Shown here piece by piece: positions 1-64,000 of a DNA stretch of 64,000 nucleotides (the first letter of the stretch is position 1; each line of letters starts with the position of its first letter). The position numbers and the translations under genes are program-made. The notes under the pieces were generated by a model, which had not been told where the DNA came from, did no database searches, and saw nothing but the letters and a program-made list of their open reading frames with translations. This DNA is from Betaproteobacteria bacterium (GTDB lineage Bacteria > Pseudomonadota > Gammaproteobacteria > Burkholderiales > Burkholderiaceae_A), in contig JAOINB010000001.1 in NCBI GenBank assembly GCA_028139135.1, positions 45,171-109,170 of the forward strand, given 5' to 3'.

Positions 1-196
1 ACCGCCAACCCAAAGAAGTTCTTACTAAATCTAGTCCCCTGTCCTTCCACTCTAACTGAATTTCCGCAAGACAGCTTTCAATCGTTTTTAATCCCGGCTC
101 ACTATCAAAAATCGCATTCGCCTTTTTAGTAGTCAAGGGTATCTCACTAGCCAAAAGCAAAGCCTCCAAAATAATTTTTATCTCTTTTTTATCCAA
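1..196 (-). CDS. scpB: Segregation and condensation protein B (ScpB), N-terminal part; gene runs off the left edge
   Basis: Own minus-strand translation from TTG at 196: LDKKEIKIILEALLLASEIPLTTKKANAIFDSEPGLKTIESCLAEIQLEWKDRGLDLVRTSLGW. This fits the conserved ScpB N-terminus (EALLFAS-x-PL). An in-frame stop lies just upstream of the TTG. Absent from the ORF track because it is truncated. Confidence 0.55.
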   Translation of the reverse strand, partial: MDKKEIKIILEALLLASEIPLTTKKANAIFDSEPGLKTIESCLAEIQLEWKDRGLDLVRTSLGWR

Positions 197-226
197 CTCT
201 TTCCGCTAACGTTTACCTGGTTTTTT

Positions 227-742
227 TTAATTACTTACTAATTTTTTTTCGAATTTCTTTAAAGTATTTTTGTACATTTCGGTCACAGCTGCTATCGCAG
301 CTTCATCATTCTCCTCAGGTGGCGGGTCGTTATTTAAAAACTTCCTGTAAAAAGCCCCTTTATAAGTAATTTTAATCTTTCCAGAGTCACCCTCTTCCAA
401 ACGAAACCTAGCGCTATAGTTATTTACGGGTAACTCTCCAGGCTTTTTCAGCCTGTATTTCAAAAGTTTTTTTTCCGAATCAAGAGTCAGTATCTGAACC
501 ACCCCACTTTCTCCGGAAAACATAGATATCGGCTGGAGATCCTCTCCCTTTTTGTCAATGGACTTATACATGGAATGCCATTGTCCAATATTTCGCAAAT
601 CAGAAACAAGTGCCCATGCCTCGTTCAGTTCCGCCTTAATAGTAACACTTTCAGATACTTTCTGCCTAGTTGGACCATGGGCAAAAATAAGTCCAGGGAA
701 CATCAATATCACGATTAACTTCGCAAATTTTACATTAACCAC
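227..742 (-). CDS. Periplasmic SRPBCC-fold protein, MxaD-like
   Basis: Signal peptide followed by AHGPTRQKV and a START/SRPBCC-like pattern. It is the last gene of the mxa-like operon, where MxaD sits in canonical mxa clusters. Confidence 0.6.
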   Translation of the reverse strand: MVNVKFAKLIVILMFPGLIFAHGPTRQKVSESVTIKAELNEAWALVSDLRNIGQWHSMYKSIDKKGEDLQPISMFSGESGVVQILTLDSEKKLLKYRLKKPGELPVNNYSARFRLEEGDSGKIKITYKGAFYRKFLNNDPPPEENDEAAIAAVTEMYKNTLKKFEKKLVSN

Positions 743-771
743 GCATCTCCCTCCAATTAATTAAATATAAA

Positions 772-1722
772 TTAGTCTGCAAAAATAAAATCCCCAAAAT
801 TTCGTGGGTTCATACCAGTGGGAGCATAGCTCACAACTGACTGGTCCCTCTCATCAATGGCAATAATTTCCTCATCAAGCCAACTGACGAAAATAATAAA
901 TGGACCGTGAGTATCAATACCTTCGGGAAAACTTGCAGAAGCAACTGTTTTTTCGAGTAATAACAATTCCGTGTTTATAATTGAAATAGAGTCTGAGTAC
1001 TGGTTTGTAACAAATGACTTTTTTCCATCCATGGAAAAAGTCATGCAATAAGGTTTTTTTCCAACTTTAACCCTCTTGATTTCTTGACGCTTAGTTACAT
1101 CCACAATGGAAACATCGTTACTCTGTACATTAGTAACATATAAATGGTTTTTACTTGATAATAGCTTTAGTCCAAAAGGATGATCCCCTACCATAATTTT
1201 TCCAATGACTTTTTCCTCAGATAATGAAACTACAAAAACAGAATTGCTATCCCTACTTACAACGTATATTTCGTCGTTTTTCTCCGAAACAGAAATTCCT
1301 GCCGGGGCCTTGCCCACCTCAATGCACCTGCTCTTGTGAGAATTTAACTGAATAACGAGTAGACAGTTATTAAACCAATCTGACACAAAAAGACGTTTGC
1401 CATCGGGTGAAACAGCAACTCCCAAACTACTCCCGTTGAGGCCTATGGTTTTTTTAACCTCTAAGGAATCTACGTCTATTACACTAATTTCTGAACTTTC
1501 CGTATTCGAAATATAGGCTTCTCTGTTAACAGTGCTTAAAGCGACTCCAGCTGGAGCCTTGCCAACTCGCACTTCCCGAAGAAGCTCGAACTTACCGTCA
1601 AAACTATAAACTGTGACAGAATTGCTTCCCTGGTTTGTAACAAAAACTTTTACATCTGCTCCAGCAGATAGGATTGAGCACAGCAGAACTAGTCCAATAA
1701 ATATTTTACTCAGAACATTCAC
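772..1722 (-). CDS. YVTN-family beta-propeller repeat protein (PQQ-dehydrogenase-associated type)
   Basis: Signal peptide and about 6-7 repeats of the S-N-S-V-x-V-(I/V)-D type (SNSVTVYSF, SSEISVIDV, SNSVFVVSL, SNDVSIVDV, SDSISIINT). Adjacent to a MoxJ-like binding protein. Confidence 0.75.
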   Translation of the reverse strand: MNVLSKIFIGLVLLCSILSAGADVKVFVTNQGSNSVTVYSFDGKFELLREVRVGKAPAGVALSTVNREAYISNTESSEISVIDVDSLEVKKTIGLNGSSLGVAVSPDGKRLFVSDWFNNCLLVIQLNSHKSRCIEVGKAPAGISVSEKNDEIYVVSRDSNSVFVVSLSEEKVIGKIMVGDHPFGLKLLSSKNHLYVTNVQSNDVSIVDVTKRQEIKRVKVGKKPYCMTFSMDGKKSFVTNQYSDSISIINTELLLLEKTVASASFPEGIDTHGPFIIFVSWLDEEIIAIDERDQSVVSYAPTGMNPRNFGDFIFAD

Positions 1723-1760
1723 ACTTTTAAAAAGATTAATTAAGGGAGAAGATTATACAA

Positions 1761-2654
1761 TTATCTAGAAAATTTCTCTTTTCCTATAATCACTGACCCA
1801 TCAGCCATGACTAAAGGAACACCATACTTACTAATGATTTCATTAATATCCGGTTGTCTCTGAGAAATAAACTTTTCAACCATTTTTTTCCACTTTGGCT
1901 CCCGATATCGAACTGCCATCGCTATAGAATAGTCTGTACGCATCTCTTTATCACCAATCAACGGAATTAATCTTATTTTTCTATCAGTCACCTGTGAAGC
2001 TGAATAAGCGGCTATCGGTCCCCACGCTATTGCAAAATCAATTTGCCCTTCAGCGAGGTTCTTTTCTATTATAAGACCCGGATACTCATTTGGATCACTT
2101 TGCATCCTTACGAAGGGCATCATTTGTCCTGCAAACCCATTTTTTACCACCCAGTCAGCCCCAGGAGTTCCCTGAAAAATTCCAAACTTCCGGCCCTCAA
2201 GCTTACTCCTGTCCATATTAAGTAGATCATCCGATGACCGGATACCCTCGAAGACTGGTGTATCTGGAATAACCATTACCCATGTAGACGTGTAATACGT
2301 TTTCGTACCAAGCGCCCCCTCTGGGTCAGGCGAAGCACCGATTGCAATATCACAAGCAAACCCGCTTTCAGAACCTGGGTCTTTCGCCCGAATTGTATTT
2401 CTAAAAAAAGCTAACCTTTGAGGAAACCACTTATAATCCAATTTCCACCCCAAATCTTTTGCCAATAATTCTGCAATTTTGTTCTCAAACCCTTCCTTCT
2501 TAATGTTTGAGAGGGGCATACTATTGGGATCTGCGCAAACTCTTAATATTGTCCAGTTATCCGGATTTAGATCATTAGCGTTCGTACTCCTAAAGCAAGC
2601 AGCAAGAACAAGCGCGATGCAAAGAAAACCTAGAGCCTTTATTTCTTGCGTCAC
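1761..2654 (-). CDS. Quinoprotein-dehydrogenase-associated periplasmic binding protein (MoxJ/XoxJ-like)
   Basis: LRVCADPNSMPLSN...GFENKIAELLAKDLG...WFPQR..FFRNT...CDIAIG is the typical MoxJ-like type-2 periplasmic binding protein pattern. A signal peptide is present. Confidence 0.75.
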   Translation of the reverse strand: MTQEIKALGFLCIALVLAACFRSTNANDLNPDNWTILRVCADPNSMPLSNIKKEGFENKIAELLAKDLGWKLDYKWFPQRLAFFRNTIRAKDPGSESGFACDIAIGASPDPEGALGTKTYYTSTWVMVIPDTPVFEGIRSSDDLLNMDRSKLEGRKFGIFQGTPGADWVVKNGFAGQMMPFVRMQSDPNEYPGLIIEKNLAEGQIDFAIAWGPIAAYSASQVTDRKIRLIPLIGDKEMRTDYSIAMAVRYREPKWKKMVEKFISQRQPDINEIISKYGVPLVMADGSVIIGKEKFSR

Positions 2655-2666
2655 TAATCTAATCCT

Positions 2667-3062
2667 TTATTTCTCGAAAGACCTAACTCTTCCCTTTGGC
2701 ACCTTGCCATCAGATCTGCCTTTTAGATAAGCGTACAACAAATCCACTTTCTTTTTTCCGGTCTTTTCATCTACTTTATTGAGATGAGGGTGAGCAGGCA
2801 TGCCTTTAGCATTTCTTCCCTCAATCATAACGGTAATAAATTCTTTGTAAGAAAGAACCTTAAGCGACTCAATTAATGAAGGGCCCACTAATCCCTGCTG
2901 ATTATTCCCATGACACCTTTCACAAGCAGATGCCCTCCAGACTTTAAATCCCTTTTCGGTAGCAGCATCAACCTTGCCATCTTTTACGACATACAGGGGA
3001 TCGGCTGCACCTAGTATGCCAGACAGAAATAACGTGGAAAAAAACATTAGAACTTTGTACAT
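2667..3062 (-). CDS. Small periplasmic mono-heme cytochrome c
   Basis: Signal peptide, a single CERCH heme-binding motif and a downstream Met (GMPAHP). Strong SD (AAAGGAGGGTG) upstream. Confidence 0.8.
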   Translation of the reverse strand: MYKVLMFFSTLFLSGILGAADPLYVVKDGKVDAATEKGFKVWRASACERCHGNNQQGLVGPSLIESLKVLSYKEFITVMIEGRNAKGMPAHPHLNKVDEKTGKKKVDLLYAYLKGRSDGKVPKGRVRSFEK

Positions 3063-3149
3063 GTCTACACCCTCCTTTATGCCTAGTATCTCATAAAATT
3101 AAAAAAAAAAAGCCAGAATATGTCGAAACTAGAGTATTCCCTATACCTT

Positions 3150-4115
3150 TTATACCTTTTTTCTAAAGCTCTTAACAAAGACCATTAACAAACAAAACAT
3201 CGCGCAAAGAGCAAAAAAAATTGAGACATTTGTCTCGAATTTTCTCCAACTTGCAAATCTATAACCATCCAATGACTTCAATAACGACTCCGTAGAATCC
3301 AATTTTTCATAATGCAAACCATGTTCATCAGCTAGTAACTTTAAATACTTCCCACGTAATGAGCTCATATGTTCTTTTCCCGGCGTCGCTTGCAGGTTTT
3401 CTACTAAAAAAGGATCAACTTCAAACCCTGGTTCATCAACCAAAGTCTCTGCACTGTCACTTCCCTTTCTACCTAGAGAAAACTGATCTAACTGAAATAC
3501 ATCGTCTTCCCCCCACATGCCAAACCTCTCACCGCTTCTGCTAACTCTAGGAATTCCTACCAAATCATCACCCCCTACTCCTATGATAATACCTGACTCA
3601 ACACCATTTTTTTTATCAAAACGCGGCCGATATTTAGCAGATATTGGTGGGGCCTCGTGTCCATCAGTAAAAAAAACCACATGGCTTTTTCTTTGGATGT
3701 TCCCCACCAAATTTAACGCATTAAAAAGTCCTTTTGAAACTTCGCTGTCACCCGCCCAAATTATCCCGGTATTCAAATTCTCTATACTCTTCAGGATATC
3801 TGAAAAATGCTCGCAGACTTCTATCGGGTCGTAAAGAATAGTTGTCTGATAGCCTGCAAATACTCCTAACCCCACATAGGTGCCGCAAGTCAAACCTGGG
3901 ATGGCATCCGATAGCGTCTTCTTCGTAAACTCAAGACGAGATACTGATTCAGTGCCGATATTCTTGTCTTCTACGTTCATACTCATCGTTACATCAACAA
4001 CAAATACAAAACTTTTTAACGGCCTGGGCAAATCAATTTCGATATCACTTGCTGCAAGACCCAAAAATATCCAGCACAAAATTATAAACAATTTATTTTT
4101 TAAAAAAAAAAGCAT
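3150..4115 (-). CDS. von Willebrand factor A domain protein, MxaL-like
   Basis: N-terminal TM, MIDAS-like VVDVTMSMN, C-terminal TM. Its position after the MxaK-like gene matches mxaRSACKL order. Confidence 0.7.
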   Translation of the reverse strand: MLFFLKNKLFIILCWIFLGLAASDIEIDLPRPLKSFVFVVDVTMSMNVEDKNIGTESVSRLEFTKKTLSDAIPGLTCGTYVGLGVFAGYQTTILYDPIEVCEHFSDILKSIENLNTGIIWAGDSEVSKGLFNALNLVGNIQRKSHVVFFTDGHEAPPISAKYRPRFDKKNGVESGIIIGVGGDDLVGIPRVSRSGERFGMWGEDDVFQLDQFSLGRKGSDSAETLVDEPGFEVDPFLVENLQATPGKEHMSSLRGKYLKLLADEHGLHYEKLDSTESLLKSLDGYRFASWRKFETNVSIFFALCAMFCLLMVFVKSFRKKV

Positions 4116-4132
4116 AACGTAAGATTTTTTTT

Positions 4133-4681
4133 CTAAGGCATGCCGATAGCCTGTAACTTCATTGTTGTCACGGCTCTCTCTCCCCGTTCGGGCCTAATTG
4201 AATCATCAGATGCATTAAAATTTCGTTCAGGAGCCATTTGTAATGCCCTTTCTAAGTTGTAACGAGAACCACGATGAACAGGAAAAAGTTCAAGGGCTTT
4301 TCTGTAGGTCAATTTAGCAAGTTCTAAATTGGGTACTACTAGCTCCGTTTTGAAGTTTTCTTTTGCATCAACCGCTGCACGAAAATAAATATTTGCGCTG
4401 TTAAAAAGAGCTTTTGCCTTGATCTCATCAGAAATTTTTTCCTGAGATATATCATTTAAGATTCTTAATGCCATATTTTTTTCATCTCGTTGTAAATGTA
4501 ATTTTGCCAGTGCAAATCGTTCTTCAATAAATTCGGAATTTTCGGGTTTTTCACTTACTATGCGAGCGTTAGCTTTTCGTTTTTCGTTCAAAATCATGAC
4601 GTCCTTGGCAATCAAGAAAGAGAGTATGCCTGTAACGATCACGGAAAACACTGTTATTTTTGCTCGCCTTGTAGTTCCCAT
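4133..4681 (-). CDS. Membrane-anchored TPR-like protein, MxaK-like
   Basis: N-terminal TM followed by a helical TPR-like region. Overlaps the upstream vWA gene by 28 nt. The call rests mainly on position. Confidence 0.5.
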   Translation of the reverse strand: MGTTRRAKITVFSVIVTGILSFLIAKDVMILNEKRKANARIVSEKPENSEFIEERFALAKLHLQRDEKNMALRILNDISQEKISDEIKAKALFNSANIYFRAAVDAKENFKTELVVPNLELAKLTYRKALELFPVHRGSRYNLERALQMAPERNFNASDDSIRPERGERAVTTMKLQAIGMP

Positions 4682-5676
4682 CTAGTCACCTCAAACATTG
4701 AAAAAATCAAAAACGGAGTGAAAAAAACAAATGCCCATAAAAACGCCGTATCCGATAGGGATTTTGGAGGAGTAATTACTTGAAATCTAGTCGGCAGTTT
4801 TTGTAACTTATCGATTTCTTTCAACGCATTTTTTAACTGATCATTATCAGACGCCTCATAAACCTTGTAAGGAGCACCAATACTTTGAAAATATTTATGT
4901 AAAAAAAACTCAGGCACCGCACCAGAACCTGCTGAATCTATTTGGTCCTCAGATAAGCCAGGGCTTCCCCTGCCTCTTAAGTAAATCCAGTAAATAGAGA
5001 TTTGATGCCTATTTGACAACTCAGCGATTTCTTGTCTGGTCCTCGGGTCAATCTGAGCGCCACCATCCGAAATAAGCATTAAAACCCTAGACGCAGTGTA
5101 AGATCTATTTGAAAAAAAACTTAAACCCTCGAGCAAGACGGCAGCTATATCGGTTTCTGCTAAGCTTTTTCCGTAAACGGAAGCGTTTATAGCACCTTGA
5201 ATCGCATCATGATTCCTAGTAAGCGGAAACAACCTAATTGGTCTTGATGAAAAATTAACGAGTCCGAAAAAATCGTCTGGTCTATTCGAGATGAAATTCG
5301 ATAAAACATTTTTTGCCGCTTCTTTTTTTGTTGACATCTCTTTGGTATTAATTATGAGGGAACGACTAAAATCCACTTTCCCATAGGGTTGATCCATACT
5401 CCTGCTTCTATCTAACAACAAAACTATTTCTGCGCCTGTTCCCGTTTTTACTGTCGCCCTTTGACCATAGTAAGGTCCGGACAGACCAAACAAACACGCT
5501 ATAATGGTCATTGTCAGAGTGAGCCTAACCATCAATTCAATCAAATTACTTTCTCTGTCAATCGGAACAATAGGAAGATTCCTTACTTCGATCGGAGTGC
5601 TCGGTAATTTTACCCACGGTAGAGCGGCCAATGGTAGTAAGCTAAAAACCCATAAACTGTCAAAATAAATCTGCAA
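4654..5676 (-). CDS. vWA domain membrane protein, MxaC/BatA-like
   Basis: Two N-terminal TMs, MIDAS motif LLLDRSRSMD, C-terminal TM. Confidence 0.75.
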   Translation of the reverse strand: MQIYFDSLWVFSLLPLAALPWVKLPSTPIEVRNLPIVPIDRESNLIELMVRLTLTMTIIACLFGLSGPYYGQRATVKTGTGAEIVLLLDRSRSMDQPYGKVDFSRSLIINTKEMSTKKEAAKNVLSNFISNRPDDFFGLVNFSSRPIRLFPLTRNHDAIQGAINASVYGKSLAETDIAAVLLEGLSFFSNRSYTASRVLMLISDGGAQIDPRTRQEIAELSNRHQISIYWIYLRGRGSPGLSEDQIDSAGSGAVPEFFLHKYFQSIGAPYKVYEASDNDQLKNALKEIDKLQKLPTRFQVITPPKSLSDTAFLWAFVFFTPFLIFSMFEVTRWELQGEQK

Positions 5677-6606
5677 TTAAACCAACCCTTTCTCAATAAG
5701 TGCTAGTTTATTCATCAACCTGCAAAATCGTTCCTTCTGTTCGGATGTAAACTTAAAGCTCTCATCGCTGTAAAAATATTTTTGAGAGCACCGTAAAAAA
5801 TATTCTAAGTCCTCAATTAAAGGGATATACGAGGGGATTTTCTCACACACTTCTCGTACCTCTTCGACAAAAATTGTTTTTTTAAAAGTTGTATTTAATG
5901 CATCATGAAATATTCGCAGGCTTTTTTCTTCAAAGTTATTTTGTTTTAGTTTAAGTAATGTAAGCACTTCTCTTCTTCCTTTATTAAAAGGTAAATTTTT
6001 AGTTCTAAAGAATTTATCCCATGGCATCCAACAAAAGAGTAATAGCGAGAATGGTAAAATTAAAATCAGAGAATATACTTGCAATCTATTTTCCGCATTA
6101 AAAGAGGAAATCATACCAACATCCTCATCTGGCTGTATATTTTCCAAACCGCCCATATTTGAAACCAAACGTGGCGTCAAAGGCGCTATTGTCACAAGAA
6201 GTTTTGGGACCTGAACAAATGCCGGCTTTCCATCAACAATAACATCAACTTTTCGAGCAGCTATTTCAACCATAGAAGGTACTTCTGGAACATTTATGAC
6301 CTGATAAGTTAATGAGAACTTAGGTTTATTTGCACTAACACCTAGGTCTCTTATGTCGACAACAGAAAACCATGTATCTATTCGTCCTAATCTAAGTTTT
6401 TCTTTATTTAACTGAACGTTTTTAGCAGATTCAACGAGAAAAACTCGCTCAATCTTATCCCCGAGAACATATCCAAATTGCCGCGGTTCAGTTATCTCAA
6501 CAGCCAGATCTGCTCTTGCTACCTGCACGACGAAAATCAGACACAACAGCAACAACCTTCGGAGCTGTGCACAAAGAAGTGAGCCTATCATGTTTCTAAT
6601 GCCCAA
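5677..6606 (-). CDS. MxaA-like protein (secreted N-terminal domain, mid TM)
   Basis: Signal peptide and a TM near residue 190. Lies between the DUF58 and vWA genes, as MxaA does. No diagnostic motif recognised. Confidence 0.5.
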   Translation of the reverse strand: MGIRNMIGSLLCAQLRRLLLLCLIFVVQVARADLAVEITEPRQFGYVLGDKIERVFLVESAKNVQLNKEKLRLGRIDTWFSVVDIRDLGVSANKPKFSLTYQVINVPEVPSMVEIAARKVDVIVDGKPAFVQVPKLLVTIAPLTPRLVSNMGGLENIQPDEDVGMISSFNAENRLQVYSLILILPFSLLLFCWMPWDKFFRTKNLPFNKGRREVLTLLKLKQNNFEEKSLRIFHDALNTTFKKTIFVEEVREVCEKIPSYIPLIEDLEYFLRCSQKYFYSDESFKFTSEQKERFCRLMNKLALIEKGLV

Positions 6607-7444
6607 AAAAATGTTCTGTTAGCACTTTGGGATCAAAGTCTCCCAAAATCTTTACCGGCATAGAATTAAATTGACGACAGATGGTTAATAATTGTTGATC
6701 TCGTTTTCTATAATTTTCTTTTAATGAATCCTTGAACTTTTTCGTTAAGAGAACAAGCTTTTTCCGTCTTGTTTCTGAATCGCTTAGAAATGCAAAACCG
6801 AATCGATCATATCCTGAGTGCTCTACCTCATCCTCAAGAATAATTGGCACAACCTGGTGTGAAATTGTACGACTAAAAAAATAAGACAATAGGTTGCGCG
6901 AGATATGAAAATCCGAAATAAAAAATAGTAAACACTTCTCCTTAGGCAACCAATTTGGCGCTTCGATTAATCCTTTATGACCCCTCCCAGTTTTTCCTGG
7001 GGGAAATTGTAAATTTAACGTATCAAAATTTACTGGGATGCGCTGTGTTGCCGGCATGAACCAATCTTGCCTAAATTTATTATCAAAACCAATAAGTCCA
7101 AAACGGTCACCGTATCTTCGTACAGAATTCATAACCGATGTTAATATTTTAATTATTAGATTTTTTCCATTTTGAAGACCATGAAAGCGAACAGAAGCAG
7201 ATAAGTCCACAATGGCAAACACAGAGACTGCAGACCTTTGTTTAAATTCCCTTACCAACCATCGTTCATATGGGTCAATAATACTTGCGCGTAAATCTAG
7301 CCGCCGAGGGTCAGGATATTGTTGCAAGGAAACTAATCTATTGAATTCCATGCCCGATCCTCTTTCAGAACTCTTGTGAGAACCAGGACGGGAACTTTTT
7401 GAGGACCCGGAAAGTTTATATTGAAAATCGAATGTTTCTTCCAT
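6596..7444 (-). CDS. DUF58 protein (MxaS-like), MoxR partner
   Basis: GSHKSSERGSGMEFNRLVSLQQYPDPRRLDLRAS matches the DUF58 signature. A degenerate vWA-like VDLSAS follows. Located immediately after MoxR. Confidence 0.75.
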   Translation of the reverse strand: MEETFDFQYKLSGSSKSSRPGSHKSSERGSGMEFNRLVSLQQYPDPRRLDLRASIIDPYERWLVREFKQRSAVSVFAIVDLSASVRFHGLQNGKNLIIKILTSVMNSVRRYGDRFGLIGFDNKFRQDWFMPATQRIPVNFDTLNLQFPPGKTGRGHKGLIEAPNWLPKEKCLLFFISDFHISRNLLSYFFSRTISHQVVPIILEDEVEHSGYDRFGFAFLSDSETRRKKLVLLTKKFKDSLKENYRKRDQQLLTICRQFNSMPVKILGDFDPKVLTEHFFGH

Positions 7445-7448
7445 TGAG

Positions 7449-8468
7449 CTAGGGAGTAGGGACTCTCTGAGTACAACAATTTATAACTTTTTCCATAATC
7501 TCTTTATGCTGAAACTCATAATTGGGATACAGAACAATTCTATGGGCCATAGTCTCTTGAAGTCCTCCATGCAGATCCTCAGGAATTAAATCCAATCTTC
7601 CTGCTAACCACGCGTTGACTTTCGCAGCTCTAATTAGCATGGCCATTCCCCTCGGGCTAGCTCCACTCTCAACAAGTTTATTTACGTCCAAACCGTCTAT
7701 TTCTTTAACGCCTAAAGTTCTAGGATCTCGTAATGCTGTCCAAAGACGTATCGCGTAATCTTTCATAGGTTCAGACTCCTTGACACTTTCCTGAATATTT
7801 TGAGCTATGTCATTTAATTCGCTGTATGGCACTACTGCTGCGGGAACATTTTGGATAAGAGAGTCCACATCATAAAATTTATCATTAAAAATTAATTCTT
7901 TTTGAATCAAATTATCCTTCGGAGTCTCTATAGAAATTTCCATTAGAAAGCGGTCTTTTGCAGCAGAAGAAATTTCAAAAGTCTCCTCTTTCTCTATCCT
8001 ATTTCTATCGGCGAAAACCTGTAAGTGCGGAAAGCGATATTCTTTATTAAAGGCAGTTACACTTCTTTCCGCCATCGCTCGTAACATGAGAGAATGAACT
8101 TGAGGCCTGGCTCGATTAATTTCATTAAAAAAAAAGGTTGAGAGTGATTTACCATGCATGAGAAGCGGACCTGGATCAACCTTTGGTTTTCCATCCTCAC
8201 TTATATATGTGTGATAAATGAGATCGGTCGGCATCATATCGACACTACCTTCGACTCTCTCGTAAGCCCCTCCTAGTGATCTAGCCACTGCTCGTAAAAG
8301 AGTGGTTTTCCCAACACCCACATCTCCCTCTAAAAGCACGTGTCCTCTTGAGAAGATTGCTATTGTTAGTAGATGAATAGCCCGCTCTTGTCCAACGATC
8401 GCAGACTTTATGGCAGCTTCCAACTTAGAAGCCTTTTGTAGCCAATCGGCTAACTGATTCTCAGACAA
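7449..8468 (-). CDS. moxR: MoxR-family AAA+ ATPase (MxaR-like)
   Basis: Walker A GDVGVGKTT, Walker B-like FFFNEINRARPQV, typical MoxR length. Confidence 0.9.
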   Translation of the reverse strand: MSENQLADWLQKASKLEAAIKSAIVGQERAIHLLTIAIFSRGHVLLEGDVGVGKTTLLRAVARSLGGAYERVEGSVDMMPTDLIYHTYISEDGKPKVDPGPLLMHGKSLSTFFFNEINRARPQVHSLMLRAMAERSVTAFNKEYRFPHLQVFADRNRIEKEETFEISSAAKDRFLMEISIETPKDNLIQKELIFNDKFYDVDSLIQNVPAAVVPYSELNDIAQNIQESVKESEPMKDYAIRLWTALRDPRTLGVKEIDGLDVNKLVESGASPRGMAMLIRAAKVNAWLAGRLDLIPEDLHGGLQETMAHRIVLYPNYEFQHKEIMEKVINCCTQRVPTP

Positions 8469-8552
8469 TTCTTTCCTTTCATAGATTCTGTATACTTAAG
8501 GAACAAACTGAGTTCGAAAAAATCTACCTAGATATTATTACTGAGTACATAA
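8469..8552. promoter_or_regulatory. Divergent intergenic region (moxR operon / secreted hypothetical)
   Basis: Inferred only from divergent gene geometry. No -35/-10 boxes could be assigned confidently. Confidence 0.3.
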
Positions 8553-9293
8553 ATGAAGATAACAGTATATTCCAGTTTTTTTTCCTTAGTTATTATAGGG
8601 GTTTGCCAGCTTTTCTTGATAAATGCAGTTGGTGCCCAGAAAGAACCAGTTAATGCACAACAGCACAACACCGGTTTAAATCCAAAGTCTGAGATAACCG
8701 AACCCGAAAAACTCCTTTTTTTGAAAAATCATCTAGAAAACTTACCTTCATCGACGGTTTTAACATACAAATACCTAGGCGAAGGAGAGACTGTCAAAAC
8801 TAGATCAAAGAAAATAGAGCTGAGCTTTGAGAAGACTGATACCGGTACTGTGGTTACCGGATTTACTGAGATTGGTAAGACAAAAAAGCCAATTGAGAAA
8901 ATAGCGAATGCCGTCAGCAATCCAGTTATTTTAGAGTACCTTGAAGCTGACATTATTGAAATGCAAAAACTCACTAAGGGGCAACCAAATTACTTCCGAA
9001 AACGCATCCGAGCAGCTCTAGCAGAAGGACCGGAGATTTTTCGAAAAAAGCAGACATTTAATGGCGAATCAATTGAAGTATTAACGTTTTCCATCGAACC
9101 GTACGCTAAAGACCCACTGAGGTTTGAGTCGGGAAGGTCAAAATACAGGCGATACAGTAAGAAGAAATATACTTTTTACCTTTCAGAAAATATCCCTGGA
9201 CATATTTTGGGTATTGATTATGAAATTCCAAAACGAAAAAAGAAGGGGGCGGTGCAAGAATATTATGGCAAACAACAAATGCGCCTAGAATAA
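8553..9293 (+). CDS. Secreted hypothetical protein, Lys-rich C-terminus
   Basis: Long ORF with a signal peptide. No recognisable family. Confidence 0.55.
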   Translation: MKITVYSSFFSLVIIGVCQLFLINAVGAQKEPVNAQQHNTGLNPKSEITEPEKLLFLKNHLENLPSSTVLTYKYLGEGETVKTRSKKIELSFEKTDTGTVVTGFTEIGKTKKPIEKIANAVSNPVILEYLEADIIEMQKLTKGQPNYFRKRIRAALAEGPEIFRKKQTFNGESIEVLTFSIEPYAKDPLRFESGRSKYRRYSKKKYTFYLSENIPGHILGIDYEIPKRKKKGAVQEYYGKQQMRLE

Positions 9294-9311
9294 TAAGCTA
9301 GCACGAGTAAA

Positions 9312-9836
9312 TCAGTTTGACCCCTGATTCGTATCTTCCCCTGCCTTCATACCATCAACTTTATCAGCTACTTTGTCCTCTTTCTCAGAAGTTGGTTGAA
9401 TATTGGATGCAACTAAATTAGGTGCCTTACCACAGATGATAAAGAAAATCCGTTCGCTTACCGGATCGGACTCAATAGGTTTCCAATCAAATTGTCCCTC
9501 AGTATTTGCAACCCTTAAACGTCCTTTGGCCATAACTCCCGAATGGTGATGCTTTAAAAATATTCGCTTCCTGGATTTCTCGCAGTCATAATCCATTTGG
9601 GAAGATATGGATTGCGGCGGAACCCTCTTAATTTGACGAAAATTTTTGAGTTGCCATACCCTGCCAATCTGCTCTTCCGACAAAGTAATTGAATTTCTGT
9701 CCAAAAAATAGACTGCTTCGTTATCAACCGTTACTATTTCCCAGTTTTTTTTTAACTCTCCAAACGCAGCACAAGGCAGCCCAAAAGCAAGCACATAAAA
9801 AAGAAATATATTTTTTTTCATAAAAAACTTAGCCAT
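9312..9836 (-). CDS. Small secreted two-Cys protein, surface-adhesin-E-like (paralogue 1 of 4)
   Basis: Signal peptide, W-x-x-V...YFLD...S...MDYDC...W.PI...FIICG pattern shared with ORFs at 12264, 28311 and 61490. An alternative start at M6 is possible. Confidence 0.6.
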   Translation of the reverse strand: MAKFFMKKNIFLFYVLAFGLPCAAFGELKKNWEIVTVDNEAVYFLDRNSITLSEEQIGRVWQLKNFRQIKRVPPQSISSQMDYDCEKSRKRIFLKHHHSGVMAKGRLRVANTEGQFDWKPIESDPVSERIFFIICGKAPNLVASNIQPTSEKEDKVADKVDGMKAGEDTNQGSN

Positions 9837-9887
9837 AACTATGTATCGGTTAGAATTAAATACTCTTTAACACATTTCATTGTAACC

Positions 9888-11573
9888 GTGACTGATAAAA
9901 ATACCGAGCCTTCAAAAGAACACTTGCAAAAATTAGTAGACTACTTTAACAAGAGAAGATTCAACGAAGTTGCTACATTAGGGGAACAAATTCTAAAAGA
10001 TTTTCCAAATAATGCTTTTGTTATGAATATGCTTGGATTAGCAAGCTTTAACATTGGAAAAAAAACCGATGCACTAAATTGGTTAAAAAAAGCTTATGAA
10101 ATAACCCCAGGAAACCTTGAAACAGCAAGCAATTTGGCGCTAATTCTGTATAGCGAAGGAAAGTATGAAGAAGCAATACCAATTTTCGAAACCATAGTCC
10201 GGACTAAATCTGATGTTCCGGAAATTCTTTTCAATTATGCAATTGCATTAGAGAAGGCAGGCTTTTTAGATAAAGCAGAAAGTACTTACGAAAAAATAAT
10301 TAAATTAAGAGAAGACTTTGGTCCAGCACATTACAACGCAGGCTTGCTGATGCAAAGAAAAGGAAATACCACGCAAGCTGTTAGCTCTTTAGAAAAAGCC
10401 GTTGCGCTCATGTCAGACAATGCGGAAGTAATTGCTGCTTTGGGAAGTGCTTTGAAAGAAAATGGTGATTACCAGAAAGCCAAAGAAAAAACACTTACGG
10501 CAATCAGTATGAAGGAAGATGCTCGCTTTTATTTTAATCTAGCGACAATATTTAGAGACCAGGGAGACCTAGACTCTGCTAAGGAAAAGTATCATGAGGC
10601 CCTAAGATTACAAAATAATTTTCCTGAAGCTTATAACAATTTAGGAGAAATTAGTAGAGATGAGGGTGACTCTGAAAAAGCTGCTGATTTTTTTAAAAAA
10701 GCGCTAAACGCGAATGCGTCATTCGGAAGAGCGTTATACAACTTAGGAATTTTGTATCAAGATAAAGGTGAATTCTCAGAAGCTGCAGATTCATTTAGAG
10801 AATCTAAACTTGAAGACTGGAAATCCCGAGTTTGTTATTGTTACTACAAAGGAAATAATTTAACAAAATTTCTTTCTGAGTTTGAAACCACAACGCACTT
10901 ACCGCATTGGTCTCCGCTACTTGCTAGTTTATCAGCGCATTATTCAAAAAGTTACAATAAGGCTGACCCATATAACTTTTGTTCTGATCCTTTAAAGTAT
11001 GTCCGCAAACAAACTATTGCCGTCCTAGCCGACTCCGGCAGTAAGTTTCGGACTGATTTAATAAATCAATTAAACGAATTAGAAATTGGTTCGAGAAAAC
11101 AAGGAAGATTAATCAATGGAGTTCAATCTGCGGGCAATTTGCTTCGAAGAAAAGAAGATGTTTTTCGAGTTCTTGCAGGCCATATTTTGGTCGAAATTGA
11201 TAATTATGTAGATGAACTCGATAAAGATTGTGAGTTTGTAAGAGCGTTTCCGAAAGCGCCATCTTTTCAAAGTTCGTGGTTTGTCAAAATGCAAAACCAA
11301 GGCCATTTGACCTCTCACATTCATGAAACAGGTTGGCTTAGCGGAGTAGTCTATTTACAAATCCCTGATAATCAACTCGATAACGACGGTAAAATTCAAT
11401 TTGGAATCGACGGTGACTCTTACCCGAATACCAATGTAACCTATCCGAAGAAGGTCCTCGACATAAACGAAGGGGATATTGTTTTATTTCCCTCCTCAGT
11501 TTTTCATCAAACTATACCGTTCAAATCAAAATCTGAAAGAATTTGTATTGCCTTTGATATATCACCTCCATAA
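9888..11573 (+). CDS. TPR-repeat protein fused to a C-terminal 2OG-Fe(II) oxygenase-like domain
   Basis: About 8 TPR units in the N-terminal 300 aa. C-terminus HLTSHIHETGWLSGVVYLQIP ... LFPSSVFHQTIP ... RICIAFD resembles the putative 2OG-Fe(II) oxygenase (PF13759-like) family. GTG start. Confidence 0.8.
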   Translation: MTDKNTEPSKEHLQKLVDYFNKRRFNEVATLGEQILKDFPNNAFVMNMLGLASFNIGKKTDALNWLKKAYEITPGNLETASNLALILYSEGKYEEAIPIFETIVRTKSDVPEILFNYAIALEKAGFLDKAESTYEKIIKLREDFGPAHYNAGLLMQRKGNTTQAVSSLEKAVALMSDNAEVIAALGSALKENGDYQKAKEKTLTAISMKEDARFYFNLATIFRDQGDLDSAKEKYHEALRLQNNFPEAYNNLGEISRDEGDSEKAADFFKKALNANASFGRALYNLGILYQDKGEFSEAADSFRESKLEDWKSRVCYCYYKGNNLTKFLSEFETTTHLPHWSPLLASLSAHYSKSYNKADPYNFCSDPLKYVRKQTIAVLADSGSKFRTDLINQLNELEIGSRKQGRLINGVQSAGNLLRRKEDVFRVLAGHILVEIDNYVDELDKDCEFVRAFPKAPSFQSSWFVKMQNQGHLTSHIHETGWLSGVVYLQIPDNQLDNDGKIQFGIDGDSYPNTNVTYPKKVLDINEGDIVLFPSSVFHQTIPFKSKSERICIAFDISPP

Positions 11574-11583
11574 AAACATGAGG

Positions 11584-11955
11584 CTAGGTTAAATCGCAGT
11601 TTGCCCGACGTGTAATTGTTGGTGAAACTCTGATTTCAAGTTTTAAACTTTTTTTCGAAAAAACTAGAGTTTGATTTTCTCCGTCCTCTCCACGACAATC
11701 TTCACCAGCCCATATCATTTCGGAATCCTCGTTGCAAATATTTCGTTCCATGCCGAGTGTTTCCACTTTGCTAGGGATTTTCATCAGATTTGATTTTTCA
11801 AAATAACTTCTGTGAATGTAAAGCGTGTAGTCATCCAGCGTCCCCTTAGAGTCTTTACACAAATACTCTTGAGAAGACATCAAAAAGCCACCACAACCTC
11901 CCATAATCATTAACGCAAACGTAGAAAGACCTGCCATAGTAATTTTAGTTAACAT
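11584..11955 (-). CDS. Small Cys-rich lipoprotein, hypothetical
   Basis: Lipobox-like MIMGGC, then a 100-aa domain with 5 more Cys. No family recognised. Confidence 0.5.
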   Translation of the reverse strand: MLTKITMAGLSTFALMIMGGCGGFLMSSQEYLCKDSKGTLDDYTLYIHRSYFEKSNLMKIPSKVETLGMERNICNEDSEMIWAGEDCRGEDGENQTLVFSKKSLKLEIRVSPTITRRANCDLT

Positions 11956-12013
11956 ATAAATCCCCCGAAAAATTTATACTCTACAGAGATCTTACCCTTA
12001 AAGTTACTCTTAT

Positions 12014-12301
12014 TTGTCCGATTATAAGCTTATGAAAGAAGAAGTGAAACCCGCCATTGCGTTTTGTGAAGTTTTGCGTCAGCAAAGAATCTCTCGCGGC
12101 TTAACCCACAAAGATTTAGGGCTAAGAGCGGGATTACCGGGAAAGTACATATACGATTTAGAGAATGGAAATGAAGAACCCTTTTTGAAAACAACGCATA
12201 AACTGGCTGCTGGATTAGGTTTTTCAACTTCGGGTTTTTTAAAGATTATAGAGCGTCGAATCTATGGGCTTGACAAACAATATGACTCTTCTGACTTCTA
12301 A
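12014..12301 (+). CDS. XRE-family helix-turn-helix transcriptional regulator
   Basis: LRQQRISRGLTHKDLGLRAGLPGKYIYDLENG is a classic HTH_3 motif. TTG at 12014, alternative ATG at 12032. Confidence 0.75.
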   Translation: MSDYKLMKEEVKPAIAFCEVLRQQRISRGLTHKDLGLRAGLPGKYIYDLENGNEEPFLKTTHKLAAGLGFSTSGFLKIIERRIYGLDKQYDSSDF

Positions 12302-12722
12302 CAGCACCGCTCCATTACTTAACAAGGTACTCTTGATTATTGGTACTTTGCTGCCGATTAACTCAGCCCTGTCTGGATGGCAGTTGGTTGGTGAGACACC
12401 GGTCTCAAGATACTTTACTGATATGACAACAATCAAGCCATCTGGAGATAAACGTACGGTTATGATGTACCAAAATTTACGATTCAAAAGAACATCGGAT
12501 GGCGCTGTTTCTATTGAGGCAAAATTAGAATATGACTGCAGATATAAAATGCATCGGATGCTAACAGCCACAGCGTACCCCGGCCCAAATTTAATAGGTA
12601 ACAAACTTAAATCGAAAGCCCCAGGTAATAACTGGAATCCAACATATAAAATAAGTCGATTTATGTTAACCGCAGTTTGTTCCGTTCCGAGCAGCGGAAA
12701 ACTAGAAATTAAAACCTATTGA
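12264..12722 (+). CDS. Adhesin-E-like small secreted protein (paralogue 2 of 4)
   Basis: Signal-like N-terminus, W-Q-L-V...LEYDC...AVC pattern. The probable start at ATG 12282 overlaps the XRE stop. Confidence 0.55.
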   Translation: MGLTNNMTLLTSNSTAPLLNKVLLIIGTLLPINSALSGWQLVGETPVSRYFTDMTTIKPSGDKRTVMMYQNLRFKRTSDGAVSIEAKLEYDCRYKMHRMLTATAYPGPNLIGNKLKSKAPGNNWNPTYKISRFMLTAVCSVPSSGKLEIKTY

Positions 12723-12871
12723 TTTTTTCCTTCCTTGTCTTTTCGTTCTTGCTGTTTCCGTTTTTTTTCTCTCCACAATTTGATATCTCGCATACTCCAC
12801 CAATACAGAAAAAGAACCCCGCCAAAAGTTATAACGATTTCTATAATGATTATTGGAAAAAAATCGTTCAT
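12716..12871 (-). CDS. Untracked 51-aa single-TM protein with a Lys/Arg-rich tail
   Basis: Own translation: MNDFFPIIIIEIVITFGGVLFLYWWSMRDIKLWREKKRKQQERKDKEGKNQ. Its ATG overlaps the TGA of the upstream MFS gene (ATGA). Below the ORF-track length cut-off. Confidence 0.4.
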   Translation of the reverse strand: MNDFFPIIIIEIVITFGGVLFLYWWSMRDIKLWREKKRKQQERKDKEGKNQ

Positions 12872-14037
12872 ATCTTATTTTTCTTCAAAAAAAATTCCCG
12901 AATAACTATTAAAATTCCGCCAAGTAACATTAAGAAGCCAGCAATCAAAATTGGAACATCATAACTTCCTGAATATTCTGCAAGAACCCCTGTAACAAAA
13001 GGGCCTATGATAAGCGCAAGCGCAAACCCAAAGGTAAGCTTAGCCATTTCCTTTGATGCGTTGCTCGGATTCAACCGCCCAGCTAAAGTCATAGTTAAAC
13101 TCACAATCCCTAGATTACTCATACCAAAAAGCAGGGTTGAAATAACAAATGTATCGAAATCCTCAAAAAATACAACCAACAGAAGAGATGTAGCATGCAT
13201 CATTATCGCAGAAAATAATGCTAGAAACATGGATGTCCTCTTCTCCACATAATCCCAAAAAAATAAGCTTGGGATACTTACCACACCGACTAATAACCAG
13301 GCTAAAAGACTATCTTCCTGAACAAATCCTCTTTCTACCGCTAAAGCTAATGTAAAAGTTGCACTTACAACAAAACCAAGGCCAGCGAAAAAATACATGG
13401 AGAGGATGCAAATAAAGTCAATTAATATATTTTCGTTTTTAGCCTCACCTTTAATTGACCTCCGTTTTGCAATCAACTTCTCTTTGATCACTGGTCTTAA
13501 AAACCAGGCTGGAAAAAAAAGCAGTAAACATAGAGCTCCAAAACCGAGCCATTGTTCATTCCAACGTAATTCGTTCTGAGAAAAAAAAATGCTCGCTAAC
13601 CCCGATAAAATGATGCCAACCCCAATACCGGAAAAATAGAACCCTAACTGTGGGGGACGATTAGATTTGTGCTGCAGCCACTGCATGGTAAGACCTGCTC
13701 CAATGATTACGCCAGCAGCTCCGCTTATCCCAGCAAAAAATCGAATTATTGACCAAGATAAAACCGATGTCGTCACTGCCATTAATAGTGTAGATAAAAC
13801 ACTAATTAACAAACCAAACATTAAAAATTGCTCTTTTTGTTTCGTGGTCACTAAAGTATAAGAAACTATCACTCCTACCAGGTAGCCGAGATAGTGAGCT
13901 GACGTCACCCAACCTCCCTCAGCAACTCCTAAACCTGCCTCAGCTTGCATAATAGGTAAGATAGGCGTGAAACCAAAACGTGAGACACCTAAAGTAATTG
14001 TTAGGATACAGACACTTGAAACAAAAATTTTTATCAT
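12868..14037 (-). CDS. MFS transporter (YbfB/YjiJ-like)
   Basis: About 12 predicted TM helices with MFS-type two-fold organisation. Confidence 0.85.
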   Translation of the reverse strand: MIKIFVSSVCILTITLGVSRFGFTPILPIMQAEAGLGVAEGGWVTSAHYLGYLVGVIVSYTLVTTKQKEQFLMFGLLISVLSTLLMAVTTSVLSWSIIRFFAGISGAAGVIIGAGLTMQWLQHKSNRPPQLGFYFSGIGVGIILSGLASIFFSQNELRWNEQWLGFGALCLLLFFPAWFLRPVIKEKLIAKRRSIKGEAKNENILIDFICILSMYFFAGLGFVVSATFTLALAVERGFVQEDSLLAWLLVGVVSIPSLFFWDYVEKRTSMFLALFSAIMMHATSLLLVVFFEDFDTFVISTLLFGMSNLGIVSLTMTLAGRLNPSNASKEMAKLTFGFALALIIGPFVTGVLAEYSGSYDVPILIAGFLMLLGGILIVIREFFLKKNKI

Positions 14038-14217
14038 TTTTATAGTTTATTTAATGAAACGAATACAGGAAAGCGAATTCTCGAGTTTAACAGAACATAA
14101 CTTTTCTAATAATGACTAACCAGTTATACTCATCAAAACCTTATTATTTCCCGTCAAAAAAATAGCTATTTTTGTAGAAATGTTGTTACTCGGTTAAATC
14201 TTTCAAGGAAAAAATTA
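14038..14217. promoter_or_regulatory. Divergent intergenic region (MFS / prpC operon)
   Basis: 180-nt AT-rich spacer between divergent genes. Promoters inferred from geometry only. Confidence 0.3.
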
Positions 14218-15369
14218 ATGAAAAAATCAGTAGCTTTGTCTGGCGTTCATGCGGGAAATACTGCTATATGCACGGTTGGCGAAAAGGGAAATGATTTATT
14301 CTACCGCGGGTATAAAATTGAAGACATAACAAACTCATGCTGTTTTGAGGAAGTTTATTTTCTCTTAATGAAGGGAAAACTGCCAACAGAAGAGGAATTG
14401 AATAATTTCTCCGACCAACTAGTTGAGCAACGAAATCTACCGTCTAATTTAGTTAGAACACTCGAACAACTTCCCAAATCCGCCCACCCAATGAATGTCA
14501 TGCAAACAATCGTATCCTTTATGGGTTGCATAGAAAATAAATTTGAGATTATAAATAATGCCGAAAAATTACAAAATCACTCAAAAAGACTCTTGTCAGT
14601 TCTTACGCCAGCACTTCTATATTGGTATCAGTTTTCCCATAAAGGAATAAGAATCTCTCTAAAATCCTCAGAAAAAAGAATCAGTGGCTACTTTTTGGAT
14701 CTTCTTCACCAAGGCGATTTTGATACAGACTGGGTTCAAACTATGGAAGCCTCTTTAATCTTATATGCTGAACACGAGTTTAACGCCTCCACTTTTGCTA
14801 GTAGAGTTATAGCTGGAACTAACTCAGATTTTTTCTCTTGTATCGCAGGAGCTATTGGGGCTCTTAGGGGTTCAAAACACGGGGGCGCTAACGAAGAAGC
14901 ACTGAAAATTCAAGAAGACTACCCTAATAAGAATTTGGCAAAAAAAAGTATTATGAGTAAGCTAAAAAGAAAAGAAATAATCATTGGTTTCGGGCATCCC
15001 GTTTATACGAAGAGAGACCCTCGAAATGAAATAATCAAAAAATATGCAAAAGCATTATCAGAAGGAAATCCAAATTCAAATCTGTTTGAAGTAGCTGAGG
15101 TTATCGAGACCACGATGCTACAGGAAAAGGATATGTTTGCTAACCTTGACTGGTATAGCGCTGTTTGTTTTTCCCATCTTAATATTCCAGTGAAACTTTT
15201 CACTCCTATATTCGTTATTGCGAGAACAGCGGGTTGGAGCGCACACATTATCGAACAACATAAAGAGAATAAGATAATAAGACCCTCTGCTAATTATGTG
15301 GGGCCAAAACCAAAAGAATTTGTTTCTATAAAGGAGAGAGAATCGAGTGATCCTTCAAAATACACCTAA
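14218..15369 (+). CDS. prpC: 2-methylcitrate synthase / citrate synthase family
   Basis: [14 protein letters not shown] signature and about 380 aa. Followed by prpD. Confidence 0.9.
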
Positions 15370-16789
15370 TAGGGAATTTGATAAAATCCTGCGGGAAATA
15401 ACAAACTACGTAAGCGAGGAAAAACATTTCAGTGAAGAAAGCCTACAAATCGCATCATACTGCCTCATGGATTCCATTGGTTGTGCGATTCAGGCGCTCG
15501 ACTATTCTGCCTGTAAAAAAGTTCTAGGGCCTTTTTATGATAATGGTTGTAAAAATGGAGTTAGAGTACCAGGAACGGCCTTTTCATTAAATCCGGTAGA
15601 AGGTGCATTTAATATAGCTACAATGATCCGCTGGCTGGACTTTAACGACACTTGGTTAGCTAAAGAATGGGGACATCCGTCGGATAACTTAGGTGCGATA
15701 TTAGCCTTAACAGACTGGATTTCGCAGCGAGAAAGAAAAATTCGTGCTATTTCAATCTTAGATAACCTTATTAAGGCACATGAAATTCAAGGAGTGATCG
15801 CATTAGAGAATTCGTTTAACGCTGTCGGTTTAGATCATGTAATTCTCGTAAAATTAGCTTCAACCGCTGTAGGTGCAAATATTCTAGACCTTCCAATGCA
15901 ACAAAAACTAAATTCGATTTCTCATGTTTTTCTGGATGGGAACCCACTTAGAACATATAGACACTTTCCAAATACAGGTTCGCGAAAGTCATGGGCAGCT
16001 GGCGATGCCTCGGCCCGCTCTGTATTTTTAAATTTATTATCTTCAAAAGGTGAGATGGGATATCCCACGGCACTCAGCGCTCCAAAATGGGGATTCTTTG
16101 ATGCCCTATTTAAGGGAAAAGAATTCATTCTTAATCATTCTTTTTCATCATACGTAATCGATAATATATTATTCAAAATATCATATCCTGCAGAATTTCA
16201 CGCCCAAACTGCTATCGAAGCTGCGATCATCCTTCACAATAAACTGAAAGAAGATATCAAAAAAATAAAGAAGGTAACAATTCGTACTCATGAATCCGCT
16301 ATTCGAATAATCGATAAAAAAGGACCTTTGAATAACCCTGCCGACAGAGACCATTGTATACAATACATGGTTGCAATTGGATTACTTTATGGCAATCTGG
16401 AGGCTAAACATTATGAAGACTCCGTTGCTGAGGACCCCCGAATAGATGAACTAAGAAACAAAATAGTTTGTATTGAAGACAAACAGTTTTCTCAAGATTA
16501 CTTGCTTCCGAGCAAGCGCTCAATTGCAAATGGAGTTCAGATTGAATTAGCTGGAGGTGTAAAATTACCAGAAGTAATAGTAGAATATCCTCTGGGTCAC
16601 AAAAATAGACGGAACGAAGGAATCCCTATTTTAATTAAGAAATTTAGAACCAATATGCAATCCTTATACACCGAAAAGGAAATTGATTTGTTAGTTGATT
16701 TCTTCAGTAATATCGACAACTTTCAAAAACACGATTCTGACTTTTTATTTGAGACATTATGGAAACGGGATTCTGGTCCCAATATTTAA
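15347..16789 (+). CDS. prpD: 2-methylcitrate dehydratase (MmgE/PrpD family)
   Basis: Full-length PrpD-like protein. GTG start with AAGGAGAG SD 9 nt upstream. 23-nt overlap with prpC. Confidence 0.9.
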
Positions 16790-16790
16790 T

Positions 16791-18698
16791 TTGATTCAGT
16801 CACCTTACGAAATTTTAAACAATTATCACAAACTATCTATTGCTCGACCAAACGAATTTTGGAAAAAGCAAGCAGGATTAATTAATTGGTTTAGAAATCC
16901 TAAACACATTTGTGATTACACAAAACCACCGTACTGCGATTGGTTCTCTGATGGAAAAACTAACCTCTGTCTGAATGCCGTCGACAGGCATCTTGTCAAA
17001 AGGGGGAAACAAAAAGCTATCATTTTCAAATCGAGCGAGACCAATGAAGAGGAAACTTATTCATACAATCAGCTATATCATCGCATCCAGATATTCGCAA
17101 AAATTTTAATACAACAAAAAGTTCAAAGAGGCGACAGAGTAATCATTTATATGCCTATGATTCCAGAGGCGATTTTTGTAATGCTTGCGTGCGTAAGGAT
17201 TGGAGCAATACATTCTGTCGTTTTTGGTGGCTTTTCGGCAAATGCACTCGCCCTTAGAATCAAAGATGCAAATCCAACATTGATTGTTACTTGCGATGCG
17301 GGACTTAGAAATGGACGAGTTATCAATTACAAGGAAATCTCTGATCAGGCACAACTGCAAATTGAAAAAAAAAGAGTGCGGACATTGGTAGTAGATAGAA
17401 AGTTAACGCAATTTGACAGTATGGAAAGCGATATTGTCATCGAGAGGAATACAGTGCCAGAAGATTTAGACGTTAATGCTATAGCATGCGTCGAAATGAA
17501 ATCTACAGAACCCAGCTACATACTGTATACCTCCGGTACAACGGGTTCACCTAAAGGTATCCAAAGAGATACTGGTGGATATGCAGTTGCCCTAGCAGCC
17601 TCGATGCGTCTAATTTATGGATGCAGACCTGGGGAAGTATTTTTTTGTGCATCTGATATTGGATGGGTTGTTGGACATTCATATTTAGTCTACGGTCCTC
17701 TGATAAATGGTTGTACTAGTGTACTGTATGAGGGTCTACCAACCAAACCTCACCCAAATATTTGGTGGGATATAGTTGGAAAATATTCCGTCTCAGTTAT
17801 GTTTACCTCTCCAACCGCTATTAGAATTTTAAAAAAAGAAAAATCGCATAATGAAAAACAACTAAATATCGAGTCTCTCCGATCGCTCTTTCTTGCTGGT
17901 GAACCCTTAGACACAGGAACCAGTTCCTGGGTAAACGAGAAGCTCCCATCCGTAACAGTTATAGATAATTACTGGCAAACTGAAACGGGATGGCCGATAT
18001 TATCAGCTCAACTTGAAATTCAGAGAACGAAGATTAAACCAGGCAGTCCAAGCTTCCCAGTTTTTGGTTATGATCTTGCCTTAGCTAGCGATGACAAGCT
18101 GATAAACGAAAATGAAAGAAAAGGTATGTTGTGCTTAAAAGCACCACTCCCACCTGGTTCATTGCAAACCATCTGGCGAGATAACAATAGATTTATAAAT
18201 ACTTATTTTTTCAAAAGTAATAACTCGTATTTTTATATGACTTTTGATTTTGCTGAAATAGATAATGAAGGCTATTACTTCATGCTGGGCAGAACAGATG
18301 ACGTGATAAATGTTGCTGGCCATAGAATTGGAACTAGAGAAATAGAAGAAGCGCTTCAATTGCATGAATTGGTAGCTGAAACAGCTGTTATCGGCGTTCA
18401 GGATAAAATAAAAGGTCAGGTTCCTTTCGCATTTATAGTAAAGAAAGAGAACGTAGACCTAAGTGAAAATGATGATAATACCCTAAGAGAAGAACTGGAA
18501 GCTTTGATAACGGAGGAATTAGGGCGTTTCGCAAAGCCAAGTCAAATGTACTTCGTACCCAACTTACCAAAAACTCGATCAGGAAAATTACTAAGGAGAG
18601 CTTTACAGGCAATCTGCGAAGGAAGAGATCCGGGGGACCTAACTACAATTGAAGATAATAACGTACTGGAACCAATTAAAAAAATATTCAATTCTTAA
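16791..18698 (+). CDS. prpE: Propionyl-CoA / acetyl-CoA synthetase (AMP-forming)
   Basis: AMP-binding motif YTSGTTGSPKG and the ACS-like C-terminus. I place the start at the in-frame TTG 16791, just after the prpD stop, not at the track start 16695 inside prpD. Confidence 0.85.
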   Translation: MIQSPYEILNNYHKLSIARPNEFWKKQAGLINWFRNPKHICDYTKPPYCDWFSDGKTNLCLNAVDRHLVKRGKQKAIIFKSSETNEEETYSYNQLYHRIQIFAKILIQQKVQRGDRVIIYMPMIPEAIFVMLACVRIGAIHSVVFGGFSANALALRIKDANPTLIVTCDAGLRNGRVINYKEISDQAQLQIEKKRVRTLVVDRKLTQFDSMESDIVIERNTVPEDLDVNAIACVEMKSTEPSYILYTSGTTGSPKGIQRDTGGYAVALAASMRLIYGCRPGEVFFCASDIGWVVGHSYLVYGPLINGCTSVLYEGLPTKPHPNIWWDIVGKYSVSVMFTSPTAIRILKKEKSHNEKQLNIESLRSLFLAGEPLDTGTSSWVNEKLPSVTVIDNYWQTETGWPILSAQLEIQRTKIKPGSPSFPVFGYDLALASDDKLINENERKGMLCLKAPLPPGSLQTIWRDNNRFINTYFFKSNNSYFYMTFDFAEIDNEGYYFMLGRTDDVINVAGHRIGTREIEEALQLHELVAETAVIGVQDKIKGQVPFAFIVKKENVDLSENDDNTLREELEALITEELGRFAKPSQMYFVPNLPKTRSGKLLRRALQAICEGRDPGDLTTIEDNNVLEPIKKIFNS

Positions 18699-18717
18699 AT
18701 GAGTCAAGAAATTACTT

Positions 18718-19959
18718 TTATTTTAATAATGTTCTGAAATCTCCACTGCCTGGTTTCTGGTAAAGCCTGAGTCCGAATTCTGGTAAGATTGCAAAAAAAT
18801 GTTCAAAAATATCGCTTTGAATATTTTCATAGTCTTTCCACTTAGTCGTTGTGGTAAAACAATAGACTTCTAATGGAATCCCTTCCGCCGAAGATTCCAT
18901 CACCCTTACAATCCTGGTCATATCATCGTGAACCAAAGGATGCTCATGCAAATACAGATCGACATATGCCCTAAAAGTACCAAGGTTAGTAAGAGATCGT
19001 CTGTTCAACCTATCATGGGATAGACTGCCAATGCGAGTTTCCACTTCATCGTGATAAAGCTTAATACTCTCTTCTCTAGATTCAAGATACAATTTTATGC
19101 GCTCTGCACGCTTAAGTCTCTTCAAATCATCCTCAGATAAAAATCTTACTGAACTACTATCAATCACCAAAACTTTCTTGATTCGTCTACCTCCAGACTC
19201 AGCCATTCCTCGCCAATTTTTAAAACTTTCAGACATTAATCTCCAAGTTGGCACGGCAGTAATTGTTTTATCCCAATTTTGAACTCTGACAGTATGTAAA
19301 GCTATTTCAGTCACTTCTCCATCTGCTCCAACTTGCGGCATTTCTATCCAATCGCCAACCCTTAACATATCTGTCGCAGTCAACTGAATACCAGCAACAA
19401 AAGAAGTTAACGTATCTTTGAAAACTATTAATAAAACTGCGGACATGGCACCAATGCCCGACAAAAAGATTAAAGGTGACCGGTCGATTAAAGTAGAAAT
19501 AATTACTATTGTGCCAAGTATTATCAATAAAATTTTAGATAGCTGTACATAACTTTTAATAGCCTTGGGACGTTTTTCTTTTAACGCGTTCTGAACCTGC
19601 AAGTTCTCAAAAATATCTAGTAGCGCAAGTAAAACTCGCAAAAGGTAGAAAATAGTAACTGAAACAGCAATATTTTTAATAATTGACGTGACATCTTTAC
19701 TTACGTGCGGAACCAATCCAACCGCTATTTGAATAATCAGAGACGGAGCAATCAACGCCACCTTTCTAGTTAAATTTGTATGAAAAAACGCTTTAGTCCA
19801 TTCGGATTCAGCATACTTATACCAATTGTTGAAACTCTTTTGAACTAACCAGTTAGTCAACGGAAATGATATATATGCGGAAAATATTAGCAAGGATCCT
19901 CCGACAAACATTTCTACAATCTGTGCTGTATTTAGTTCTGAAATAGATAAGATTTCCAT
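18718..19959 (-). CDS. Mechanosensitive ion channel (MscS family)
   Basis: N-terminal TMs plus the conserved MscS beta-domain GDWIEMPQVGADGEVTEIALHTVRVQNWDKTITAVP. Confidence 0.85.
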   Translation of the reverse strand: MEILSISELNTAQIVEMFVGGSLLIFSAYISFPLTNWLVQKSFNNWYKYAESEWTKAFFHTNLTRKVALIAPSLIIQIAVGLVPHVSKDVTSIIKNIAVSVTIFYLLRVLLALLDIFENLQVQNALKEKRPKAIKSYVQLSKILLIILGTIVIISTLIDRSPLIFLSGIGAMSAVLLIVFKDTLTSFVAGIQLTATDMLRVGDWIEMPQVGADGEVTEIALHTVRVQNWDKTITAVPTWRLMSESFKNWRGMAESGGRRIKKVLVIDSSSVRFLSEDDLKRLKRAERIKLYLESREESIKLYHDEVETRIGSLSHDRLNRRSLTNLGTFRAYVDLYLHEHPLVHDDMTRIVRVMESSAEGIPLEVYCFTTTTKWKDYENIQSDIFEHFFAILPEFGLRLYQKPGSGDFRTLLK

Positions 19960-20070
19960 CTACACGAAGCTTTCGTAATAATTTCTTTAAATAAAAAAAT
20001 CTGATTATTAATTTGTCACAAAAAATAAAAGTATAATACTTTTATTTAAATTTAAAAAATAAAAGGCTTT

Positions 20071-20547
20071 TTGATTATGATTCTCACATTAATAATATCC
20101 ACAATTTTCACCCTCAACCTCCCATTTGTTATCGCTAACGATGCTACCGAAGTAATTAATATATCTGGTGGCCACACTAATGTAATTAGGCCTGGGCAAA
20201 ATACGATTGCCATTTACCTTGACACAATCGAAAATTCCTCAAATGAGGACATTGACTTAATCGCAGCATCCTCTCCATTTGCTAAAAATATTGAAATCCA
20301 CAGTATGCAAATTGTGGACAACGTAATGAAAATGAAAAAGCAAGAGAAAATAACTATATCTGCAAATTCCAAGGTTTCGCTCGGCAAAAAAAACCCTAAC
20401 AATTACCATTTGATGGTCTTTGATGTATCGCCTCAGATTACAGAAAGAAATAAGTTTACGATAAATCTTTCTTTTTCAAATGGAGAAAAACTACAAACCG
20501 AAATAAGTGTAAAAAAACATACAGAGAATCAACACAACCATCATTGA
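20071..20547 (+). CDS. Periplasmic copper chaperone PCu(A)C (DUF461)
   Basis: Signal peptide, H-x-M...M-x-M motif (IHSMQIVDNVMKMKK) and a His-rich tail. Start is TTG 20071 or ATG 20077. Confidence 0.75.
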   Translation: MIMILTLIISTIFTLNLPFVIANDATEVINISGGHTNVIRPGQNTIAIYLDTIENSSNEDIDLIAASSPFAKNIEIHSMQIVDNVMKMKKQEKITISANSKVSLGKKNPNNYHLMVFDVSPQITERNKFTINLSFSNGEKLQTEISVKKHTENQHNHH

Positions 20548-20550
20548 AAA

Positions 20551-21327
20551 ATGAAAAAAACTTTTACGATATGTATTTTATTTCTGACAATTTTAACGAT
20601 TTCTCTGGGATTATTCATAAAGATTTTTTTGCCAGATATTCTAAAAAATCAATTAATATCCAATGGCAAATTACTCTTAAAAACGGACGTCTATATTTCA
20701 AGTGTAACCATTGGGCTAGACGGTATTTTCAACATCAAGGATATCAGAATAAAAAATCCATCTGATTTTTCTGAAAATGATTTCTTAAAACTTAAAAATT
20801 TGTCCTTCAAAATAAGGCCTAAATCAATATTCAAAGAAACCATCTATTTTGAAAATGTAAATTTTAAAAATGCCGATATTTTGATAGAACTAAATGATAA
20901 GATGCAAATCAATATCGCAGAACTCTCAAAGCAAATAAACACGCTCAAGGAGAAAGCCTCAGAAACAACGGAAAGCTCTAAATTCGAAAAAAAATTTATT
21001 ATAGAAAACTTCTCTATGATAAGTCCCACACTTTTATTAAGTTCTAAGAAACTCAGCATTAACAAAAATTATAAATTACCAGATGTCAAGATTGTCGATA
21101 TAGGTGTCAAAGAAAACGGGCTTCCTCCTGAAGAAATCGTTACAGGGTTTCTTGCGAGAATATCTGAAGAGTCGGAAAAATATACACTAGGCTTAACCAA
21201 AAGCCTTAAAGATTATTTTTCTAAGAAAAAACAGAAATTGATTGATGATATAAGCAAAGAGGAAGAAAAATTAAAAGGTATAGCTAATGATATTAAAAAT
21301 AAATTGAAGAGATTTGGCATTGAATAA
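20551..21327 (+). CDS. Membrane-anchored hypothetical protein, Lys/Ile/Asn-rich
   Basis: N-terminal TM. No family recognised. Same-strand operon context. Confidence 0.5.
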   Translation: MKKTFTICILFLTILTISLGLFIKIFLPDILKNQLISNGKLLLKTDVYISSVTIGLDGIFNIKDIRIKNPSDFSENDFLKLKNLSFKIRPKSIFKETIYFENVNFKNADILIELNDKMQINIAELSKQINTLKEKASETTESSKFEKKFIIENFSMISPTLLLSSKKLSINKNYKLPDVKIVDIGVKENGLPPEEIVTGFLARISEESEKYTLGLTKSLKDYFSKKKQKLIDDISKEEEKLKGIANDIKNKLKRFGIE

Positions 21328-21832
21328 ATGGTCGGTTTTTCTTAGCAATGTATTATTAGCACTGTGCGTTTGCACCTATGCTTCTGATGAGAAAATAATT
21401 GGCAATTTAAAAAGAGTGGTTGATGGAGATACTATTTATCTAAAAACAGAAGCTAATAACTCCATAAAAGTTAGGCTTGCCTTCATTGATGCTCCCGAGC
21501 TTAATCAGCCTTTTGGAACCGATGCTAAAGCATTCTTAAAAAAAATAGAAGGCCAGATAGTAACAATCGATTTAAAAAGTAAAGATCGTTATGGTAGACA
21601 TGTTGCGATTCTTTTCCATCAAAATGCTGATATAAACTTGTTAATGATAGAAAATGGCTATGCATGGGTGTATACCAAATATTTAAAATATGCTTCGATA
21701 CCGATGCGAAATAAATATCTTCATGCCGAATTTCTAGCGAAAAGAAATGCATTGGGTTTATGGAAGATGAACAACTATATTGCTCCATGGGAATGGCGAA
21801 AACACTCTAGAAAAAGGCGCAGAGCAAATTAG
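21314..21832 (+). CDS. Secreted thermonuclease (staphylococcal nuclease homologue)
   Basis: VVDGDTIYL...VRLAFIDAPE...DRYGRHVA...NGYAWVY is the SNase signature. Signal peptide and TTG start. Confidence 0.85.
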   Translation: MALNKWSVFLSNVLLALCVCTYASDEKIIGNLKRVVDGDTIYLKTEANNSIKVRLAFIDAPELNQPFGTDAKAFLKKIEGQIVTIDLKSKDRYGRHVAILFHQNADINLLMIENGYAWVYTKYLKYASIPMRNKYLHAEFLAKRNALGLWKMNNYIAPWEWRKHSRKRRRAN

Positions 21833-22271
21833 GAACAATTTTTTAATTTTTGAATTTTGGACTTGTCTTGACACATGGAAGAGAAGCTCAAAAAACACGT
21901 TATGGTGCCTATTAGGTTGCTCACTCGGGGATTTTGGCACCATTTACTATTTCCAAATAACCGACCATACTTACAACACGGTTCAGATAATGAGTTTAGC
22001 AATGGTCAATGGAGTATTGACATCCATCCTTCTCGAAACCCTAATTCTTGTTAAACAAATGACTATCAAGCTTGCTCTGATGACCGCACTAAAAATGTCC
22101 TTTTTATCAATGTTGGCAATGGAACTAGCAATGAATTCCGTTGATTTCCTCATTGTTGGAGAAGTTAAACTGACGATTCTTTCAATACCATTTATGCTCA
22201 TAGCCGGGTTTTTGACCCCACTACCCTATAACTATTACCGATTAAAGGCATACGGCCATGCCTGCCATTAG
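21780..22271 (+). CDS. DUF4396 membrane protein
   Basis: WCLLGCSLGDFG motif followed by about 4 TMs. The start is uncertain: ATG 21780 overlaps the nuclease gene by 53 nt. Confidence 0.6.
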   Translation: MLHGNGENTLEKGAEQIRNNFLIFEFWTCLDTWKRSSKNTLWCLLGCSLGDFGTIYYFQITDHTYNTVQIMSLAMVNGVLTSILLETLILVKQMTIKLALMTALKMSFLSMLAMELAMNSVDFLIVGEVKLTILSIPFMLIAGFLTPLPYNYYRLKAYGHACH

Positions 22272-22276
22272 ACCCA

Positions 22277-23947
22277 TTATAGTAAATCAATGCCAAATTC
22301 GATTTGGGGGGAAATTAGAGTAATGTTTTCAGGGCTTTCGGAAAAGTTAAGCAGAGTTTTAGCACGTTCTGTAGAAAAACTCTCAAACTGATCCGTGTAG
22401 TACCTTAACTCAAAATCTTCAGGTGTTCTGTTTAGAACATTTTCATATAAGGTTTTTACATAATCCTCATCAGACTGGTTTGGTCCATATGTTTTGCTAA
22501 ATTCAGGGGATAGAAGAAAGTTTCTTGCGATATCGAGTAACTGAAATTCATTATTCTCGATGTCGTTAACATGGTATCCAACTTCAAAGCCATCAGGCGC
22601 ACGATTGAATGCCGCGTTATATAAACGAAATACTGAACCAGACGATTCGCCCTGATTGATATCCAGGCCAATGATTCGAGTGGGTGACTCCAAATTTCCA
22701 ACGTAAATGCGCTCAACATTGAATAAACTATCTGTCCCTTCATACCCAAAACTTGTTAGCTGAAAATTCTGTTTTCCCAAATAATTTACTTCGAAATCAG
22801 ATAGCGATCTTAGCGCTATATCTAACCCTTCTCCCCCATAAATAAAATCATTGCCCTCACCGCCCTCAAAAATATCGTTTGCTCCGTGCCCGTAGAGATT
22901 ATCATTACCTTTTCCTCCCACTAGGAAATTTGATGAAAAATTGCCCTCTATCAAATCATTTCCGGATCCTCCCGATGCATTTTCAATCGTAACAAAATCA
23001 GCAATATAAATATTCTTGATTTCCGTCAAATGAGTTCCGTTATCGGAGTAACCCTTTACTCTTTTCCCAATAAAACTACCGCTTGCCGAACCTAACGATA
23101 ATTCTATTGGCTGTGTACCACTGTATACTATTTCATCTGTGCCACCACTATCCCATATGGTTTCAAAATAAGTTGTAGAATCATCAAAAAAATATGATGT
23201 ATTCTCAAAATTAAAGGTATTGTTAGTTCCATATAAATGTTGTATCGCCTTAATATCCTCAATCATTGGTGTAGTAGGATATGCAGTTAATCCAACAACA
23301 TCAGAACTCAATGAAACCGTATAACTCATTATCGTATTACTGATAACATTTTCGTCATCAGCGAGAGTGTCAAAATTCCTTGCTGATGTTTCAAAAGGAT
23401 GCTTCAACCCCAAAGCATGGCCGATCTCATGAACTAAGATGGAATATGAAAATGATGCTTCCTCAAAAGAGGATTCGGAGAAACTTCCTGTGAAGATTCC
23501 CCCAAAAATATCTTTCGTTTTTGCATTTAACCAAATGTCCCCGCCAGTTTCAAGATTAGAAGGAAAAAAAGCAAAGGCGGAGGAGTTCCCAACTAATGTA
23601 TTTACGTTATCGCTCAAACCAAATCGTATGGTTCCGAACGAGTTATCGGTTTCTTTTATCTCACTGAAGTTAATATTCGTAACGTTTGACCACTTTAACA
23701 AAGCTGTTGAAATTGCCTCTGCCTGAATAGGATTAAAATTTAAACTGCCCTTAATTAGTTCATTAAGGTTATCAGTTAAATAATCATCCGAGAATAAGGA
23801 CTCTGTTTTGTTTATGATGCTATACGTAATGTCACCGGTGCTCCATTGGTGACCATAAAGCAAGGCATTATACTTATTGGAACTTAGGGAGGAAGCTTCT
23901 GTATGTTGAGAACTTATAGACAGGGAAATAGCTGAAATTTCGTTCAT
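22277..23947 (-). CDS. Serralysin-like (M10) zinc metalloprotease with RTX Ca-binding repeats and two DUF4214 repeats
   Basis: HEIGHALGLKHP zinc motif and Met-turn TIMSY. GGxGxD nonapeptides (GGSGNDLIEG, GGKGNDNLYG, GGEGNDFIYG). Two LY..(A/V)(F/L)NR.P(D/E) DUF4214-like units. No signal peptide, and the C-terminal ...GIDLL is compatible with type I secretion. Confidence 0.8.
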   Translation of the reverse strand: MNEISAISLSISSQHTEASSLSSNKYNALLYGHQWSTGDITYSIINKTESLFSDDYLTDNLNELIKGSLNFNPIQAEAISTALLKWSNVTNINFSEIKETDNSFGTIRFGLSDNVNTLVGNSSAFAFFPSNLETGGDIWLNAKTKDIFGGIFTGSFSESSFEEASFSYSILVHEIGHALGLKHPFETSARNFDTLADDENVISNTIMSYTVSLSSDVVGLTAYPTTPMIEDIKAIQHLYGTNNTFNFENTSYFFDDSTTYFETIWDSGGTDEIVYSGTQPIELSLGSASGSFIGKRVKGYSDNGTHLTEIKNIYIADFVTIENASGGSGNDLIEGNFSSNFLVGGKGNDNLYGHGANDIFEGGEGNDFIYGGEGLDIALRSLSDFEVNYLGKQNFQLTSFGYEGTDSLFNVERIYVGNLESPTRIIGLDINQGESSGSVFRLYNAAFNRAPDGFEVGYHVNDIENNEFQLLDIARNFLLSPEFSKTYGPNQSDEDYVKTLYENVLNRTPEDFELRYYTDQFESFSTERAKTLLNFSESPENITLISPQIEFGIDLL

Positions 23948-23959
23948 AAATAACCTGTC

Positions 23960-24358
23960 TTAGAAAACAAAAAAATAAAAGCCATAAGCAATCAGTAGCC
24001 ATAGAGAGACTACTAACAAAGCTCCTATAAATATTGTGGGTTGTTTTTTGTTTCGCTCTACAAATTGCAAAGCAAGAGCTCTACACCTATCAATTACTCG
24101 AACTGGTAATAGCCTTACTGCAAAAAAAATTGCAATCGCCACAATTACAAGGTCATCTAATAATCCAATTACTGGGATAAAATCTGGAATCAAATCTATA
24201 GGACTAAGAGCATAGGCGACAACAAGCCACAGCAATGCTGTTACGATAGCAGGGGTCTCAGGATGTCGCAGAGCAAACCAAAGCGCTAAAGAATCTACCT
24301 TGATTCTATCCACGAATCGCGAGCTTAAAGCTTTAAATTTTTCTATTACATCTTGCAT
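23960..24358 (-). CDS. DUF1232 (YkvA-like) membrane protein
   Basis: SPIDLIPDFIPVIGLLDDL motif. Confidence 0.7.
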   Translation of the reverse strand: MQDVIEKFKALSSRFVDRIKVDSLALWFALRHPETPAIVTALLWLVVAYALSPIDLIPDFIPVIGLLDDLVIVAIAIFFAVRLLPVRVIDRCRALALQFVERNKKQPTIFIGALLVVSLWLLIAYGFYFFVF

Positions 24359-24574
24359 TTAAATGAATTTGATTGTGTCCTGCATTAATATGGAGACGGT
24401 AAACTCAGTTCTCAAAATGTTGACACTCCCAACGAAACTATTACACTACTCTTAGTCGATACTTATGGGCATTTATGAGTAAAAGGTCGTAAACGCCAAC
24501 AATCCGACGAAAAATAAAATTTGCTTTAATGAGAAACGCAAACCAACAAAAATTTCAAATTATTCTTAGTGCAA

Positions 24575-25867
24575 CTAAGCTTTATCTAAAGCCTGGCTTA
24601 AGTCATCTATTAAATCGTCTATATGTTCTATGCCGACAGAAAGACGTACCATATCCTCCGTAACACCTGCCAACTCTAGCTCCTCCGGGGATAGCTGCCT
24701 ATGAGTAGTGCTCGCAGGATGACAAGCAAGCGATTTGCAATCGCCAATGTTAACTAGTCTAGTGAACAGATTCAGCGAATCTTGAAAAGAGGTTCCGGCC
24801 GACCTTCCGTTCTTTAATCCAAAATTAAGTATTCCACTTGCCTTTCCCGACATGTATTTATCCAAAAGCTCATAGTCCGGATGATCCTTTAACCCAGCAT
24901 AGTTAACCCAGGCTACTTTGGGATGATTTTTCAAATACTCTGCTATTGCAACTGAATTAGAACATATCCGCTCCATTCTCAGGGACAGTGTTTCTATACC
25001 CTGAAGAATTTGAAATGCATTAAATGGACTAATTGCCGAGCCAGTGTTTCTTAACGGAACCACTCTTGCCCTACCTATGTACGCCGCCGGCCCCAATGCT
25101 TCGGTATATACAACTCCATGGTAGCTTACATCAGGTTCATTCAATCGTTTAAACCGGTCTTTATGTTCTGCCCAGGGAAACTTGCCTGAGTCCACTATAA
25201 CGCCTCCGAGAGTTGTTCCGTGTCCACCCATATATTTTGTGAGACTATGCACAACAATATCTGCCCCGTGCTCAAAAGGTCTACAAAGAAATGGAGTTGC
25301 TACTGTGTTATCTACGATCAAAGGTACCCCATGGTCATGGGCAATTTTAGCAAGCTGACCAATGTCAGTTACGTTACCTAAAGGATTACCAATACTCTCA
25401 CAATATATGGCCTTTGTCCGATCATCAATTAAATCGGCAAACTTTTCTGGCTCTCTATAATCGGCAAACTTTACGTTAAGCCCAAATTGGGGGAAGGTAT
25501 GAGCAAAAAGGTTGTATGTCCCTCCATATAATGTAGAAACGGATACTATGTTGTCTCCAGCCTCAGCTATCGTCTGTATGGCATAAGTAACGGCACTTTG
25601 CCCTGAAGCAAGAGCTAGACCAGCAATTCCTGCTTCAAGATTGGCCACCCTTTTCTCTAAAACATCCTGTGTAGGGTTCATGATTCGGGTATATATGTTA
25701 CCTGCTACTTTTAGATCGAATAAGTCCGCACCATGCTGGGTATTGTCAAATGCAAAAGCAACAGTTTGATGAATCGGAACGGCGACGGCCTTTGTAGTAG
25801 GATCGACGTCATACCCAGCATGAATAGCCTGAGTCTCGAACTTCCATGAATCGGATTGTTTTGCCAT
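24575..25867 (-). CDS. metY: O-acetylhomoserine sulfhydrylase (aminocarboxypropyltransferase)
   Basis: PLP-lysine motif HSLTKYMGGHG, full-length Cys/Met-metabolism PLP enzyme. Strong SD AAGGGGGTG. Confidence 0.9.
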   Translation of the reverse strand: MAKQSDSWKFETQAIHAGYDVDPTTKAVAVPIHQTVAFAFDNTQHGADLFDLKVAGNIYTRIMNPTQDVLEKRVANLEAGIAGLALASGQSAVTYAIQTIAEAGDNIVSVSTLYGGTYNLFAHTFPQFGLNVKFADYREPEKFADLIDDRTKAIYCESIGNPLGNVTDIGQLAKIAHDHGVPLIVDNTVATPFLCRPFEHGADIVVHSLTKYMGGHGTTLGGVIVDSGKFPWAEHKDRFKRLNEPDVSYHGVVYTEALGPAAYIGRARVVPLRNTGSAISPFNAFQILQGIETLSLRMERICSNSVAIAEYLKNHPKVAWVNYAGLKDHPDYELLDKYMSGKASGILNFGLKNGRSAGTSFQDSLNLFTRLVNIGDCKSLACHPASTTHRQLSPEELELAGVTEDMVRLSVGIEHIDDLIDDLSQALDKA

Positions 25868-25940
25868 TTGATACCACCCCCTTATCCAAAAAAAACTTAT
25901 TAATTAAATTTATTATGCCAAAAATAAAATCTAGAAAATA

Positions 25941-26348
25941 TCACTTTACCGTGATCTCCACGGATGCGCTCATCTTTTCTCCAAAGCTTCGATGTGTGCC
26001 GTCAGCAAATTGTAAAGTCAACAAATAACTACCTGGCTCCAATTCTATCGTTCCCCTTCTTTCGCCATTGACAAAATGAATATGGTTAAAGTCGCTTGGG
26101 ATGACCACACCTTCCATTATACTATCGCTGTTAACAAGCAAATGATGGTGGCCAAACCTTTCCCCGAGGGATCCCGGAAGCGCTAACTCAAACCCTTCAA
26201 CACCAAACTCAATATTGATTGGCGATGACAAAACGTCCCCATCCTTAACATTTTTAAAGTACACCCTTGGTTGCCTTTCTTGAGAACAGCCATAAAAATC
26301 AAAAAAAACAATGAAAGAAGCAAAAAATTTTAGAGCAGGTGTTTGCAA
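25941..26348 (-). CDS. DUF4399 lipoprotein
   Basis: Lipobox-like FYGC, and GHHHLLV is characteristic of DUF4399. TTG start. Confidence 0.7.
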   Translation of the reverse strand: MQTPALKFFASFIVFFDFYGCSQERQPRVYFKNVKDGDVLSSPINIEFGVEGFELALPGSLGERFGHHHLLVNSDSIMEGVVIPSDFNHIHFVNGERRGTIELEPGSYLLTLQFADGTHRSFGEKMSASVEITVK

Positions 26349-26444
26349 ACCAAAGATCTCGGCGAAATAAGAAATAAAATGCTACCATTAGCCTGATGAG
26401 TCTTCAAGCCCCACACACCACCTAACATACGTCAATTTCTGTTA

Positions 26445-27230
26445 ATGATGAATCACGAACGAAAATATAAAAAAAATTTTTTTAAACAAAAACAAACAAT
26501 CGGGATTTGGGCCACCTTAGGAGCTCCATGTTTGGCAGAGATTATTGCAAACGTTGGCTTCGATTGGATTTTGTTTGACTGTGAGCATGGAACAAACGGC
26601 CCCTTGAATTTGGCTGATCAATTAAACGCGGTAAAATCCAGAAACCCGGAAATAGCTTGTTTAGTAAGAGTTGGATCAAATGATATCGTTGAAATTAAAC
26701 GCGTTTTAGATATTGGTGTAGACGGTATCATGATTCCGATGATTGGCAATTGCGCTGATGCCCAGGCTGCAGTAAAGTACTGCAACTATCCACCTGATGG
26801 CATGAGAGGAGTCTCCAGTATATGCCGTGCGAGTGATTATGGGCTTCGGGAAGAATATTTAAAACAAGCATCCAACGAGATAAGTATTTTAGTTCAGGTT
26901 GAAAACCTTGATGGTTTAAAAAATCTAGAGGAAATCATTGATACTGAGGGAATTGACGGCGTTTTTATCGGGCCATCAGATCTTGCCGCCAGTATGGGTA
27001 AATTAGGTGATTCTTCGGACCAAACAGTGGAAGATGAAATCAGAAAAGCGCTACAGCTAATTATTAAGAAGAATAAACCAGCCGGGATAATTGCACTGTC
27101 AAATGATGGTGGCGTGCAAAGGCTTAGCCAGGGTTTTGACTTTGTGGCGGTCGCGCATGATGCCCATTTTATTTCTAGAGAGCTACATTCATTGAAATCC
27201 CAATTTTCCAATTATTTGCAGCAAATATAA
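26445..27230 (+). CDS. HpcH/HpaI-family aldolase
   Basis: GIWATLGAP...FDWILFDCEHG...VRV...IMIPM pattern of HpaI/HpcH aldolases. Confidence 0.85.
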   Translation: MMNHERKYKKNFFKQKQTIGIWATLGAPCLAEIIANVGFDWILFDCEHGTNGPLNLADQLNAVKSRNPEIACLVRVGSNDIVEIKRVLDIGVDGIMIPMIGNCADAQAAVKYCNYPPDGMRGVSSICRASDYGLREEYLKQASNEISILVQVENLDGLKNLEEIIDTEGIDGVFIGPSDLAASMGKLGDSSDQTVEDEIRKALQLIIKKNKPAGIIALSNDGGVQRLSQGFDFVAVAHDAHFISRELHSLKSQFSNYLQQI

Positions 27231-27253
27231 TCCAAACTATACTTCATAATTAA

Positions 27254-27910
27254 TTAGCTTTTCTTTGGTTGCCCAACTACTCTGGTATACGCATTAACAG
27301 ACTTCCAACCCTCTGGAAACAACTCCTTAGCTTCATCGTCGCTTACCGATGCAGCAATAATGACATCCTGCCCCGCACGCCAATTTACTGGTGTTGCCAC
27401 TTTGTGGCCGCTGGTTAGTTGTATTGAATCTATAACACGCAAGAGCTCCTCAACATCTCGACCAGTCGTCATAGGGTAAGACATCATCATTTTTATTTTT
27501 AGGTCAGGACTGATAATATATACTGTCCTGACGGTGGCATTATCAGCTGCAGATCTAGGTCCTTCAACAACTGTGTCAGCTGGTAACATGTTATACAGTT
27601 TTGAAACATACAGGTTTTTATCCGCAATGATTGGGAATTCAATGCTACTACCATATGTTTCTTCCATTTCACTGAGCCAATCAAAATGGCTTTCTAACGA
27701 GTCAACGCTTAACCCGATCAGTTTACAGTCACGCTTTTTAAATTCGTCTTCAGAAGCTGACAAAGCGCTAATCTCAGTCGCACATACGGGTGTAAAATCC
27801 TTAGGGTGCGAAAAAAACAGTGTCCACGAGCCGGAGCACCATTCATGAAACTCAATATCACCTTTGGTCGATTGGGCCGAAAAATTGGGGGCTAGATCAT
27901 TTATCTTCAC
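27254..27910 (-). CDS. 1-Cys peroxiredoxin (Prx6-like)
   Basis: PKDFTPVCATE peroxidatic Cys motif, about 218 aa. Confidence 0.9.
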   Translation of the reverse strand: MKINDLAPNFSAQSTKGDIEFHEWCSGSWTLFFSHPKDFTPVCATEISALSASEDEFKKRDCKLIGLSVDSLESHFDWLSEMEETYGSSIEFPIIADKNLYVSKLYNMLPADTVVEGPRSAADNATVRTVYIISPDLKIKMMMSYPMTTGRDVEELLRVIDSIQLTSGHKVATPVNWRAGQDVIIAASVSDDEAKELFPEGWKSVNAYTRVVGQPKKS

Positions 27911-27928
27911 ACTCGCTCCTTTAATAAT

Positions 27929-28309
27929 TTATGTTTTGTTTTTTTCAAATAGATTCACACATCTCTGCATAAAAGGCCTAACCCTGAGAAAACCAATATA
28001 CATAATTTCCGCCATATTCACTATGAGTGGATATTTTCCTAATCTACCCAGCCACTTCCACCCGGGAAGCTCCTTCCAAAGATCAAAAAAAGCCCTAGCT
28101 CCGCTTAGAATAAACCCTTCTTTGTTTCTTATATGAAACCTCTTTAAAAGCTCATTTTTCGTTAAACCAGAAACAGAGGGATCACAGTTAGCAACGTCTA
28201 CCCAACTAATTACTCCTTCCTTGTCTAATTTCTTATACAACGAAATCTCCTTCCTACATAACGGGCACGCCCCGTCAAAATACACTTCCGTTTTGCTCTC
28301 ATCACTCAT
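27929..28309 (-). CDS. DCC-family thiol-disulfide oxidoreductase (DUF393)
   Basis: YFDGACPLCRKEI motif. I start at the internal Met (MSDESK...) so the gene abuts rather than overlaps the upstream ORF. Confidence 0.8.
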   Translation of the reverse strand: MSDESKTEVYFDGACPLCRKEISLYKKLDKEGVISWVDVANCDPSVSGLTKNELLKRFHIRNKEGFILSGARAFFDLWKELPGWKWLGRLGKYPLIVNMAEIMYIGFLRVRPFMQRCVNLFEKNKT

Positions 28310-28310
28310 A

Positions 28311-28718
28311 TCAATAAACAGCCTTTCTCTTGTAACCACAAACAAGCTCAAAAACATTCCTTGCCGGAGTAGCCTTTGGTATACCCACAAATGCCCTAGG
28401 ATCAAATCCACGCCAATCATAAACAAGTTCACCCTCAAGATTTATTTTTGAGAACCCACGATGATTGATCAACCTAAAAGTGCCTTTCTTACAATCATAT
28501 TCGGTTAATAACTCCATGGACATCACCCCATCACTGGTTGCTTTTGAAAAGTTTTGTAGCTCCACCACTCCCCTTCTATGGCGATTACGAGGGATAATTT
28601 GGTTTTTAATTAAAAGAGTATTCTTCTGCACGCTAATCCAGTTCTCTTTTTTAAAACCCACTGGAATTTCTGTTCCTATATTCAAAATAGAAAAAAAAGC
28701 CACTAAAGTACTAATCAT
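28311..28718 (-). CDS. Adhesin-E-like small secreted protein (paralogue 3 of 4)
   Basis: N-terminal hydrophobic segment, W-I-S-V...TEYDC...ELVCG pattern. 8-nt overlap with the upstream heme/HAMP gene. Confidence 0.55.
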   Translation of the reverse strand: MISTLVAFFSILNIGTEIPVGFKKENWISVQKNTLLIKNQIIPRNRHRRGVVELQNFSKATSDGVMSMELLTEYDCKKGTFRLINHRGFSKINLEGELVYDWRGFDPRAFVGIPKATPARNVFELVCGYKRKAVY

Positions 28719-29940
28719 TTTCTGTAACCTGAACTATTCTTCTTAGGGTTTCTCTTCCATTTTTTGCAACTCTTTGCATACTCGCCTCAAGTAGAGCCAT
28801 CTCTTTTAAAGCATTCATGAAGAGGTCATATCGATCAATATTTTTACCACGCCTTCTTTCGGACTCTGCCATTTTCTTAACGCTATCGTGTAGTTCACTG
28901 AATGAGCCATGCAATTGTTCGAGCAGATCGTTGTATTCTTCAACAATCATTTTTGACCTGCTTCCTCCCTTGTCTTTTATTTTTTCGGCAGATGTTTTCA
29001 ACGTTTTCATAACCCCGGATTCTCTCGCGGCCACTAACTCTAGCTCATTACCCTCTGCACCACCCTCATTTTCCATCGGAAAAAGCATTTCCCTCATTTC
29101 CCGGCATTGACTGTCCAACTGCTTCGTTAAAACTTTTAACCTGTCCCCAACAACTAACACCTCACTCAAGATAACGTCAAGATCTTTAACAACCAAAGCT
29201 ATACGATCTAGGAAATGGTTAAGATCAGTTGCCAAATCACCGAATTCGTCTTCCGAGTTCGTTTTTGTTCTGGGTGAAATATCCATTAACCCTCTCGCAA
29301 GAGATGAGACCGTAGACCTAAGATCTAGTAACGGTTGCATTCTAATCTTTAACAAAAAAAACAAAACCAATGTGTGGATTAAGATGTTTACAGATAATAC
29401 TCCCGCAGCAACCCTCACTTCCTCTAGCCAAACATCAAGTTTCCTATCAAAATAACTGCGTACAGTTACCGTACCTAATACATCCCCAATCTTGGCTTTA
29501 ATATGGCAACCAAGACAATACTGCTCAGCAGCAATATCAACTTTGGACTCGGTATGGTGTCCAATAGGCCAAACCTGCTGCAAACCAAACGCATCCATAC
29601 CCTGGGAAACTTTTATGGAATCGACGGTAATTTGAGACGGCTCGACCGCCACTAAAAAACCAAGATCATGATAGTTTTTATCAATTATCGGGTAAATCGT
29701 CCTTGCAGCTGTTGGACCACCTGCATTTAACATAATCGATCGTATGTCATTTGACAGCTTATCGGCTACCTGTTGAACCCTAACCGGTTCATTATTTTTA
29801 AATTCGTACAATATAGCGGCGTAACGAAGACCCAATTCTAAAACGGCAACAATAACAAGGAGCAGAAAAAAGTCCCGTATCATACGGAACATGAACGATC
29901 TTTCGAAAAATCCGCGCTCTCTAGCCATAAATCCCCACAA
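28711..29940 (-). CDS. Membrane sensor: periplasmic c-type-heme (Tll0287/DUF3365-like) domain, TM, HAMP, coiled coil; no recognisable output domain
   Basis: N-terminal TM. CLGCHIKAKIGDVLGTVTVRSY (CxxCH followed by G...G, as in DUF3365). Second TM, HAMP-like LLDLRSTVSSLARG...EFGDLATDLNHFLDR, then about 160 aa of helical sequence lacking kinase, MCP or GGDEF motifs. Confidence 0.7.
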   Translation of the reverse strand: MWGFMARERGFFERSFMFRMIRDFFLLLVIVAVLELGLRYAAILYEFKNNEPVRVQQVADKLSNDIRSIMLNAGGPTAARTIYPIIDKNYHDLGFLVAVEPSQITVDSIKVSQGMDAFGLQQVWPIGHHTESKVDIAAEQYCLGCHIKAKIGDVLGTVTVRSYFDRKLDVWLEEVRVAAGVLSVNILIHTLVLFFLLKIRMQPLLDLRSTVSSLARGLMDISPRTKTNSEDEFGDLATDLNHFLDRIALVVKDLDVILSEVLVVGDRLKVLTKQLDSQCREMREMLFPMENEGGAEGNELELVAARESGVMKTLKTSAEKIKDKGGSRSKMIVEEYNDLLEQLHGSFSELHDSVKKMAESERRRGKNIDRYDLFMNALKEMALLEASMQRVAKNGRETLRRIVQVTEND

Positions 29941-30021
29941 TTACTATCAGATTATCCGTTTGCCTCAAAGTTCCATTTTAACCAAATTATTGATAATATC
30001 GAAAATCCATTTAACAAGACT

Positions 30022-30423
30022 GTGACCACTTTGCCCGGAGTTTTATACATTTACATTGCCATTGGAGCAGCAGTAGGTGCTATGTTGAGGCATTATCTAA
30101 ACGTCCTTTTCAATCCGATGAACAAACTTTTTTCCTCGGGAATTTTGGTCTCTAACATTCTAGGGGCTTGCCTTATAGGTGTCGCTCTAGCTTACATTTC
30201 AGATAACAACAATTTAGATGACAATACAAAAATAGCCATTACTACAGGATTTCTGGGTAGTTTGACCACATTCTCAGCGTTCTCTGCAGAAATCTTTGTT
30301 CTACTGCAAAATTCAAAATTCATCCTCGCAGCGATCCTAATTAGCTCTCACGTTGTAGGCTCGGTTCTTTGTACCGCTTTGTTTTATTATATAACGTCAT
30401 ACCTTTTAAAACTTTCTCCCTAA
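30022..30423 (+). CDS. crcB: Fluoride ion channel CrcB/FluC
   Basis: 4 TMs and GFLGSLTTFSAFS motif. GTG start. Confidence 0.85.
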   Translation: MTTLPGVLYIYIAIGAAVGAMLRHYLNVLFNPMNKLFSSGILVSNILGACLIGVALAYISDNNNLDDNTKIAITTGFLGSLTTFSAFSAEIFVLLQNSKFILAAILISSHVVGSVLCTALFYYITSYLLKLSP

Positions 30424-30813
30424 AATCCTGACAGAAAACCAGAAAAACGGGAGCAACAATACAAGAGCCCATCCGAAAAATAACATAGCTCCCCCAAAGG
30501 GGACCAACGACGCAAGGACGCTTAGTTCAAAAATATTTTTTACGTATATGTTTAGTGAAAAAAGAATCATGCCCAAACAAAACAAAATAGAAGCGGAATG
30601 AGACAAATACACACAAATTCTCGGCAAAGAAGAACATCTAATTAAAGAAATTAATCCAAATAAAGCTATGCAGTGTATCTGTTGAACGCCGAAAGCATAA
30701 AGAATAGACTTGTTATTATCGAATGTACTATTGTCTGCGTGCGAAAGGTAAAAAAGCACTAACAAAGCCACCAACATGTTAAACAATACATAAAAAGTGT
30801 ACAACGTATGCAT
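30406..30813 (-). CDS. DUF423-like small membrane protein
   Basis: Four TMs of about the right size, Gly-rich last helix (PFGGAMLFFGWAL). Confidence 0.6.
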   Translation of the reverse strand: MHTLYTFYVLFNMLVALLVLFYLSHADNSTFDNNKSILYAFGVQQIHCIALFGLISLIRCSSLPRICVYLSHSASILFCLGMILFSLNIYVKNIFELSVLASLVPFGGAMLFFGWALVLLLPFFWFSVRILGRKF

Positions 30814-30830
30814 TAATTTTCTTCCTTGAT

Positions 30831-31388
30831 ATGAATCTAGCCTACCCTATTTTGCTAATTACATGCGTATTCTTTTTAACATCGCCTAATGCTTATACAG
30901 CCACCTATTCCTTTTCAACAGAAAATGGTATGCACAAAATAGGGCTCAAAACAAAAATAAACAAAAAACCATGCTCAGTTTTTAACGCACTTACGGACTA
31001 CGATAACTTAACAACGTTTTACTCAAACCTTGAGCATAGTAAGATTTTGAACAAATATCAGGACTCGATTATTGTAGAACAACATTTCGTGGGAAAAATA
31101 ATGAACATGAGCATCAAACAAAGAGTCATTTTAAAAGTTAAATACGCAGGTTATAAAATTATTATGGAACAAATAGAAGGAGATTTTGTCCACTATCGCA
31201 GTATATGGTCAATTATCCCCCAAAAAAATAACACTAACATGACAATTGCTACGGAATTCAAAGTCTCTTTTCTTAAAAACTTGTTTGTCAGCAAGGCGAG
31301 TTTAGAAAGAAAACACAAAACATTTTTAAAAAATATGAGGCAACAAATGGACTCAGGCTTGTATGAACATTGCACCCAAAAAAATTAG
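30831..31388 (+). CDS. Secreted SRPBCC/START-fold protein
   Basis: Signal peptide plus a START-like pattern. Overlaps the photolyase start by 26 nt. Confidence 0.6.
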   Translation: MNLAYPILLITCVFFLTSPNAYTATYSFSTENGMHKIGLKTKINKKPCSVFNALTDYDNLTTFYSNLEHSKILNKYQDSIIVEQHFVGKIMNMSIKQRVILKVKYAGYKIIMEQIEGDFVHYRSIWSIIPQKNNTNMTIATEFKVSFLKNLFVSKASLERKHKTFLKNMRQQMDSGLYEHCTQKN

Positions 31389-32901
31389 CATAATATGGTT
31401 CAAGAAAGATCTTAGGCTGTATGATAACGAGGCATTAAGCTCAGCGGCAGCAAACGGTTTTACTGTTGGTCTTTTTTCCTTAGACAATTTACGTTGGAAC
31501 ACATCAGATTTGAGCACGCGTCATAAAGTATTCCTCCTTAAAGGTCTATATGAACTTGCTAAACGATTGGCCAGTTACAGAGTTCCTATCTATATTGCTA
31601 AAGGGAATTTAATCGATACGCTTACAAGGTTAAAGCGAGAATTTGAGGAATTTACTTTGTACAGTCATCAGGAGACCGGAAACTTTTCATCTTATTTGTT
31701 GGATAAAAAAGTTAAGAAATGGTGCAAGTTAAATCACATACTCTGGGAAGAGAAGCGCCAAAATAATGTTGTAAGAGGTTTGAAACAACGGGATGTGTGG
31801 TCTAGAAAGTGGAAGGAGTTTATGAGTAAAGAGTGTTTGAAATTACCTTTATTCAACTCCAATATTTGTAATCCACAGATGGAAAATAGTAAATTTCTTT
31901 CTCCAAAGGTAGATGACTTTGAATGGAATAGTTTATTGAAGTTTTGTGGATTAGACCATCTCGCTCTAGACTCAGCAAGTAAAGGTTTGCCAGATAATCT
32001 AAATGAGACAATGCAGCAACTACTTACTTCGTTTTTTCAAGAACGCTCCTTGAACTACCGCACTGAAATGAGCAGTCCCCTAAAAGCAGAATATTCCTGT
32101 TCGAGGTTGTCTCCATTTTTAACCAGTGGCATGTTGTCAATAAGAGCTTTATACAAAGAACTTTTGTCCGTATCAGAAGAGTTAAAATCAAAAGAATTTA
32201 ATGCAACAAAATTCAGAAGTTTGCGCAGCTTTGAAAAAAGACTACATTGGCGATGTCATTTTATCCAAAAACTTGAATTCGAGCCTCAATTGGAATTTAG
32301 ATGTATGCACGTAAACTATGAACATGTTAGAAATCAAAATATATTAAATGCTCAGGAAGAAGATTTTCTAAACTTGTGGAAAGAGGGTAAGACAGGCTTT
32401 CCACTAATTGATGCTTGCATGAACTATCTAAAAACTACTGGGTGGATTAATTTCAGAATGCGCGCAATGCTAGTATCTTTTGCGAGTAATAACTTATGGT
32501 TACACTGGACACACTCGGGAGAACATCTCGCCAGACTTTTTCTTGACTATGAACCGGGTATTCACTGGCCGCAAATGCAAATGCAAAGTGGAACCACTGG
32601 AATAAATACCATTAGAATTTACAACCCCGAAAAGCAATTTGTCGATCAAGACCCAGACCAAAACTTTACTAAAAAATGGAATCCCAATGGTTGGCCATAT
32701 TCAGAATTTGACAAAATCGTAGATTTGAAAAAAAGTTCTCAAGCTGCCCGAGAAAAACTGTGGGCTATGAGGAAAAGTAAAAAGTTTGTTGATCTTGCGA
32801 AAAAAGTGTACCTAGACCACGGAAGCCGTAAGAGGAAAAATTTTAAACAAAAACGGCAACTTGTTTCCAATAGCCAATTGGAACTCCTAGATAAACAGTG
32901 A
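31363..32901 (+). CDS. Cryptochrome/photolyase family protein (class not assigned)
   Basis: N-terminal IIWFKKDLRLYDNEAL (alpha/beta photolyase domain). C-terminal FAD domain GFPLIDACMNYLKTTGWINFRMRAMLVSF...DYEPGIHWPQMQMQSGTTG. Confidence 0.85.
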   Translation: MNIAPKKISIIWFKKDLRLYDNEALSSAAANGFTVGLFSLDNLRWNTSDLSTRHKVFLLKGLYELAKRLASYRVPIYIAKGNLIDTLTRLKREFEEFTLYSHQETGNFSSYLLDKKVKKWCKLNHILWEEKRQNNVVRGLKQRDVWSRKWKEFMSKECLKLPLFNSNICNPQMENSKFLSPKVDDFEWNSLLKFCGLDHLALDSASKGLPDNLNETMQQLLTSFFQERSLNYRTEMSSPLKAEYSCSRLSPFLTSGMLSIRALYKELLSVSEELKSKEFNATKFRSLRSFEKRLHWRCHFIQKLEFEPQLEFRCMHVNYEHVRNQNILNAQEEDFLNLWKEGKTGFPLIDACMNYLKTTGWINFRMRAMLVSFASNNLWLHWTHSGEHLARLFLDYEPGIHWPQMQMQSGTTGINTIRIYNPEKQFVDQDPDQNFTKKWNPNGWPYSEFDKIVDLKKSSQAAREKLWAMRKSKKFVDLAKKVYLDHGSRKRKNFKQKRQLVSNSQLELLDKQ

Positions 32902-33053
32902 GAAAAATTAAAGAGAGTAAAATTTGCGTTGTCTGTAAAAAACCCATGGAGTGGCGAAAATCGTGGCGAAATAATTGGCAAGAAGTGAAATACTGTTCTG
33001 ATAGATGTAGAAAAAATAAGCGTGTCACGAAAAGCAATGCTCCTGAGACCTGA
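32898..33053 (+). CDS. Untracked DUF2256 zinc-ribbon mini-protein (51 aa)
   Basis: Own translation: VRKIKESKICVVCKKPMEWRKSWRNNWQEVKYCSDRCRKNKRVTKSNAPET. The C-x2-C...W(R/K)K.W...VKYCS..CR pattern is that of DUF2256. Its GTG overlaps the photolyase TGA (GTGA). Confidence 0.7.
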   Translation: MRKIKESKICVVCKKPMEWRKSWRNNWQEVKYCSDRCRKNKRVTKSNAPET

Positions 33054-33096
33054 AAATTTTTTAATTGCACAATACTATATAAAGACTTTCTTGATG

Positions 33097-34248
33097 TCAC
33101 TTAATTGTTTTTTCTATTTTTCTCCAATACTTTGAGAAAGAATGACAGTATTGCTCTGGTTCCACTCCTATTTTTTTTTCAAAAATCATATTTACTCTGT
33201 CAAACGGAAACCGTGGAATTTCTTCTAAATGTTGATTATATGTAGACAAACATTTTCCTATTTGACTCGCATCCCTACAAATAAAAATATCATCACACGT
33301 CTCTTCCATACTTTTTAAAACAAAATTCCACTTAATGGAACTCCATGGCCATTTCTTGTGAAACTCGTCAAAAATGATTCCAATTTTCTTCCTATGGCTG
33401 TTTATTTCATCAGAAAACCCGATATTCCATGGATGAATGAGAAAAAAATCATCTAATTTTGCATCTCGAACATCTGGCAAATCGATGGGAGGATAAGATT
33501 TAACTAGAGGGGGTTCAAATGGAATAAGCTTGTCTTCTGTTATCAACTCATTTCCAATTGTTTTCCGACTAAAAGCTAAATCTGATAACTCCGAGTAACT
33601 TTTATCTAGAGAGGTCCCCTTGACACAAAATTCCTCAGGGCCGTACTTTTTAACATTTTCAGCGTTAAAAATATAAATACTTGAACGAGTTGTCCCAGCA
33701 ACCCATTGCCACGACAAATGATTTGATGCAAGGTCTCCATCTACTAATAGAGAATACATCCAGTCAGCGCCAACTTTCCAATAAACTTTTCTAAAGTGGA
33801 CAATATAAGCAGCCAACCACATTCTCGCGTGATTGTGAATATACCCACTTTCATACAAACCTTGAATACTTTTATCTATAACAGCAAGACCAGTTTTGGC
33901 ACGAGTAATGTCACCTGGCAACTCAGACTTGTAAAAAGACTTAGGTACTGCCTCCTCGCCAAGTGAACTGAAAATGTTTTCCCCTTTTTTTTTCCATACA
34001 TGATGGAAAAATTGACGCCACATTAATTCGTTGACAAATTTGTGATCGGGTCTTAGATTATATTTCTTCGTTAGGCTACCGTAAACCTCCTCCAGAGATA
34101 GAATCCCATGAGTAATATATGGAGACAACTTGCTTACGTTGCCTTTAATAAAGTTTCTGGTTCGTTTATACTCTGAAGGGTTGAATGAGTCGAGCCTCTG
34201 TTTTGCAGAAACTCTCCCTGGAAGTGCAGTTGTATTAGAATAGTTCAA
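33097..34248 (-). CDS. Photolyase-related protein beginning at the FAD-binding domain, with an unassigned ~170-aa C-terminal domain
   Basis: SKLSPYITHGILS..., YIHNHARMWLAAYIV, DGDLASNHLSWQWVAGT are FAD_binding_7 motifs starting at residue ~10. There is no N-terminal alpha/beta domain. TTG start. Confidence 0.75.
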   Translation of the reverse strand: MNYSNTTALPGRVSAKQRLDSFNPSEYKRTRNFIKGNVSKLSPYITHGILSLEEVYGSLTKKYNLRPDHKFVNELMWRQFFHHVWKKKGENIFSSLGEEAVPKSFYKSELPGDITRAKTGLAVIDKSIQGLYESGYIHNHARMWLAAYIVHFRKVYWKVGADWMYSLLVDGDLASNHLSWQWVAGTTRSSIYIFNAENVKKYGPEEFCVKGTSLDKSYSELSDLAFSRKTIGNELITEDKLIPFEPPLVKSYPPIDLPDVRDAKLDDFFLIHPWNIGFSDEINSHRKKIGIIFDEFHKKWPWSSIKWNFVLKSMEETCDDIFICRDASQIGKCLSTYNQHLEEIPRFPFDRVNMIFEKKIGVEPEQYCHSFSKYWRKIEKTIK

Positions 34249-34252
34249 AATT

Positions 34253-34753
34253 ATGGTCTCTTTTCAATCCGCGATATTTGCCGCTCTTTCATGGAATGTT
34301 ACACCGATTGTAGCAATGGACAATAATTGGCCAATTCGATGCGGCATACATTACTACGACGAAAAAGAAAATATCTCATTTAAAGTTGAAAAGTTTGTGC
34401 GGGAAGCAAGAGTTTTGACATCAATGACTCTAGAAGTTCCCGGCCAACGCATTTCCTCAGCAAGTCTAAAATCACGAACAATTAACACGGAAACTATTTT
34501 TCAAAATCCAGCCGGTGAGAAAGAAACCTTCTATGTCGAGAAAAATTTAGAACAATCAGACCAAGGAGGTCTTTTGATGTTCGAAATAGCAAATTTTGGG
34601 GGAAAGTTGATCTACAAAACAAATGAAACACAGGTAAGATTAAATCTTCCTTCGCGATTATCCAGAAATGTCACCGGAGCATATTTAAATTGTGCAGGAG
34701 ATTTAATTAGGCCAGACAACGAAATATCATTTTATGAGAGTACAGCAAAGTAA
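34253..34753 (+). CDS. Hypothetical protein (possibly secreted)
   Basis: ORF only. The start is uncertain (ATG 34253 or 34316). Confidence 0.45.
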   Translation: MVSFQSAIFAALSWNVTPIVAMDNNWPIRCGIHYYDEKENISFKVEKFVREARVLTSMTLEVPGQRISSASLKSRTINTETIFQNPAGEKETFYVEKNLEQSDQGGLLMFEIANFGGKLIYKTNETQVRLNLPSRLSRNVTGAYLNCAGDLIRPDNEISFYESTAK

Positions 34754-34817
34754 GAGAAACCTATTTTGTTTTGGTCTTATAAGTTTAATTCTTTCAAAGC
34801 GAGGTATTAGTTTCGAC

Positions 34818-35741
34818 ATGAAAGCCAATAAAAATAAGACTGGTCTTATTTTTGATAACATTTTTCTTGACCCTATACATGATCAGGCACATCCTGAAAC
34901 TCCTAAGAGATTACAATTAGCGTGGGAAAAAATTCAAAGCCATCCTGGGTTTAACAACTCTATTGTTTACTTACCCTTGAAAGAAATAAGCGACGAGATA
35001 ATAACGATGATTCACTCTGAGGACCATCTCGAAAAAATTGCTAGCAGATATAGTTCTAACATAGTTACAATCGCCAGGTCGGCAGTTGGTGGAGTCATAG
35101 CTGCTTGTGACTATGTGCATCAAAACAAAGTACAGAATGCTTTTGTGGCGGCAAGACCCCCGGGGCATCATGCAAGAAATTATGGGCGCGAAGAGGGGTT
35201 TTGCTTTTTTAACAATATTGCGATAGCTGCTAAATATCTCCAAAATGTTTTGAAATACAAGCGAATTTTAATTGTCGATTGGGATTATCACCACGGCGAT
35301 GGAACGGAATTTTTTTTCTATGACGATCCTACCGTGCTATTTTTTTCTTTGCATGATTGGCATTCGTATCCTGGTACCGGAGATCCGGCGAGAAAAGGTG
35401 AAGGTGAAGGGTACGGTTACAATATTAATGTCCATCTGAATTGTGGAGCAACGGATAGTGACTTAAGAGAAAGCCTGGTTGAAAAGTTACTCCCAGCAGC
35501 CGAGAAGTTTCAACCTGATTTCGTTCTAATTTCAGCCGGCTTCGATTCAAGAAAAGATGACTTGCTAGGTTGTTTCAATTTTTCTGACTCAGGGTTCTAT
35601 GACGCCACAAAAATAGTCTTAGATATCGCTAACAAATATGCGAACGGGAAAATAGTTTCCCTTCTAGAAGGAGGTTATTATCCAGAAGGAGTTGCAAACG
35701 GTGTGCAAGCTCATTTAACATCCCTATCGGACAATAAGTAG
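34818..35741 (+). CDS. Histone deacetylase-family amidohydrolase (acetylpolyamine/acetoin-utilisation type)
   Basis: RPPGHHARNYGREEGFCFFNNIAIAA and DWDYHHGDGTE motifs. Start placed at the internal Met (MKANKNK). Confidence 0.85.
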   Translation: MKANKNKTGLIFDNIFLDPIHDQAHPETPKRLQLAWEKIQSHPGFNNSIVYLPLKEISDEIITMIHSEDHLEKIASRYSSNIVTIARSAVGGVIAACDYVHQNKVQNAFVAARPPGHHARNYGREEGFCFFNNIAIAAKYLQNVLKYKRILIVDWDYHHGDGTEFFFYDDPTVLFFSLHDWHSYPGTGDPARKGEGEGYGYNINVHLNCGATDSDLRESLVEKLLPAAEKFQPDFVLISAGFDSRKDDLLGCFNFSDSGFYDATKIVLDIANKYANGKIVSLLEGGYYPEGVANGVQAHLTSLSDNK

Positions 35742-36206
35742 AACAATAGAGCAAAAAAAACAAGAAGCAACGATAACCGTTAGGCGAAATCGGAGCGGAA
35801 GAAACCAATTCGGAATATCTTCTTGCCTAAACAAGATACTATCAATTACATAAATAAATATGAAACTTGATCCAATAATTAATAATCTATCAAGTTCATC
35901 AAACAGAATTGAGAAAAAAGCTATCAAGGACGGAATGACACCAATAACAAGCCGGCCCGCTAAATTTTTGATCTCAGCTTTATGTGCTATCGCCAACATA
36001 TAGCCCCAGTGCGGAGCGCCTAAAAAACTCAGGATAATGCTGCCATAGAAATATATTAAGCTAACCTCACCTTGAATCAGTTGATAACCATGCCACTGCA
36101 TTGCCACAAAAACGACGAAAGGAACAGCTCCCCCGTAGCCTAAAGCATAAGCAGTTCCCGAACACTTATCAATTTTTTCTACTCCAAAAATAATTTTATT
36201 CATCAT
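35724..36206 (-). CDS. DUF3429-like membrane protein
   Basis: About 5 TMs. The start is chosen at an internal Met to avoid overlap with cutA. Family call tentative. Confidence 0.55.
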   Translation of the reverse strand: MMNKIIFGVEKIDKCSGTAYALGYGGAVPFVVFVAMQWHGYQLIQGEVSLIYFYGSIILSFLGAPHWGYMLAIAHKAEIKNLAGRLVIGVIPSLIAFFSILFDELDRLLIIGSSFIFIYVIDSILFRQEDIPNWFLPLRFRLTVIVASCFFCSIVLLIVR

Positions 36207-36546
36207 CCTCAAATTCTTCGTTTTCGCCACATTGGTTGTCCACCCATTCAGCATAAGGACCATAAGCATACATTATGGGCACACTGATTATTTCGGGTAA
36301 ATCATATGGGTGCACTTCCAGAAGTTTCTCCTCTATCCTTTCGTAATTATCTGCTACCGTTTTGATGCTTAATTTAAACTCAAGGCTTTCGTCAACCTCA
36401 TCCTCCCATTCAAAAATACTACGAACCTGATTGATCTGAATACAAGCGGCTAAATTCTCTTCTACAAGAATCCTGGAAATACTTCGAGCCTCCTTAATTG
36501 AATCAACCGTAGTGCACACCACAATTAGATCTTTTGTAAATTCCAT
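36196..36546 (-). CDS. cutA: Divalent-cation tolerance protein CutA
   Basis: LIVVCTTVDS...LAACIQI...SIFEWEDEV...E..L.IKT...YE is the CutA1 pattern. Start at MEFTK. Confidence 0.85.
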   Translation of the reverse strand: MEFTKDLIVVCTTVDSIKEARSISRILVEENLAACIQINQVRSIFEWEDEVDESLEFKLSIKTVADNYERIEEKLLEVHPYDLPEIISVPIMYAYGPYAEWVDNQCGENEEFEDDE

Positions 36547-36556
36547 ATTCTTTATC

Positions 36557-36859
36557 CTAGTTAGTGTTCTCCACCCCCTCAACTATCAAAAGATACCCTT
36601 TCGCATTTTGCAATCTACCGTGAACTATTTCCTGATACTCCCGTGAAAAATACCATGCCTTCGCAGTATCAATACTAGGAAATTCTATGATGACATTTCT
36701 ATTTCCAGTGGGATCCCCATCTAAAATTACCGTATCCCCTCCCCTTGCTAAAAACTTGCCGCCATGCGCTTTGACTGTTTCTGGAACCTTCTTCGCGTAT
36801 TCTCCATATCCGTCTTTATTTAATATTGTATTGTTTCCTAAGATGTAAGCTTTAGCCAA
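36557..36859 (-). CDS. DUF1330 protein
   Basis: Y..YA..V..T....GGKFLARGG......G.......VIIEFPS...A..WY.S.EYQ pattern. TTG start with GGAGGTG SD. Confidence 0.8.
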   Translation of the reverse strand: MAKAYILGNNTILNKDGYGEYAKKVPETVKAHGGKFLARGGDTVILDGDPTGNRNVIIEFPSIDTAKAWYFSREYQEIVHGRLQNAKGYLLIVEGVENTN

Positions 36860-36977
36860 AATTCACCTCCGTGTTCTTTATAACTTATTTTTCTAACGTT
36901 AAAAAAAAAAAGTATTTCAAAAAATTTTTTTTACAACGTACAGTATAGGCTACTTTGAACAACTTGACTTTTCGACT
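36860..36977. promoter_or_regulatory. Divergent intergenic region upstream of the cys operon
   Basis: 118-nt AT-rich spacer with an A11 tract, between divergent operons. Inferred from geometry only. Confidence 0.3.
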
Positions 36978-38657
36978 ATGTACCAACCTAATACTTTTGA
37001 TTTGTCCAGGCTTAGAGAAAGAGCTTCTCAATTCGAAAACCAACTCAAGCGTCATAAAGAGGGTGTTACTACCCCTGAGGAGTTCCGTCCCTTGAGGTTA
37101 CAAAATGGTTTATATATTCAACGTCATGCGCCTATGCTGAGAATAGCAATAGCGTATGGGATGTTAAATACTCGTCAGCTAAAATCCTTAGCTCAAATAA
37201 CGACCAAATACGATAGAGGATACGGTCATTTAACAACTAGACAAAATATGCAACTAAACTGGATAAAAGTGGATGATGTCCCAAAAGCTCTGAAAGAACT
37301 AGCTGAAGTTGGCTTGCATGGTATCCAGTCTAGTGGGAACTGTTTAAGGAATATAACCAGTGACGCTTTAGCTGGGATATGTAAAGGTGAAATCGTTGAT
37401 CCAAGACCTTATGCTGAAATTCTTCGGCAATGGAGCACCTTTCACCCGGAACTTTCCTTTCTACCTAGAAAATTTAAGGTTGCTTTTACAGGTGCTGTAG
37501 AAGATAGAGCACTAATACAAGTTCATGACCTAGCATTTGAGGCTATTGCCCCTGAACCGGAAGTGAGATTTAGAGTTCGAGCCGGAGGTGGACTAGGAAG
37601 AACACCGGTATTAGGTCCTGTAATTCATGACAGTCTTCATTGGACCGATATCACGCGGTACACTCACGCTTTGATGCGACTATATAATCGGTTAGGAAGA
37701 CGTGATAATCTGACAAAAGCAAGGATTAAAATTCTTATTAGATCAGTTGGAACCAATGAATTTAAAAAATTGTTAGATGAGGAATTCACAGACGTAAAAC
37801 AAAATTCCAAACAATTAGATTTAAGCGATTTAGATAGAGTTAAAAATCAATTTCTAGAAGAACGTGAGATTGTAAAAAAAGTCTCTGACTCAGGAAAAAT
37901 AAATCAAGGTGTAATCGAAAAAACAACTGATACTGTAGATTTTATTAATTGGAAAAATAGATGTGTAATCAATCATAAATATCCTGGATTGAGTATTGTT
38001 AAGGTTCCGGTAAAAGGAGAAGGTCGAGCCCCTGGAGACGTCACCGCAGAGGAAATGTTATCGTTGTGCGAGATTGCTGACGAGTTCAGTGCATCTCTAG
38101 TCCGAGTAACACATGCCCAAAATTTTGTTTTGCCGTATGTATCTAATTCAGTCTTACCTGACTTATATCTCAAACTACGAGAACTAAGTATGGCACGACC
38201 CGTAAGTGGTTTATTAACTGATATGGTCTGCTGTCCTGGAGGAGATTTTTGCTCTCTAGCAAATGCGAGATCAATTACTGTAGCTGAAGATATTAATCGT
38301 CGATATAAATCTCTCGACAAATTAGAATCGCTCGGCAATATAGATTTAAGAATATCAGGATGTATGAATAGTTGTGGGCATCATCATATCGGAAATATCG
38401 GAATTCTTGGAGTTGATAAAGACGGAAAAGCATTTTATCAGCTGTTATTAGGTGGCAACTCAGGAGAAAAAGGTAAAGCGAGCCTTGGGAAAATTATTGC
38501 CAAAGCATTTGCAGAAGATGAGATTAGCGATGCTGTAGAAAACATCCTTCAACACTACCTTAGTAAGAGAGACAAAAACGAGACCTTTCAAAACACCGTT
38601 GCGAGACTAGGAAATGCTTCATTTGCAGAGGCTGCTAACAAAGCTAGAAAATCCTGA
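36978..38657 (+). CDS. cysI: Assimilatory sulfite reductase hemoprotein (nitrite/sulfite reductase family)
   Basis: Siroheme/4Fe-4S cysteine motifs CCPGGDFCSLA and SGCMNSCGHHHIGNIG. Confidence 0.9.
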   Translation: MYQPNTFDLSRLRERASQFENQLKRHKEGVTTPEEFRPLRLQNGLYIQRHAPMLRIAIAYGMLNTRQLKSLAQITTKYDRGYGHLTTRQNMQLNWIKVDDVPKALKELAEVGLHGIQSSGNCLRNITSDALAGICKGEIVDPRPYAEILRQWSTFHPELSFLPRKFKVAFTGAVEDRALIQVHDLAFEAIAPEPEVRFRVRAGGGLGRTPVLGPVIHDSLHWTDITRYTHALMRLYNRLGRRDNLTKARIKILIRSVGTNEFKKLLDEEFTDVKQNSKQLDLSDLDRVKNQFLEEREIVKKVSDSGKINQGVIEKTTDTVDFINWKNRCVINHKYPGLSIVKVPVKGEGRAPGDVTAEEMLSLCEIADEFSASLVRVTHAQNFVLPYVSNSVLPDLYLKLRELSMARPVSGLLTDMVCCPGGDFCSLANARSITVAEDINRRYKSLDKLESLGNIDLRISGCMNSCGHHHIGNIGILGVDKDGKAFYQLLLGGNSGEKGKASLGKIIAKAFAEDEISDAVENILQHYLSKRDKNETFQNTVARLGNASFAEAANKARKS

Positions 38658-38667
38658 GGGATGAAAA

Positions 38668-39090
38668 ATGACCCTGCATGATACAAAAATAATCACTATA
38701 AATTTAATTACAGGCGAGTTGGTAGAGACAAAAATTCCAATAAAAGTTTTAGATCCAGATAAGGTTGGTGTGAGAACCTCTGAAATCTCCAAAGAAGTTT
38801 TGGAGGAGAAAAGTATTGCAATTTCTTTTAGTAAAATGACTGACGGTAGAGCCTACTCGTTAGCTGCAAAAATAAAAGAAATAGCTGACGGTATTGAAAT
38901 TCATGCGATTGGAAAAATTAATCAGGAAATTTGTTATTTTTTAAAAAGAAGTGGGTTTGACATAGCCCATTTTGAATCTAGTTCCGAGGAATCGATTTTT
39001 GTTAAAGAGCGCGAAGAACTGGCTTCAATCCTTAACCCGTTTAAAAACCACTACCAATCTGGTAAAGACAACTCAGGAGGACTTTTTTAA
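38668..39090 (+). CDS. DUF934 protein (sulfite-reduction-associated)
   Basis: FSKMTDGRAYSLAAKI...HAIGKINQEICYFLKRSGFD is the DUF934 pattern. Lies immediately after cysI. Confidence 0.8.
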   Translation: MTLHDTKIITINLITGELVETKIPIKVLDPDKVGVRTSEISKEVLEEKSIAISFSKMTDGRAYSLAAKIKEIADGIEIHAIGKINQEICYFLKRSGFDIAHFESSSEESIFVKEREELASILNPFKNHYQSGKDNSGGLF

Positions 39091-39092
39091 AA

Positions 39093-39878
39093 ATGATCGC
39101 TTTAAAAAATCCAATATTTTTCGTGGGAGCTGGACCAGGAAACCCTGACCTCATTACCGTTAAAGGTATGAAGCTTATCCAGGATGCCGACGTAATCTTT
39201 TACGATGCACTCATTGACTTTAAGGGTTTTCAAGCACTTAATAAATCGGCCAACTGGATTTTTGTTGGGAAAAGGGCTGGCAAAGTATCAATTGACCAAA
39301 AATTAATTGGAAAACTATTAGTTAATTACTACCAAAATAATAATAAAGTTGTACGACTCAAAGGGGGAGACCCAAGCATTTTTGGAAGGCTAACAGAAGA
39401 AATCGTAGCCTTAAATAAATACGATATACCTTTTGAGATCGTGCCAGGTATCACAGCAGGACTTGCTTGCGCGGCAGAATTAAATGTTAGCTTGACCAAA
39501 AGAAATGTATCGAGATCTGTTTGTTTTGTCACACCAGCTTTCTCAGATAAAAGTAATGTTAGTTGGTTAAGATCCGTTCTAAATAGCGATACTGCTGTTA
39601 TTTATATGGGTGGAAAAGACCTGGAGAAAATCGCCTCTTTATTGATTGATAGCAAGATGTCAGTAGATATGCCCGTTGCAATTATTGAAAATGCGAGCAC
39701 AAGACCAGTAAAAACACTATCAAAACTCTCACGCTTAATGACGTATCACCTAAAAACAGATGGTCCGGTGTGCTTAATAATTGGGAATATTTTCAGCTTC
39801 ACAAATACTATGCTGGCAGAAGATGTGGTCATCAAAGATGACGATCCTAAAGAAGAGAAGATATCGTATGTTGCTTAA
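39093..39878 (+). CDS. cobA: Uroporphyrinogen-III C-methyltransferase
   Basis: FVGAGPGNPDLITVKG and VVRLKGGDPSIFG motifs. Confidence 0.9.
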   Translation: MIALKNPIFFVGAGPGNPDLITVKGMKLIQDADVIFYDALIDFKGFQALNKSANWIFVGKRAGKVSIDQKLIGKLLVNYYQNNNKVVRLKGGDPSIFGRLTEEIVALNKYDIPFEIVPGITAGLACAAELNVSLTKRNVSRSVCFVTPAFSDKSNVSWLRSVLNSDTAVIYMGGKDLEKIASLLIDSKMSVDMPVAIIENASTRPVKTLSKLSRLMTYHLKTDGPVCLIIGNIFSFTNTMLAEDVVIKDDDPKEEKISYVA

Positions 39879-40254
39879 AAAAAACCCTACTGCTGTCGTT
39901 TTGCTTGCACACGGTTCTAGTGATCCCAACTGGAAAAATCCTTTCATAGAACTGACAAAAGAAACTCTACAAGAGGGTGACTTGAGAAAAGTTAATCTGG
40001 CATTTTTTGAGTTAGAAAAACCCTCCTTAGAAGATATTGTTACCAAATTACATACTGAGGGAGAAAAAAATATTTTTATTTTTCCTGTCCTTTTAGCTAA
40101 TGGCTATCATTTGAAAGTTGATCTTCCAAAACGTCTTAAACTTTTAAGTGAAAAATACCCAGGCTTAGAATTTACTACGGGCTCTGCATTAATAGAGCAG
40201 CTGAAAGTCAGAAAGTCTATTTCTGAACAAATAAAACAAGTAACTTTTTCATGA
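39868..40254 (+). CDS. cbiX: Sirohydrochlorin chelatase (CbiX-type, short)
   Basis: VVLLAHGSSDPNW motif. Start placed at ATG 39868, overlapping the cobA stop. Confidence 0.7.
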   Translation: MLLKKNPTAVVLLAHGSSDPNWKNPFIELTKETLQEGDLRKVNLAFFELEKPSLEDIVTKLHTEGEKNIFIFPVLLANGYHLKVDLPKRLKLLSEKYPGLEFTTGSALIEQLKVRKSISEQIKQVTFS

Positions 40255-40928
40255 ACACAAATATCGTCAATGAATCAATTGCCATTCTTAGAAAAGCTGT
40301 TTCTTTGAAAAAAGGAATAGTATTTAGTACCAGCCTCGGGATCGAAGATCAGGTGATCACCCATCTAATATGCAAAAACTCTTTACCTGTTGAGTTTTTC
40401 ACACTTGATACTGGAAGACTATTTCCTGAAACCCTGAATTTGATACGAGAAACTGAAAACACATACCAGATAAAAATTAAAGTATATTACCCAATCACAG
40501 AAGAGGTTGAAAGATACGTTTCTATTAATGGCATTAATGGTTTCTATGAAAGCAAAGCACAAAGACTACAGTGCTGTGAAATTCGAAAAGTAAGTAGTTT
40601 AAAAAGAGCGCTTGTTGGTAAAAATGCGTGGATCACCGGAATGAGAAAGGAGCAAAGTGAGAATCGCTCTGATCTAAAAGAAGAAGAAATGGATGAGGTT
40701 AATAATATTAGAAAATTTCATCCCTTAATAAATTGGAAAAGGGATTTTATGCTCAGATATGTTATTAACGAAGCAATTCCTATTAATCCATTACATCACA
40801 GAGGTTTCAATAGTATAGGGTGCGCTCCTTGTACACGTCCTATCAAATCTTACGAGAAAGAGAGGGATGGGAGATGGTGGTGGGAAAACGAATTAGAACC
40901 TAAGGAGTGTGGATTACATGCAAAATAA
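40251..40928 (+). CDS. cysH: Adenylylsulfate (APS)/PAPS reductase, Fe-S-type
   Basis: CC pair (RLQCCEIRK) plus GCAPCT Fe-S ligands and the C-terminal ECGLH. ATGA overlap with cbiX. Confidence 0.9.
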   Translation: MNTNIVNESIAILRKAVSLKKGIVFSTSLGIEDQVITHLICKNSLPVEFFTLDTGRLFPETLNLIRETENTYQIKIKVYYPITEEVERYVSINGINGFYESKAQRLQCCEIRKVSSLKRALVGKNAWITGMRKEQSENRSDLKEEEMDEVNNIRKFHPLINWKRDFMLRYVINEAIPINPLHHRGFNSIGCAPCTRPIKSYEKERDGRWWWENELEPKECGLHAK

Positions 40929-41829
40929 TTTCTTGGACTCCTCTTATATAGAGCAATTAGAAAATGAAGCTATCTATATTTTGAGAGAAGTTGCAGCAAC
41001 GGCAAAAAAATCTGCGCTTCTTTTTTCCGGCGGTAAAGATTCAGTTGTACTACTACGACTTGCTGAAAAAGCATTCCGGCCCATGAAATTCCCATTTCCA
41101 CTTTTACATATAGATACAGGTCATAACTTTCCTGAAGTTATTGCGTTCAGAGATAAACGAGTTAAAGAACTTAATGAAAAGCTCATCGTCGGTTACGTTG
41201 AGGACTCGATTGCCAGGGGATCCGTAACTTTGAAAAATAAAGACGATTCGAGAAATGCAGCACAATCTGTAACTCTTCTTGAAACTATCGAGGAATATCA
41301 ATTCGATGCCCTTATAGGTGGAGCTAGAAGAGACGAAGAAAAAGCACGAGCAAAGGAACGGATTTTTTCTTTTAGAGACGAGTTTGGTCAGTGGGATCCA
41401 AAAAATCAACGTCCTGAGCTATGGGATCTTTTTAATACTCATATTGATAAAGGGGAGCATATCCGAGTATTTCCAATATCTAATTGGACAGAGATGGATG
41501 TCTGGCATTACATCATGATAGAAGAACTAGAACTTCCGTCAATATACTTTACCCACGAAAGGGAAGTGTTTTCAAAAAATAATCTACTTGTTCCAGTAAC
41601 TGAATACACGCAACCTCCTAGCGATGTAACCGTTAAAAAAAGGAATGTGAGGTTCAGAACTGTCGGAGATATATCATGTACCTGCCCTGTACTGAGTTCT
41701 GCCAAAAATCCTGAAGAAATAATTATGGAAACAGCGTCTTCTTCTCTTAGCGAAAGGGGTGCTACAAGATTAGACGATCAAACAAATGAAGCCTCTATGG
41801 AACGGAGAAAAAAAGAGGGGTACTTCTAA
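40918..41829 (+). CDS. cysD: Sulfate adenylyltransferase subunit 2
   Basis: PP-loop SGGKDSVVLL, full-length CysD. Confidence 0.9.
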   Translation: MQNNFLDSSYIEQLENEAIYILREVAATAKKSALLFSGGKDSVVLLRLAEKAFRPMKFPFPLLHIDTGHNFPEVIAFRDKRVKELNEKLIVGYVEDSIARGSVTLKNKDDSRNAAQSVTLLETIEEYQFDALIGGARRDEEKARAKERIFSFRDEFGQWDPKNQRPELWDLFNTHIDKGEHIRVFPISNWTEMDVWHYIMIEELELPSIYFTHEREVFSKNNLLVPVTEYTQPPSDVTVKKRNVRFRTVGDISCTCPVLSSAKNPEEIIMETASSSLSERGATRLDDQTNEASMERRKKEGYF

Positions 41830-41831
41830 AA

Positions 41832-43097
41832 ATGAAAAGGCATGGATTAATACGATTTATAACTGCTGGAAGTGTTGATGATGGAAAGAGTACACTCATA
41901 GGTAGGCTATTATACGACTCAAAATTAGTCTTAACCGATCAATTACACAATCTTGTCAATGCAAAAAGTAGTAGAGCATCGGAGAATGAAATTGATTTTT
42001 CTTTTTTGACAGATGGACTTGAATCTGAACGTGAACAAGGAATCACGATAGATGTAGCCTACCGATATTTTTCAACAAAAAACAATAAATTCATAATTGC
42101 AGACTGTCCAGGTCACACACAGTATACAAGAAATATGATCACTGGAGCATCTAATGCCGACTGTGTCATTCTGCTAATTGATGTAACAAAAGCTTTGGAT
42201 GGAAACCTTCTAGAGCAGACGAAAAGGCATGCGCTTGTTTCCTCGATATTAGATATACCGAATGTTATTCTTGCGGTAAACAAAATGGACCTTGTTAATT
42301 TTGACCAAAATATTTTTCAAAAAGTTACTAACTCATTCAAAAAATTTACAGAGACCTTAAATTGGAAAGTGAACTTCATATCAATACCAATTTCAGCTCT
42401 CAAAGGCGATAATATCGTAAAAAAATCAGAACAAACGGCATGGTATAGAGGTGAACCGATTATACGTGTCCTGGAAGAATTGGAGTTTAACGATCATAAT
42501 ACAGCCTCCGATTTTAAATTTCCCATTCAGTATGTGATGCGCTGGGATGGTGAAAAAGAAAAAGCACAAAGGGCTTACTGTGGAAAAATTGAAGACGGAG
42601 TCCTTAATCAAGGTCAAGAACTTAAGATAATGGGGACAGATCAACTCGTAAAAATAAAAAAAATTATTTATGGAGGAAAGGAAGTTTCTCAAGTAGAAAA
42701 AAACAGTTGCATTATGGTGTGGTTATCTGACGAAGTAGACCTTGCTAGAGGTGATGTATTATTGAATAGAGACAGTCTCCTAGTTGCGTCTTCAAGTTTG
42801 AATGTAAATATCGCATGGCTTGACAGAGACGCGTTTAATCCTAAAAAAAAATATATTCTTCGACAAGGAACTACCGAGACATTCGCAAAATTAACAGTGG
42901 AATCAAAAATAGATTTAGAAACACTAGAAAACTACAAATCATCCGAGATGAGAATGAATGAAATTGGTTCTGCAACGTTGAAACTGGCTAAACCGATTTT
43001 GAATGATGATTATACATATATAAATAAACTGGGTGCGTTGGTTTTGATTGACCCGATAACCCATCAAACTTCTGCCGCTTTAATGATCAAAGGATAA
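41832..43097 (+). CDS. cysN: Sulfate adenylyltransferase subunit 1 (GTPase only, no APS-kinase domain)
   Basis: G1 GSVDDGKST, G3 DCPGH, G4 NKMD. 421 aa. Confidence 0.9.
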   Translation: MKRHGLIRFITAGSVDDGKSTLIGRLLYDSKLVLTDQLHNLVNAKSSRASENEIDFSFLTDGLESEREQGITIDVAYRYFSTKNNKFIIADCPGHTQYTRNMITGASNADCVILLIDVTKALDGNLLEQTKRHALVSSILDIPNVILAVNKMDLVNFDQNIFQKVTNSFKKFTETLNWKVNFISIPISALKGDNIVKKSEQTAWYRGEPIIRVLEELEFNDHNTASDFKFPIQYVMRWDGEKEKAQRAYCGKIEDGVLNQGQELKIMGTDQLVKIKKIIYGGKEVSQVEKNSCIMVWLSDEVDLARGDVLLNRDSLLVASSSLNVNIAWLDRDAFNPKKKYILRQGTTETFAKLTVESKIDLETLENYKSSEMRMNEIGSATLKLAKPILNDDYTYINKLGALVLIDPITHQTSAALMIKG

Positions 43098-43108
43098 AAT
43101 ACTTTTCC

Positions 43109-44080
43109 ATGAAAATACGAGACCCCGATCTTAGTAATGATCCATTACAAAAAGAGCACGCAGAAGTAGGTTTACCTCAACTTGAAGCTGGTACATTTCA
43201 AGGGGAGAAACATCCTTTTTTGTTCCTCTTCTGTTGGATTGCGGGCTTTTGCATGCTACTTGTTTTAGTGTTTTTGGTCTCAAAATTTATTCATTCGAAT
43301 GGTACAAATTCCTTTTCAATATTACTAGATATTTTCGTGACTCCAGAATTTTGGAAGGCATTGATCATAGGATTTTTAGCTCAGGTTATTGATGGGGCTC
43401 TTGGAATGGCATATGGTATTTCAGCAACATCTTTTCTTTTGTCAACGGGATCGTCTCCGGCAGTTGCTAGTGCTAGCGTCCATATCGCAGCTGTTTTCAC
43501 AACTGGTTTATCCGGAATCTCACACGTGAACCTTGGTAACGTTTCAAAGGATCTTTTTATCAGACTGCTTATTCCTGGAATAATCGGCGCATTATTCGGC
43601 GTTCTTTTAGTTACTCAAATCGATATGGATTTTTTTAAGCCCATAATGTGCGCATATCTTCTTGTGATGGGATTAATTATTGTTAAAAAAGCTTTCAAAA
43701 AGAAAAGTCAGCAGCTGTCGAACAATACTTCAAATATTGGAAAGCTCGCATTTTTTGGCGGTTTTGTTGACTCTGCAGGTGGTGGAGGATGGGGCCCAAT
43801 TGTTACTACAAACTTACTTGGAAAAGGACAAGACCCTCGTTCAACAATTGGCTCGGTTAACTTTGCAGAATTTTTTTTAACGCTTTCTACTGCTGGTTTT
43901 TTTACAATTTTTGTTACCGCAAGTCCATGGATAAGTGTCGCTGGACTAGTAGTTGGAGGACTTTTTGCAGCTCCTTTTGCAGCATTACTTTGTAGGAAAA
44001 TTCCCCCGAAAATTTTGATGATAATTGTAGGATTGGTAGTTTGTGTGGTGAGCACATTTACCCTAGTTCAAGTTCTTTAA
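43109..44080 (+). CDS. TauE/SafE (TSUP) family anion permease
   Basis: About 8 TMs, two Gly-rich repeats. Last gene of the cys operon. Confidence 0.8.
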   Translation: MKIRDPDLSNDPLQKEHAEVGLPQLEAGTFQGEKHPFLFLFCWIAGFCMLLVLVFLVSKFIHSNGTNSFSILLDIFVTPEFWKALIIGFLAQVIDGALGMAYGISATSFLLSTGSSPAVASASVHIAAVFTTGLSGISHVNLGNVSKDLFIRLLIPGIIGALFGVLLVTQIDMDFFKPIMCAYLLVMGLIIVKKAFKKKSQQLSNNTSNIGKLAFFGGFVDSAGGGGWGPIVTTNLLGKGQDPRSTIGSVNFAEFFLTLSTAGFFTIFVTASPWISVAGLVVGGLFAAPFAALLCRKIPPKILMIIVGLVVCVVSTFTLVQVL

Positions 44081-44111
44081 TTTGTTGTATCATTAAGTGA
44101 TTAAAAAATAA

Positions 44112-44939
44112 TTGAGAAAAAATATGAATGACTTATCTTCACCCTTTGCTTCCAGAGATGCGCAAAGCAATATCATTAATAACCCAGATATTCCAACATC
44201 CGAAAAATTCTCAGATCCCTTAGAAGAGCAAACCCACCGAAAAAAAAGATTGGTCGTTAGCCTGAAACTTTTCTCTTCCTTTGGTTTTGATGAAGGAGTA
44301 GCGGGTCATATTACAGTACGAGACCCTATAGATCAGGAAAGCTTCTGGGTTAATCCGTTTGGTATACATTTCAGCGAAGTTGGAATAACTGATCTAATCA
44401 GAGTCACTCATGATGGAAAGATTGTGGAAGGAACTAACCCAGTAAATGCAGCCGCGTTTGCGATCCATTCTAGAATCCACATGGCTCATCCCAACATAAA
44501 TGCTGCATGTCATGCACACTCTGTATATGGAAAAACATGGTCCACGTTTGGACAATGCCTGGATCCAATTACGCAAGATTCTTGTGCATTTTATGAACAC
44601 CATGATGTATTCAAACAATACTCAGGGCTAGTGCTTGAAACAAGTGAAGGTGACGAGATTGCAAAATTACTATCCAATAAAAAAGCATTAATTCTTCAAA
44701 ACCATGGCTTACTAACAGTAGGGAGTTTTGTTGAATCAGCAGCATGGTGGTTCATTACTATGGAAAGAAGTTGTCAGGCACAATTAATGGCAAATTCCGT
44801 GAATGGAAAAGATATTATAAGAATTTCCAATGATGCTGCAAGAAAAGCATTTGATATAATCGGAAACGAGGAGGCTGGTTGGTTTGGCTTTCAACCTTTA
44901 TTGCAGAAGATTATTAAAAAGTACCCTGAATTAAAATAG
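44112..44939 (+). CDS. Class II aldolase/adducin-family protein
   Basis: GHITVRD...AFAIHSRIH...ACHAHS...LQNHGLLTVG motifs. Confidence 0.8.
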   Translation: MRKNMNDLSSPFASRDAQSNIINNPDIPTSEKFSDPLEEQTHRKKRLVVSLKLFSSFGFDEGVAGHITVRDPIDQESFWVNPFGIHFSEVGITDLIRVTHDGKIVEGTNPVNAAAFAIHSRIHMAHPNINAACHAHSVYGKTWSTFGQCLDPITQDSCAFYEHHDVFKQYSGLVLETSEGDEIAKLLSNKKALILQNHGLLTVGSFVESAAWWFITMERSCQAQLMANSVNGKDIIRISNDAARKAFDIIGNEEAGWFGFQPLLQKIIKKYPELK

Positions 44940-44952
44940 CGGTAGCAGGATA

Positions 44953-45972
44953 TTGAACTTCGTTGAAGATTTTCGAGTTCCTTTATGGTTATTTAACGGT
45001 CATTTGCAAACAATTTGGCCAGCTACGGTCGGTAAAAAACACTTACGAAGAAAAGTTCGTCCGTCTTATTTTCGAGAAAAATGGAAGACTCCTGATAATG
45101 ACTTCATAGAGATCGACTTTAACCAGAATTTTTACAAGGAACGAAACCCGATTGTTGTTCTTTTTCACGGTTTAGAGGGTTCTTCTTCAAGTTATTACTC
45201 TTTAGCTTTTTACCAGGCATGCAAAGAATTGAAATTTTCATTATCTATCCCACATTTCAGGGGTTGTTCAGGTCCAGCAAATGAACTTCCACGTTCATAT
45301 CATGCCGGAGATAGCGAAGAGATAAACTGGATACTAGAAAAGTATTCTAAGATTTGCGTAGAACAAAATAGAGAGTTATATGTTTTTGGGGTTTCCCTCG
45401 GTGGCAATGCTTTGCTTCACTGGGCAGGGACATATGTCTCAAATTCCCTCCTTATTTCAAAACTTCGTTGTATTGTATCAATTTGCGCTCCTATCAATTT
45501 ACGTTCATCTGGCCTTGCAATAGACAGGAAAATTAATCGGCTTGTTTATGCAAGTTACTTTCTTCGATCAATGAAAAGAAAAGCAAGAGACAAATGGAAT
45601 CAATATCCAGATGACTTCTCATGTGAGAAAGTGCAAAACGCAAAAACCATTTACGAATTTGATAATTCGTACACTGCACCTGTCCACGGATTTCTAAATG
45701 TTGAAGACTATTGGCAGCAAGCCTCAGCTGCAATGGTTATAGAAAAAATTAGAGTCAAAACTCTTTTAATAAATTCAAGAAATGATCCAATTGTCCCCTT
45801 CTCTTCCCTACCACATTCAGAAATTTCTAAAAACCAGAATATCGAAACATGGTACCCGACTGCAGGAGGCCATGTTTGTTTCGTCCATTCACCAAAACCT
45901 ACTCATCTAAGTACAGATAACTATTTTTTTCCAAAATCAGTGCTTAACTGGTGCAAAAATCAATGTTATTAG
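44953..45972 (+). CDS. Alpha/beta hydrolase (YheT-like)
   Basis: HGLEGSS and the nucleophile elbow GVSLGGN. Confidence 0.8.
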   Translation: MNFVEDFRVPLWLFNGHLQTIWPATVGKKHLRRKVRPSYFREKWKTPDNDFIEIDFNQNFYKERNPIVVLFHGLEGSSSSYYSLAFYQACKELKFSLSIPHFRGCSGPANELPRSYHAGDSEEINWILEKYSKICVEQNRELYVFGVSLGGNALLHWAGTYVSNSLLISKLRCIVSICAPINLRSSGLAIDRKINRLVYASYFLRSMKRKARDKWNQYPDDFSCEKVQNAKTIYEFDNSYTAPVHGFLNVEDYWQQASAAMVIEKIRVKTLLINSRNDPIVPFSSLPHSEISKNQNIETWYPTAGGHVCFVHSPKPTHLSTDNYFFPKSVLNWCKNQCY

Positions 45973-46018
45973 TCATTTTAAAGTAGTTAATTTGTTACAA
46001 TAATCTAAAGGAGACCCT

Positions 46019-46102
46019 ATGAAACCAATAGTTTTAATCATAATTCTTGCGCCAGCTGCCATTACGCTACTTCTTTTACTAGCCCAGCCTCCTATTTCCT
46101 AA
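46019..46102 (+). CDS. Possible 27-aa hydrophobic mini-protein
   Basis: Own translation MKPIVLIIILAPAAITLLLLLAQPPIS. AAAGGAG SD 6-7 nt upstream of the ATG. No homology argument. Confidence 0.3.
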   Translation: MKPIVLIIILAPAAITLLLLLAQPPIS

Positions 46103-46767
46103 AGTTTGGATGTTAGAAAATAAGATATGTCGTTCAGTTCCGTGGGGCTAACTGAATGTCCAAGATGGGCATAACTTTGCCACTCCACATCAAAACCTTG
46201 ATACTTTAAGTCATTGTAAGCTTTGAACCCCCACTCTTTCTTAACTACATCGTCTTCTTCACCATGACAAATAAAAACAGGAGGCTTACGTTTTGGTATT
46301 TGATTGGTAGCAGATGCTGATGTAGCATCTTGCAAAAGATATCCTGAGCAACAAATTACCCCGGAAAGATTATGATTAGTACGAGTGGCAATCAATAGGG
46401 CAAGAGCGCCTCCTTGAGAAAACCCACCCAAAAAAACTTTAACACTGCTCGAAGCATTATCGATTTCTGATTGTATTACACTTTCAATTTCTTGCAAGGA
46501 ACAAAGGGCTCCATCTATATCTTGTGGTGCATTTCTGTCCAGACCAACAATGTCATACCATGCGGGCATCACCATTCCACCATTTAAAGTTACACTTTGC
46601 GCGGGAGCCTGAGGCAAAATAAACTTAACGCCTAAATTTTCAGGTAATGACATGTTATCTGCTAAAAACTTAAAGTCCTCTGCAGGTGCGCCTAAGCCAT
46701 GTAGCCAAACAATCAAAACCGAGTAATCATTTGTCTTGCTACGTAAAAGTTCAATTTTTTCCAGCAT
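46099..46767 (-). CDS. Carboxylesterase/phospholipase-family alpha/beta hydrolase
   Basis: LHGLGA, GFSQGG elbow, and the C-terminal H (HLGHS). Confidence 0.85.
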   Translation of the reverse strand: MLEKIELLRSKTNDYSVLIVWLHGLGAPAEDFKFLADNMSLPENLGVKFILPQAPAQSVTLNGGMVMPAWYDIVGLDRNAPQDIDGALCSLQEIESVIQSEIDNASSSVKVFLGGFSQGGALALLIATRTNHNLSGVICCSGYLLQDATSASATNQIPKRKPPVFICHGEEDDVVKKEWGFKAYNDLKYQGFDVEWQSYAHLGHSVSPTELNDISYFLTSKL

Positions 46768-46772
46768 GGTCT

Positions 46773-47570
46773 CTATTTAACCACACCACTTTGATGGCAA
46801 AGCCCGCCCGTTATTTCAATTGTCGTGCCATTAATTGCTTCATTTTCTATGATATGTTCTATTAACATTGCGATTTCACCGGGCTCAATGAGACGATTTA
46901 AGTGTACGTCCTTTATTAATTTTTCTAATATAGCTTGATTCATATTTTCCAACATTGGGGTCTTTGTATAACCAGGGGCTATCCCTACAACTCTAATATT
47001 CTTAATTTTTTTTAGCAAAAATTCTCCCACCAATATTTTTGGAAATAACGAAATAGCAACCTTTGAAGATGAGTAATTGAGCTGACCCAATTGTCCTGCT
47101 TTATTTACAGATGAAATTGGAACAATCAGCGAAGGCCAACCTCCATTTGCCATCGCTTCCGCACAATCACGAATGGTTAAAAATGATCCTGTTAGATTAA
47201 CATTAAGCACACTGTTCCAATCCTCTAAAGACAACTTCTTGTTAACTCGTTTGGTTTCTTTGTCCATACTGATAGCCAAACCATCCCGAATTAGTCCCGC
47301 ACAAGGTATTGCGATGTTAATCTTGCTAAACTTACGAAGTGCTGCCTTAACCATTTCCAGAGACTCTTTTTCGTCAGCAACATCGCCGCAAAAAGTTTCA
47401 AAGTCGGTTATTTCTTTTTCTTGTAAAATCTCAGCAGTTTTGAGGACGGCTTCCGGGTCACGATCTGCTAAAAAAAGCATGGCCCCTTTTTGCCCGAAAT
47501 GGTCGGCAAGGCTTGCTCCAATTCCGCTTCCTGCTCCTGTAATTAATACGACAGATTCTTTAAGATTCAT
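46773..47570 (-). CDS. Short-chain dehydrogenase/reductase
   Basis: TGAGSGIG cofactor motif, YSSSK catalytic motif. Confidence 0.85.
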   Translation of the reverse strand: MNLKESVVLITGAGSGIGASLADHFGQKGAMLFLADRDPEAVLKTAEILQEKEITDFETFCGDVADEKESLEMVKAALRKFSKINIAIPCAGLIRDGLAISMDKETKRVNKKLSLEDWNSVLNVNLTGSFLTIRDCAEAMANGGWPSLIVPISSVNKAGQLGQLNYSSSKVAISLFPKILVGEFLLKKIKNIRVVGIAPGYTKTPMLENMNQAILEKLIKDVHLNRLIEPGEIAMLIEHIIENEAINGTTIEITGGLCHQSGVVK

Positions 47571-47742
47571 AAAATACCTTTGCTTATAGGGATTACCCTA
47601 TTATATTGCATTGCACAAATTATTACAGCAAAAATTTTAAATTCACCATTTTGAGAGGGGAAAATGGGCTACTCTCTATTTTCCGACTATAATTTAGGTG
47701 TCAGGCAGTTGATATGAATTATCTGCGAGTCGAATATTTATA

Positions 47743-48225
47743 ATGCCTTCGAAAGTTATTGCAAATTTTACGAATCTTATCGCTACGGGTATTTCCCTTT
47801 GGATTACTAGCGCTCTTTTTGACGGATTCTCTTTTAACACTACTGAGGCTCTATTGATTACAACAGTATTGCTCACGTTAATAAATATATTTGTAAAACC
47901 AATTATTCTATTACTGACGCTTCCACTAGCAGTTGTTTCTTTAGGCTTAATTATCCCTATAATAAATGGGGCCGTCTTGCTGGGATTAGCGGAAGTTATC
48001 CCAAACTTCGGGATAACATCATTTTTCCAGGCCATATTCGCAGCATTGTTGGTATCAATAATATCGACACTCATATACGTCGCTCTTGGAAGACATAAAA
48101 CCTTTGTTTCTGTGAAAAATTCAACGGACTTTTCCTCAGATTCGCAACGATTTTCAACTCAAAACGAGGGTTTTTCGGGAAAAAATAAGACAACAATAGA
48201 CGTAGATGTCCGTGAAAAAAAATAA
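47743..48225 (+). CDS. DUF360 / holin-family-4-like small membrane protein
   Basis: Four TMs with the DUF360-like pattern (FVKPIILLLTLPLAVVSLGL). Confidence 0.6.
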   Translation: MPSKVIANFTNLIATGISLWITSALFDGFSFNTTEALLITTVLLTLINIFVKPIILLLTLPLAVVSLGLIIPIINGAVLLGLAEVIPNFGITSFFQAIFAALLVSIISTLIYVALGRHKTFVSVKNSTDFSSDSQRFSTQNEGFSGKNKTTIDVDVREKK

Positions 48226-49227
48226 TTAGACCTGAATATAAGATAAAACCTTACGAAGCTCCTCCTGTTCCTTCCCTAATGTAGATTCAGCTACTGGACA
48301 ACTCGCGAGTTGCTTTTCCATCTGCTTCCGACATAATTCATCAAAAAAAAAGGCATGTAACTTTTCTGAAACGTCTATAGCTGAACCAACACTATGTAAA
48401 CCCACATATGCAGACCCTAATAACGCAGTGTGACATGAAATATCACTTGCAATGATTGGAAGTCCCGCATTTTGAGCCTCTTGAATCACAAGAGATCCTC
48501 CTTCAATAAAAGATGAGTGTAGTAACAAATCATAATTAGCTAAAACCGTTTGCAATTTCTCTTTTTCAATGGGACCTAAGAAAGAAATACTTTTAACACC
48601 TTCAAAAAGATTTGTTATTTTTTTAAAATAGGCCTGGTCCAAAATGCCTCCAATATGATCGAGAGTAAATTTGGTCCTCGCACCAATATTTTTCTGAAAT
48701 TCTAGGAATCCAGAAATTGCAACTATGATTCCTTTTTCTTTTCGTAAATTACTCAATAATAAAATTTTATACTGGTTCTTTTTTTTGAAAAAAAAACTCC
48801 TCTTTTTAAAATCTATAACCGACTGTAAAACTACGAAAATCCGGTTTCTTGGGAGAGAAACGACCTTCAATAAATCCGACACAGCATTTTTATGTAAAAC
48901 TACGATTGCTGATGCTAATTCAATAGATCTCAGGCAATGTTCTTTTTTGGAGTTTTTCGTTGAAATAATATCTCTATATAGATCAGTTCCTGTAAGGACC
49001 AAAATAACAGGAATATTCTTCGCGGCTAACTCTTTTACTACATGAAATCCTTTTTCAGCGTGAAGCACAAAAGCACACCTAACTCCCTCAGCATTAACTT
49101 TTTCTTCAAAGCCGTTACAAGTGGAAACCCTATACCCAAGATTTTGCAAGTGGTAAGCATATCTTTTCGCCGTAACGTAATTCCCTGTAACGACGTTATC
49201 TCTAGTGGGTGAGTAAATTTTAATCAA
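48226..49227 (-). CDS. senB: Glycosyltransferase, candidate selenosugar synthase SenB
   Basis: GT-B-like 333-aa protein (C-terminal EGGSLVIQEAQNAGLPIIASD). The TTG start lies 5 nt after the selD stop. The SenB call rests on context. Confidence 0.7.
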   Translation of the reverse strand: MIKIYSPTRDNVVTGNYVTAKRYAYHLQNLGYRVSTCNGFEEKVNAEGVRCAFVLHAEKGFHVVKELAAKNIPVILVLTGTDLYRDIISTKNSKKEHCLRSIELASAIVVLHKNAVSDLLKVVSLPRNRIFVVLQSVIDFKKRSFFFKKKNQYKILLLSNLRKEKGIIVAISGFLEFQKNIGARTKFTLDHIGGILDQAYFKKITNLFEGVKSISFLGPIEKEKLQTVLANYDLLLHSSFIEGGSLVIQEAQNAGLPIIASDISCHTALLGSAYVGLHSVGSAIDVSEKLHAFFFDELCRKQMEKQLASCPVAESTLGKEQEELRKVLSYIQV

Positions 49228-49232
49228 AGTAG

Positions 49233-50285
49233 CTAACTATGAGTAAAAATATTGTACTCGGTCTTTTTTACGACATCACCAATGATCGAAGCATCATAGC
49301 CTTCTTTAACAAAAAGATTTAACACAGACTCAGCGTCGTAGTTTTTCACAGCTACTAAAAGCCCTCCACTCGTCTGAGGGTCTGCTAGTACAACTTTATC
49401 CATATCTGAAATAGTTTTGCTAAACTGAATATCGTCTTTGATTGCATCCAGATTTCTTTGAGAGGCTCCCGTCTTATAACCCTGATTTATCAGCTCTTCT
49501 ACACCATCATGCCTTAAGATTTTTTTTTGATAAATAATCGACGATGTGTTGGAACCTATATTCATCTCATTTAAATGACCTAACAGGCCAAATCCAGTAA
49601 CATCAGTCATTGCTGTTACAGAGTCAAGCTCGCCTAATTGCATCCCAATTTTATTCAGTTGAGTTGTACTTTTAATAAAAGAATCATAGTATTGCTTGCT
49701 AAGCGAACCCTCCTTAATTGCTGCTGAGTAAACCCCTACCCCGATTTTTTTTCCTAAAATTAATCTATCTCCGACGCAGGCAGTAGAATTTTTTCGCAAA
49801 TTTTTTATATCAACTAAACCAGTAACAACAAGACCGTAAATTGGCTCCATGCTGTCAATTGTATGACCACCTGCAACAACTATTCCTGCTTCCTCACAAA
49901 TGTCACTTCCTCCTTTAAGAATTTTGGAGATCGTATTAGATGACAATGTATTTACAGGCATCCCTACAATCGCTAAGGCAAATAGTGGTTTTCCTCCCAT
50001 AGCAAAAACATCAGACAGTGCATTTGTAGCAGCAATAGCCCCAAAGTGAACTGGGTCGTCAACAATAGGCATAAAAAAATCAGTAGTAGAGACAATAGCC
50101 TGTGACTGATTAATCTGATACACAGCTGCATCATCGGATGTTCCTAGGCCAACTAATAACTCTTCGGGCGATGCAGCACCCCTAACTTTTCCGAGAATAT
50201 CTGATAAAATTCCAGGTGATACTTTGCAACCACAACCTCCCCCATGGGCAAGAGACGTTAATTTTGGCTCGTTTTTTATTTTCAT
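49233..50285 (-). CDS. selD: Selenide,water dikinase (selenophosphate synthetase), SenC role
   Basis: LAHGGGCGCKVSPGIL N-terminal motif (Cys form), AIR-synthase-like fold, 350 aa. Confidence 0.9.
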   Translation of the reverse strand: MKIKNEPKLTSLAHGGGCGCKVSPGILSDILGKVRGAASPEELLVGLGTSDDAAVYQINQSQAIVSTTDFFMPIVDDPVHFGAIAATNALSDVFAMGGKPLFALAIVGMPVNTLSSNTISKILKGGSDICEEAGIVVAGGHTIDSMEPIYGLVVTGLVDIKNLRKNSTACVGDRLILGKKIGVGVYSAAIKEGSLSKQYYDSFIKSTTQLNKIGMQLGELDSVTAMTDVTGFGLLGHLNEMNIGSNTSSIIYQKKILRHDGVEELINQGYKTGASQRNLDAIKDDIQFSKTISDMDKVVLADPQTSGGLLVAVKNYDAESVLNLFVKEGYDASIIGDVVKKTEYNIFTHS

Positions 50286-50290
50286 AGACT

Positions 50291-51550
50291 ATGAGTATAT
50301 CAAACAAAAACTTTAGGGATTTAGAACCATCCGAATTTATTGAGTGTTTTCAAAAAACCAGGCGAGAGACAGTAAAAATACTAAAAATATTTAGTGATAA
50401 CTTGGGCTCAGAATTGAGAATTCCCAACCTAATGGAAGCTAATTTACCAGTCTGGGAATTTTGTCATGTAGGTTGGTTTTATGAACGCTGGATCGTCAGA
50501 AATACACGATGTTCTTTTGACAAAAGGTATGATCTTTCTGTTGATTGGGACAATTTTTGTAGTAGTAGAACTCATTTTGAGGATGCAGATTCTATTTTCG
50601 ATTCTAGCAAAATAGAGCATGACGCGAGGTGGGATTGCAGCCTTCCCACATTCTACGAGACGCTAGATTACTTGCAAAAAATAAGGGATGCCGTAATAGA
50701 AAAATTCGAGACAAATTTGCCTCAAGGTAATGAAACTTTCTATTTTTACAAATTAAGCCTTGCGCACGAAATGATGCATCTCGAAGCATTTAAAATGACA
50801 GCTCAAATACTTAATTTTGAAATTCCAGAATTAAAAAGTAAATATTTAAATCTTGATTGTAGTTCTGAAAGCCCTTTTTTATCTTTCAATGAACAAACTA
50901 TTTCTCCATATCATGAAAATTATGCATTTCACTTTGACAATGAAATTTTCAATGGAGAAACTACTGTCAAGCCGTTTAAAATTCAATCATCTTGTGTAAG
51001 CTTAAAAAGTTTTTTAGAATTCCTACTTTCCGACGATTTTTTGAATGCTAGCTTTTGGTCCAAGGAGGGAAAAATATGGCTCTCTACAAGCTTTTATAAT
51101 AAATCTTTTTATAAGAATATAAAAAAAGAATTTAAAAAAATTACAGATATCGACTCTGAATTCGTAAAAATTAAATGGTTTGGAAAAAATGAGAATTTAC
51201 ATTTAAATCTACCAGCCTTACATGTTTCTTTCTTTGAGGCTGAAGCATACGCTAACTGGAGAGGCATGCGTCTTCCAACCGAGTTGGAATGGCTTCTTGC
51301 GTCACAAAGTACAAACTTTCATTGGGGAGATGTTTGGGAGTGGACATCGAATACGTTTTCTGAGTTTCCAGACTTTGTTACACACCCGTATAGGGACTAT
51401 TCGAAACCATGGTTTGACGGACAACATAAAACTGTAAAAGGAGCAAGTTTTGCAACTTGCGAAGATTTCCGTAACCTACATTTTCGGAATTTTTATAAGC
51501 CGACCAGAACAGATATTTTCTCAGGTTTCAGGACTGCCTGTTTCGTTTAG
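50291..51550 (+). CDS. senA: EgtB-like non-heme-iron sulfoxide/selenoxide synthase, candidate selenoneine synthase SenA
   Basis: DinB-like N-domain with HVGWFYERW and HX3HXE (LAHEMMHLE). C-terminal FGE-sulfatase-like domain (ANWRGMRLPTELEW, WEWTSN, GFRTA). No OvoA-type methyltransferase domain. Confidence 0.75.
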   Translation: MSISNKNFRDLEPSEFIECFQKTRRETVKILKIFSDNLGSELRIPNLMEANLPVWEFCHVGWFYERWIVRNTRCSFDKRYDLSVDWDNFCSSRTHFEDADSIFDSSKIEHDARWDCSLPTFYETLDYLQKIRDAVIEKFETNLPQGNETFYFYKLSLAHEMMHLEAFKMTAQILNFEIPELKSKYLNLDCSSESPFLSFNEQTISPYHENYAFHFDNEIFNGETTVKPFKIQSSCVSLKSFLEFLLSDDFLNASFWSKEGKIWLSTSFYNKSFYKNIKKEFKKITDIDSEFVKIKWFGKNENLHLNLPALHVSFFEAEAYANWRGMRLPTELEWLLASQSTNFHWGDVWEWTSNTFSEFPDFVTHPYRDYSKPWFDGQHKTVKGASFATCEDFRNLHFRNFYKPTRTDIFSGFRTACFV

Positions 51551-52463
51551 CAACGAAAATACCGTACCTATTGCTAGGATGTAAAAAGTCATAGATATCA
51601 ACGTAACCAGAACCCAGCAATAAATTTTTAAAAGATTCCTGTGAATATTTGTGTGAATTTTCAGTATGGATTGATTCCCCTTTGGAAAATACTCGCTTCC
51701 CGAAAGGAGAATTCACGGGTTGCGTGCTTTTTGCTACCAAGTGCATCTCAATACGAGACTTAGAAGAATTATAAATTGCTTTGTGACTCCAATTTCCAAC
51801 TTCAAAATCTGTACCTAATAGCGCATTTGCATTCAATAATGCGTTCTTGTTGAATGCAGCTGTAACACCAAGTGAATCATCATAGGCACTAATCATTTCT
51901 TGTTCTGGCTTTATCAAGTCAACACCGATAATAATAGAGTCATGATCAATACTCATTAGAAAGTTCTTTGCATCCGCTGGGGAGTAATTTCCAATAGTTG
52001 ATCCAGGGAAAAAAAGTACTTTGTCAAGGTTGTAAATTGTATCCCCAACTATTCGAGCCATCTCACTCAAGAAAAGTCCGGATGTAAAATCTTTTTCAAG
52101 CGCGTAGATCTTTTGATTTCTTAACGAGTTCTTTAGTCTTGTTACGGAGTTCTTGAAAAATTTAGATGGCAAATCAACCGCCAAAAATACCTCTGGACAC
52201 ACCTCAGGCAGTACCTTTTCTGCCTTTGAACAATTCCCAGCTCCCAAATCAATCAAACAAATATCAGAAGGGAGAATCTTTTTTATTTCTCGGATTCTAT
52301 TCTGAAAAATTGAGAGCTCATCCTTTGTGGGGGTATATTCTTCCAGCCTTGTTATAGCTTCGAAAAGAAGACCTCCGAGACTATTATAAAAAAAACGCGG
52401 AGGCAAAAACGCTTGTGAATTTACGAACAATCCTTCTAGGGCTTTTTTGTCATCTTCTGTCAT
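51528..52463 (-). CDS. egtD: L-histidine N-alpha-methyltransferase (hercynine synthase)
   Basis: FFYNSLGGLLFEAITRLEEYTPTKDE...LIDLGAGNCSKAEK is the EgtD pattern. GGAGGA SD. The ATG directly follows the phnE stop. Confidence 0.85.
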   Translation of the reverse strand: MTEDDKKALEGLFVNSQAFLPPRFFYNSLGGLLFEAITRLEEYTPTKDELSIFQNRIREIKKILPSDICLIDLGAGNCSKAEKVLPEVCPEVFLAVDLPSKFFKNSVTRLKNSLRNQKIYALEKDFTSGLFLSEMARIVGDTIYNLDKVLFFPGSTIGNYSPADAKNFLMSIDHDSIIIGVDLIKPEQEMISAYDDSLGVTAAFNKNALLNANALLGTDFEVGNWSHKAIYNSSKSRIEMHLVAKSTQPVNSPFGKRVFSKGESIHTENSHKYSQESFKNLLLGSGYVDIYDFLHPSNRYGIFVAKRNRQS

Positions 52464-53228
52464 TTAATAAATCCTCCGTCTAATTGAGTAACTAAGTCCG
52501 TCAACGAACAGTATCAACAAAAGCATCGCTAAAATTACTGTACAAGCCTTATCCATTAAAAAGAGTCCTAGATGGAAACTTAATAATTGACCTAAACCAC
52601 CTGCTCCAACTAAACCTAAAACAGATGCAACCCTGATATTATTTTCCCAACGATAGAGAATATAGCTTAAGAACTGAACAGTTAATTGAGACATTTTATT
52701 GTGTAAGAAAATATTGAAATTACTTACACCATTAATCCTGAGCACTCTGGGCGCTTCGGGCGGAACATTTTCCAGAGCATCAGAAAATAGTCGCCCTAAA
52801 ACACCGGTAGTGTGAAAAATAATTGCTAAGCAACCGGCAAATGGACCCAATCCAGCACTTATTATTAACAATGCAGCCCAAACTAATTCCGGTATGGAAC
52901 GAAGTACATTCAGAAGAAACTTACAAAAATCCGAGGAAATCTTTCCCACAAGCGTATCAGTGTATTCACTGCTGAAGTAAGCTAAAATTAATCCGAAAAT
53001 CGCCGATAAGAAAGTGCCCATGATGGAAATTGCCAATGTTTCCCAAAGGGCGATTAAAATAGCTTTTAAAAAATCTCTTTCTGTATGTGGCGGGAAAAAT
53101 TCCGCTAAAAACTTAAAAATATTTTCTAGGTTATCAAATGCAACGAGCTCACCTAATCTTAAATCTACTTGCGTAAAACTGAAAATTAAAAGGAGAAAAA
53201 CTATTGACACTGTTACAAGTTTGTTCAC
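52464..53228 (-). CDS. phnE: Phosphonate-type ABC transporter permease (PhnE-like, copy 2)
   Basis: 6 TMs, PhnE-like core (LRSIPELVWA). Confidence 0.85.
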   Translation of the reverse strand: MNKLVTVSIVFLLLIFSFTQVDLRLGELVAFDNLENIFKFLAEFFPPHTERDFLKAILIALWETLAISIMGTFLSAIFGLILAYFSSEYTDTLVGKISSDFCKFLLNVLRSIPELVWAALLIISAGLGPFAGCLAIIFHTTGVLGRLFSDALENVPPEAPRVLRINGVSNFNIFLHNKMSQLTVQFLSYILYRWENNIRVASVLGLVGAGGLGQLLSFHLGLFLMDKACTVILAMLLLILFVDGLSYSIRRRIY

Positions 53229-54046
53229 GTTAAACTCTTTCTAATGCTTTTACTGAAGTAATCAGATAACCAAACTAACACAATAAAGGCAAATAAAATC
53301 GTAAGAACCTCATCACCAGCAAACATTTTTAAGGAGCTTTCTAACTGAAAACCTAGTCCTCCGGCTCCGACAAAACCCATGATTACGGTTGATCGAAGAG
53401 CACATTCCCATCTATAAACTGTATACGATAAAAGTTCTAATAAATTTTGAGGAATAAGGAAGTACATAAGTACTTGTAGTCTGCTGCAGCCTATTTGCAT
53501 AGCGTATTTTCCTGGAAGATTATCTCCACTTTCTAATATTTCTGCATAAACTTTTCCAAGCATTCCCCCATAGGTAAGGGCAATAGCTAGTATTCCTGCT
53601 GTAGGTCCAAGTCCTACAACCCTAACGAAAATTAATGCCCAAACAATTTCAGGAATACTACGTAACAAAATCAACAAAGCCCTAATTAAATATCGCAATA
53701 AATACGGAAGAACAGGCTTTCTATTTTCAAATTCGGAAACAGATAATGCAGTTGTAATTAATAATGCAGATGGTATCCCAATAAAAAGAGCGAAAAATAA
53801 ACCGACTGTAGCAATTGCTACTGTCTGAAGAGAACTTTCAAACACTTCTAACAAAAAAGTATCAGTTAAATTTGGCGGGTAAAAAGTTGACAAGAAATCA
53901 ATGGTAATCTTTAAATTTTTCTCGCCAAATAAAACCCAAGGGTAAAATTCAACAGTTTTAATTAAAGGGAAAAATAGAACTATGAAAATCACAACGAAGG
54001 TAAAATTTCTTCGAGCAATTGTATCCTTGTATTCAGAAGCTAACAC
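53225..54046 (-). CDS. phnE: Phosphonate-type ABC transporter permease (PhnE-like, copy 1)
   Basis: 6 TMs, LRSIPEIVWALIF motif shared with copy 2. Confidence 0.85.
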   Translation of the reverse strand: MLASEYKDTIARRNFTFVVIFIVLFFPLIKTVEFYPWVLFGEKNLKITIDFLSTFYPPNLTDTFLLEVFESSLQTVAIATVGLFFALFIGIPSALLITTALSVSEFENRKPVLPYLLRYLIRALLILLRSIPEIVWALIFVRVVGLGPTAGILAIALTYGGMLGKVYAEILESGDNLPGKYAMQIGCSRLQVLMYFLIPQNLLELLSYTVYRWECALRSTVIMGFVGAGGLGFQLESSLKMFAGDEVLTILFAFIVLVWLSDYFSKSIRKSLT

Positions 54047-54804
54047 TTTACATGTCTTTCATAAGTGTCCTCTAATAGAGAAGATGTAACTTTTTCTACA
54101 GGAAGGTCGAATGCCAGATTCCCTTCCTTGATTCCGACTATCCTTGGAAAGTATCTCAGAGCAAATTCGACCTGATGCAAAGTGCAGACAAACGTAATCT
54201 TCTTTTGTTTTGCATGATCACGTAGTGTTTTAATAACAGTATCTGCAAGCTTTGGATCTAAGCCAGACAGTGGTTCATCGATTGTCCAAAAAGAGGCATC
54301 AGATATTAACGCCCTTGCTAATGACACCCTCTGTCTCTCACCTCCGGATAGTTGGTCTACCCTATTTGCAATTTTGTCACTTAGTTGAAACTCATGTAAG
54401 ACTTCTGTTACAGCATGAACATTCTTTGGATAAATTAAAGAGACCAAAGAAGTTAAAAGATTCGTCGTAGGCAAACAACCTGCCAAAACCGCGTTGTACA
54501 CACTCTGACGCAATGGAAACGAAGGTTCTTGCGGGACAAAACTCACCAATCTCCTAAGTTTGTGACGAACTACACTTGAAGATAACCAGGGATTTAGCTC
54601 ATTAAAAAAAACTTGTCCTGAAGATGGTTCTGAGGCAAATATCAATGCCTTAAGGAGGGACGTTTTTCCAGCCCCCGAGGAACCAACGATTGCAACCTGC
54701 TCTCCTTGAGAAAACCCTAAATCAATACCATTCAAGATGGTTTTAGTATTTCCTTTTGGAGTTACGACTCTTTGACAATAATTTTTTAATAATACGGAAC
54801 CCAA
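54040..54804 (-). CDS. phnC: Phosphonate-type ABC transporter ATP-binding protein
   Basis: Walker A GSSGAGKTS, signature LSGGERQRVSLA, Walker B WTIDEP. TTG start. Confidence 0.9.
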   Translation of the reverse strand: MGSVLLKNYCQRVVTPKGNTKTILNGIDLGFSQGEQVAIVGSSGAGKTSLLKALIFASEPSSGQVFFNELNPWLSSSVVRHKLRRLVSFVPQEPSFPLRQSVYNAVLAGCLPTTNLLTSLVSLIYPKNVHAVTEVLHEFQLSDKIANRVDQLSGGERQRVSLARALISDASFWTIDEPLSGLDPKLADTVIKTLRDHAKQKKITFVCTLHQVEFALRYFPRIVGIKEGNLAFDLPVEKVTSSLLEDTYERHVKC

Positions 54805-54813
54805 GAGAAACTG

Positions 54814-55674
54814 TTACTTTAAAAGTCCTGCGTTTCGTGCAGCCTTTTCAATATCTCCATAATTTTCTGCATTGGTTGCAATAAAACCGGATGCCCTTTG
54901 CAATTCCAGTATGCGTTTACCAGCTTCTGTATCGTTAGATAGTTTCAGGAATGCTTTGGTAATATTCTGTCTGACAGTTTCTGAAACTTCCTTATGAACT
55001 GTCCAATTATAGTCGTAATAAAACGGCGTTGTATAAAAGACTCTCGTACCCTCTGGTACTTTGTTTTCTTTGGATAACTTCTCCCATACTTTGATGTTGA
55101 GAGCACCCGCTTGCACCTTCCCGGAACCTACTGATGCAACTGTCGCATCGTGAGCACCGCTATAAGCCGTGCGCTTAAAATCTTCTTCAGGATTTATTCC
55201 AGCTTTAGCTAAAAATGTTCTAGGCATCAAGTGACCACTAGTTGAGCTCTGTGAACCGAAAGAGAAGGTTACTCCGTTCAAATCAGCCAATGTCTTAATC
55301 TTTGGATCCGTCGTAATGAATACTGATTGAAATTTTTCATCTTCGACCCGTTGAATGATCGGCATTACATTGTTGCCGGACCTGATCTTAGCCTGCACAA
55401 AAGTAAATCCTCCATACCAGGCCATATCTACTTTACGATTGACAAGGGCCTCTACAGCAGCCGCGTAATCTGTAACTGGGATAAATTCGATTGTTAGTCC
55501 AGTTTCCTTTTCTAAGTGGTCAATCAAGGGCTCAGCTTTACGAAGTAATTCCGTAGGAGCCTCATCCGGAATGGCAGTAATTTTAAAACTATCTTCAGAC
55601 TTTTGCTCATTACTGCAAGATACTAGTAAAAGAGAAAAAAGCGAAGCAATCCCTATTTTGACTAAACGATTCAT
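54814..55674 (-). CDS. phnD: PhnD-family (phosphate/phosphite/phosphonate-type) periplasmic binding lipoprotein
   Basis: Start chosen at MNRLVKIGIASLFSLLLVSC (lipobox) with GAGGG SD. FIPVTDYAAAVEALVNRKVDMAWYGG and STSGHLMPR motifs. Confidence 0.85.
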   Translation of the reverse strand: MNRLVKIGIASLFSLLLVSCSNEQKSEDSFKITAIPDEAPTELLRKAEPLIDHLEKETGLTIEFIPVTDYAAAVEALVNRKVDMAWYGGFTFVQAKIRSGNNVMPIIQRVEDEKFQSVFITTDPKIKTLADLNGVTFSFGSQSSTSGHLMPRTFLAKAGINPEEDFKRTAYSGAHDATVASVGSGKVQAGALNIKVWEKLSKENKVPEGTRVFYTTPFYYDYNWTVHKEVSETVRQNITKAFLKLSNDTEAGKRILELQRASGFIATNAENYGDIEKAARNAGLLK

Positions 55675-55750
55675 CTTGACCCTCAAAATATCTATTGTAA
55701 CAGACGTGAAGCTAAGTGTCCTCATGAGTTCGTAATTTCATTGTTGGTCG

Positions 55751-58033
55751 TTAGTCAATTAAAAGTTCGACAATCTCTTCCTTATCTAACCACTCAGAAA
55801 AAATAAAAGGGGCTTGGCCTGGTCGAAGTAGAATATTTAATGGAACGCCGACTCTCCCATATTTTTTTATTTCATTCTCAATTTCCTTATTTTGCTTTGT
55901 CCAATCAGCCCGAATAAGTATGATATTTTTCTCAGCAAATAAATCTACAAGCTGTTCGTCTTCAAGAACTCTTACTTTATTAACTTGACAAGTAATACAC
56001 CAAGTCGCTGTAAAATCTAACAAAACTGTGTCGCCTTTTTGCAAAAACAGTTCAGGCAGACCAATCTCCCAATTCTTCCATTCAATTTTTTCCTTCGTGA
56101 TACTAATAACTTCATCCTTTTCGTTCCTATCTGACAGAGTGTCAAAACTTTTTTTCGAATGTGCATTAAATACACTATGCGCAGTTATCACAATTGCAAT
56201 TATCAGAACCAAACGTACAACATTGATTTGATATATTATGTTAGAACTTGTTTTGTATTGTTTCGGAAAATGTTTCTTATGCCAGAAAAATATGGCGGCA
56301 AGAATCAAGATAACAAATATTTGGAGTATTGATTCATTCCCTTCTAACTCAATATATATTAGTAAAAGCCAACCCGCAGAGATTAACATCGGGAAACCGA
56401 GAAACTCTCGAAGCAACTCCATCCATTTTCCAGGTTTCGGTAAAAACCCTATTAACCGCGGATTACTGGCCAAAACGACGTAGGGAAAAGAAATTCCTAT
56501 GCCCAAAGCAAAAAACACAAGTATTAATTCAGTATTTGATGTGCTAACAGCATAACCTAGAGCACTACCCATAAAGGGAGCGGTACAGGGAGTCGCCACA
56601 ACAACGGTTAATGCCCCACTGAAAAAATTACCCAAAAACCCTGAATAGCGATCATAGGAAGCAAGGGAGAGCGAACTTGTTGCAAACTCAAAAAATCCAA
56701 ACAAATTTAATGCCATGAGAAAAAAAAGGAAGACTAAACAAAGAACAAATGATGAATTTTGCAACTGAAAACCCCAACCAATGCTGGTCCCTGAATTTCT
56801 CAGCAATATAAACGTAACTGCAAAAAGTAACATAAATGAAAGAACACCAAGTGAAAACCCAAGGGTATTGATATTGCTCTGGAATCCATTATTGCTCGTT
56901 TTAATTAAGCTCAAAACCTTAATTCCAATAACTGGAAAAACACATGGCATAAGATTTAAAATCAACCCTCCAAAAAAAGCAAAGCCAATACTCACTAAAA
57001 AACCGATGTTTGTCTTAAAGTACCTATCATCTGCATCATTTGTTAAAATTCTTTCGGAGGTCCCTGCTAGGTCTAAATTCTCTAAATTTCTTTCATCAAA
57101 ATCTCGGTATTCTAGTTTTATGTATTTTGAAGAACCATCAGAAAATTTTAGCAAGCCATTAAGGGACTCGATTCCCAACTTTCCAACCTCGGGTGTTTCT
57201 GTATTCAACTTAGATTCTAAACGCCAGCCTATATCTTTAGTTGCAACATCCCTCACGTTAACAAATGATTGTGTTGCCGATGGGACAATTAATCCTTTTT
57301 TTAAAGGAAAAAATTCGGGACTTTTTTCTAGTTTTTCTAAAAAGCTATAAATATATAGTTTTTTATAATCTTTGCTATGTGACCAAAATAACCTGTTGGA
57401 AAAAGCTACGTCTTCTTTTGGATTGTTTTTTCTCACATTTTCTATGGATCTAGAATAAGATGTTCTACCAACTTCCAAATCTTCTGAAACTGGTAGCCTA
57501 ACCGACAATGTTTTATTTCCTGGAATACAAACATCTTTACAAATTAACCAGGCAACATTGACATCAATACGTACTGAATCCGTTACCAAATCATCTGGCA
57601 TAGATATGTCTTGTAATAGAAGCAAACTATTTTCGTATCCATAATTTGCCAGGGTGTCAATTAAAAACTTTTTTGGGGTTGGCCATTGAATCGGTCCTAC
57701 TTTCCAAAGTCCATTAGCAACCGAAAAGTTATGACTAATTTTAGTAGGGAGGCCAGTATCACCAGGATTGGACCAGTACGTATGCCAGCCAGGATCATGC
57801 TCCATTTTTACACCAAGCGTAAATGTGTTTCCGGGACTGATAGCTTTTCTGTCCGTGACCAACCCAATCTGTAGATTTCCTTCCCGAGCTAAACCCTCAA
57901 CATTATTAGACATGTTAAAAAATGTTGGTAAATCCTGGGCTAAAAGAAAATTTCCTTGAAAACCAGCTACCTCGGTTAACAAGAAAAAGATAAATATAAA
58001 AAAAGTACGTTTTACGCGTATCCCTTTGTTCAT
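55751..58033 (-). CDS. DsbD-superfamily transmembrane thiol:disulfide reductant transporter, ScsB-like (760 aa)
   Basis: Long periplasmic N-domain with LICKDVCIP. TM core with MPCVFP and TPCTAPF cysteines. C-terminal thioredoxin TATWCITCQ. Confidence 0.85.
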   Translation of the reverse strand: MNKGIRVKRTFFIFIFFLLTEVAGFQGNFLLAQDLPTFFNMSNNVEGLAREGNLQIGLVTDRKAISPGNTFTLGVKMEHDPGWHTYWSNPGDTGLPTKISHNFSVANGLWKVGPIQWPTPKKFLIDTLANYGYENSLLLLQDISMPDDLVTDSVRIDVNVAWLICKDVCIPGNKTLSVRLPVSEDLEVGRTSYSRSIENVRKNNPKEDVAFSNRLFWSHSKDYKKLYIYSFLEKLEKSPEFFPLKKGLIVPSATQSFVNVRDVATKDIGWRLESKLNTETPEVGKLGIESLNGLLKFSDGSSKYIKLEYRDFDERNLENLDLAGTSERILTNDADDRYFKTNIGFLVSIGFAFFGGLILNLMPCVFPVIGIKVLSLIKTSNNGFQSNINTLGFSLGVLSFMLLFAVTFILLRNSGTSIGWGFQLQNSSFVLCLVFLFFLMALNLFGFFEFATSSLSLASYDRYSGFLGNFFSGALTVVVATPCTAPFMGSALGYAVSTSNTELILVFFALGIGISFPYVVLASNPRLIGFLPKPGKWMELLREFLGFPMLISAGWLLLIYIELEGNESILQIFVILILAAIFFWHKKHFPKQYKTSSNIIYQINVVRLVLIIAIVITAHSVFNAHSKKSFDTLSDRNEKDEVISITKEKIEWKNWEIGLPELFLQKGDTVLLDFTATWCITCQVNKVRVLEDEQLVDLFAEKNIILIRADWTKQNKEIENEIKKYGRVGVPLNILLRPGQAPFIFSEWLDKEEIVELLID

Positions 58034-58223
58034 GACCCTACGCTAAAAATATGACTAACACCGATATGAAGCGAATTCCTCTGTGTAATTCCAATATATG
58101 CCCGCTGTTCAATTACTTTGGGCTTGATATCATTAGATAAGTTCTCGCCTAAATCTACGAAAATAACTAAGTTAGCTTAATCGTTGACCGAAAACGCCTG
58201 CTTTGATGCGTAAATCCATAGAG

Positions 58224-58598
58224 TCACTTATTAAAATTGCAAATTTCTAACCCGCGTTGAGGGTAGTAAGTACGCGAATTACTTTCCAAAACAACCTCTG
58301 CTTCACGAGAAACATAATCACCGTGAAATCCTGTACAACGCCAATTCTTAGAATCTTCCATTTGGCACCCTTTATATTCTCTCCAAACAGCCTTTCCCCC
58401 TTTGTCGAAGCCTATAGCGACAACCCTCCGGGAACTAAAATCTGGTATCAGCGTATACTTGAATGAATCTATGCACCGCTCGCAATTCGACCCTTCCTCG
58501 CAGATGCCAAAGTGGATCTCTAGATCACCAGCATGTAAGGGGAAACTGGAAGCTATAAAACCACACAAACCCCAACAAATGTTTTTTAACCGTCTCAT
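58224..58598 (-). CDS. Small secreted Cys-rich hypothetical protein
   Basis: Signal peptide and about 8 Cys in the mature part. No family recognised. Confidence 0.5.
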   Translation of the reverse strand: MRRLKNICWGLCGFIASSFPLHAGDLEIHFGICEEGSNCERCIDSFKYTLIPDFSSRRVVAIGFDKGGKAVWREYKGCQMEDSKNWRCTGFHGDYVSREAEVVLESNSRTYYPQRGLEICNFNK

Positions 58599-58745
58599 GA
58601 ACTGAAATTATCGCCGATTTAAAAACCAAAAACCATCGGGAAAACCGCTATTACTAGAATTCCCATCAACTAGCGTAAACTATAGTATAAATAAACAAAA
58701 GTCTGATTCCTTTAATTTAATTTGTTGCGTAACGTAAGCTTTTCC

Positions 58746-59996
58746 ATGCATGTAAATATAGACAGTAACTACGAAGACAAAACTGGTGCAAAATTAGCCT
58801 CTGAGCTAATTCGTAAATGTGTGCACTGTGGATTTTGTAATGCCACTTGTCCTACGTACCAAACCCTGGGAGACGAGAGGAGTGGCCCTAGGGGCAGAAT
58901 TTCAATAATTAAGGATTTGTTGGAGGGAAAACCCACTTCAACCGATTCTTTACATCACCTGGATCAATGCTTACTATGCCGTAACTGCGAAACAACCTGC
59001 CCGAGTGGAGTTCAATATTCTAAGATTTATGAGCATGGAAAACCACTTATGGAAAATGTTGAAAAAAGACAATTTTGGCGTCGATTTATAAGAACTATTT
59101 TAAAAAAATTTTTATTGTCAAAAAGCTTTCATATTAGTATTTTCATAGCAAATCTCTTCAAGTCTGTTTTGCCGAAAAACGTAAGAGCTTTCTTGCCAAA
59201 TAAAAAACTCCACACCATTCCAACTAATATAAACCTAAAAAAACAAAATAAAAATTTTCATAGCAAGTCGTATAATATTTTGCTATTTCGTGGATGCGTT
59301 CAAAAATCACTAAAGCCTGCTATAAATACCGCGACAGAACTTGTGTTAAATGCTGCAAATTGCAAAACATTCATTGCTACAGATAGTGTTTGTTGCGGAG
59401 CTTTAGAAGGTCACCTATCAGACAAGACAGCGAAATTAAAACGCGTAAAAGAGAATATCTCCCATTGGAAGAACGCCATACAAAAAAATAAGATTGATTT
59501 TTTAGTTTCCGCAGCTTCTGCATGTAGCTATGAAATAAAGGATTACCTCAACGTAAGCGGGTTATCTGAAGACGAAAAAAAATCAGTTAAGGATATTGTC
59601 AACATAACCAGAGATATCTCAGAGTTACTTCCACAAATCTATGAGTCATTGAAAAACACGATAAAGATAAAGGATGAGAAAATAGCTTTCCACCCCCCTT
59701 GCACTTTACAACATGGATTGAAAATCAACGGATTGATTGAAAAATATTTCAAAGATTTTGGCTATGACATAGAGACTCAGTTTCCTGAAAAACACTTGTG
59801 CTGTGGCTCAGCTGGAACATACTCTATACTTAACCCAAAAATTGCAGGAGAACTCAGAGATCGAAAACTCACCAATCTCCATCAAACCGGATGCTCACAA
59901 ATCTTAACCGCGAATATCGGATGTATAACACACCTACAGTCTAAGTCTGATAAGCCCGTAAAGCATTGGATAGAAAAATTAGCCGAAGATCTTTAG
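58746..59996 (+). CDS. glcF: GlcF-like Fe-S protein (two 4Fe-4S motifs + two CCG domains)
   Basis: CVHCGFCNATCP and CLLCRNCETTCP. CCG motifs SVCCGALEG and HLCCGSAGTY. Start placed at the first ATG (the track start 58722 is a TTG). Confidence 0.75.
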   Translation: MHVNIDSNYEDKTGAKLASELIRKCVHCGFCNATCPTYQTLGDERSGPRGRISIIKDLLEGKPTSTDSLHHLDQCLLCRNCETTCPSGVQYSKIYEHGKPLMENVEKRQFWRRFIRTILKKFLLSKSFHISIFIANLFKSVLPKNVRAFLPNKKLHTIPTNINLKKQNKNFHSKSYNILLFRGCVQKSLKPAINTATELVLNAANCKTFIATDSVCCGALEGHLSDKTAKLKRVKENISHWKNAIQKNKIDFLVSAASACSYEIKDYLNVSGLSEDEKKSVKDIVNITRDISELLPQIYESLKNTIKIKDEKIAFHPPCTLQHGLKINGLIEKYFKDFGYDIETQFPEKHLCCGSAGTYSILNPKIAGELRDRKLTNLHQTGCSQILTANIGCITHLQSKSDKPVKHWIEKLAEDL

Positions 59997-60093
59997 ATTA
60001 ATTGCTGGTTTGTAATAATGCATAGAATAACGTGTTAAAAAAACTCGAAAAATCGCTTTATGATGATTAAAAGAGCGCGGAAATAAAAATAAT

Positions 60094-60777
60094 ATGGATG
60101 AATTCATGCAGGTATTTTTTGATCAGATAAACAATATTGCGCTTTACGAAACAGTAAAGCTTAGTCTACAAGTGAGCCTTAGCTCAGTTTTTTTCGCCAG
60201 TTTAGTAGGACTTCCTTTGGCTGCAGTGATTGCAACCACCAGATTCGTTGGAAAGCGATTTATAGTAATCATGCTAAATACTTTAATGGGTCTCCCACCT
60301 GTTGTTATCGGTCTTCTAATTTACCTATTACTCTCTCGAGCAGGTCCACTAGGCTCATTAGGAATTTTATTCACACCTTCGGCGATGATAATTGCCCAGA
60401 CGATCTTAATAGCCCCCATAATAATGGGCCTGGCACGGCAAATAATTGAAAATGTATGGACTGATTATAGTGAACAACTCACGTCACTTGGAATTCCCAA
60501 AAGGTCGATCATAAGCGCATTGTTACTCGATGCGAAATTTTCATTGATAACAATTATTTTAGCAGCGACCGGAAGAGCGTTGTCTGAAGTTGGATCCGTC
60601 ATGATAGTCGGAGGAAATATTGATGGCGTCACCCGCGTAATGACAACAGCTATAGCTTTAGAGACATCAAAAGGAAACCTAAACTTTGCGATTATGCTGG
60701 GAATTATTTTAATCTCGGTTATTTTTACAATAAACGGAATAATTTTTTTTATAAAAGAGTATTTAGAAAGTAAGTAA
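60094..60777 (+). CDS. ABC transporter permease, TupB-like (tungstate/oxyanion type)
   Basis: LMGLPPVVIGLLIYLLLSRAGPLG and EVGSVMIVGGNIDGVTRVMTTAIALETSKGN resemble TupB-type permeases as I recall them. Confidence 0.65.
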   Translation: MDEFMQVFFDQINNIALYETVKLSLQVSLSSVFFASLVGLPLAAVIATTRFVGKRFIVIMLNTLMGLPPVVIGLLIYLLLSRAGPLGSLGILFTPSAMIIAQTILIAPIIMGLARQIIENVWTDYSEQLTSLGIPKRSIISALLLDAKFSLITIILAATGRALSEVGSVMIVGGNIDGVTRVMTTAIALETSKGNLNFAIMLGIILISVIFTINGIIFFIKEYLESK

Positions 60778-61487
60778 TGAAGTCAATCTTGCCGCTAAAA
60801 ATTGATCGAGTTTGGTTTAAGAATGCAGAAGAAATTCTTCTCGAAAATATCACGCTATCGATTGAAAAAGGTTTACCCAAAATCTTAATGGGAGCCAATG
60901 GATCCGGAAAAACGTTACTTATGCGAGTTGCGCACGGTCTTCTTACGCCTACTCAAGGAAGAGTTTCGTGGGCTGACAATAGAAAAAACTTTGGTTCTGT
61001 GAGACAAACAATGGTTTTTCAAAAACCAATTATGCTTAGAAGGACAGTAAAAGAAAATTTATTGTTTGCGTTAAATGCTATAGAGAATGACCGGACAATA
61101 AAAGAACAACTTGTGCAGAAAGCCCTAAGCGAGGTAAATCTTGCTCATAAAGCAGATGCTTATGCGCCCACACTGTCCCAAGGTGAACAACAAAAATTGG
61201 CGATAATTCGAGCATGCTTGCTCAAGCCAGAAGTTCTGTTTCTAGATGAACCTACGTCGAACATCGATCCGCACTATACCAGGGAAATTGAGAGCCTCAT
61301 CAGAGCGATTTCAAATCAGGGGACACAGATTATTATGGCAACTCATAACATTGACCAGGCAAAACGAATAAACGGAGAAATTCTATTTATGAAAAAAGGT
61401 CGATTGATAGATAAGCGGAACGCAAATGAATTTTTTGCAAATATTAAAGATTCTCATATAAGCGAGTTTCTAACTTTCTCAAAATAA
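60777..61487 (+). CDS. ABC transporter ATP-binding protein (TupC-like)
   Basis: Walker A GANGSGKT, signature LSQGEQQKLAI, Walker B LFLDEPTS. The start overlaps the permease stop. Confidence 0.85.
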   Translation: MKSILPLKIDRVWFKNAEEILLENITLSIEKGLPKILMGANGSGKTLLMRVAHGLLTPTQGRVSWADNRKNFGSVRQTMVFQKPIMLRRTVKENLLFALNAIENDRTIKEQLVQKALSEVNLAHKADAYAPTLSQGEQQKLAIIRACLLKPEVLFLDEPTSNIDPHYTREIESLIRAISNQGTQIIMATHNIDQAKRINGEILFMKKGRLIDKRNANEFFANIKDSHISEFLTFSK

Positions 61488-61489
61488 TT

Positions 61490-61894
61490 CTACTTTTTAC
61501 AAAACCGCTTATAAACGATTCCCAAATCCGCATCAGTATCAATCGATCTCCATTCCTCTGCTTTATAGTATTCCTTAACCGGGATACCTCCTAAAAAAAA
61601 ACCGCTGTATGAGTACCTTGATTTTACTCTCATTTCGCTGGACAAACAGTCTATTTCTAGTTTTAATTGGCGAGACTTTATCTTTTTATTTTCTTGTTTA
61701 AAATTTATTAAGACCCAAACACTCTTGATACCTTCGTCAATTAATAACACGCTTCCAGGGTCAACATAATAAGTTCCCTTCTCTGACTGGCTTACCTGCT
61801 TCCACTCACACAATCCTGGTTTTAAAAAAAACAAAATGAAAACTAACCCAGCAACTTTTCTCATATAATTCATAATGTAACAGAAGCCTGACAA
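61490..61894 (-). CDS. Adhesin-E-like small secreted protein (paralogue 4 of 4)
   Basis: Signal peptide, W-K-Q-V...YYVD...LEIDC...KRFCKK pattern. Confidence 0.55.
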   Translation of the reverse strand: MSGFCYIMNYMRKVAGLVFILFFLKPGLCEWKQVSQSEKGTYYVDPGSVLLIDEGIKSVWVLINFKQENKKIKSRQLKLEIDCLSSEMRVKSRYSYSGFFLGGIPVKEYYKAEEWRSIDTDADLGIVYKRFCKK

Positions 61895-61906
61895 CCCACA
61901 ATAAAA

Positions 61907-62959
61907 ATGAAATATCCAACACCGAAACCATTTGTCGAAAGAGAACTCAGACTATCCGGAAAATTCTCGAATGAAATGTTAATAAACATAAGTAATTTAG
62001 ATGAGCCCATAAAAACAAAAATTGTTACACAATATTATGATGATAGCAATTATAACCTACTTAAGAATGGTATCGCACTTCGCAAACGAAGCGAAAAAAA
62101 ATCAACTTTGCTCGAATTAAAAATTGATAGGGGCCTTGGAAAAAGTCTGGAATGGGCGTCAGATATAACTAAAAATAATAGCCAGGATTTTATTCATTAT
62201 AATTTTAAAGGTTTACCATGCGAGGGAACATTGAAAGAAAAGAGATTAGTTCCGCAGAGGTTTCCATTTCAAAAAATCGTAAAACAATCAAATGAAGTCT
62301 TTCAAACGGATGTTCTCAGAACAAAATGGACGGTAACCTATAAAGATTCAATCTTTACGATTTGTTTTGATGAGGGAAAAATATTGTGTCAGACTCGTGA
62401 ACAACTAATTAACGAAATTGAAATTGAAATACAGAGGGATGAGAACAATCTTTTGCTAGAATTTTTCGGAAACTTGTGGGCGAAACTTCCGAAATCTTTT
62501 TATCAAGGAAGATCTAAAGCGCTACGTGGATTTGAATTTAGAGCAAATCAGAAACTTACATTCCAGGTTCTCAAAAAACCAAAAACTATATCAGCCATTT
62601 CTTTTAAGAAAATTAGAACTGAACTCTTGAGTTCGATTGCAGTGCTGGATTATTTTTCATGCTTATTTTGTGAAAACGGTGGAAAATCATCCGTAAACTG
62701 CCTTAGAAATTCACTTCTTGAGATGAAAACTCTTCTCTTATTTGGTTTTAAAAAAAGCAGTATTTTTAACAAAAAACAGCTCCGATCTATCATAAAAAAC
62801 ATTCATCGGATGGAAATGATCATTAGCCCAACAGAAAAAAAAAGAAATATCCGCCACATTGTTAATATCTTTCAACTCTATAAATCTCACACAGATTTAC
62901 TTCTGTCCCTACACAATTTTGCAGAAACCTTAAATAAATTCTCTGGCCTAAAGCGATAA
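61907..62959 (+). CDS. CYTH-domain protein (triphosphate tunnel metalloenzyme, YgiF-like) with helical C-terminal domain
   Basis: N-terminal ERELRL (ExExK-like), QYYDDSNYNLLKNGIALRKR, later EIEIEIQ. The C-terminal ~170 aa is helical, possibly a degenerate CHAD domain. Confidence 0.6.
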   Translation: MKYPTPKPFVERELRLSGKFSNEMLINISNLDEPIKTKIVTQYYDDSNYNLLKNGIALRKRSEKKSTLLELKIDRGLGKSLEWASDITKNNSQDFIHYNFKGLPCEGTLKEKRLVPQRFPFQKIVKQSNEVFQTDVLRTKWTVTYKDSIFTICFDEGKILCQTREQLINEIEIEIQRDENNLLLEFFGNLWAKLPKSFYQGRSKALRGFEFRANQKLTFQVLKKPKTISAISFKKIRTELLSSIAVLDYFSCLFCENGGKSSVNCLRNSLLEMKTLLLFGFKKSSIFNKKQLRSIIKNIHRMEMIISPTEKKRNIRHIVNIFQLYKSHTDLLLSLHNFAETLNKFSGLKR

Positions 62960-62965
62960 TTTCTC

Positions 62966-64000
62966 TCATGATATTTCGTCCTGCCCATCAACTTCGATTT
63001 GTTTTACAAATCTGGATGCAGTTTGCTTTTGAACAGACAACCCTATTCTCTCGATTCCCTCAAGCTGACTTACCAAATTTCCCTTGCCCTGAGACAGCTG
63101 GTTAAATGCTATACAGTGCGCATCCTTTGCTTTATCTATATGTCTACCTACATCCTCCATACTGCTCACAAAACCCATGCACTTTTTATAAATTTTCCTA
63201 GCTCGGTCAATAAGCTCCATGGTTCTATCATTTTGCTCTTCAAAACTCCAAACCTGGCGAATGATATTTAAACTGGCGAGGAAAGTTGAAGGCCCTGTAA
63301 TTAAAACATTACTATTCATCGATCTCTGCACTATTCCTTCATCATCCCTAAATACCTCTATAAATGCAGCTTCATTAGGCAAAAAAAGAAGGACAAGCTC
63401 AGGGGTTTTTAGACCAGGGATTTCAAAATAATCTCTCTCTGACAATTCTTTTACCCTAGCATTTATTGTTCTAGAAAGCTCTTTCAAAGCATAACCTTGC
63501 TCAGATTTGGAATCGCTATTTACAAATTTCAAGTAAGCGTTGAGCGAAACCTTAGAATCCACAACTATATGTCTTCCTTTAGGGAGGTAAATAACTACAT
63601 CAGGCCTCTTCGTCCCTTCATCAGTACGAAATACGACTTCCCTCTTGAAATCTTTCCCTGGTCTTAATCCGCTTCCTTCCAGAATTTTTTCCAAAATAAG
63701 TTCGCCCCAATTGCCCTTGACTTTTGCCTCATGACTTAATGCTTTTGTGAGCTTTTTTGCCTCCTCATTCATAGTGTAATTGAGCTCCTTTAACCCATCA
63801 ATTTCCTTACTAAGAATCAGTTTTTCGTCACTGGCTTTTTTATGCATCAATTCTATAGAGGACTCAAACTCCACAAGCCTCTCTTTGAATGGCTTCAAGA
63901 GACTTTCGATCTGAGTATTATTGGTCTCTTTAAAGAGTCGTGATTTCTCATCAAACAACTGGGATGCCAAATTTTTGAAATTAGCTTCTAATCGCCCGGT
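62966..64000 (-). CDS. rmuC: DNA recombination protein RmuC, C-terminal ~345 aa; gene runs off the right edge
   Basis: RmuC-like nuclease region (RPDVVIYLP...VVDSK...). The reading frame stays open upstream of the track start (63970 is a TTG) to the window end. Confidence 0.8.
   Translation of the reverse strand, partial: TGRLEANFKNLASQLFDEKSRLFKETNNTQIESLLKPFKERLVEFESSIELMHKKASDEKLILSKEIDGLKELNYTMNEEAKKLTKALSHEAKVKGNWGELILEKILEGSGLRPGKDFKREVVFRTDEGTKRPDVVIYLPKGRHIVVDSKVSLNAYLKFVNSDSKSEQGYALKELSRTINARVKELSERDYFEIPGLKTPELVLLFLPNEAAFIEVFRDDEGIVQRSMNSNVLITGPSTFLASLNIIRQVWSFEEQNDRTMELIDRARKIYKKCMGFVSSMEDVGRHIDKAKDAHCIAFNQLSQGKGNLVSQLEGIERIGLSVQKQTASRFVKQIEVDGQDEIS

Follow-up and report, generated by a model that had tools for sequence, protein, structure and literature searches.

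The sen cluster described in Variovorax paradoxus and other Burkholderiales (Kayrouz et al. 2022; bioRxiv 10.1101/2022.04.13.486033) encodes three core enzymes—the selenophosphate synthetase SenC, the selenosugar synthase SenB and the selenoneine synthase SenA—with senA divergent from the senB/senC pair. Together with EgtD, these enzymes are enough for selenoneine synthesis in vitro, and sen clusters with a co-localised egtD and selenate transporter were already noted in that 2022 study. Extended loci of freshwater and soil Burkholderiales (Ramlibacter MAG L048, Limnohabitans L042/L050, Polaromonas L063/L074) combine senC, senB, senA and an egtD converging on senA with a TIGR04553 binding protein, phnC and two phnE genes. 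Two other pathways share part of this machinery. The ovs (ovoselenol) cluster of aquatic gammaproteobacteria encodes SenB, SenC, the SenA-related NHISS OvsA and the N-pi-methyltransferase OvsM, and most of its hosts lack egtD (PMC11030361). The egtABCDE (EgtB-I) pathway also uses EgtD and hercynine, and both EgtB and SenA have a DinB plus FGE-sulfatase fold, a three-His iron site and a catalytic tyrosine.

We analysed a 64-kb stretch of DNA (the window) from an uncultured pelagic marine member of the Burkholderiales. Positions 48226-55725 very probably encode a self-contained route to selenoneine that also provides its own selenium. This reading rests on the genes present, their conserved residues, the protein folds, phylogeny and synteny, from which we infer all of the chemistry, what the importer carries and how the genes are grouped into operons. 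A sequence-only reading had placed senC–senB, senA and egtD here as a compact, complete four-gene pathway. Its four ORFs lie exactly where it put them, with every junction confirmed, and the gene assignment passed all the sequence-level tests that we ran (HMMs, structures, motifs, tree and conserved residues). The four enzymes are indeed the set reconstituted in vitro, but the reading overlooked the ABC importer next to them (52464-55725); because this selenate-type importer appears to be co-operonic with egtD, the cassette comprises at least eight genes rather than four.

Table. Predicted genes of the locus and its DsbD neighbour (window positions).
Gene or product	Position	Strand	Characteristics
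senB, selenosugar synthase (Se-glycosyltransferase)	48226..49227	-	333 aa; TTG start; TIGR04348
senC/selD, selenophosphate synthetase	49233..50285	-	350 aa; stand-alone; Cys form (GGGCGCKV)
senA, non-haem-iron selenoneine (selenoxide) synthase	50291..51550	+	419 aa; NF041186; composite motif
egtD, histidine N-alpha-trimethyltransferase (hercynine synthase)	51528..52463	-	311 aa; Methyltransf_33
ABC importer permease, PhnE-type	52464..53228	-	TIGR01097, 234.8 bits (cutoff 216.7)
Second ABC importer permease, PhnE-type	53225..54046	-	TIGR01097, 188.4 bits
ABC importer ATPase, PhnC-type	54040..54804	-	TIGR02315, 177.3 bits; Pfam ABC_tran
Periplasmic binding lipoprotein, 'putative selenate ABC transporter' family	54814..55725	-	TIGR04553, 358.6 bits
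DsbD-type thiol:disulfide electron transporter	55751..58033	-	Pfam DsbD_N, DsbD_TM, Thioredoxin_7

Like the V. paradoxus-type cluster, the locus encodes the three core enzymes with their active-site residues, with senA divergent from the other two genes. Unlike that cluster, its order is selD then senB, its hosts are uncultured and pelagic, and its SenA and SenB are only 29-36% and 24-31% identical to their canonical counterparts. The expected family is the top NCBIfam match for all eight genes, and the matches of the four sen-type proteins are far beyond chance (E 2e-137 to 1.6e-47). SelD and the binding protein exceed their curated cutoffs. The SenA, SenB and EgtD candidates score below their equivalog cutoffs, and NCBI's naming rule would therefore leave them unnamed. 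These low scores plausibly reflect composition drift: the locus has a GC content of 37.5%, against 52-68% in canonical sen clusters.

This layout of eight genes is shared by Tara Oceans contigs and by two marine betaproteobacterial MAGs (33-37% GC); among marine relatives it is retained down to 41% SenA identity. The same gene set is present in about 15-17 of 80 related GTDB loci and stands beside canonical, above-cutoff SenA and SenB in Ramlibacter, Limnohabitans, Polaromonas and others.

Selenophosphate synthetase and the predicted importer operon

The selD product was called a clear Cys-form selenophosphate synthetase from its LAHGGGCGCKV motif, which is present, and the family models agree: it exceeds the cutoffs of both NF002098 (457.6 bits, E 2e-137; cutoff 299) and TIGR00476 (396.9 bits; cutoff 125), and it has Pfam AIRS and AIRS_C domains. 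Its relatives at the same position are 78% (L001) and 97% (L005) identical. By contrast, SenC of L048 (761 aa) has a pyridine-nucleotide-disulfide oxidoreductase domain (TIGR03169) fused to its N-terminus; seven other full loci (L032, L043, L049, L050, L052, L063 and L065) show the same weak SelD match as L048 (31-35%). The selD stop lies 5 nt from the senB start, a coupling kept across the marine clade, and the selD and senA start codons diverge with 5 bp between them.

On the far side of egtD, the stop codon of the first permease gene abuts the egtD start codon, the second permease gene overlaps its neighbour by 4 nt, and the ATPase gene overlaps a permease gene by 7 nt. These proteins resemble those adjoining canonical sen clusters: the first permease is 47-52% identical, the second 45-56% (36% for L065) and the binding protein 49-63%. 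The binding protein passes TIGR04553, a 'hypothetical equivalog' for which the selenate role is only hypothesised (358.6 bits, cutoff 250), and fails PhnD (152 bits, cutoff 261). In L048, used as a control locus, its counterpart reaches 357 bits with TIGR04553, and its homologue in L001 is 285 aa long. Translation probably begins at Met18 (about 55674), which would give the signal/lipobox MNRLVKIGIASLFSLLLVSC. In the extended freshwater and soil loci the importer forms a divergent unit of its own on the strand opposite egtD, whereas here an inversion makes egtD the predicted final gene of the importer operon.

Those extended loci also lack a DsbD neighbour. Here dsbD lies 25-76 nt upstream of the binding-protein gene on the same strand, an adjacency kept in L001-L006, including the TMED41 branch at 41% identity, and absent from all canonical sen loci. 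It may be co-transcribed with the importer operon; its membership in the system is uncertain. Assimilatory sulfate genes are found 5-11 kb upstream of the locus.

Could selD mainly serve selenocysteine or selenouridine made elsewhere, beside an importer for phosphonate or phosphite, with no dedicated selenium island? The visible portion of the genome is 64 kb, the permeases and ATPase match PhnE and PhnC, the binding protein also matches PhnD, and TIGR04553 has a hypothesised function. Against this, the binding protein falls on the TIGR04553 side of the two cutoffs, egtD is apparently co-operonic with the importer, selD is coupled to senB clade-wide, and homologous importers adjoin sen genes in 17 of 80 related loci as well as in the marine loci. 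Moreover, selA, selB, selU and egtA/B/C/E had no match in the 38 that were scanned of the 47 ORFs of 200 aa or more (the other nine being the second abhydrolase, an SDR, a pair of ABC genes and all but one of the six presumed antisense shadows), as the sequence-only reading had reported for the window. Nor did tRNA (including tRNA-Sec) or Rfam (including SECIS-type) searches give any match in the window. The accompanying claim that selD is dedicated to small-molecule selenium chemistry thus holds for these 64 kb and extends no further. A shared selD would in any case be compatible with selenoneine synthesis, and we consider this alternative unlikely.

A divergent predicted selenosugar synthase

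Of the four enzymes, SenB has diverged furthest, yet its best matches are all SenB-type. Its top NCBIfam match is TIGR04348 (162 bits, E 1.6e-47; cutoff 300), its named homologues are all TIGR04348/SenB, and SenB entries are the only matches in a PDB sequence search. Furthermore, the best 15 Foldseek matches of its AF2 model (pLDDT 93.3) are all SenB (TM 0.75-0.87), with ligand-bound V. paradoxus entries at TM 0.82-0.87. By alignment it retains the catalytic lysine, the selenophosphate pocket and the UDP-sugar residues (N20, T23, H58, T83, T85, D86, R155, K158, E231 and E239; roles from PMC10891094). With its TTG start 5 nt past the selD stop, senB is probably translationally coupled to selD.

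The motif EGGAHV reads EGGSLV here: Ala234 is Ser and His235 is Leu, the latter a change unique to the marine clade, and Arg61 is Lys. In V. paradoxus SenB, His235 touches the sugar C4' hydroxyl (PMC10891094). This substitution, the low overall identity and the many uncharacterised NHISS members with divergent motifs (PMC11030361) would fit a SenB that uses a different UDP-sugar, or a pathway ending not in plain selenoneine but in a modified selenoimidazole or selenosugar. However, position 235 also varies among canonical SenBs (His/Asn/Gln/Thr), SenB is naturally promiscuous, accepting six UDP-sugars (PMC10891094), and the SenA substrate residues here are canonical. Because the sugar leaves after the C-Se bond has formed (bioRxiv 10.1101/2022.04.13.486033), a change of donor need not alter the product. 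We consider this possibility likewise unlikely.

The iron enzyme and its methyltransferase partner

Placed against EgtB, OvoA and SenA, the 419-aa protein finds its best model in SenA (NF041186, 348.4 bits, E 6e-104; cutoff 420), ahead of EgtB (TIGR03440, 182.8 bits; cutoff 360) and OvoA (96.2 bits). Its PDB matches follow the same order (SenA 8k5i/8ryz, E 7e-59; OvsA, 9e-29; EgtB, 3e-22), and residues 21-415 align to the SenA solved structure. The N-terminal domain had been described as DinB-like with the motif LAHEMMHLE; the motif is there and this half aligns over its whole length with the crystal structure of SenA, but Pfam makes no DinB call. The predicted active site (N51 E56 H59 / H110 R113 / H159 M162 H163 / Y367 Y370 / N400 F401 Y402 R406) agrees with the SenA composite motif NEH-HR-HxH-YY-NFY-R (PMC11030361) at 14 of 14 readable positions, invariant in 13 clade members; the EgtB-I and OvsA motifs do not fit. 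In a neighbour-joining tree built without OvsA, OvoA or EgtB-II references, the marine clade, on a long branch, is monophyletic in 60 of 60 bootstraps and nests among SenA-motif sequences, apart from EgtB-I.

EgtD matches Pfam Methyltransf_33 (248.9 bits), TIGR03438 (259.7 bits, E 3e-77; slightly below the cutoff of 290.9) and a PDB entry (E 7e-37), with Y39, F47, Y56, N166, Y206, T213, M252, E282 and S284 all kept in the alignment. Met252 we take to be a histidine-binding residue. The pocket roles of the others are described in PMC8593015. The 3' ends of egtD and senA overlap by 23 nt (51528-51550), identically in the Tara relative L001.

These data bear on two further readings, both very improbable. 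One is an ergothioneine (sulfur) locus, with an EgtB-type sulfoxide synthase and EgtD next to an unrelated selD and glycosyltransferase. EgtD is common to both pathways, the EgtB model does match, and some database homologues are automatically named EgtB. But the protein scores about half as high with the EgtB model as with that of SenA, well under the EgtB cutoff, the EgtB-I motif SDH-RR-HQH-YY-NWD-R is unmatched, and the thiol-binding pair Arg87/Asp416 of EgtB is His110/Tyr402 here, the His/Tyr of SenA (bioRxiv 10.1101/2022.04.13.486033; PMC11030361). True EgtB-I sequences form the outgroup of the tree, egtA, egtC and egtE were not found in the window, and selD-senB coupling persists throughout the clade. 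In the selenoneine reading, the chalcogen donor would be a selenosugar from SenB/SenC. Just as improbable is an ovoselenol-type pathway in which an OvsA-like enzyme selenates C5 of free histidine: OvsA is the second-best solved-structure match and the sister family of SenA, likewise paired with SenB and SenC (PMC11030361), but the protein here carries Tyr370/Asn400/Phe401—the triad that turns OvsA to hercynine/C2 specificity—in place of Met/Gln/Ala (PMC11030361), and the adjacent methyltransferase is EgtD-type, its alpha-amino/carboxylate histidine pocket intact, rather than an OvsM/OvoA N-pi-methyltransferase.

A predicted route to selenoneine

Under the selenoneine reading, a selenium oxyanion from seawater would be imported by the binding-protein-dependent ABC system of the 'putative selenate' family. 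The locus encodes no selenium reductase, and reduction to selenide would proceed via thiols or the assimilatory sulfate genes. SelD/SenC would then convert selenide and ATP to selenophosphate, which would attack a UDP-sugar on SenB; Se-P hydrolysis via the conserved Lys165 (equivalent to K158) would yield a 1-seleno-sugar. EgtD would trimethylate histidine to hercynine, and SenA, with Fe(II) and O2, would join the selenosugar to the imidazole C2 of hercynine as a selenoxide, which would lose its sugar and be reduced to selenoneine. Three transcription units are predicted: selD-senB, senA on the opposite strand, and (perhaps with dsbD) the binding-protein gene, phnC, both phnE genes and egtD. 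With gaps of at most 9 nt or overlaps throughout, the importer-egtD unit would co-express selenium import with hercynine supply.

Given the 2022 precedent and the recurrence of this gene set in related GTDB loci, the interest first claimed for the locus was too high. The kind of cluster is already known; what we find is a divergent, unannotated form of it, physically linked to a probable selenium importer, in an ocean bacterium that is uncultured and AT-rich.

Organization of the locus

The four enzyme genes lie exactly where the sequence-only reading had placed them, and its observation and interpretation are essentially right. The system is, however, of a known kind and in a known extended configuration. 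The assignment of all four enzymes of the proposed pathway is supported. The limit of four genes did not stand, as the locus is larger and importer genes adjoin egtD.

The gene junctions had also been described correctly. The selD stop codon (TAG) is followed, after 5 nt, by TTG ATT AAA, the start of the glycosyltransferase gene; selD and the 419-aa gene diverge, their start codons facing apart with 5 bp between them (CAT AGACT ATG, 50283-50293); and senA and egtD converge, with 23 nt common to both genes. Because the selD and senA starts are only 5 bp apart, each promoter and any leader must lie inside the other gene, or else transcripts have no leader at all. Relatives show similarly tight divergent spacing, the gap from senB to senA being 17 nt in the canonical control locus L048 (a Ramlibacter MAG) and about 16 nt in the marine relative L001. 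The senB-selD adjacency and its 5-nt gap are kept in three marine relatives (L001, L002 and L005); a gene overlapping or adjacent to selD is what the 2022 genome mining of Kayrouz et al. looked for (bioRxiv 10.1101/2022.04.13.486033). On the far side of senB, the last base of a Phage_holin_4_2 family gene (PF04020, 68.8 bits) directly precedes the senB stop codon, a convergent arrangement with zero spacing; the membrane protein is conserved in L001 and L005.

Features of the window, in order of position
Feature	Coordinates	Strand	Remarks
PQQ/quinoprotein-dehydrogenase-associated beta-propeller, MoxJ-like binding proteins, prpC/prpD/prpE, two photolyase/cryptochrome-family genes	772-2654, 14218-18698, 31363-34248		
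Six consecutive ORFs	3150-9293	five -, one +	246-340 aa
Assimilatory sulfate-reduction block	36978-44080	+	NirA/sulfite-reductase family protein, CobA (siroheme branch), APS reductase CysH, CysD, CysN, TauE/SafE-family membrane protein
Phage_holin_4_2 family membrane protein	47743-48225	+	160 aa, four TM
senB, TIGR04348 selenosugar synthase-like glycosyltransferase	48226..49227	-	333 aa, TTG start
selD	49233..50285	-	350 aa
SenA-like protein	50291..51550	+	419 aa
EgtD-like protein	51528..52463	-	311 aa
Binding-protein ORF of the importer	54814-55725	-	
DsbD-type thiol:disulfide electron transporter	55751-58033	-	760 aa, same strand as importer

No selA, selB, selU or egtA/B/C/E gene was found among the 38 window ORFs that we scanned against NCBIfam or Pfam, as had been claimed from the sequence. 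The window has 47 ORFs with 200 aa or more, and the 38 take in all of them but nine: the second abhydrolase, an SDR, a pair of ABC genes and five of six presumed antisense shadows. CysN gave a weak cross-match to the SelB GTPase domain, as expected. The window held no tRNA (ARAGORN) and no Rfam family (gathering scan), and gave no riboswitch, SECIS or tRNA-Sec lead. It is possible that selD is common to selenocysteine or selenouridine pathways encoded outside the window; such sharing would be compatible with the main conclusion, that this is a predicted selenoneine locus.

Other gene content of the window fits a sunlit-ocean heterotroph or a methylotroph-like lifestyle; it includes the quinoprotein-associated and photolyase/cryptochrome-family genes and prpC, prpD and prpE, the 2-methylcitrate cycle set. 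The six consecutive ORFs near the start of the window have no NCBIfam match at E 1e-20.

Identity of the four enzymes

The expected family is the best NCBIfam match for all four proteins, and three of the four (SenA, SenB and EgtD) score below the curated equivalog thresholds. The SenA model nonetheless scores nearly twice as high as the EgtB model on the 419-aa protein. Across the four proteins, Pfam calls FGE-sulfatase, Glycos_transf_1, AIRS/AIRS_C and Methyltransf_33. Of the DinB plus FGE-sulfatase architecture proposed for the 419-aa protein, Pfam calls the FGE-sulfatase part and no DinB domain. SelD carries a Cys/Lys glycine-rich N-terminal loop, HGGGCGCKV.

Family scores against curated cutoffs
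Protein	Model	Score	Cutoff
SelD	NCBIfam NF002098	457.6 bits	299
SelD	TIGR00476	396.9 bits	125
419-aa protein	SenA NF041186	348.4 bits	420
419-aa protein	EgtB TIGR03440	182.8 bits	360
419-aa protein	OvoA	96.2 bits	400
Glycosyltransferase	SenB TIGR04348	162.1 bits	300
Glycosyltransferase	NF038229 (second-best family)	118.4 bits	400
EgtD-like	EgtD TIGR03438	259.7 bits, full-length coverage	290.9
EgtD-like	Pfam PF10017	248.9	23

We take composition drift as the most likely cause of the low scores. The functional residues are intact, and the canonical control L048, with the same genes, lies above every cutoff (SenB 419.6, SenA 476.8, EgtD 351.2, binding protein 357.3 bits). The share of FYMINK residues is 34% in the window SenA versus 12-16% in canonical SenAs, and GC content is 37.5% in the window, 37.4% in L001, 36.8% in L005 and 32.8% in L006 (another marine relative), versus 52-68% in canonical sen loci. 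We considered a new subfamily behind the three sub-cutoff scores and rejected it, given the canonical functional residues, a clade that falls within SenA, and the extreme shift in GC and amino-acid content.

The glycosyltransferase falls with SenB-type enzymes, as the sequence-only reading had supposed: TIGR04348 is its best NCBIfam match, though sub-cutoff, and its PDB sequence matches are SenB entries only (E 1e-14). Mutagenesis of V. paradoxus SenB has shown the importance of Asn20/Thr23, His58, Thr83/Thr85, Arg155, catalytic Lys158, Glu231 and Glu239 (PMC10891094). All of these residues are conserved in our alignment, in which window N16, H56, T79, T81, R162 and K165 correspond to the Asn20/His58/Thr83/Thr85/Arg155 selenophosphate pocket and Lys158. 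Arg61 is replaced by Lys59. A Val157 to Glu difference was rejected as a specificity change, since Glu is the usual SenB state and V. paradoxus is the exception. The fold agrees with the sequence. An AF2 model of the window protein built from a 52-sequence alignment (pLDDT 93.3, pTM 0.90) matched SenB/RsSenB entries at all of ranks 1-15 in a Foldseek search of the PDB (E 3e-23 to 4e-18, TM 0.75-0.87), with TM 0.82-0.87 for ligand-bound V. paradoxus SenB. The GT4 enzymes BshA and MshA rank below SenB, the first non-SenB match being BshA (E 4e-15).

The sugar-donor motif of the window SenB differs in part. EGGAHV reads EGGSLV, with Glu231, Gly232, Gly233 and Val236 kept, Ala234 changed to Ser and His235 to Leu. 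Position 235 is variable elsewhere (His/Asn/Gln/Thr), and in the alignment Leu is restricted to the marine clade formed by the window proteins and their close marine relatives. The change to Leu makes a variant sugar donor or product possible; a variant donor would probably leave the end product unchanged.

Aligned with M. smegmatis EgtD (4pim, chain index being residue number + 2), the window EgtD has the same residue at Tyr39, Phe47, Tyr56, Asn166, Tyr206, Thr213, Glu282 and Ser284. It also keeps Met252, a site with a role reported in the original EgtD structure paper. All but Met252 are documented histidine-binding residues (PMC8593015).

The 419-aa protein was assigned within the NHISS enzymes, whose subfamilies are separated by 17-position composite motifs: xNEH--HRHxHYYN(F/Y)(F/Y)R for SenA, xNEH--HRHxHYMQAYR for OvsA and xSDH--RRHQHYYNWDR for EgtB-I (PMC11030361). 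We aligned 200-odd homologues with MAFFT and read the 14 sites that follow the leading 'x' position. The window protein reads N51 E56 H59 / H110 R113 / H159 M162 H163 / Y367 Y370 / N400 F401 Y402 R406, which satisfies the SenA motif, and the 14 sites are invariant in a 13-member close clade. By the same reading it departs from the EgtB-I motif (NEH, HR, HMH and NFY at the equivalent positions) and from the OvsA motif, having Tyr/Asn/Phe where OvsA has Met/Gln/Ala. The read-out discriminates, because the bottom-ranked homologues (P0109-P0120) do carry the EgtB-I motif.

Comparison with characterized enzymes points the same way. Put into OvsA, Tyr/Asn/Phe switch that enzyme to hercynine and C2 chemistry (PMC11030361). 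The window protein has His and Tyr in place of the EgtB thiol-binding residues Arg87 and Asp416, a replacement highlighted by Kayrouz et al. (bioRxiv 10.1101/2022.04.13.486033), and in HMMER alignments to 8ryz/8k5i its H59, H159, H163 and Y367 map to SenA residues with roles described in PMC11237966. Among solved structures, residues 21-415 align to V. paradoxus SenA at E 7e-59, versus 9e-29 for OvsA and 3e-22 for EgtB.

The tree and the models agree with what had been proposed: the SenA model is the best match, and the protein lies inside the radiation of SenA-motif proteins. A neighbour-joining tree of 114 sequences, with EgtB-I as the outgroup, recovers the marine clade as monophyletic in every one of 60 bootstraps. 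The clade sits on a long branch among Burkholderiales SenA-motif proteins, beside an NCBI-named Burkholderiaceae SenA. OvsA, OvoA and EgtB-II were compared outside this tree, through the published composite motifs and HMMER alignments to PDB entries. Two features contradict an ovoselenol locus, the Tyr/Asn/Phe triad of SenA and the EgtD-type methyltransferase, while motif, HMM ranking and tree all contradict an ergothioneine locus. We therefore treat the 419-aa protein as a predicted SenA which, by homology, would form the C-Se bond between hercynine C2 and a selenosugar.

Importer, DsbD and related loci

Four genes adjoin egtD on the minus strand, identified by NCBIfam and Pfam as two PhnE-type permeases, a PhnC-type ATPase and a binding protein. 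The binding protein scores 358.6 bits against TIGR04553, 'putative selenate ABC transporter' (cutoff 250; the model is of the type 'hypothetical equivalog'), and fails PhnD (152 against a cutoff of 261). Its homologues, 49-63% identical, stand beside sen genes in 17 loci. Selenate or selenite is the putative substrate, as judged from family membership and gene neighbourhood.

Gene spacing suggests an operon of binding protein, phnC, phnE, phnE and egtD: there is a 9-nt gap between binding protein and phnC, a 7-nt overlap of phnC with the first permease, a 4-nt overlap between permeases, and the second permease gene directly abuts egtD (0 nt). A scan of 47400-58900 gave fewer sigma-70 promoter-like sites than shuffled sequence and terminators at chance level. 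The binding-protein ORF probably starts 17 codons too early, as Met18 opens a typical lipoprotein signal, MNRLVKIGIASLFSLLLVSC; the L001 homologue has 285 aa. The DsbD gene lies 25 nt upstream of the annotated start, or about 76 nt if Met18 (with its signal ending LLVSC) is the true start. DsbD may be co-transcribed with the importer.

All of this layout, with DsbD, recurs in the marine relatives L001-L006. The DsbD-importer adjacency is kept even in the TMED41 branch, in which DsbD is 36% identical, and no canonical sen locus compared has a DsbD neighbour. L001 and L005 share synteny with the window over the sulfate-reduction block, which lies 5-11 kb upstream of the sen genes; this looks like ordinary vertical conservation, and a non-specific reduction of selenate by the block is speculation.

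The closest database proteins come from metagenomes and fall into clusters with 100-165 members; identity is 84-85% for SenA and reaches 92% for SenB. Contigs of Tara Oceans and of further marine metagenomes (L001-L004) carry a relative with 64% identity. Among GTDB representative genomes we found two close relatives, the 'Burkholderiaceae bacterium' MAG L005 (83%) and 'Betaproteobacteria bacterium TMED41', L006 (41%); the remaining matches, with 29-36% identity, are SenA sequences of Burkholderiales and others. L005, the closest MAG (JAYQTQ010000002, 8053-11804, 'pilon'-polished), has SenA, SenB and EgtD matches split into shorter reading frames, with ORFs of 171 aa for SenA and 295 aa for SenB; these could be long-read assembly frameshifts rather than true pseudogenes.

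The characterized sen clusters come from one Variovorax and one Amycolatopsis strain (bioRxiv 10.1101/2022.04.13.486033). About 15-17 of 80 related GTDB loci have senB, senA, egtD and the same importer, among them loci of Limnohabitans, Polaromonas, Ramlibacter and Rubrivivax. In these full canonical loci the importer is on the strand opposite egtD, senB is upstream of senC and DsbD is lacking, whereas in the window egtD is in the predicted importer operon, selD is followed by senB and DsbD stands beside the importer. SenC differs as well. In L048 (6645-8930, minus strand) it is a 761-aa fusion of an N-terminal pyridine-nucleotide-disulfide oxidoreductase domain (TIGR03169 'Nterm_to_SelD', 501.9 bits) and a SelD domain, whereas the window SelD is stand-alone. 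The fusion is probably also present in seven other full sen loci (L032, L043, L049, L050, L052, L063 and L065), because their tblastn match to the window SelD is equally weak, at 31-35%.

In roughly half of the related loci (some 42 of 80), the SenA-motif gene has no senB or selD match in flanks of up to 10 kb per side, several of the contigs being short. Examples are L007, L015-L018, L024-L031 and L033-L041, mostly from Rhodoferax, Hylemonella and Curvibacter. Their sen genes may be split across the genome, or SenA may receive its selenium donor from elsewhere.

Proposed pathway and its meaning

Our observations cover gene content and synteny, residues, fold and phylogeny, and the chemistry is predicted by homology. 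The ABC system would take up a selenium oxyanion, whose reduction to selenide is a step not encoded in the locus. SelD would convert selenide to selenophosphate, and SenB would turn a UDP-sugar into a 1-seleno-sugar, with Lys165 cleaving the Se-P bond. EgtD would produce hercynine. SenA would then form a hercynyl-selenosugar selenoxide, the collapse of which would give selenoneine. A set of SenC, SenB, SenA and EgtD is enough for selenoneine synthesis in vitro (bioRxiv 10.1101/2022.04.13.486033).

No new chemistry or new kind of system is revealed here. What is new is the lineage (uncultured, AT-rich, pelagic Burkholderiaceae), the divergence that puts three enzymes under NCBI naming thresholds, and the rearrangements that have joined egtD to the predicted importer operon. 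Our literature search found no marine, metagenomic or pelagic sen cluster, and an earlier description elsewhere is possible. Assemblies from Tara Oceans and other marine sources repeatedly contain the low-GC pelagic lineage.

In tuna and other marine animals, selenoneine is the main organic form of selenium, and it is linked to the detoxification of methylmercury. To our knowledge, it is not established which marine organisms are its primary producers. There is an outside chance that low-GC pelagic Burkholderiaceae, with a self-sufficient cassette for selenium import, hercynine and selenoneine that is missed by HMM cutoffs, make selenoneine de novo and are an overlooked origin of what accumulates in tuna, in marine mammals and in those that eat them, and that the egtD-importer fusion, perhaps with the DsbD link, represents adaptations to nanomolar oceanic selenium.

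The window assigns to a free-living lineage of ocean bacterioplankton both a complete predicted pathway and a probable high-affinity importer of selenium, and it supplies concrete genes for heterologous expression. Because curated annotation models miss this lineage, surveys relying on such models would undercount marine selenoneine potential; the window sequences and the SenA composite motif can serve as markers for quantifying that capacity in ocean metagenomes and metatranscriptomes.

Follow-up and report, generated by a model that had tools for sequence, protein, structure and literature searches.

In this study, we recognized a putative selenium importer in a DNA stretch of 64,000 nt from a Betaproteobacteria bacterium (GCA_028139135.1 JAOINB010000001.1:45171-109170; the whole stretch is called the window here), whose predicted operon carries as its fifth gene egtD, for a predicted histidine N-alpha-methyltransferase (hercynine synthase). 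We consider it probable, at about 0.7, that this ABC importer, which belongs to the TIGR04553 branch of the PhnD/PtxB superfamily, imports selenium in the form of an inorganic oxyanion. A link between this transporter and selenium is right in direction, but it is not new, because both the database name of the family and Kayrouz et al. (2022, bioRxiv 10.1101/2022.04.13.486033) already state it. New here are the genus-wide gene order of ScsB/DsbD-like gene, SBP, ATPase, permease, permease and egtD, with convergent senA and then selD-senB, and the divergence of egtD from the transporter in most other Burkholderiales, together with the association of TIGR04553 with selD among genomes, the search of the 86%-complete genome in which no phosphonate catabolism gene was found, and the likeness of the ligand pocket to that of picocyanobacterial PhnD1.

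Organization of the locus

All five genes lie on the minus strand. The gene of the substrate-binding protein (SBP), a lipoprotein and putative selenium-oxyanion binder, occupies 55674..54814, and it is followed by those of a PhnC-like ABC ATPase (54040..54804, TTG start), of the PhnE-like permease 1 (53225..54046, GTG start) and permease 2 (52464..53228, GTG start), and by egtD (51528..52463, ATG start). Reading base by base, we found the four junctions to be as the earlier note had described them: 9 nt separate the TAA of the SBP gene (54816-54814) from the TTG of the ATPase gene at 54804, the TAG of the latter (54042-54040) lies in a 7-nt overlap with the GTG of permease 1 at 54046, the two permease genes overlap by 4 nt in GTGA (53228-53225), and the TAA of permease 2 (52466-52464) is followed without gap by the ATG of egtD (52463-52461), giving TAAATG. 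Direct reading likewise bore out a Shine-Dalgarno GGAGGA for egtD within the end of permease 2 (52472..52477, minus strand), 8 nt upstream of the ATG; the TTG start of the ATPase has no obvious Shine-Dalgarno sequence. For the SBP, the ATG at 55674, already chosen in that note, appears to be a better start than the ATG of the longest ORF at 55725, being supported by the lipobox (LVSC) in the resulting MNRLVKIGIASLFSLLLVSC and by GAGGG upstream.

The tight spacing alone is not beyond chance, because short junctions are the norm in the window, where coding density is 92% and 20 of 39 same-strand junctions measure 10 nt or less. Promoter and terminator scans of the operon were uninformative; a weak, TG-extended sigma-70-like match (AGGACA-17-TACAAT; 55694..55722, minus strand), seen by consensus scan only, falls between the ScsB/DsbD-like gene and the SBP gene, and in that scan such matches around the gap upstream of the SBP gene were not enriched relative to shuffles.

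Convergent to egtD is a senA-like selenoneine synthase gene (50291..51550, plus strand), the 3' ends of the two genes sharing 23 nt, and it adjoins selD (senC, selenophosphate synthetase; 49233..50285, minus strand), about 1.2 kb beyond the operon end, and a senB-like selenosugar synthase gene (GT4; 48226..49227, minus strand), which together make up the sen cluster gene set. On the other side lies the gene of a ScsB/DsbD-like reductant transporter (55751..58033, minus strand; PF02683, PF11412, PF13899). We treat it as context, possibly as the first gene of the operon unit; all seven same-genus loci (L127-L133) have it directly ahead of the SBP gene, and none of the other loci that we examined does.

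Family membership of the proteins

The SBP scored 358.6 bits (358.8 in the whole-genome search) against NCBIfam TIGR04553 (ABC_peri_selen, 'putative selenate ABC transporter substrate-binding protein'; at least 8000 homologues), for which the curated cut-off is 250 bits, and 222.9 bits against PF12974. Its homologues at 62-68% identity carry the source name 'putative selenate ABC transporter SBP', and its best solved relative is PhnD1 of Synechococcus (7S6G, 170 bits). The name PhnD-like that the earlier note had given it does not hold at the level of the equivalog, as it reached only 152.1 bits against TIGR03431, below the cut-off of 261.1; a PhnD phosphonate binder was rejected on this ground and because none of PhnJ, PhnX, PhnW and PhnA scored over its cut-off in the 85.6%-complete genome. 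A search of the available literature returned no measured ligand for any TIGR04553 member, and the assignment of function to the family is entirely one of genomic association.

The ATPase (PF00005, 95.6 bits) scored 177 bits against TIGR02315, below the cut-off of 266. Both permeases belong to PF00528, and against TIGR01097 (cut-off 216.7) permease 1 fell below with 188 bits while permease 2 stood above with 234.8. The egtD product passed the threshold of PF10017 (248.9 bits) and scored 259.7 bits against TIGR03438, for which the cut-off is 290.9 and the orthologue at locus L038 reached 301.8; it aligned with M. smegmatis EgtD (4PIM) at 130 bits, the motifs GSTIGN and TE.S being shared by the two proteins, and which EgtD residues confer specificity for histidine is taken here as an assumption of ours. 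It is the sole PF10017 gene in the genome, and a second EgtB or EgtD was not found in the 85.6% of that genome which is covered.

SelD was above both of its cut-offs (NF002098, 457.6 bits; TIGR00476, 396.9 bits). SenA and SenB families gave the best matches for the two other products, yet below cut-off. The SenA-like protein scored 348 bits against NF041186 (cut-off 420) versus 183 for EgtB, its best solved relatives are SenA structures (8RYZ/8K5I, 203 bits; EgtB, 82), and the motifs of the His triad and of the catalytic Tyr can both be aligned. For the SenB-like protein the best family match was TIGR04348 (162 bits, cut-off 300), and in other sen clusters senB lies in a syntenic position.

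Synteny and co-occurrence with selenium genes

Among the 80 closest Burkholderiales loci, egtD was found next to the transporter and divergent from it in 37, while in four it lay downstream in the same orientation. We observed selD, senA or senB within 10 kb of the transporter in 45 of the 51 loci with full flanks; in nine loci selD stands beside the transporter without adjoining sen genes. At the genome level, in a sample drawn evenly across the phylum, SelD was present in 12 of 13 TIGR04553-positive genomes versus 35 of 187 negative ones, a contrast whose significance is overstated because related genomes are not independent. Two carriers of a sub-cut-off paralogue were without SelD. This tracking of selD, the neighbourhoods and TIGR04553 membership all support the core inference of the earlier note, namely a transporter working for the selenium pathway. 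Since there are nine loci without adjoining sen genes, and since the organism's own genome encodes SelU (2-selenouridine synthase), it is selD generally, and not sen alone, with which the transporter is associated. SelA was absent from this 85.6%-complete genome.

The host genus is one of small-genome marine Burkholderiales. Seven of its eight other species have the SBP gene, and the order with egtD as fifth gene recurs in six of the seven loci, the contig of the seventh ending in permease 2, though EgtD identity drops to as low as 46% among them. This persistence counts against one reading which we hold to be a serious possibility, though short of even odds, namely that translational coupling between egtD and the permease gene means nothing for regulation in itself and arose as a by-product of streamlining after a rearrangement had put egtD behind the operon. 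The density and short junctions of the window are in its favour, as are the opposite strand of egtD in the 37 loci elsewhere and the strong Shine-Dalgarno sequence that egtD retains; the junction at L038, still tight with an ATGA overlap, speaks against it. Such an origin of the coupling would be compatible with selenium import. Genome compaction, which the earlier note had offered as an alternative, explains the tight spacing but not the linkage, which is kept across the genus and in large genomes as well.

The ligand pocket

By sequence alignment, all the ligand-contacting residues of PhnD1 listed in PMC10284923 have identical counterparts in the SBP: Y70, S144-T145-S146, H175 and D221 correspond to Y44, S124-T125-S126, H156 and D203, the capping Y222 to Y204, the water-holding pair T91/S143 to T65/S123, and D37/N193 to D11/N174. 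Both subgroups of TIGR04553 retain these residues, apart from Asp/Asn at 221 and a Ser replacing Thr at 91 in one subgroup, and unlike PhnD1 the SBP has flanking His148 for Arg, Asn223 for His and Asp69 for Asn. The family shows the PhnD1-type pair Phe115/Asp221 where PtxB-like sequences have Tyr/Gln, so the pocket comparison with PhnD and PtxB proteins proposed earlier points to the PhnD1 type and not the PtxB type. A PtxB-type phosphite SBP was also rejected, as Phe115 and Asp221 replace the expected Tyr (the Te_PtxB Y100 position) and Gln, and the operon holds no dehydrogenase gene.

In Synechococcus PhnD1, which prefers phosphite about tenfold over phosphate, the conserved Asp is a hydrogen-bond acceptor (PMC10284923). 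Hydrogen selenite would be favoured over selenate as the ligand, at roughly 60:40, because the pocket retains both the Asp, which requires a protonated oxygen on the ligand, and the Tyr cap, which suits three-oxygen ligands; the likeness of selenite to phosphite remarked upon in the earlier note is consistent with this pocket. That the importer is instead selenate-specific, with selenate reduced in the cytoplasm ahead of SelD, seems doubtful to us, although the NCBIfam name and the wording of Kayrouz et al. (2022) say so and although a PhnD1-type pocket accommodates a four-oxygen tetrahedral anion, as with the phosphate bound in 7S6G (PMC10284923). The name is itself a prediction, PhnD1 works about ten times better with three-oxygen phosphite, and Asp/Asn221 as acceptor would disfavour a fully deprotonated dianion, if we follow the logic of PstS versus sulfate-binding protein as far as PMC10284923 relates it from Luecke and Quiocho (1990).

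No residue that cleanly divides TIGR04553 from PhnD1 was found in the sequence comparison, and sequence by itself therefore leaves a phosphorus oxyanion among the candidate ligands. We nevertheless find it unlikely that this is a PhnD1-like phosphite/phosphate importer, near selenium genes by shared neighbourhood ancestry and not by function. The ligand contacts, identical to those of PhnD1, a known binder of phosphite, phosphate and methylphosphonate, would suit such an importer, and so would permease 2 above the PhnE equivalog cut-off and, in a diverse sample, the 10 of 13 loci with no selenium gene nearby (three lay within 10 kb of one). Against it are the strong association with selD among genomes, the adjacency of selenium genes in several differing arrangements in Burkholderiales, and sub-cut-off PtxB-like paralogues that do not co-occur with selD. 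The genome has a single PF12974 SBP, and phosphate uptake is covered, since two PstS-type proteins are present. The earlier note had seen no C-P lyase, phnX, phnW or phnA gene in the window, and this extends genome-wide, with PhnJ, PhnX, PhnW and PhnA all lacking a match over cut-off; these absences are provisional because the genome is 85.6% complete. Import of an organic precursor or product (histidine betaine, the other substrate named in that note, hercynine, ergothioneine or selenoneine) is very improbable: the operon link to egtD and the ability of the superfamily to bind aminoalkyl phosphonate (E. coli PhnD, 3P7I) are all that favour it, whereas the pocket is small, of oxyanion type and capped by a Tyr that sterically bars bulkier groups, family searches gave no similarity to betaine-type binding proteins, and import would be redundant with egtD making hercynine inside the cell.

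Discussion

Our data is most consistent with import of a selenium oxyanion. The lipid-anchored periplasmic SBP would capture its anion within a small pocket of the PhnD1 type, formed by Tyr70, Ser144-Thr145-Ser146, His175, Asp221 and a buried water on Thr91/Ser143, with Tyr222 as a cap braced by Asp37 and Asn193, and the two PhnE-type permeases and the PhnC-type ATPase would carry it over the inner membrane. In the cytoplasm, selenium would be reduced to selenide and converted by SelD to selenophosphate, which would supply SenB and SenA, for selenoneine, and also the 2-selenouridine synthase, whose gene lies at another place in the genome. If egtD is co-transcribed as the fifth cistron, then hercynine, the second substrate of SenA, would be made along with selenium uptake, and the coupling might then have a stoichiometric meaning. 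Hercynine has no other known consumer here, because no EgtB-type enzyme besides SenA was found in the 85.6%-complete genome.

With reference to known systems, the operon resembles those of TIGR04553, in that a single ATPase gene and two genes of PhnE-type permeases come after that of the SBP, in a selD-containing genome. Unlike them, the SBP of the host genus is a lipoprotein and not a soluble periplasmic protein, with a ScsB/DsbD-like gene before its gene and egtD after the operon; the substrate of the family is a prediction only. According to the preprint defining the sen pathway (Kayrouz et al. 2022), many sen clusters have a putative selenate transporter nearby and a small fraction have egtD. 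As in the sen clusters of Variovorax paradoxus and others, senA, senB, selD/senC, egtD and the transporter are all present. The usual Burkholderiales order is selD<senB< >senA <egtD >SBP-C-E-E, with egtD divergent from the transporter, whereas here selD precedes senB, egtD is the fifth cistron and SenA and SenB are below NCBIfam cut-offs. The closest solved relatives are the PhnD1 proteins of Synechococcus MITS9220 (7S6G/7ZCK, 170 bits) and Prochlorococcus MIT9301 (5LQ5/5LQ8, 152 bits), which share the ligand contacts and the Phe/Asp/Tyr-cap arrangement; they are known only for binding phosphite, phosphate and methylphosphonate, and are not described as selenium-linked. E. coli PhnCDE, PtxB/HtxB and ArrX/AioX share the PF12974 SBP fold family and the ABC architecture, and ArrX (arsenate) and AioX (arsenite) are sensor binding proteins in which this fold was recruited for non-phosphorus oxyanions. 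The present system is unlike PhnCDE in its PhnD equivalog score (152 vs 261) and in the lack of C-P lyase, phosphonatase, PhnW and PhnA in the 85.6%-complete genome, and unlike PtxB in a pocket without the PtxB-type Tyr and Gln.

At present, the finding bears out expectations already in print, and the cluster is a tidy instance of a type that was known before, with the ligand as a prediction. To our knowledge, dedicated bacterial selenium importers are poorly established by experiment. The locus offers a clean case of an importer and a selenoneine-pathway gene in one predicted operon of a streamlined marine genome, and it is a good candidate for a binding or uptake test because of the operon link, the phosphonate catabolism that was not found and the hercynine with no other use.

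The PhnD1 transporters of Prochlorococcus and Synechococcus are abundant and phosphate-unresponsive, and we know of no current physiological explanation for the phosphite affinity of cyanobacterial PhnD1. A SelD fusion and ybbB are present in those cyanobacteria (PMC1273633). It is a rather long shot, which we put forward as speculation, that the pocket which TIGR04553 proteins have in common with picocyanobacterial PhnD1 could in truth serve as a receptor for selenite. The operon would then be a high-affinity importer of selenite and not of selenate, with the upstream ScsB/DsbD-like protein as a sixth functional part giving periplasmic reducing power, and the PhnD1 transporters of Prochlorococcus and Synechococcus would import selenium too. 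Should selenite prove to be the ligand, the database name of the family should change, and the role of the related, globally abundant cyanobacterial PhnD1 would deserve re-examination.

Gene identities and structure of the operon

In this study, five ORFs were listed in succession on the minus strand (51528-55725), and family assignment by Pfam and NCBIfam profiles identified them as a PhnD-like substrate-binding protein (SBP; 54814..55674), a PhnC-like ATPase, two PhnE-like permeases (permease 1 and permease 2) and a probable EgtD (51528..52463). The SBP carries PF12974 and scored 358.6 bits on TIGR04553, the 'putative selenate ABC transporter substrate-binding protein' (cut-off 250), and only 152 bits on the PhnD equivalog, below its cut-off of 261. 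EgtD scored 248.9 bits on PF10017 and 259.7 bits on TIGR03438, slightly under the cut-off of the latter, and its GSTIGN and TE.S motifs align with those of M. smegmatis EgtD.

The operon is neighboured by genes for a SenA-like synthase, SelD and a SenB-like glycosyltransferase. On the NCBIfam models, the SenA-like protein (50291-51550, plus strand) reached 348 bits, under the cut-off of 420, and the SenB-like protein (48226-49227, minus strand) 162 bits, under the cut-off of 300. Among solved structures, the former is closest to SenA (8RYZ/8K5I), with 203 bits against 82 for EgtB; these best PDB matches and the synteny support its identity as SenA. The SenA model NF041186 was rejected as a genome-level sen marker, as 34 of 200 genomes held sub-cut-off matches of 316-375 bits, the range in which the SenA of the window also falls, and only two genomes passed. 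Since the model cannot separate SenA from EgtB in this range, selD was taken as the marker instead.

Reading the junctions from the sequence confirmed the close joints, with egtD as fifth gene, that an earlier note had described. The SBP stop (TAA, 54816-54814) is followed by a 9-nt gap and the TTG start of the ATPase (54804), the ATPase stop (TAG, 54042-54040) lies in a 7-nt overlap with the GTG of permease 1 (54046), the two permeases have GTGA (53228-53225) in common, and the ATG of egtD (52463) abuts the stop of permease 2 (TAA, 52466-52464), with a GGAGGA Shine-Dalgarno sequence (52477-52472) 8 nt 5' of it. For the SBP, ATG 55674, with a lipoprotein signal (…LLLVSC) and GAGGG 5' of the start, is preferable to ATG 55725, which opens the longest ORF. 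No recognisable Shine-Dalgarno sequence was seen for the ATPase TTG in the 9-nt gap (54802-54813, minus strand), where the SBP gene has its GAGGG and egtD its GGAGGA.

The egtD and senA genes are convergent and overlap at their 3' ends by 23 nt (51528-51550), and by 17 nt in the same-genus locus L038 (14090-14106), leaving no space for a terminator between the opposing transcription units. A scan of 48000-58700 for promoter and terminator consensus sequences yielded no more matches than shuffled sequence did and hence no operon boundaries; an Rfam scan of 47000-59000 (E <= 0.1) returned no riboswitch or other RNA element.

Conservation across Burkholderiales and within the genus

According to the preprint by Kayrouz defining the sen pathway, many sen clusters have a putative selenate transporter gene close by, and egtD is co-localised in a small subset of them (10.1101/2022.04.13.486033). 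Together with the name of TIGR04553, this means that the hypothesis of a selenium transporter linked to sen was already known; no experimental work on a TIGR04553 transporter, or on selenite with PhnD, was found in the literature searched.

The co-occurrence of transporter and selenium genes, raised in the earlier note, was surveyed in two samples. In the first, tblastn with the proteins of the window was used to compare the 80 loci whose sequences come nearest to the SBP, all from Burkholderiales genomes. Of the 51 loci that have both flanks complete, 45 hold selD, senA or senB within 10 kb, and in nine loci selD alone adjoins the transporter. The egtD gene lies directly upstream and divergent in 37 of the 80 loci, and follows the transporter in the same orientation in just four.

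Seven of the eight other species of the GTDB genus to which the window belongs carry the SBP, and six of these seven loci display the same order, namely a ScsB/DsbD-like gene, SBP, ATPase, permease, permease, egtD and convergent senA, followed by selD-senB; the seventh contig stops inside permease 2. EgtD identity among these species goes down to 46%; in L038 permease and egtD overlap by ATGA, and its SBP and EgtD both score over their NCBIfam cut-offs. As the order is kept across the genus, egtD as fifth gene represents a variant conserved in, and specific to, this genus, and does not stem from a quirk of a single assembly. Among 11 loci from sister genera in the same family (GC 54-64%), 10 have the transporter by itself. 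Close packing is usual in the window, of which 92% is coding, with 20 of 39 same-strand junctions at 10 nt or less; that the egtD coupling is a by-product of streamlining, a matter orthogonal to the substrate question, is thus conceivable, though we hold it to be the less probable account. Capture of egtD into the transporter operon in this genus would supply both SenA substrates together.

The ScsB/DsbD-like reductant transporter (760 aa; 55751-58033, minus strand) immediately precedes the SBP gene in each of the seven same-genus loci (L127-L133), with protein identity down to 37%, and in none of the 80 Burkholderiales, 13 phylum-sample and 11 sister-genus loci; possibly the unit begins with this gene. 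The SBP of the genus is a lipoprotein, with the lipobox LVSC (55600-55674, minus strand) and GC in L038 and L011, whereas TIGR04553 proteins outside the genus have ordinary cleavable signal peptides with AxA-like ends. In a 97%-identical relative (JAYQTQ010000002.1; loci L010/L128), egtD, senA and the ScsB-like gene are split into several ORFs, which most likely reflects frameshifts introduced by errors in a long-read assembly rather than pseudogenes.

Selenium use in the genome and the phylum

Within the 1.49-Mb assembly, which is 85.6% complete, the PF12974 SBP is present as a single copy, together with one EgtD and two PstS-type proteins. The absence of phosphonate catabolic genes from the window extends to this 85.6%-complete genome, as PhnJ, PhnX, PhnW and PhnA were all without a match over cut-off. 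The same assembly gave no YedE-type selenium transporter over cut-off, no SelA and no EgtB-type enzyme besides SenA, and harbors a tRNA 2-selenouridine synthase (contig C11, 1339-2256, minus strand; TIGR03167, 343 bits). With this synthase present and SelA absent, SelD serves selenouridine and selenoneine and not selenocysteine, which leaves two selenium consumers here, selenoneine and tRNA, and one known consumer of hercynine, SenA.

The second sample comprised 200 genomes drawn evenly from the phylum. TIGR04553 was found over cut-off in 13, of which 12 have SelD, compared with 35 of the 187 genomes without it (Fisher's exact test, p = 9e-8, which overstates the case, as relatedness makes the genomes non-independent); SelD is absent from two genomes that carry sub-cut-off paralogues. 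Selenium genes lie within 10 kb at only 3 of the 13 TIGR04553 loci, indicating that the family is tied to selenium use generally and physically linked to it in some lineages only. The suggestion that the importer serves the selenium pathway is thus backed by the TIGR04553 score, the synteny and the co-occurrence with SelD; we put the probability of selenium import by this putative transporter at about 0.7, and import of inorganic selenium for SelD is the most likely role.

Binding pocket and relation to PhnD1

The best solved relatives of the SBP are PhnD1 of Synechococcus MITS9220 (7S6G, 170 bits) and of Prochlorococcus (5LQ5, 152 bits), followed by PtxB, ArrX (arsenate), E. coli PhnD, AioX (arsenite) and HtxB; the sequence leaves no ambiguity about the homology to solved PhnD1. 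In PhnD1, the ligand is contacted by Y44, S124-T125-S126, H156, D203 and the capping Y204, and via water by T65 and S123, with D11 and N174 bracing the cap (PMC10284923). The comparison of binding pockets proposed earlier showed in a HMMER alignment that the corresponding residues of the SBP, Y70, S144-T145-S146, H175, D221, Y222, T91, S143, D37 and N193, are all identical. Both TIGR04553 subgroups retain these residues, apart from variation between Asp and Asn at 221 and a Thr-to-Ser change at 91 in one subgroup. Relative to PtxB, PhnD1 has Phe in place of Tyr and recruits an Asp to finish the hydrogen-bond network (Bisson et al., PMC5700983); the TIGR04553 family displays the Phe115/Asp221 pair, as in PhnD1, whereas in PtxB-like paralogues Tyr and Gln occupy these positions.

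The affinity of PhnD1 for phosphite is about tenfold that for phosphate, and its ligand must offer three oxygens in a trigonal arrangement (PMC10284923). By analogy, we infer that the pocket would best fit an anion with three oxygens and partial protonation, such as hydrogen selenite, and selenite is the favoured candidate for the imported form. An importer specific for selenate, as the family name would have it, is less likely, because selenate carries no proton at physiological pH and would be disfavoured by Asp221. Import of a phosphorus oxyanion, though less probable still, draws on the fact that no single residue tells TIGR04553 and PhnD1 apart cleanly: His148, Asn223, Asp69 and Phe92 differ from PhnD1 in the subgroup of the query and are inconsistent in the 35%-identity subgroup, so that no specificity determinant can be claimed. 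An organic substrate, including the histidine betaines considered in the earlier note, is very improbable, as the Tyr cap sterically bars bulkier groups (PMC5700983) and should keep betaines out.

The second subgroup, seen at locus L106 (contig G107:C12, 7347-10393), has only 35% identity to the query and the top model scores (421-423 bits). Its neighbours there are a SenB-like gene and a selD whose open frame of 767 aa seems to encode a fusion of an oxidoreductase with SelD. Leu90, Gly92 and Arg148 are common to this subgroup and cyanobacterial PhnD1. Picocyanobacterial PhnD1 binds phosphite, yet the cells cannot use phosphite and its expression is independent of phosphate (PMC10284923); the organisms that have it carry a SelD fusion and ybbB (PMC1273633). 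The main text of the PhnD1 paper contains 'selen' zero times, and selenium ligands were apparently outside its ligand set (PMC10284923). Should selenite prove to be the ligand of the transporter studied here, picocyanobacterial PhnD1, as a close relative, would merit the same ligand test.
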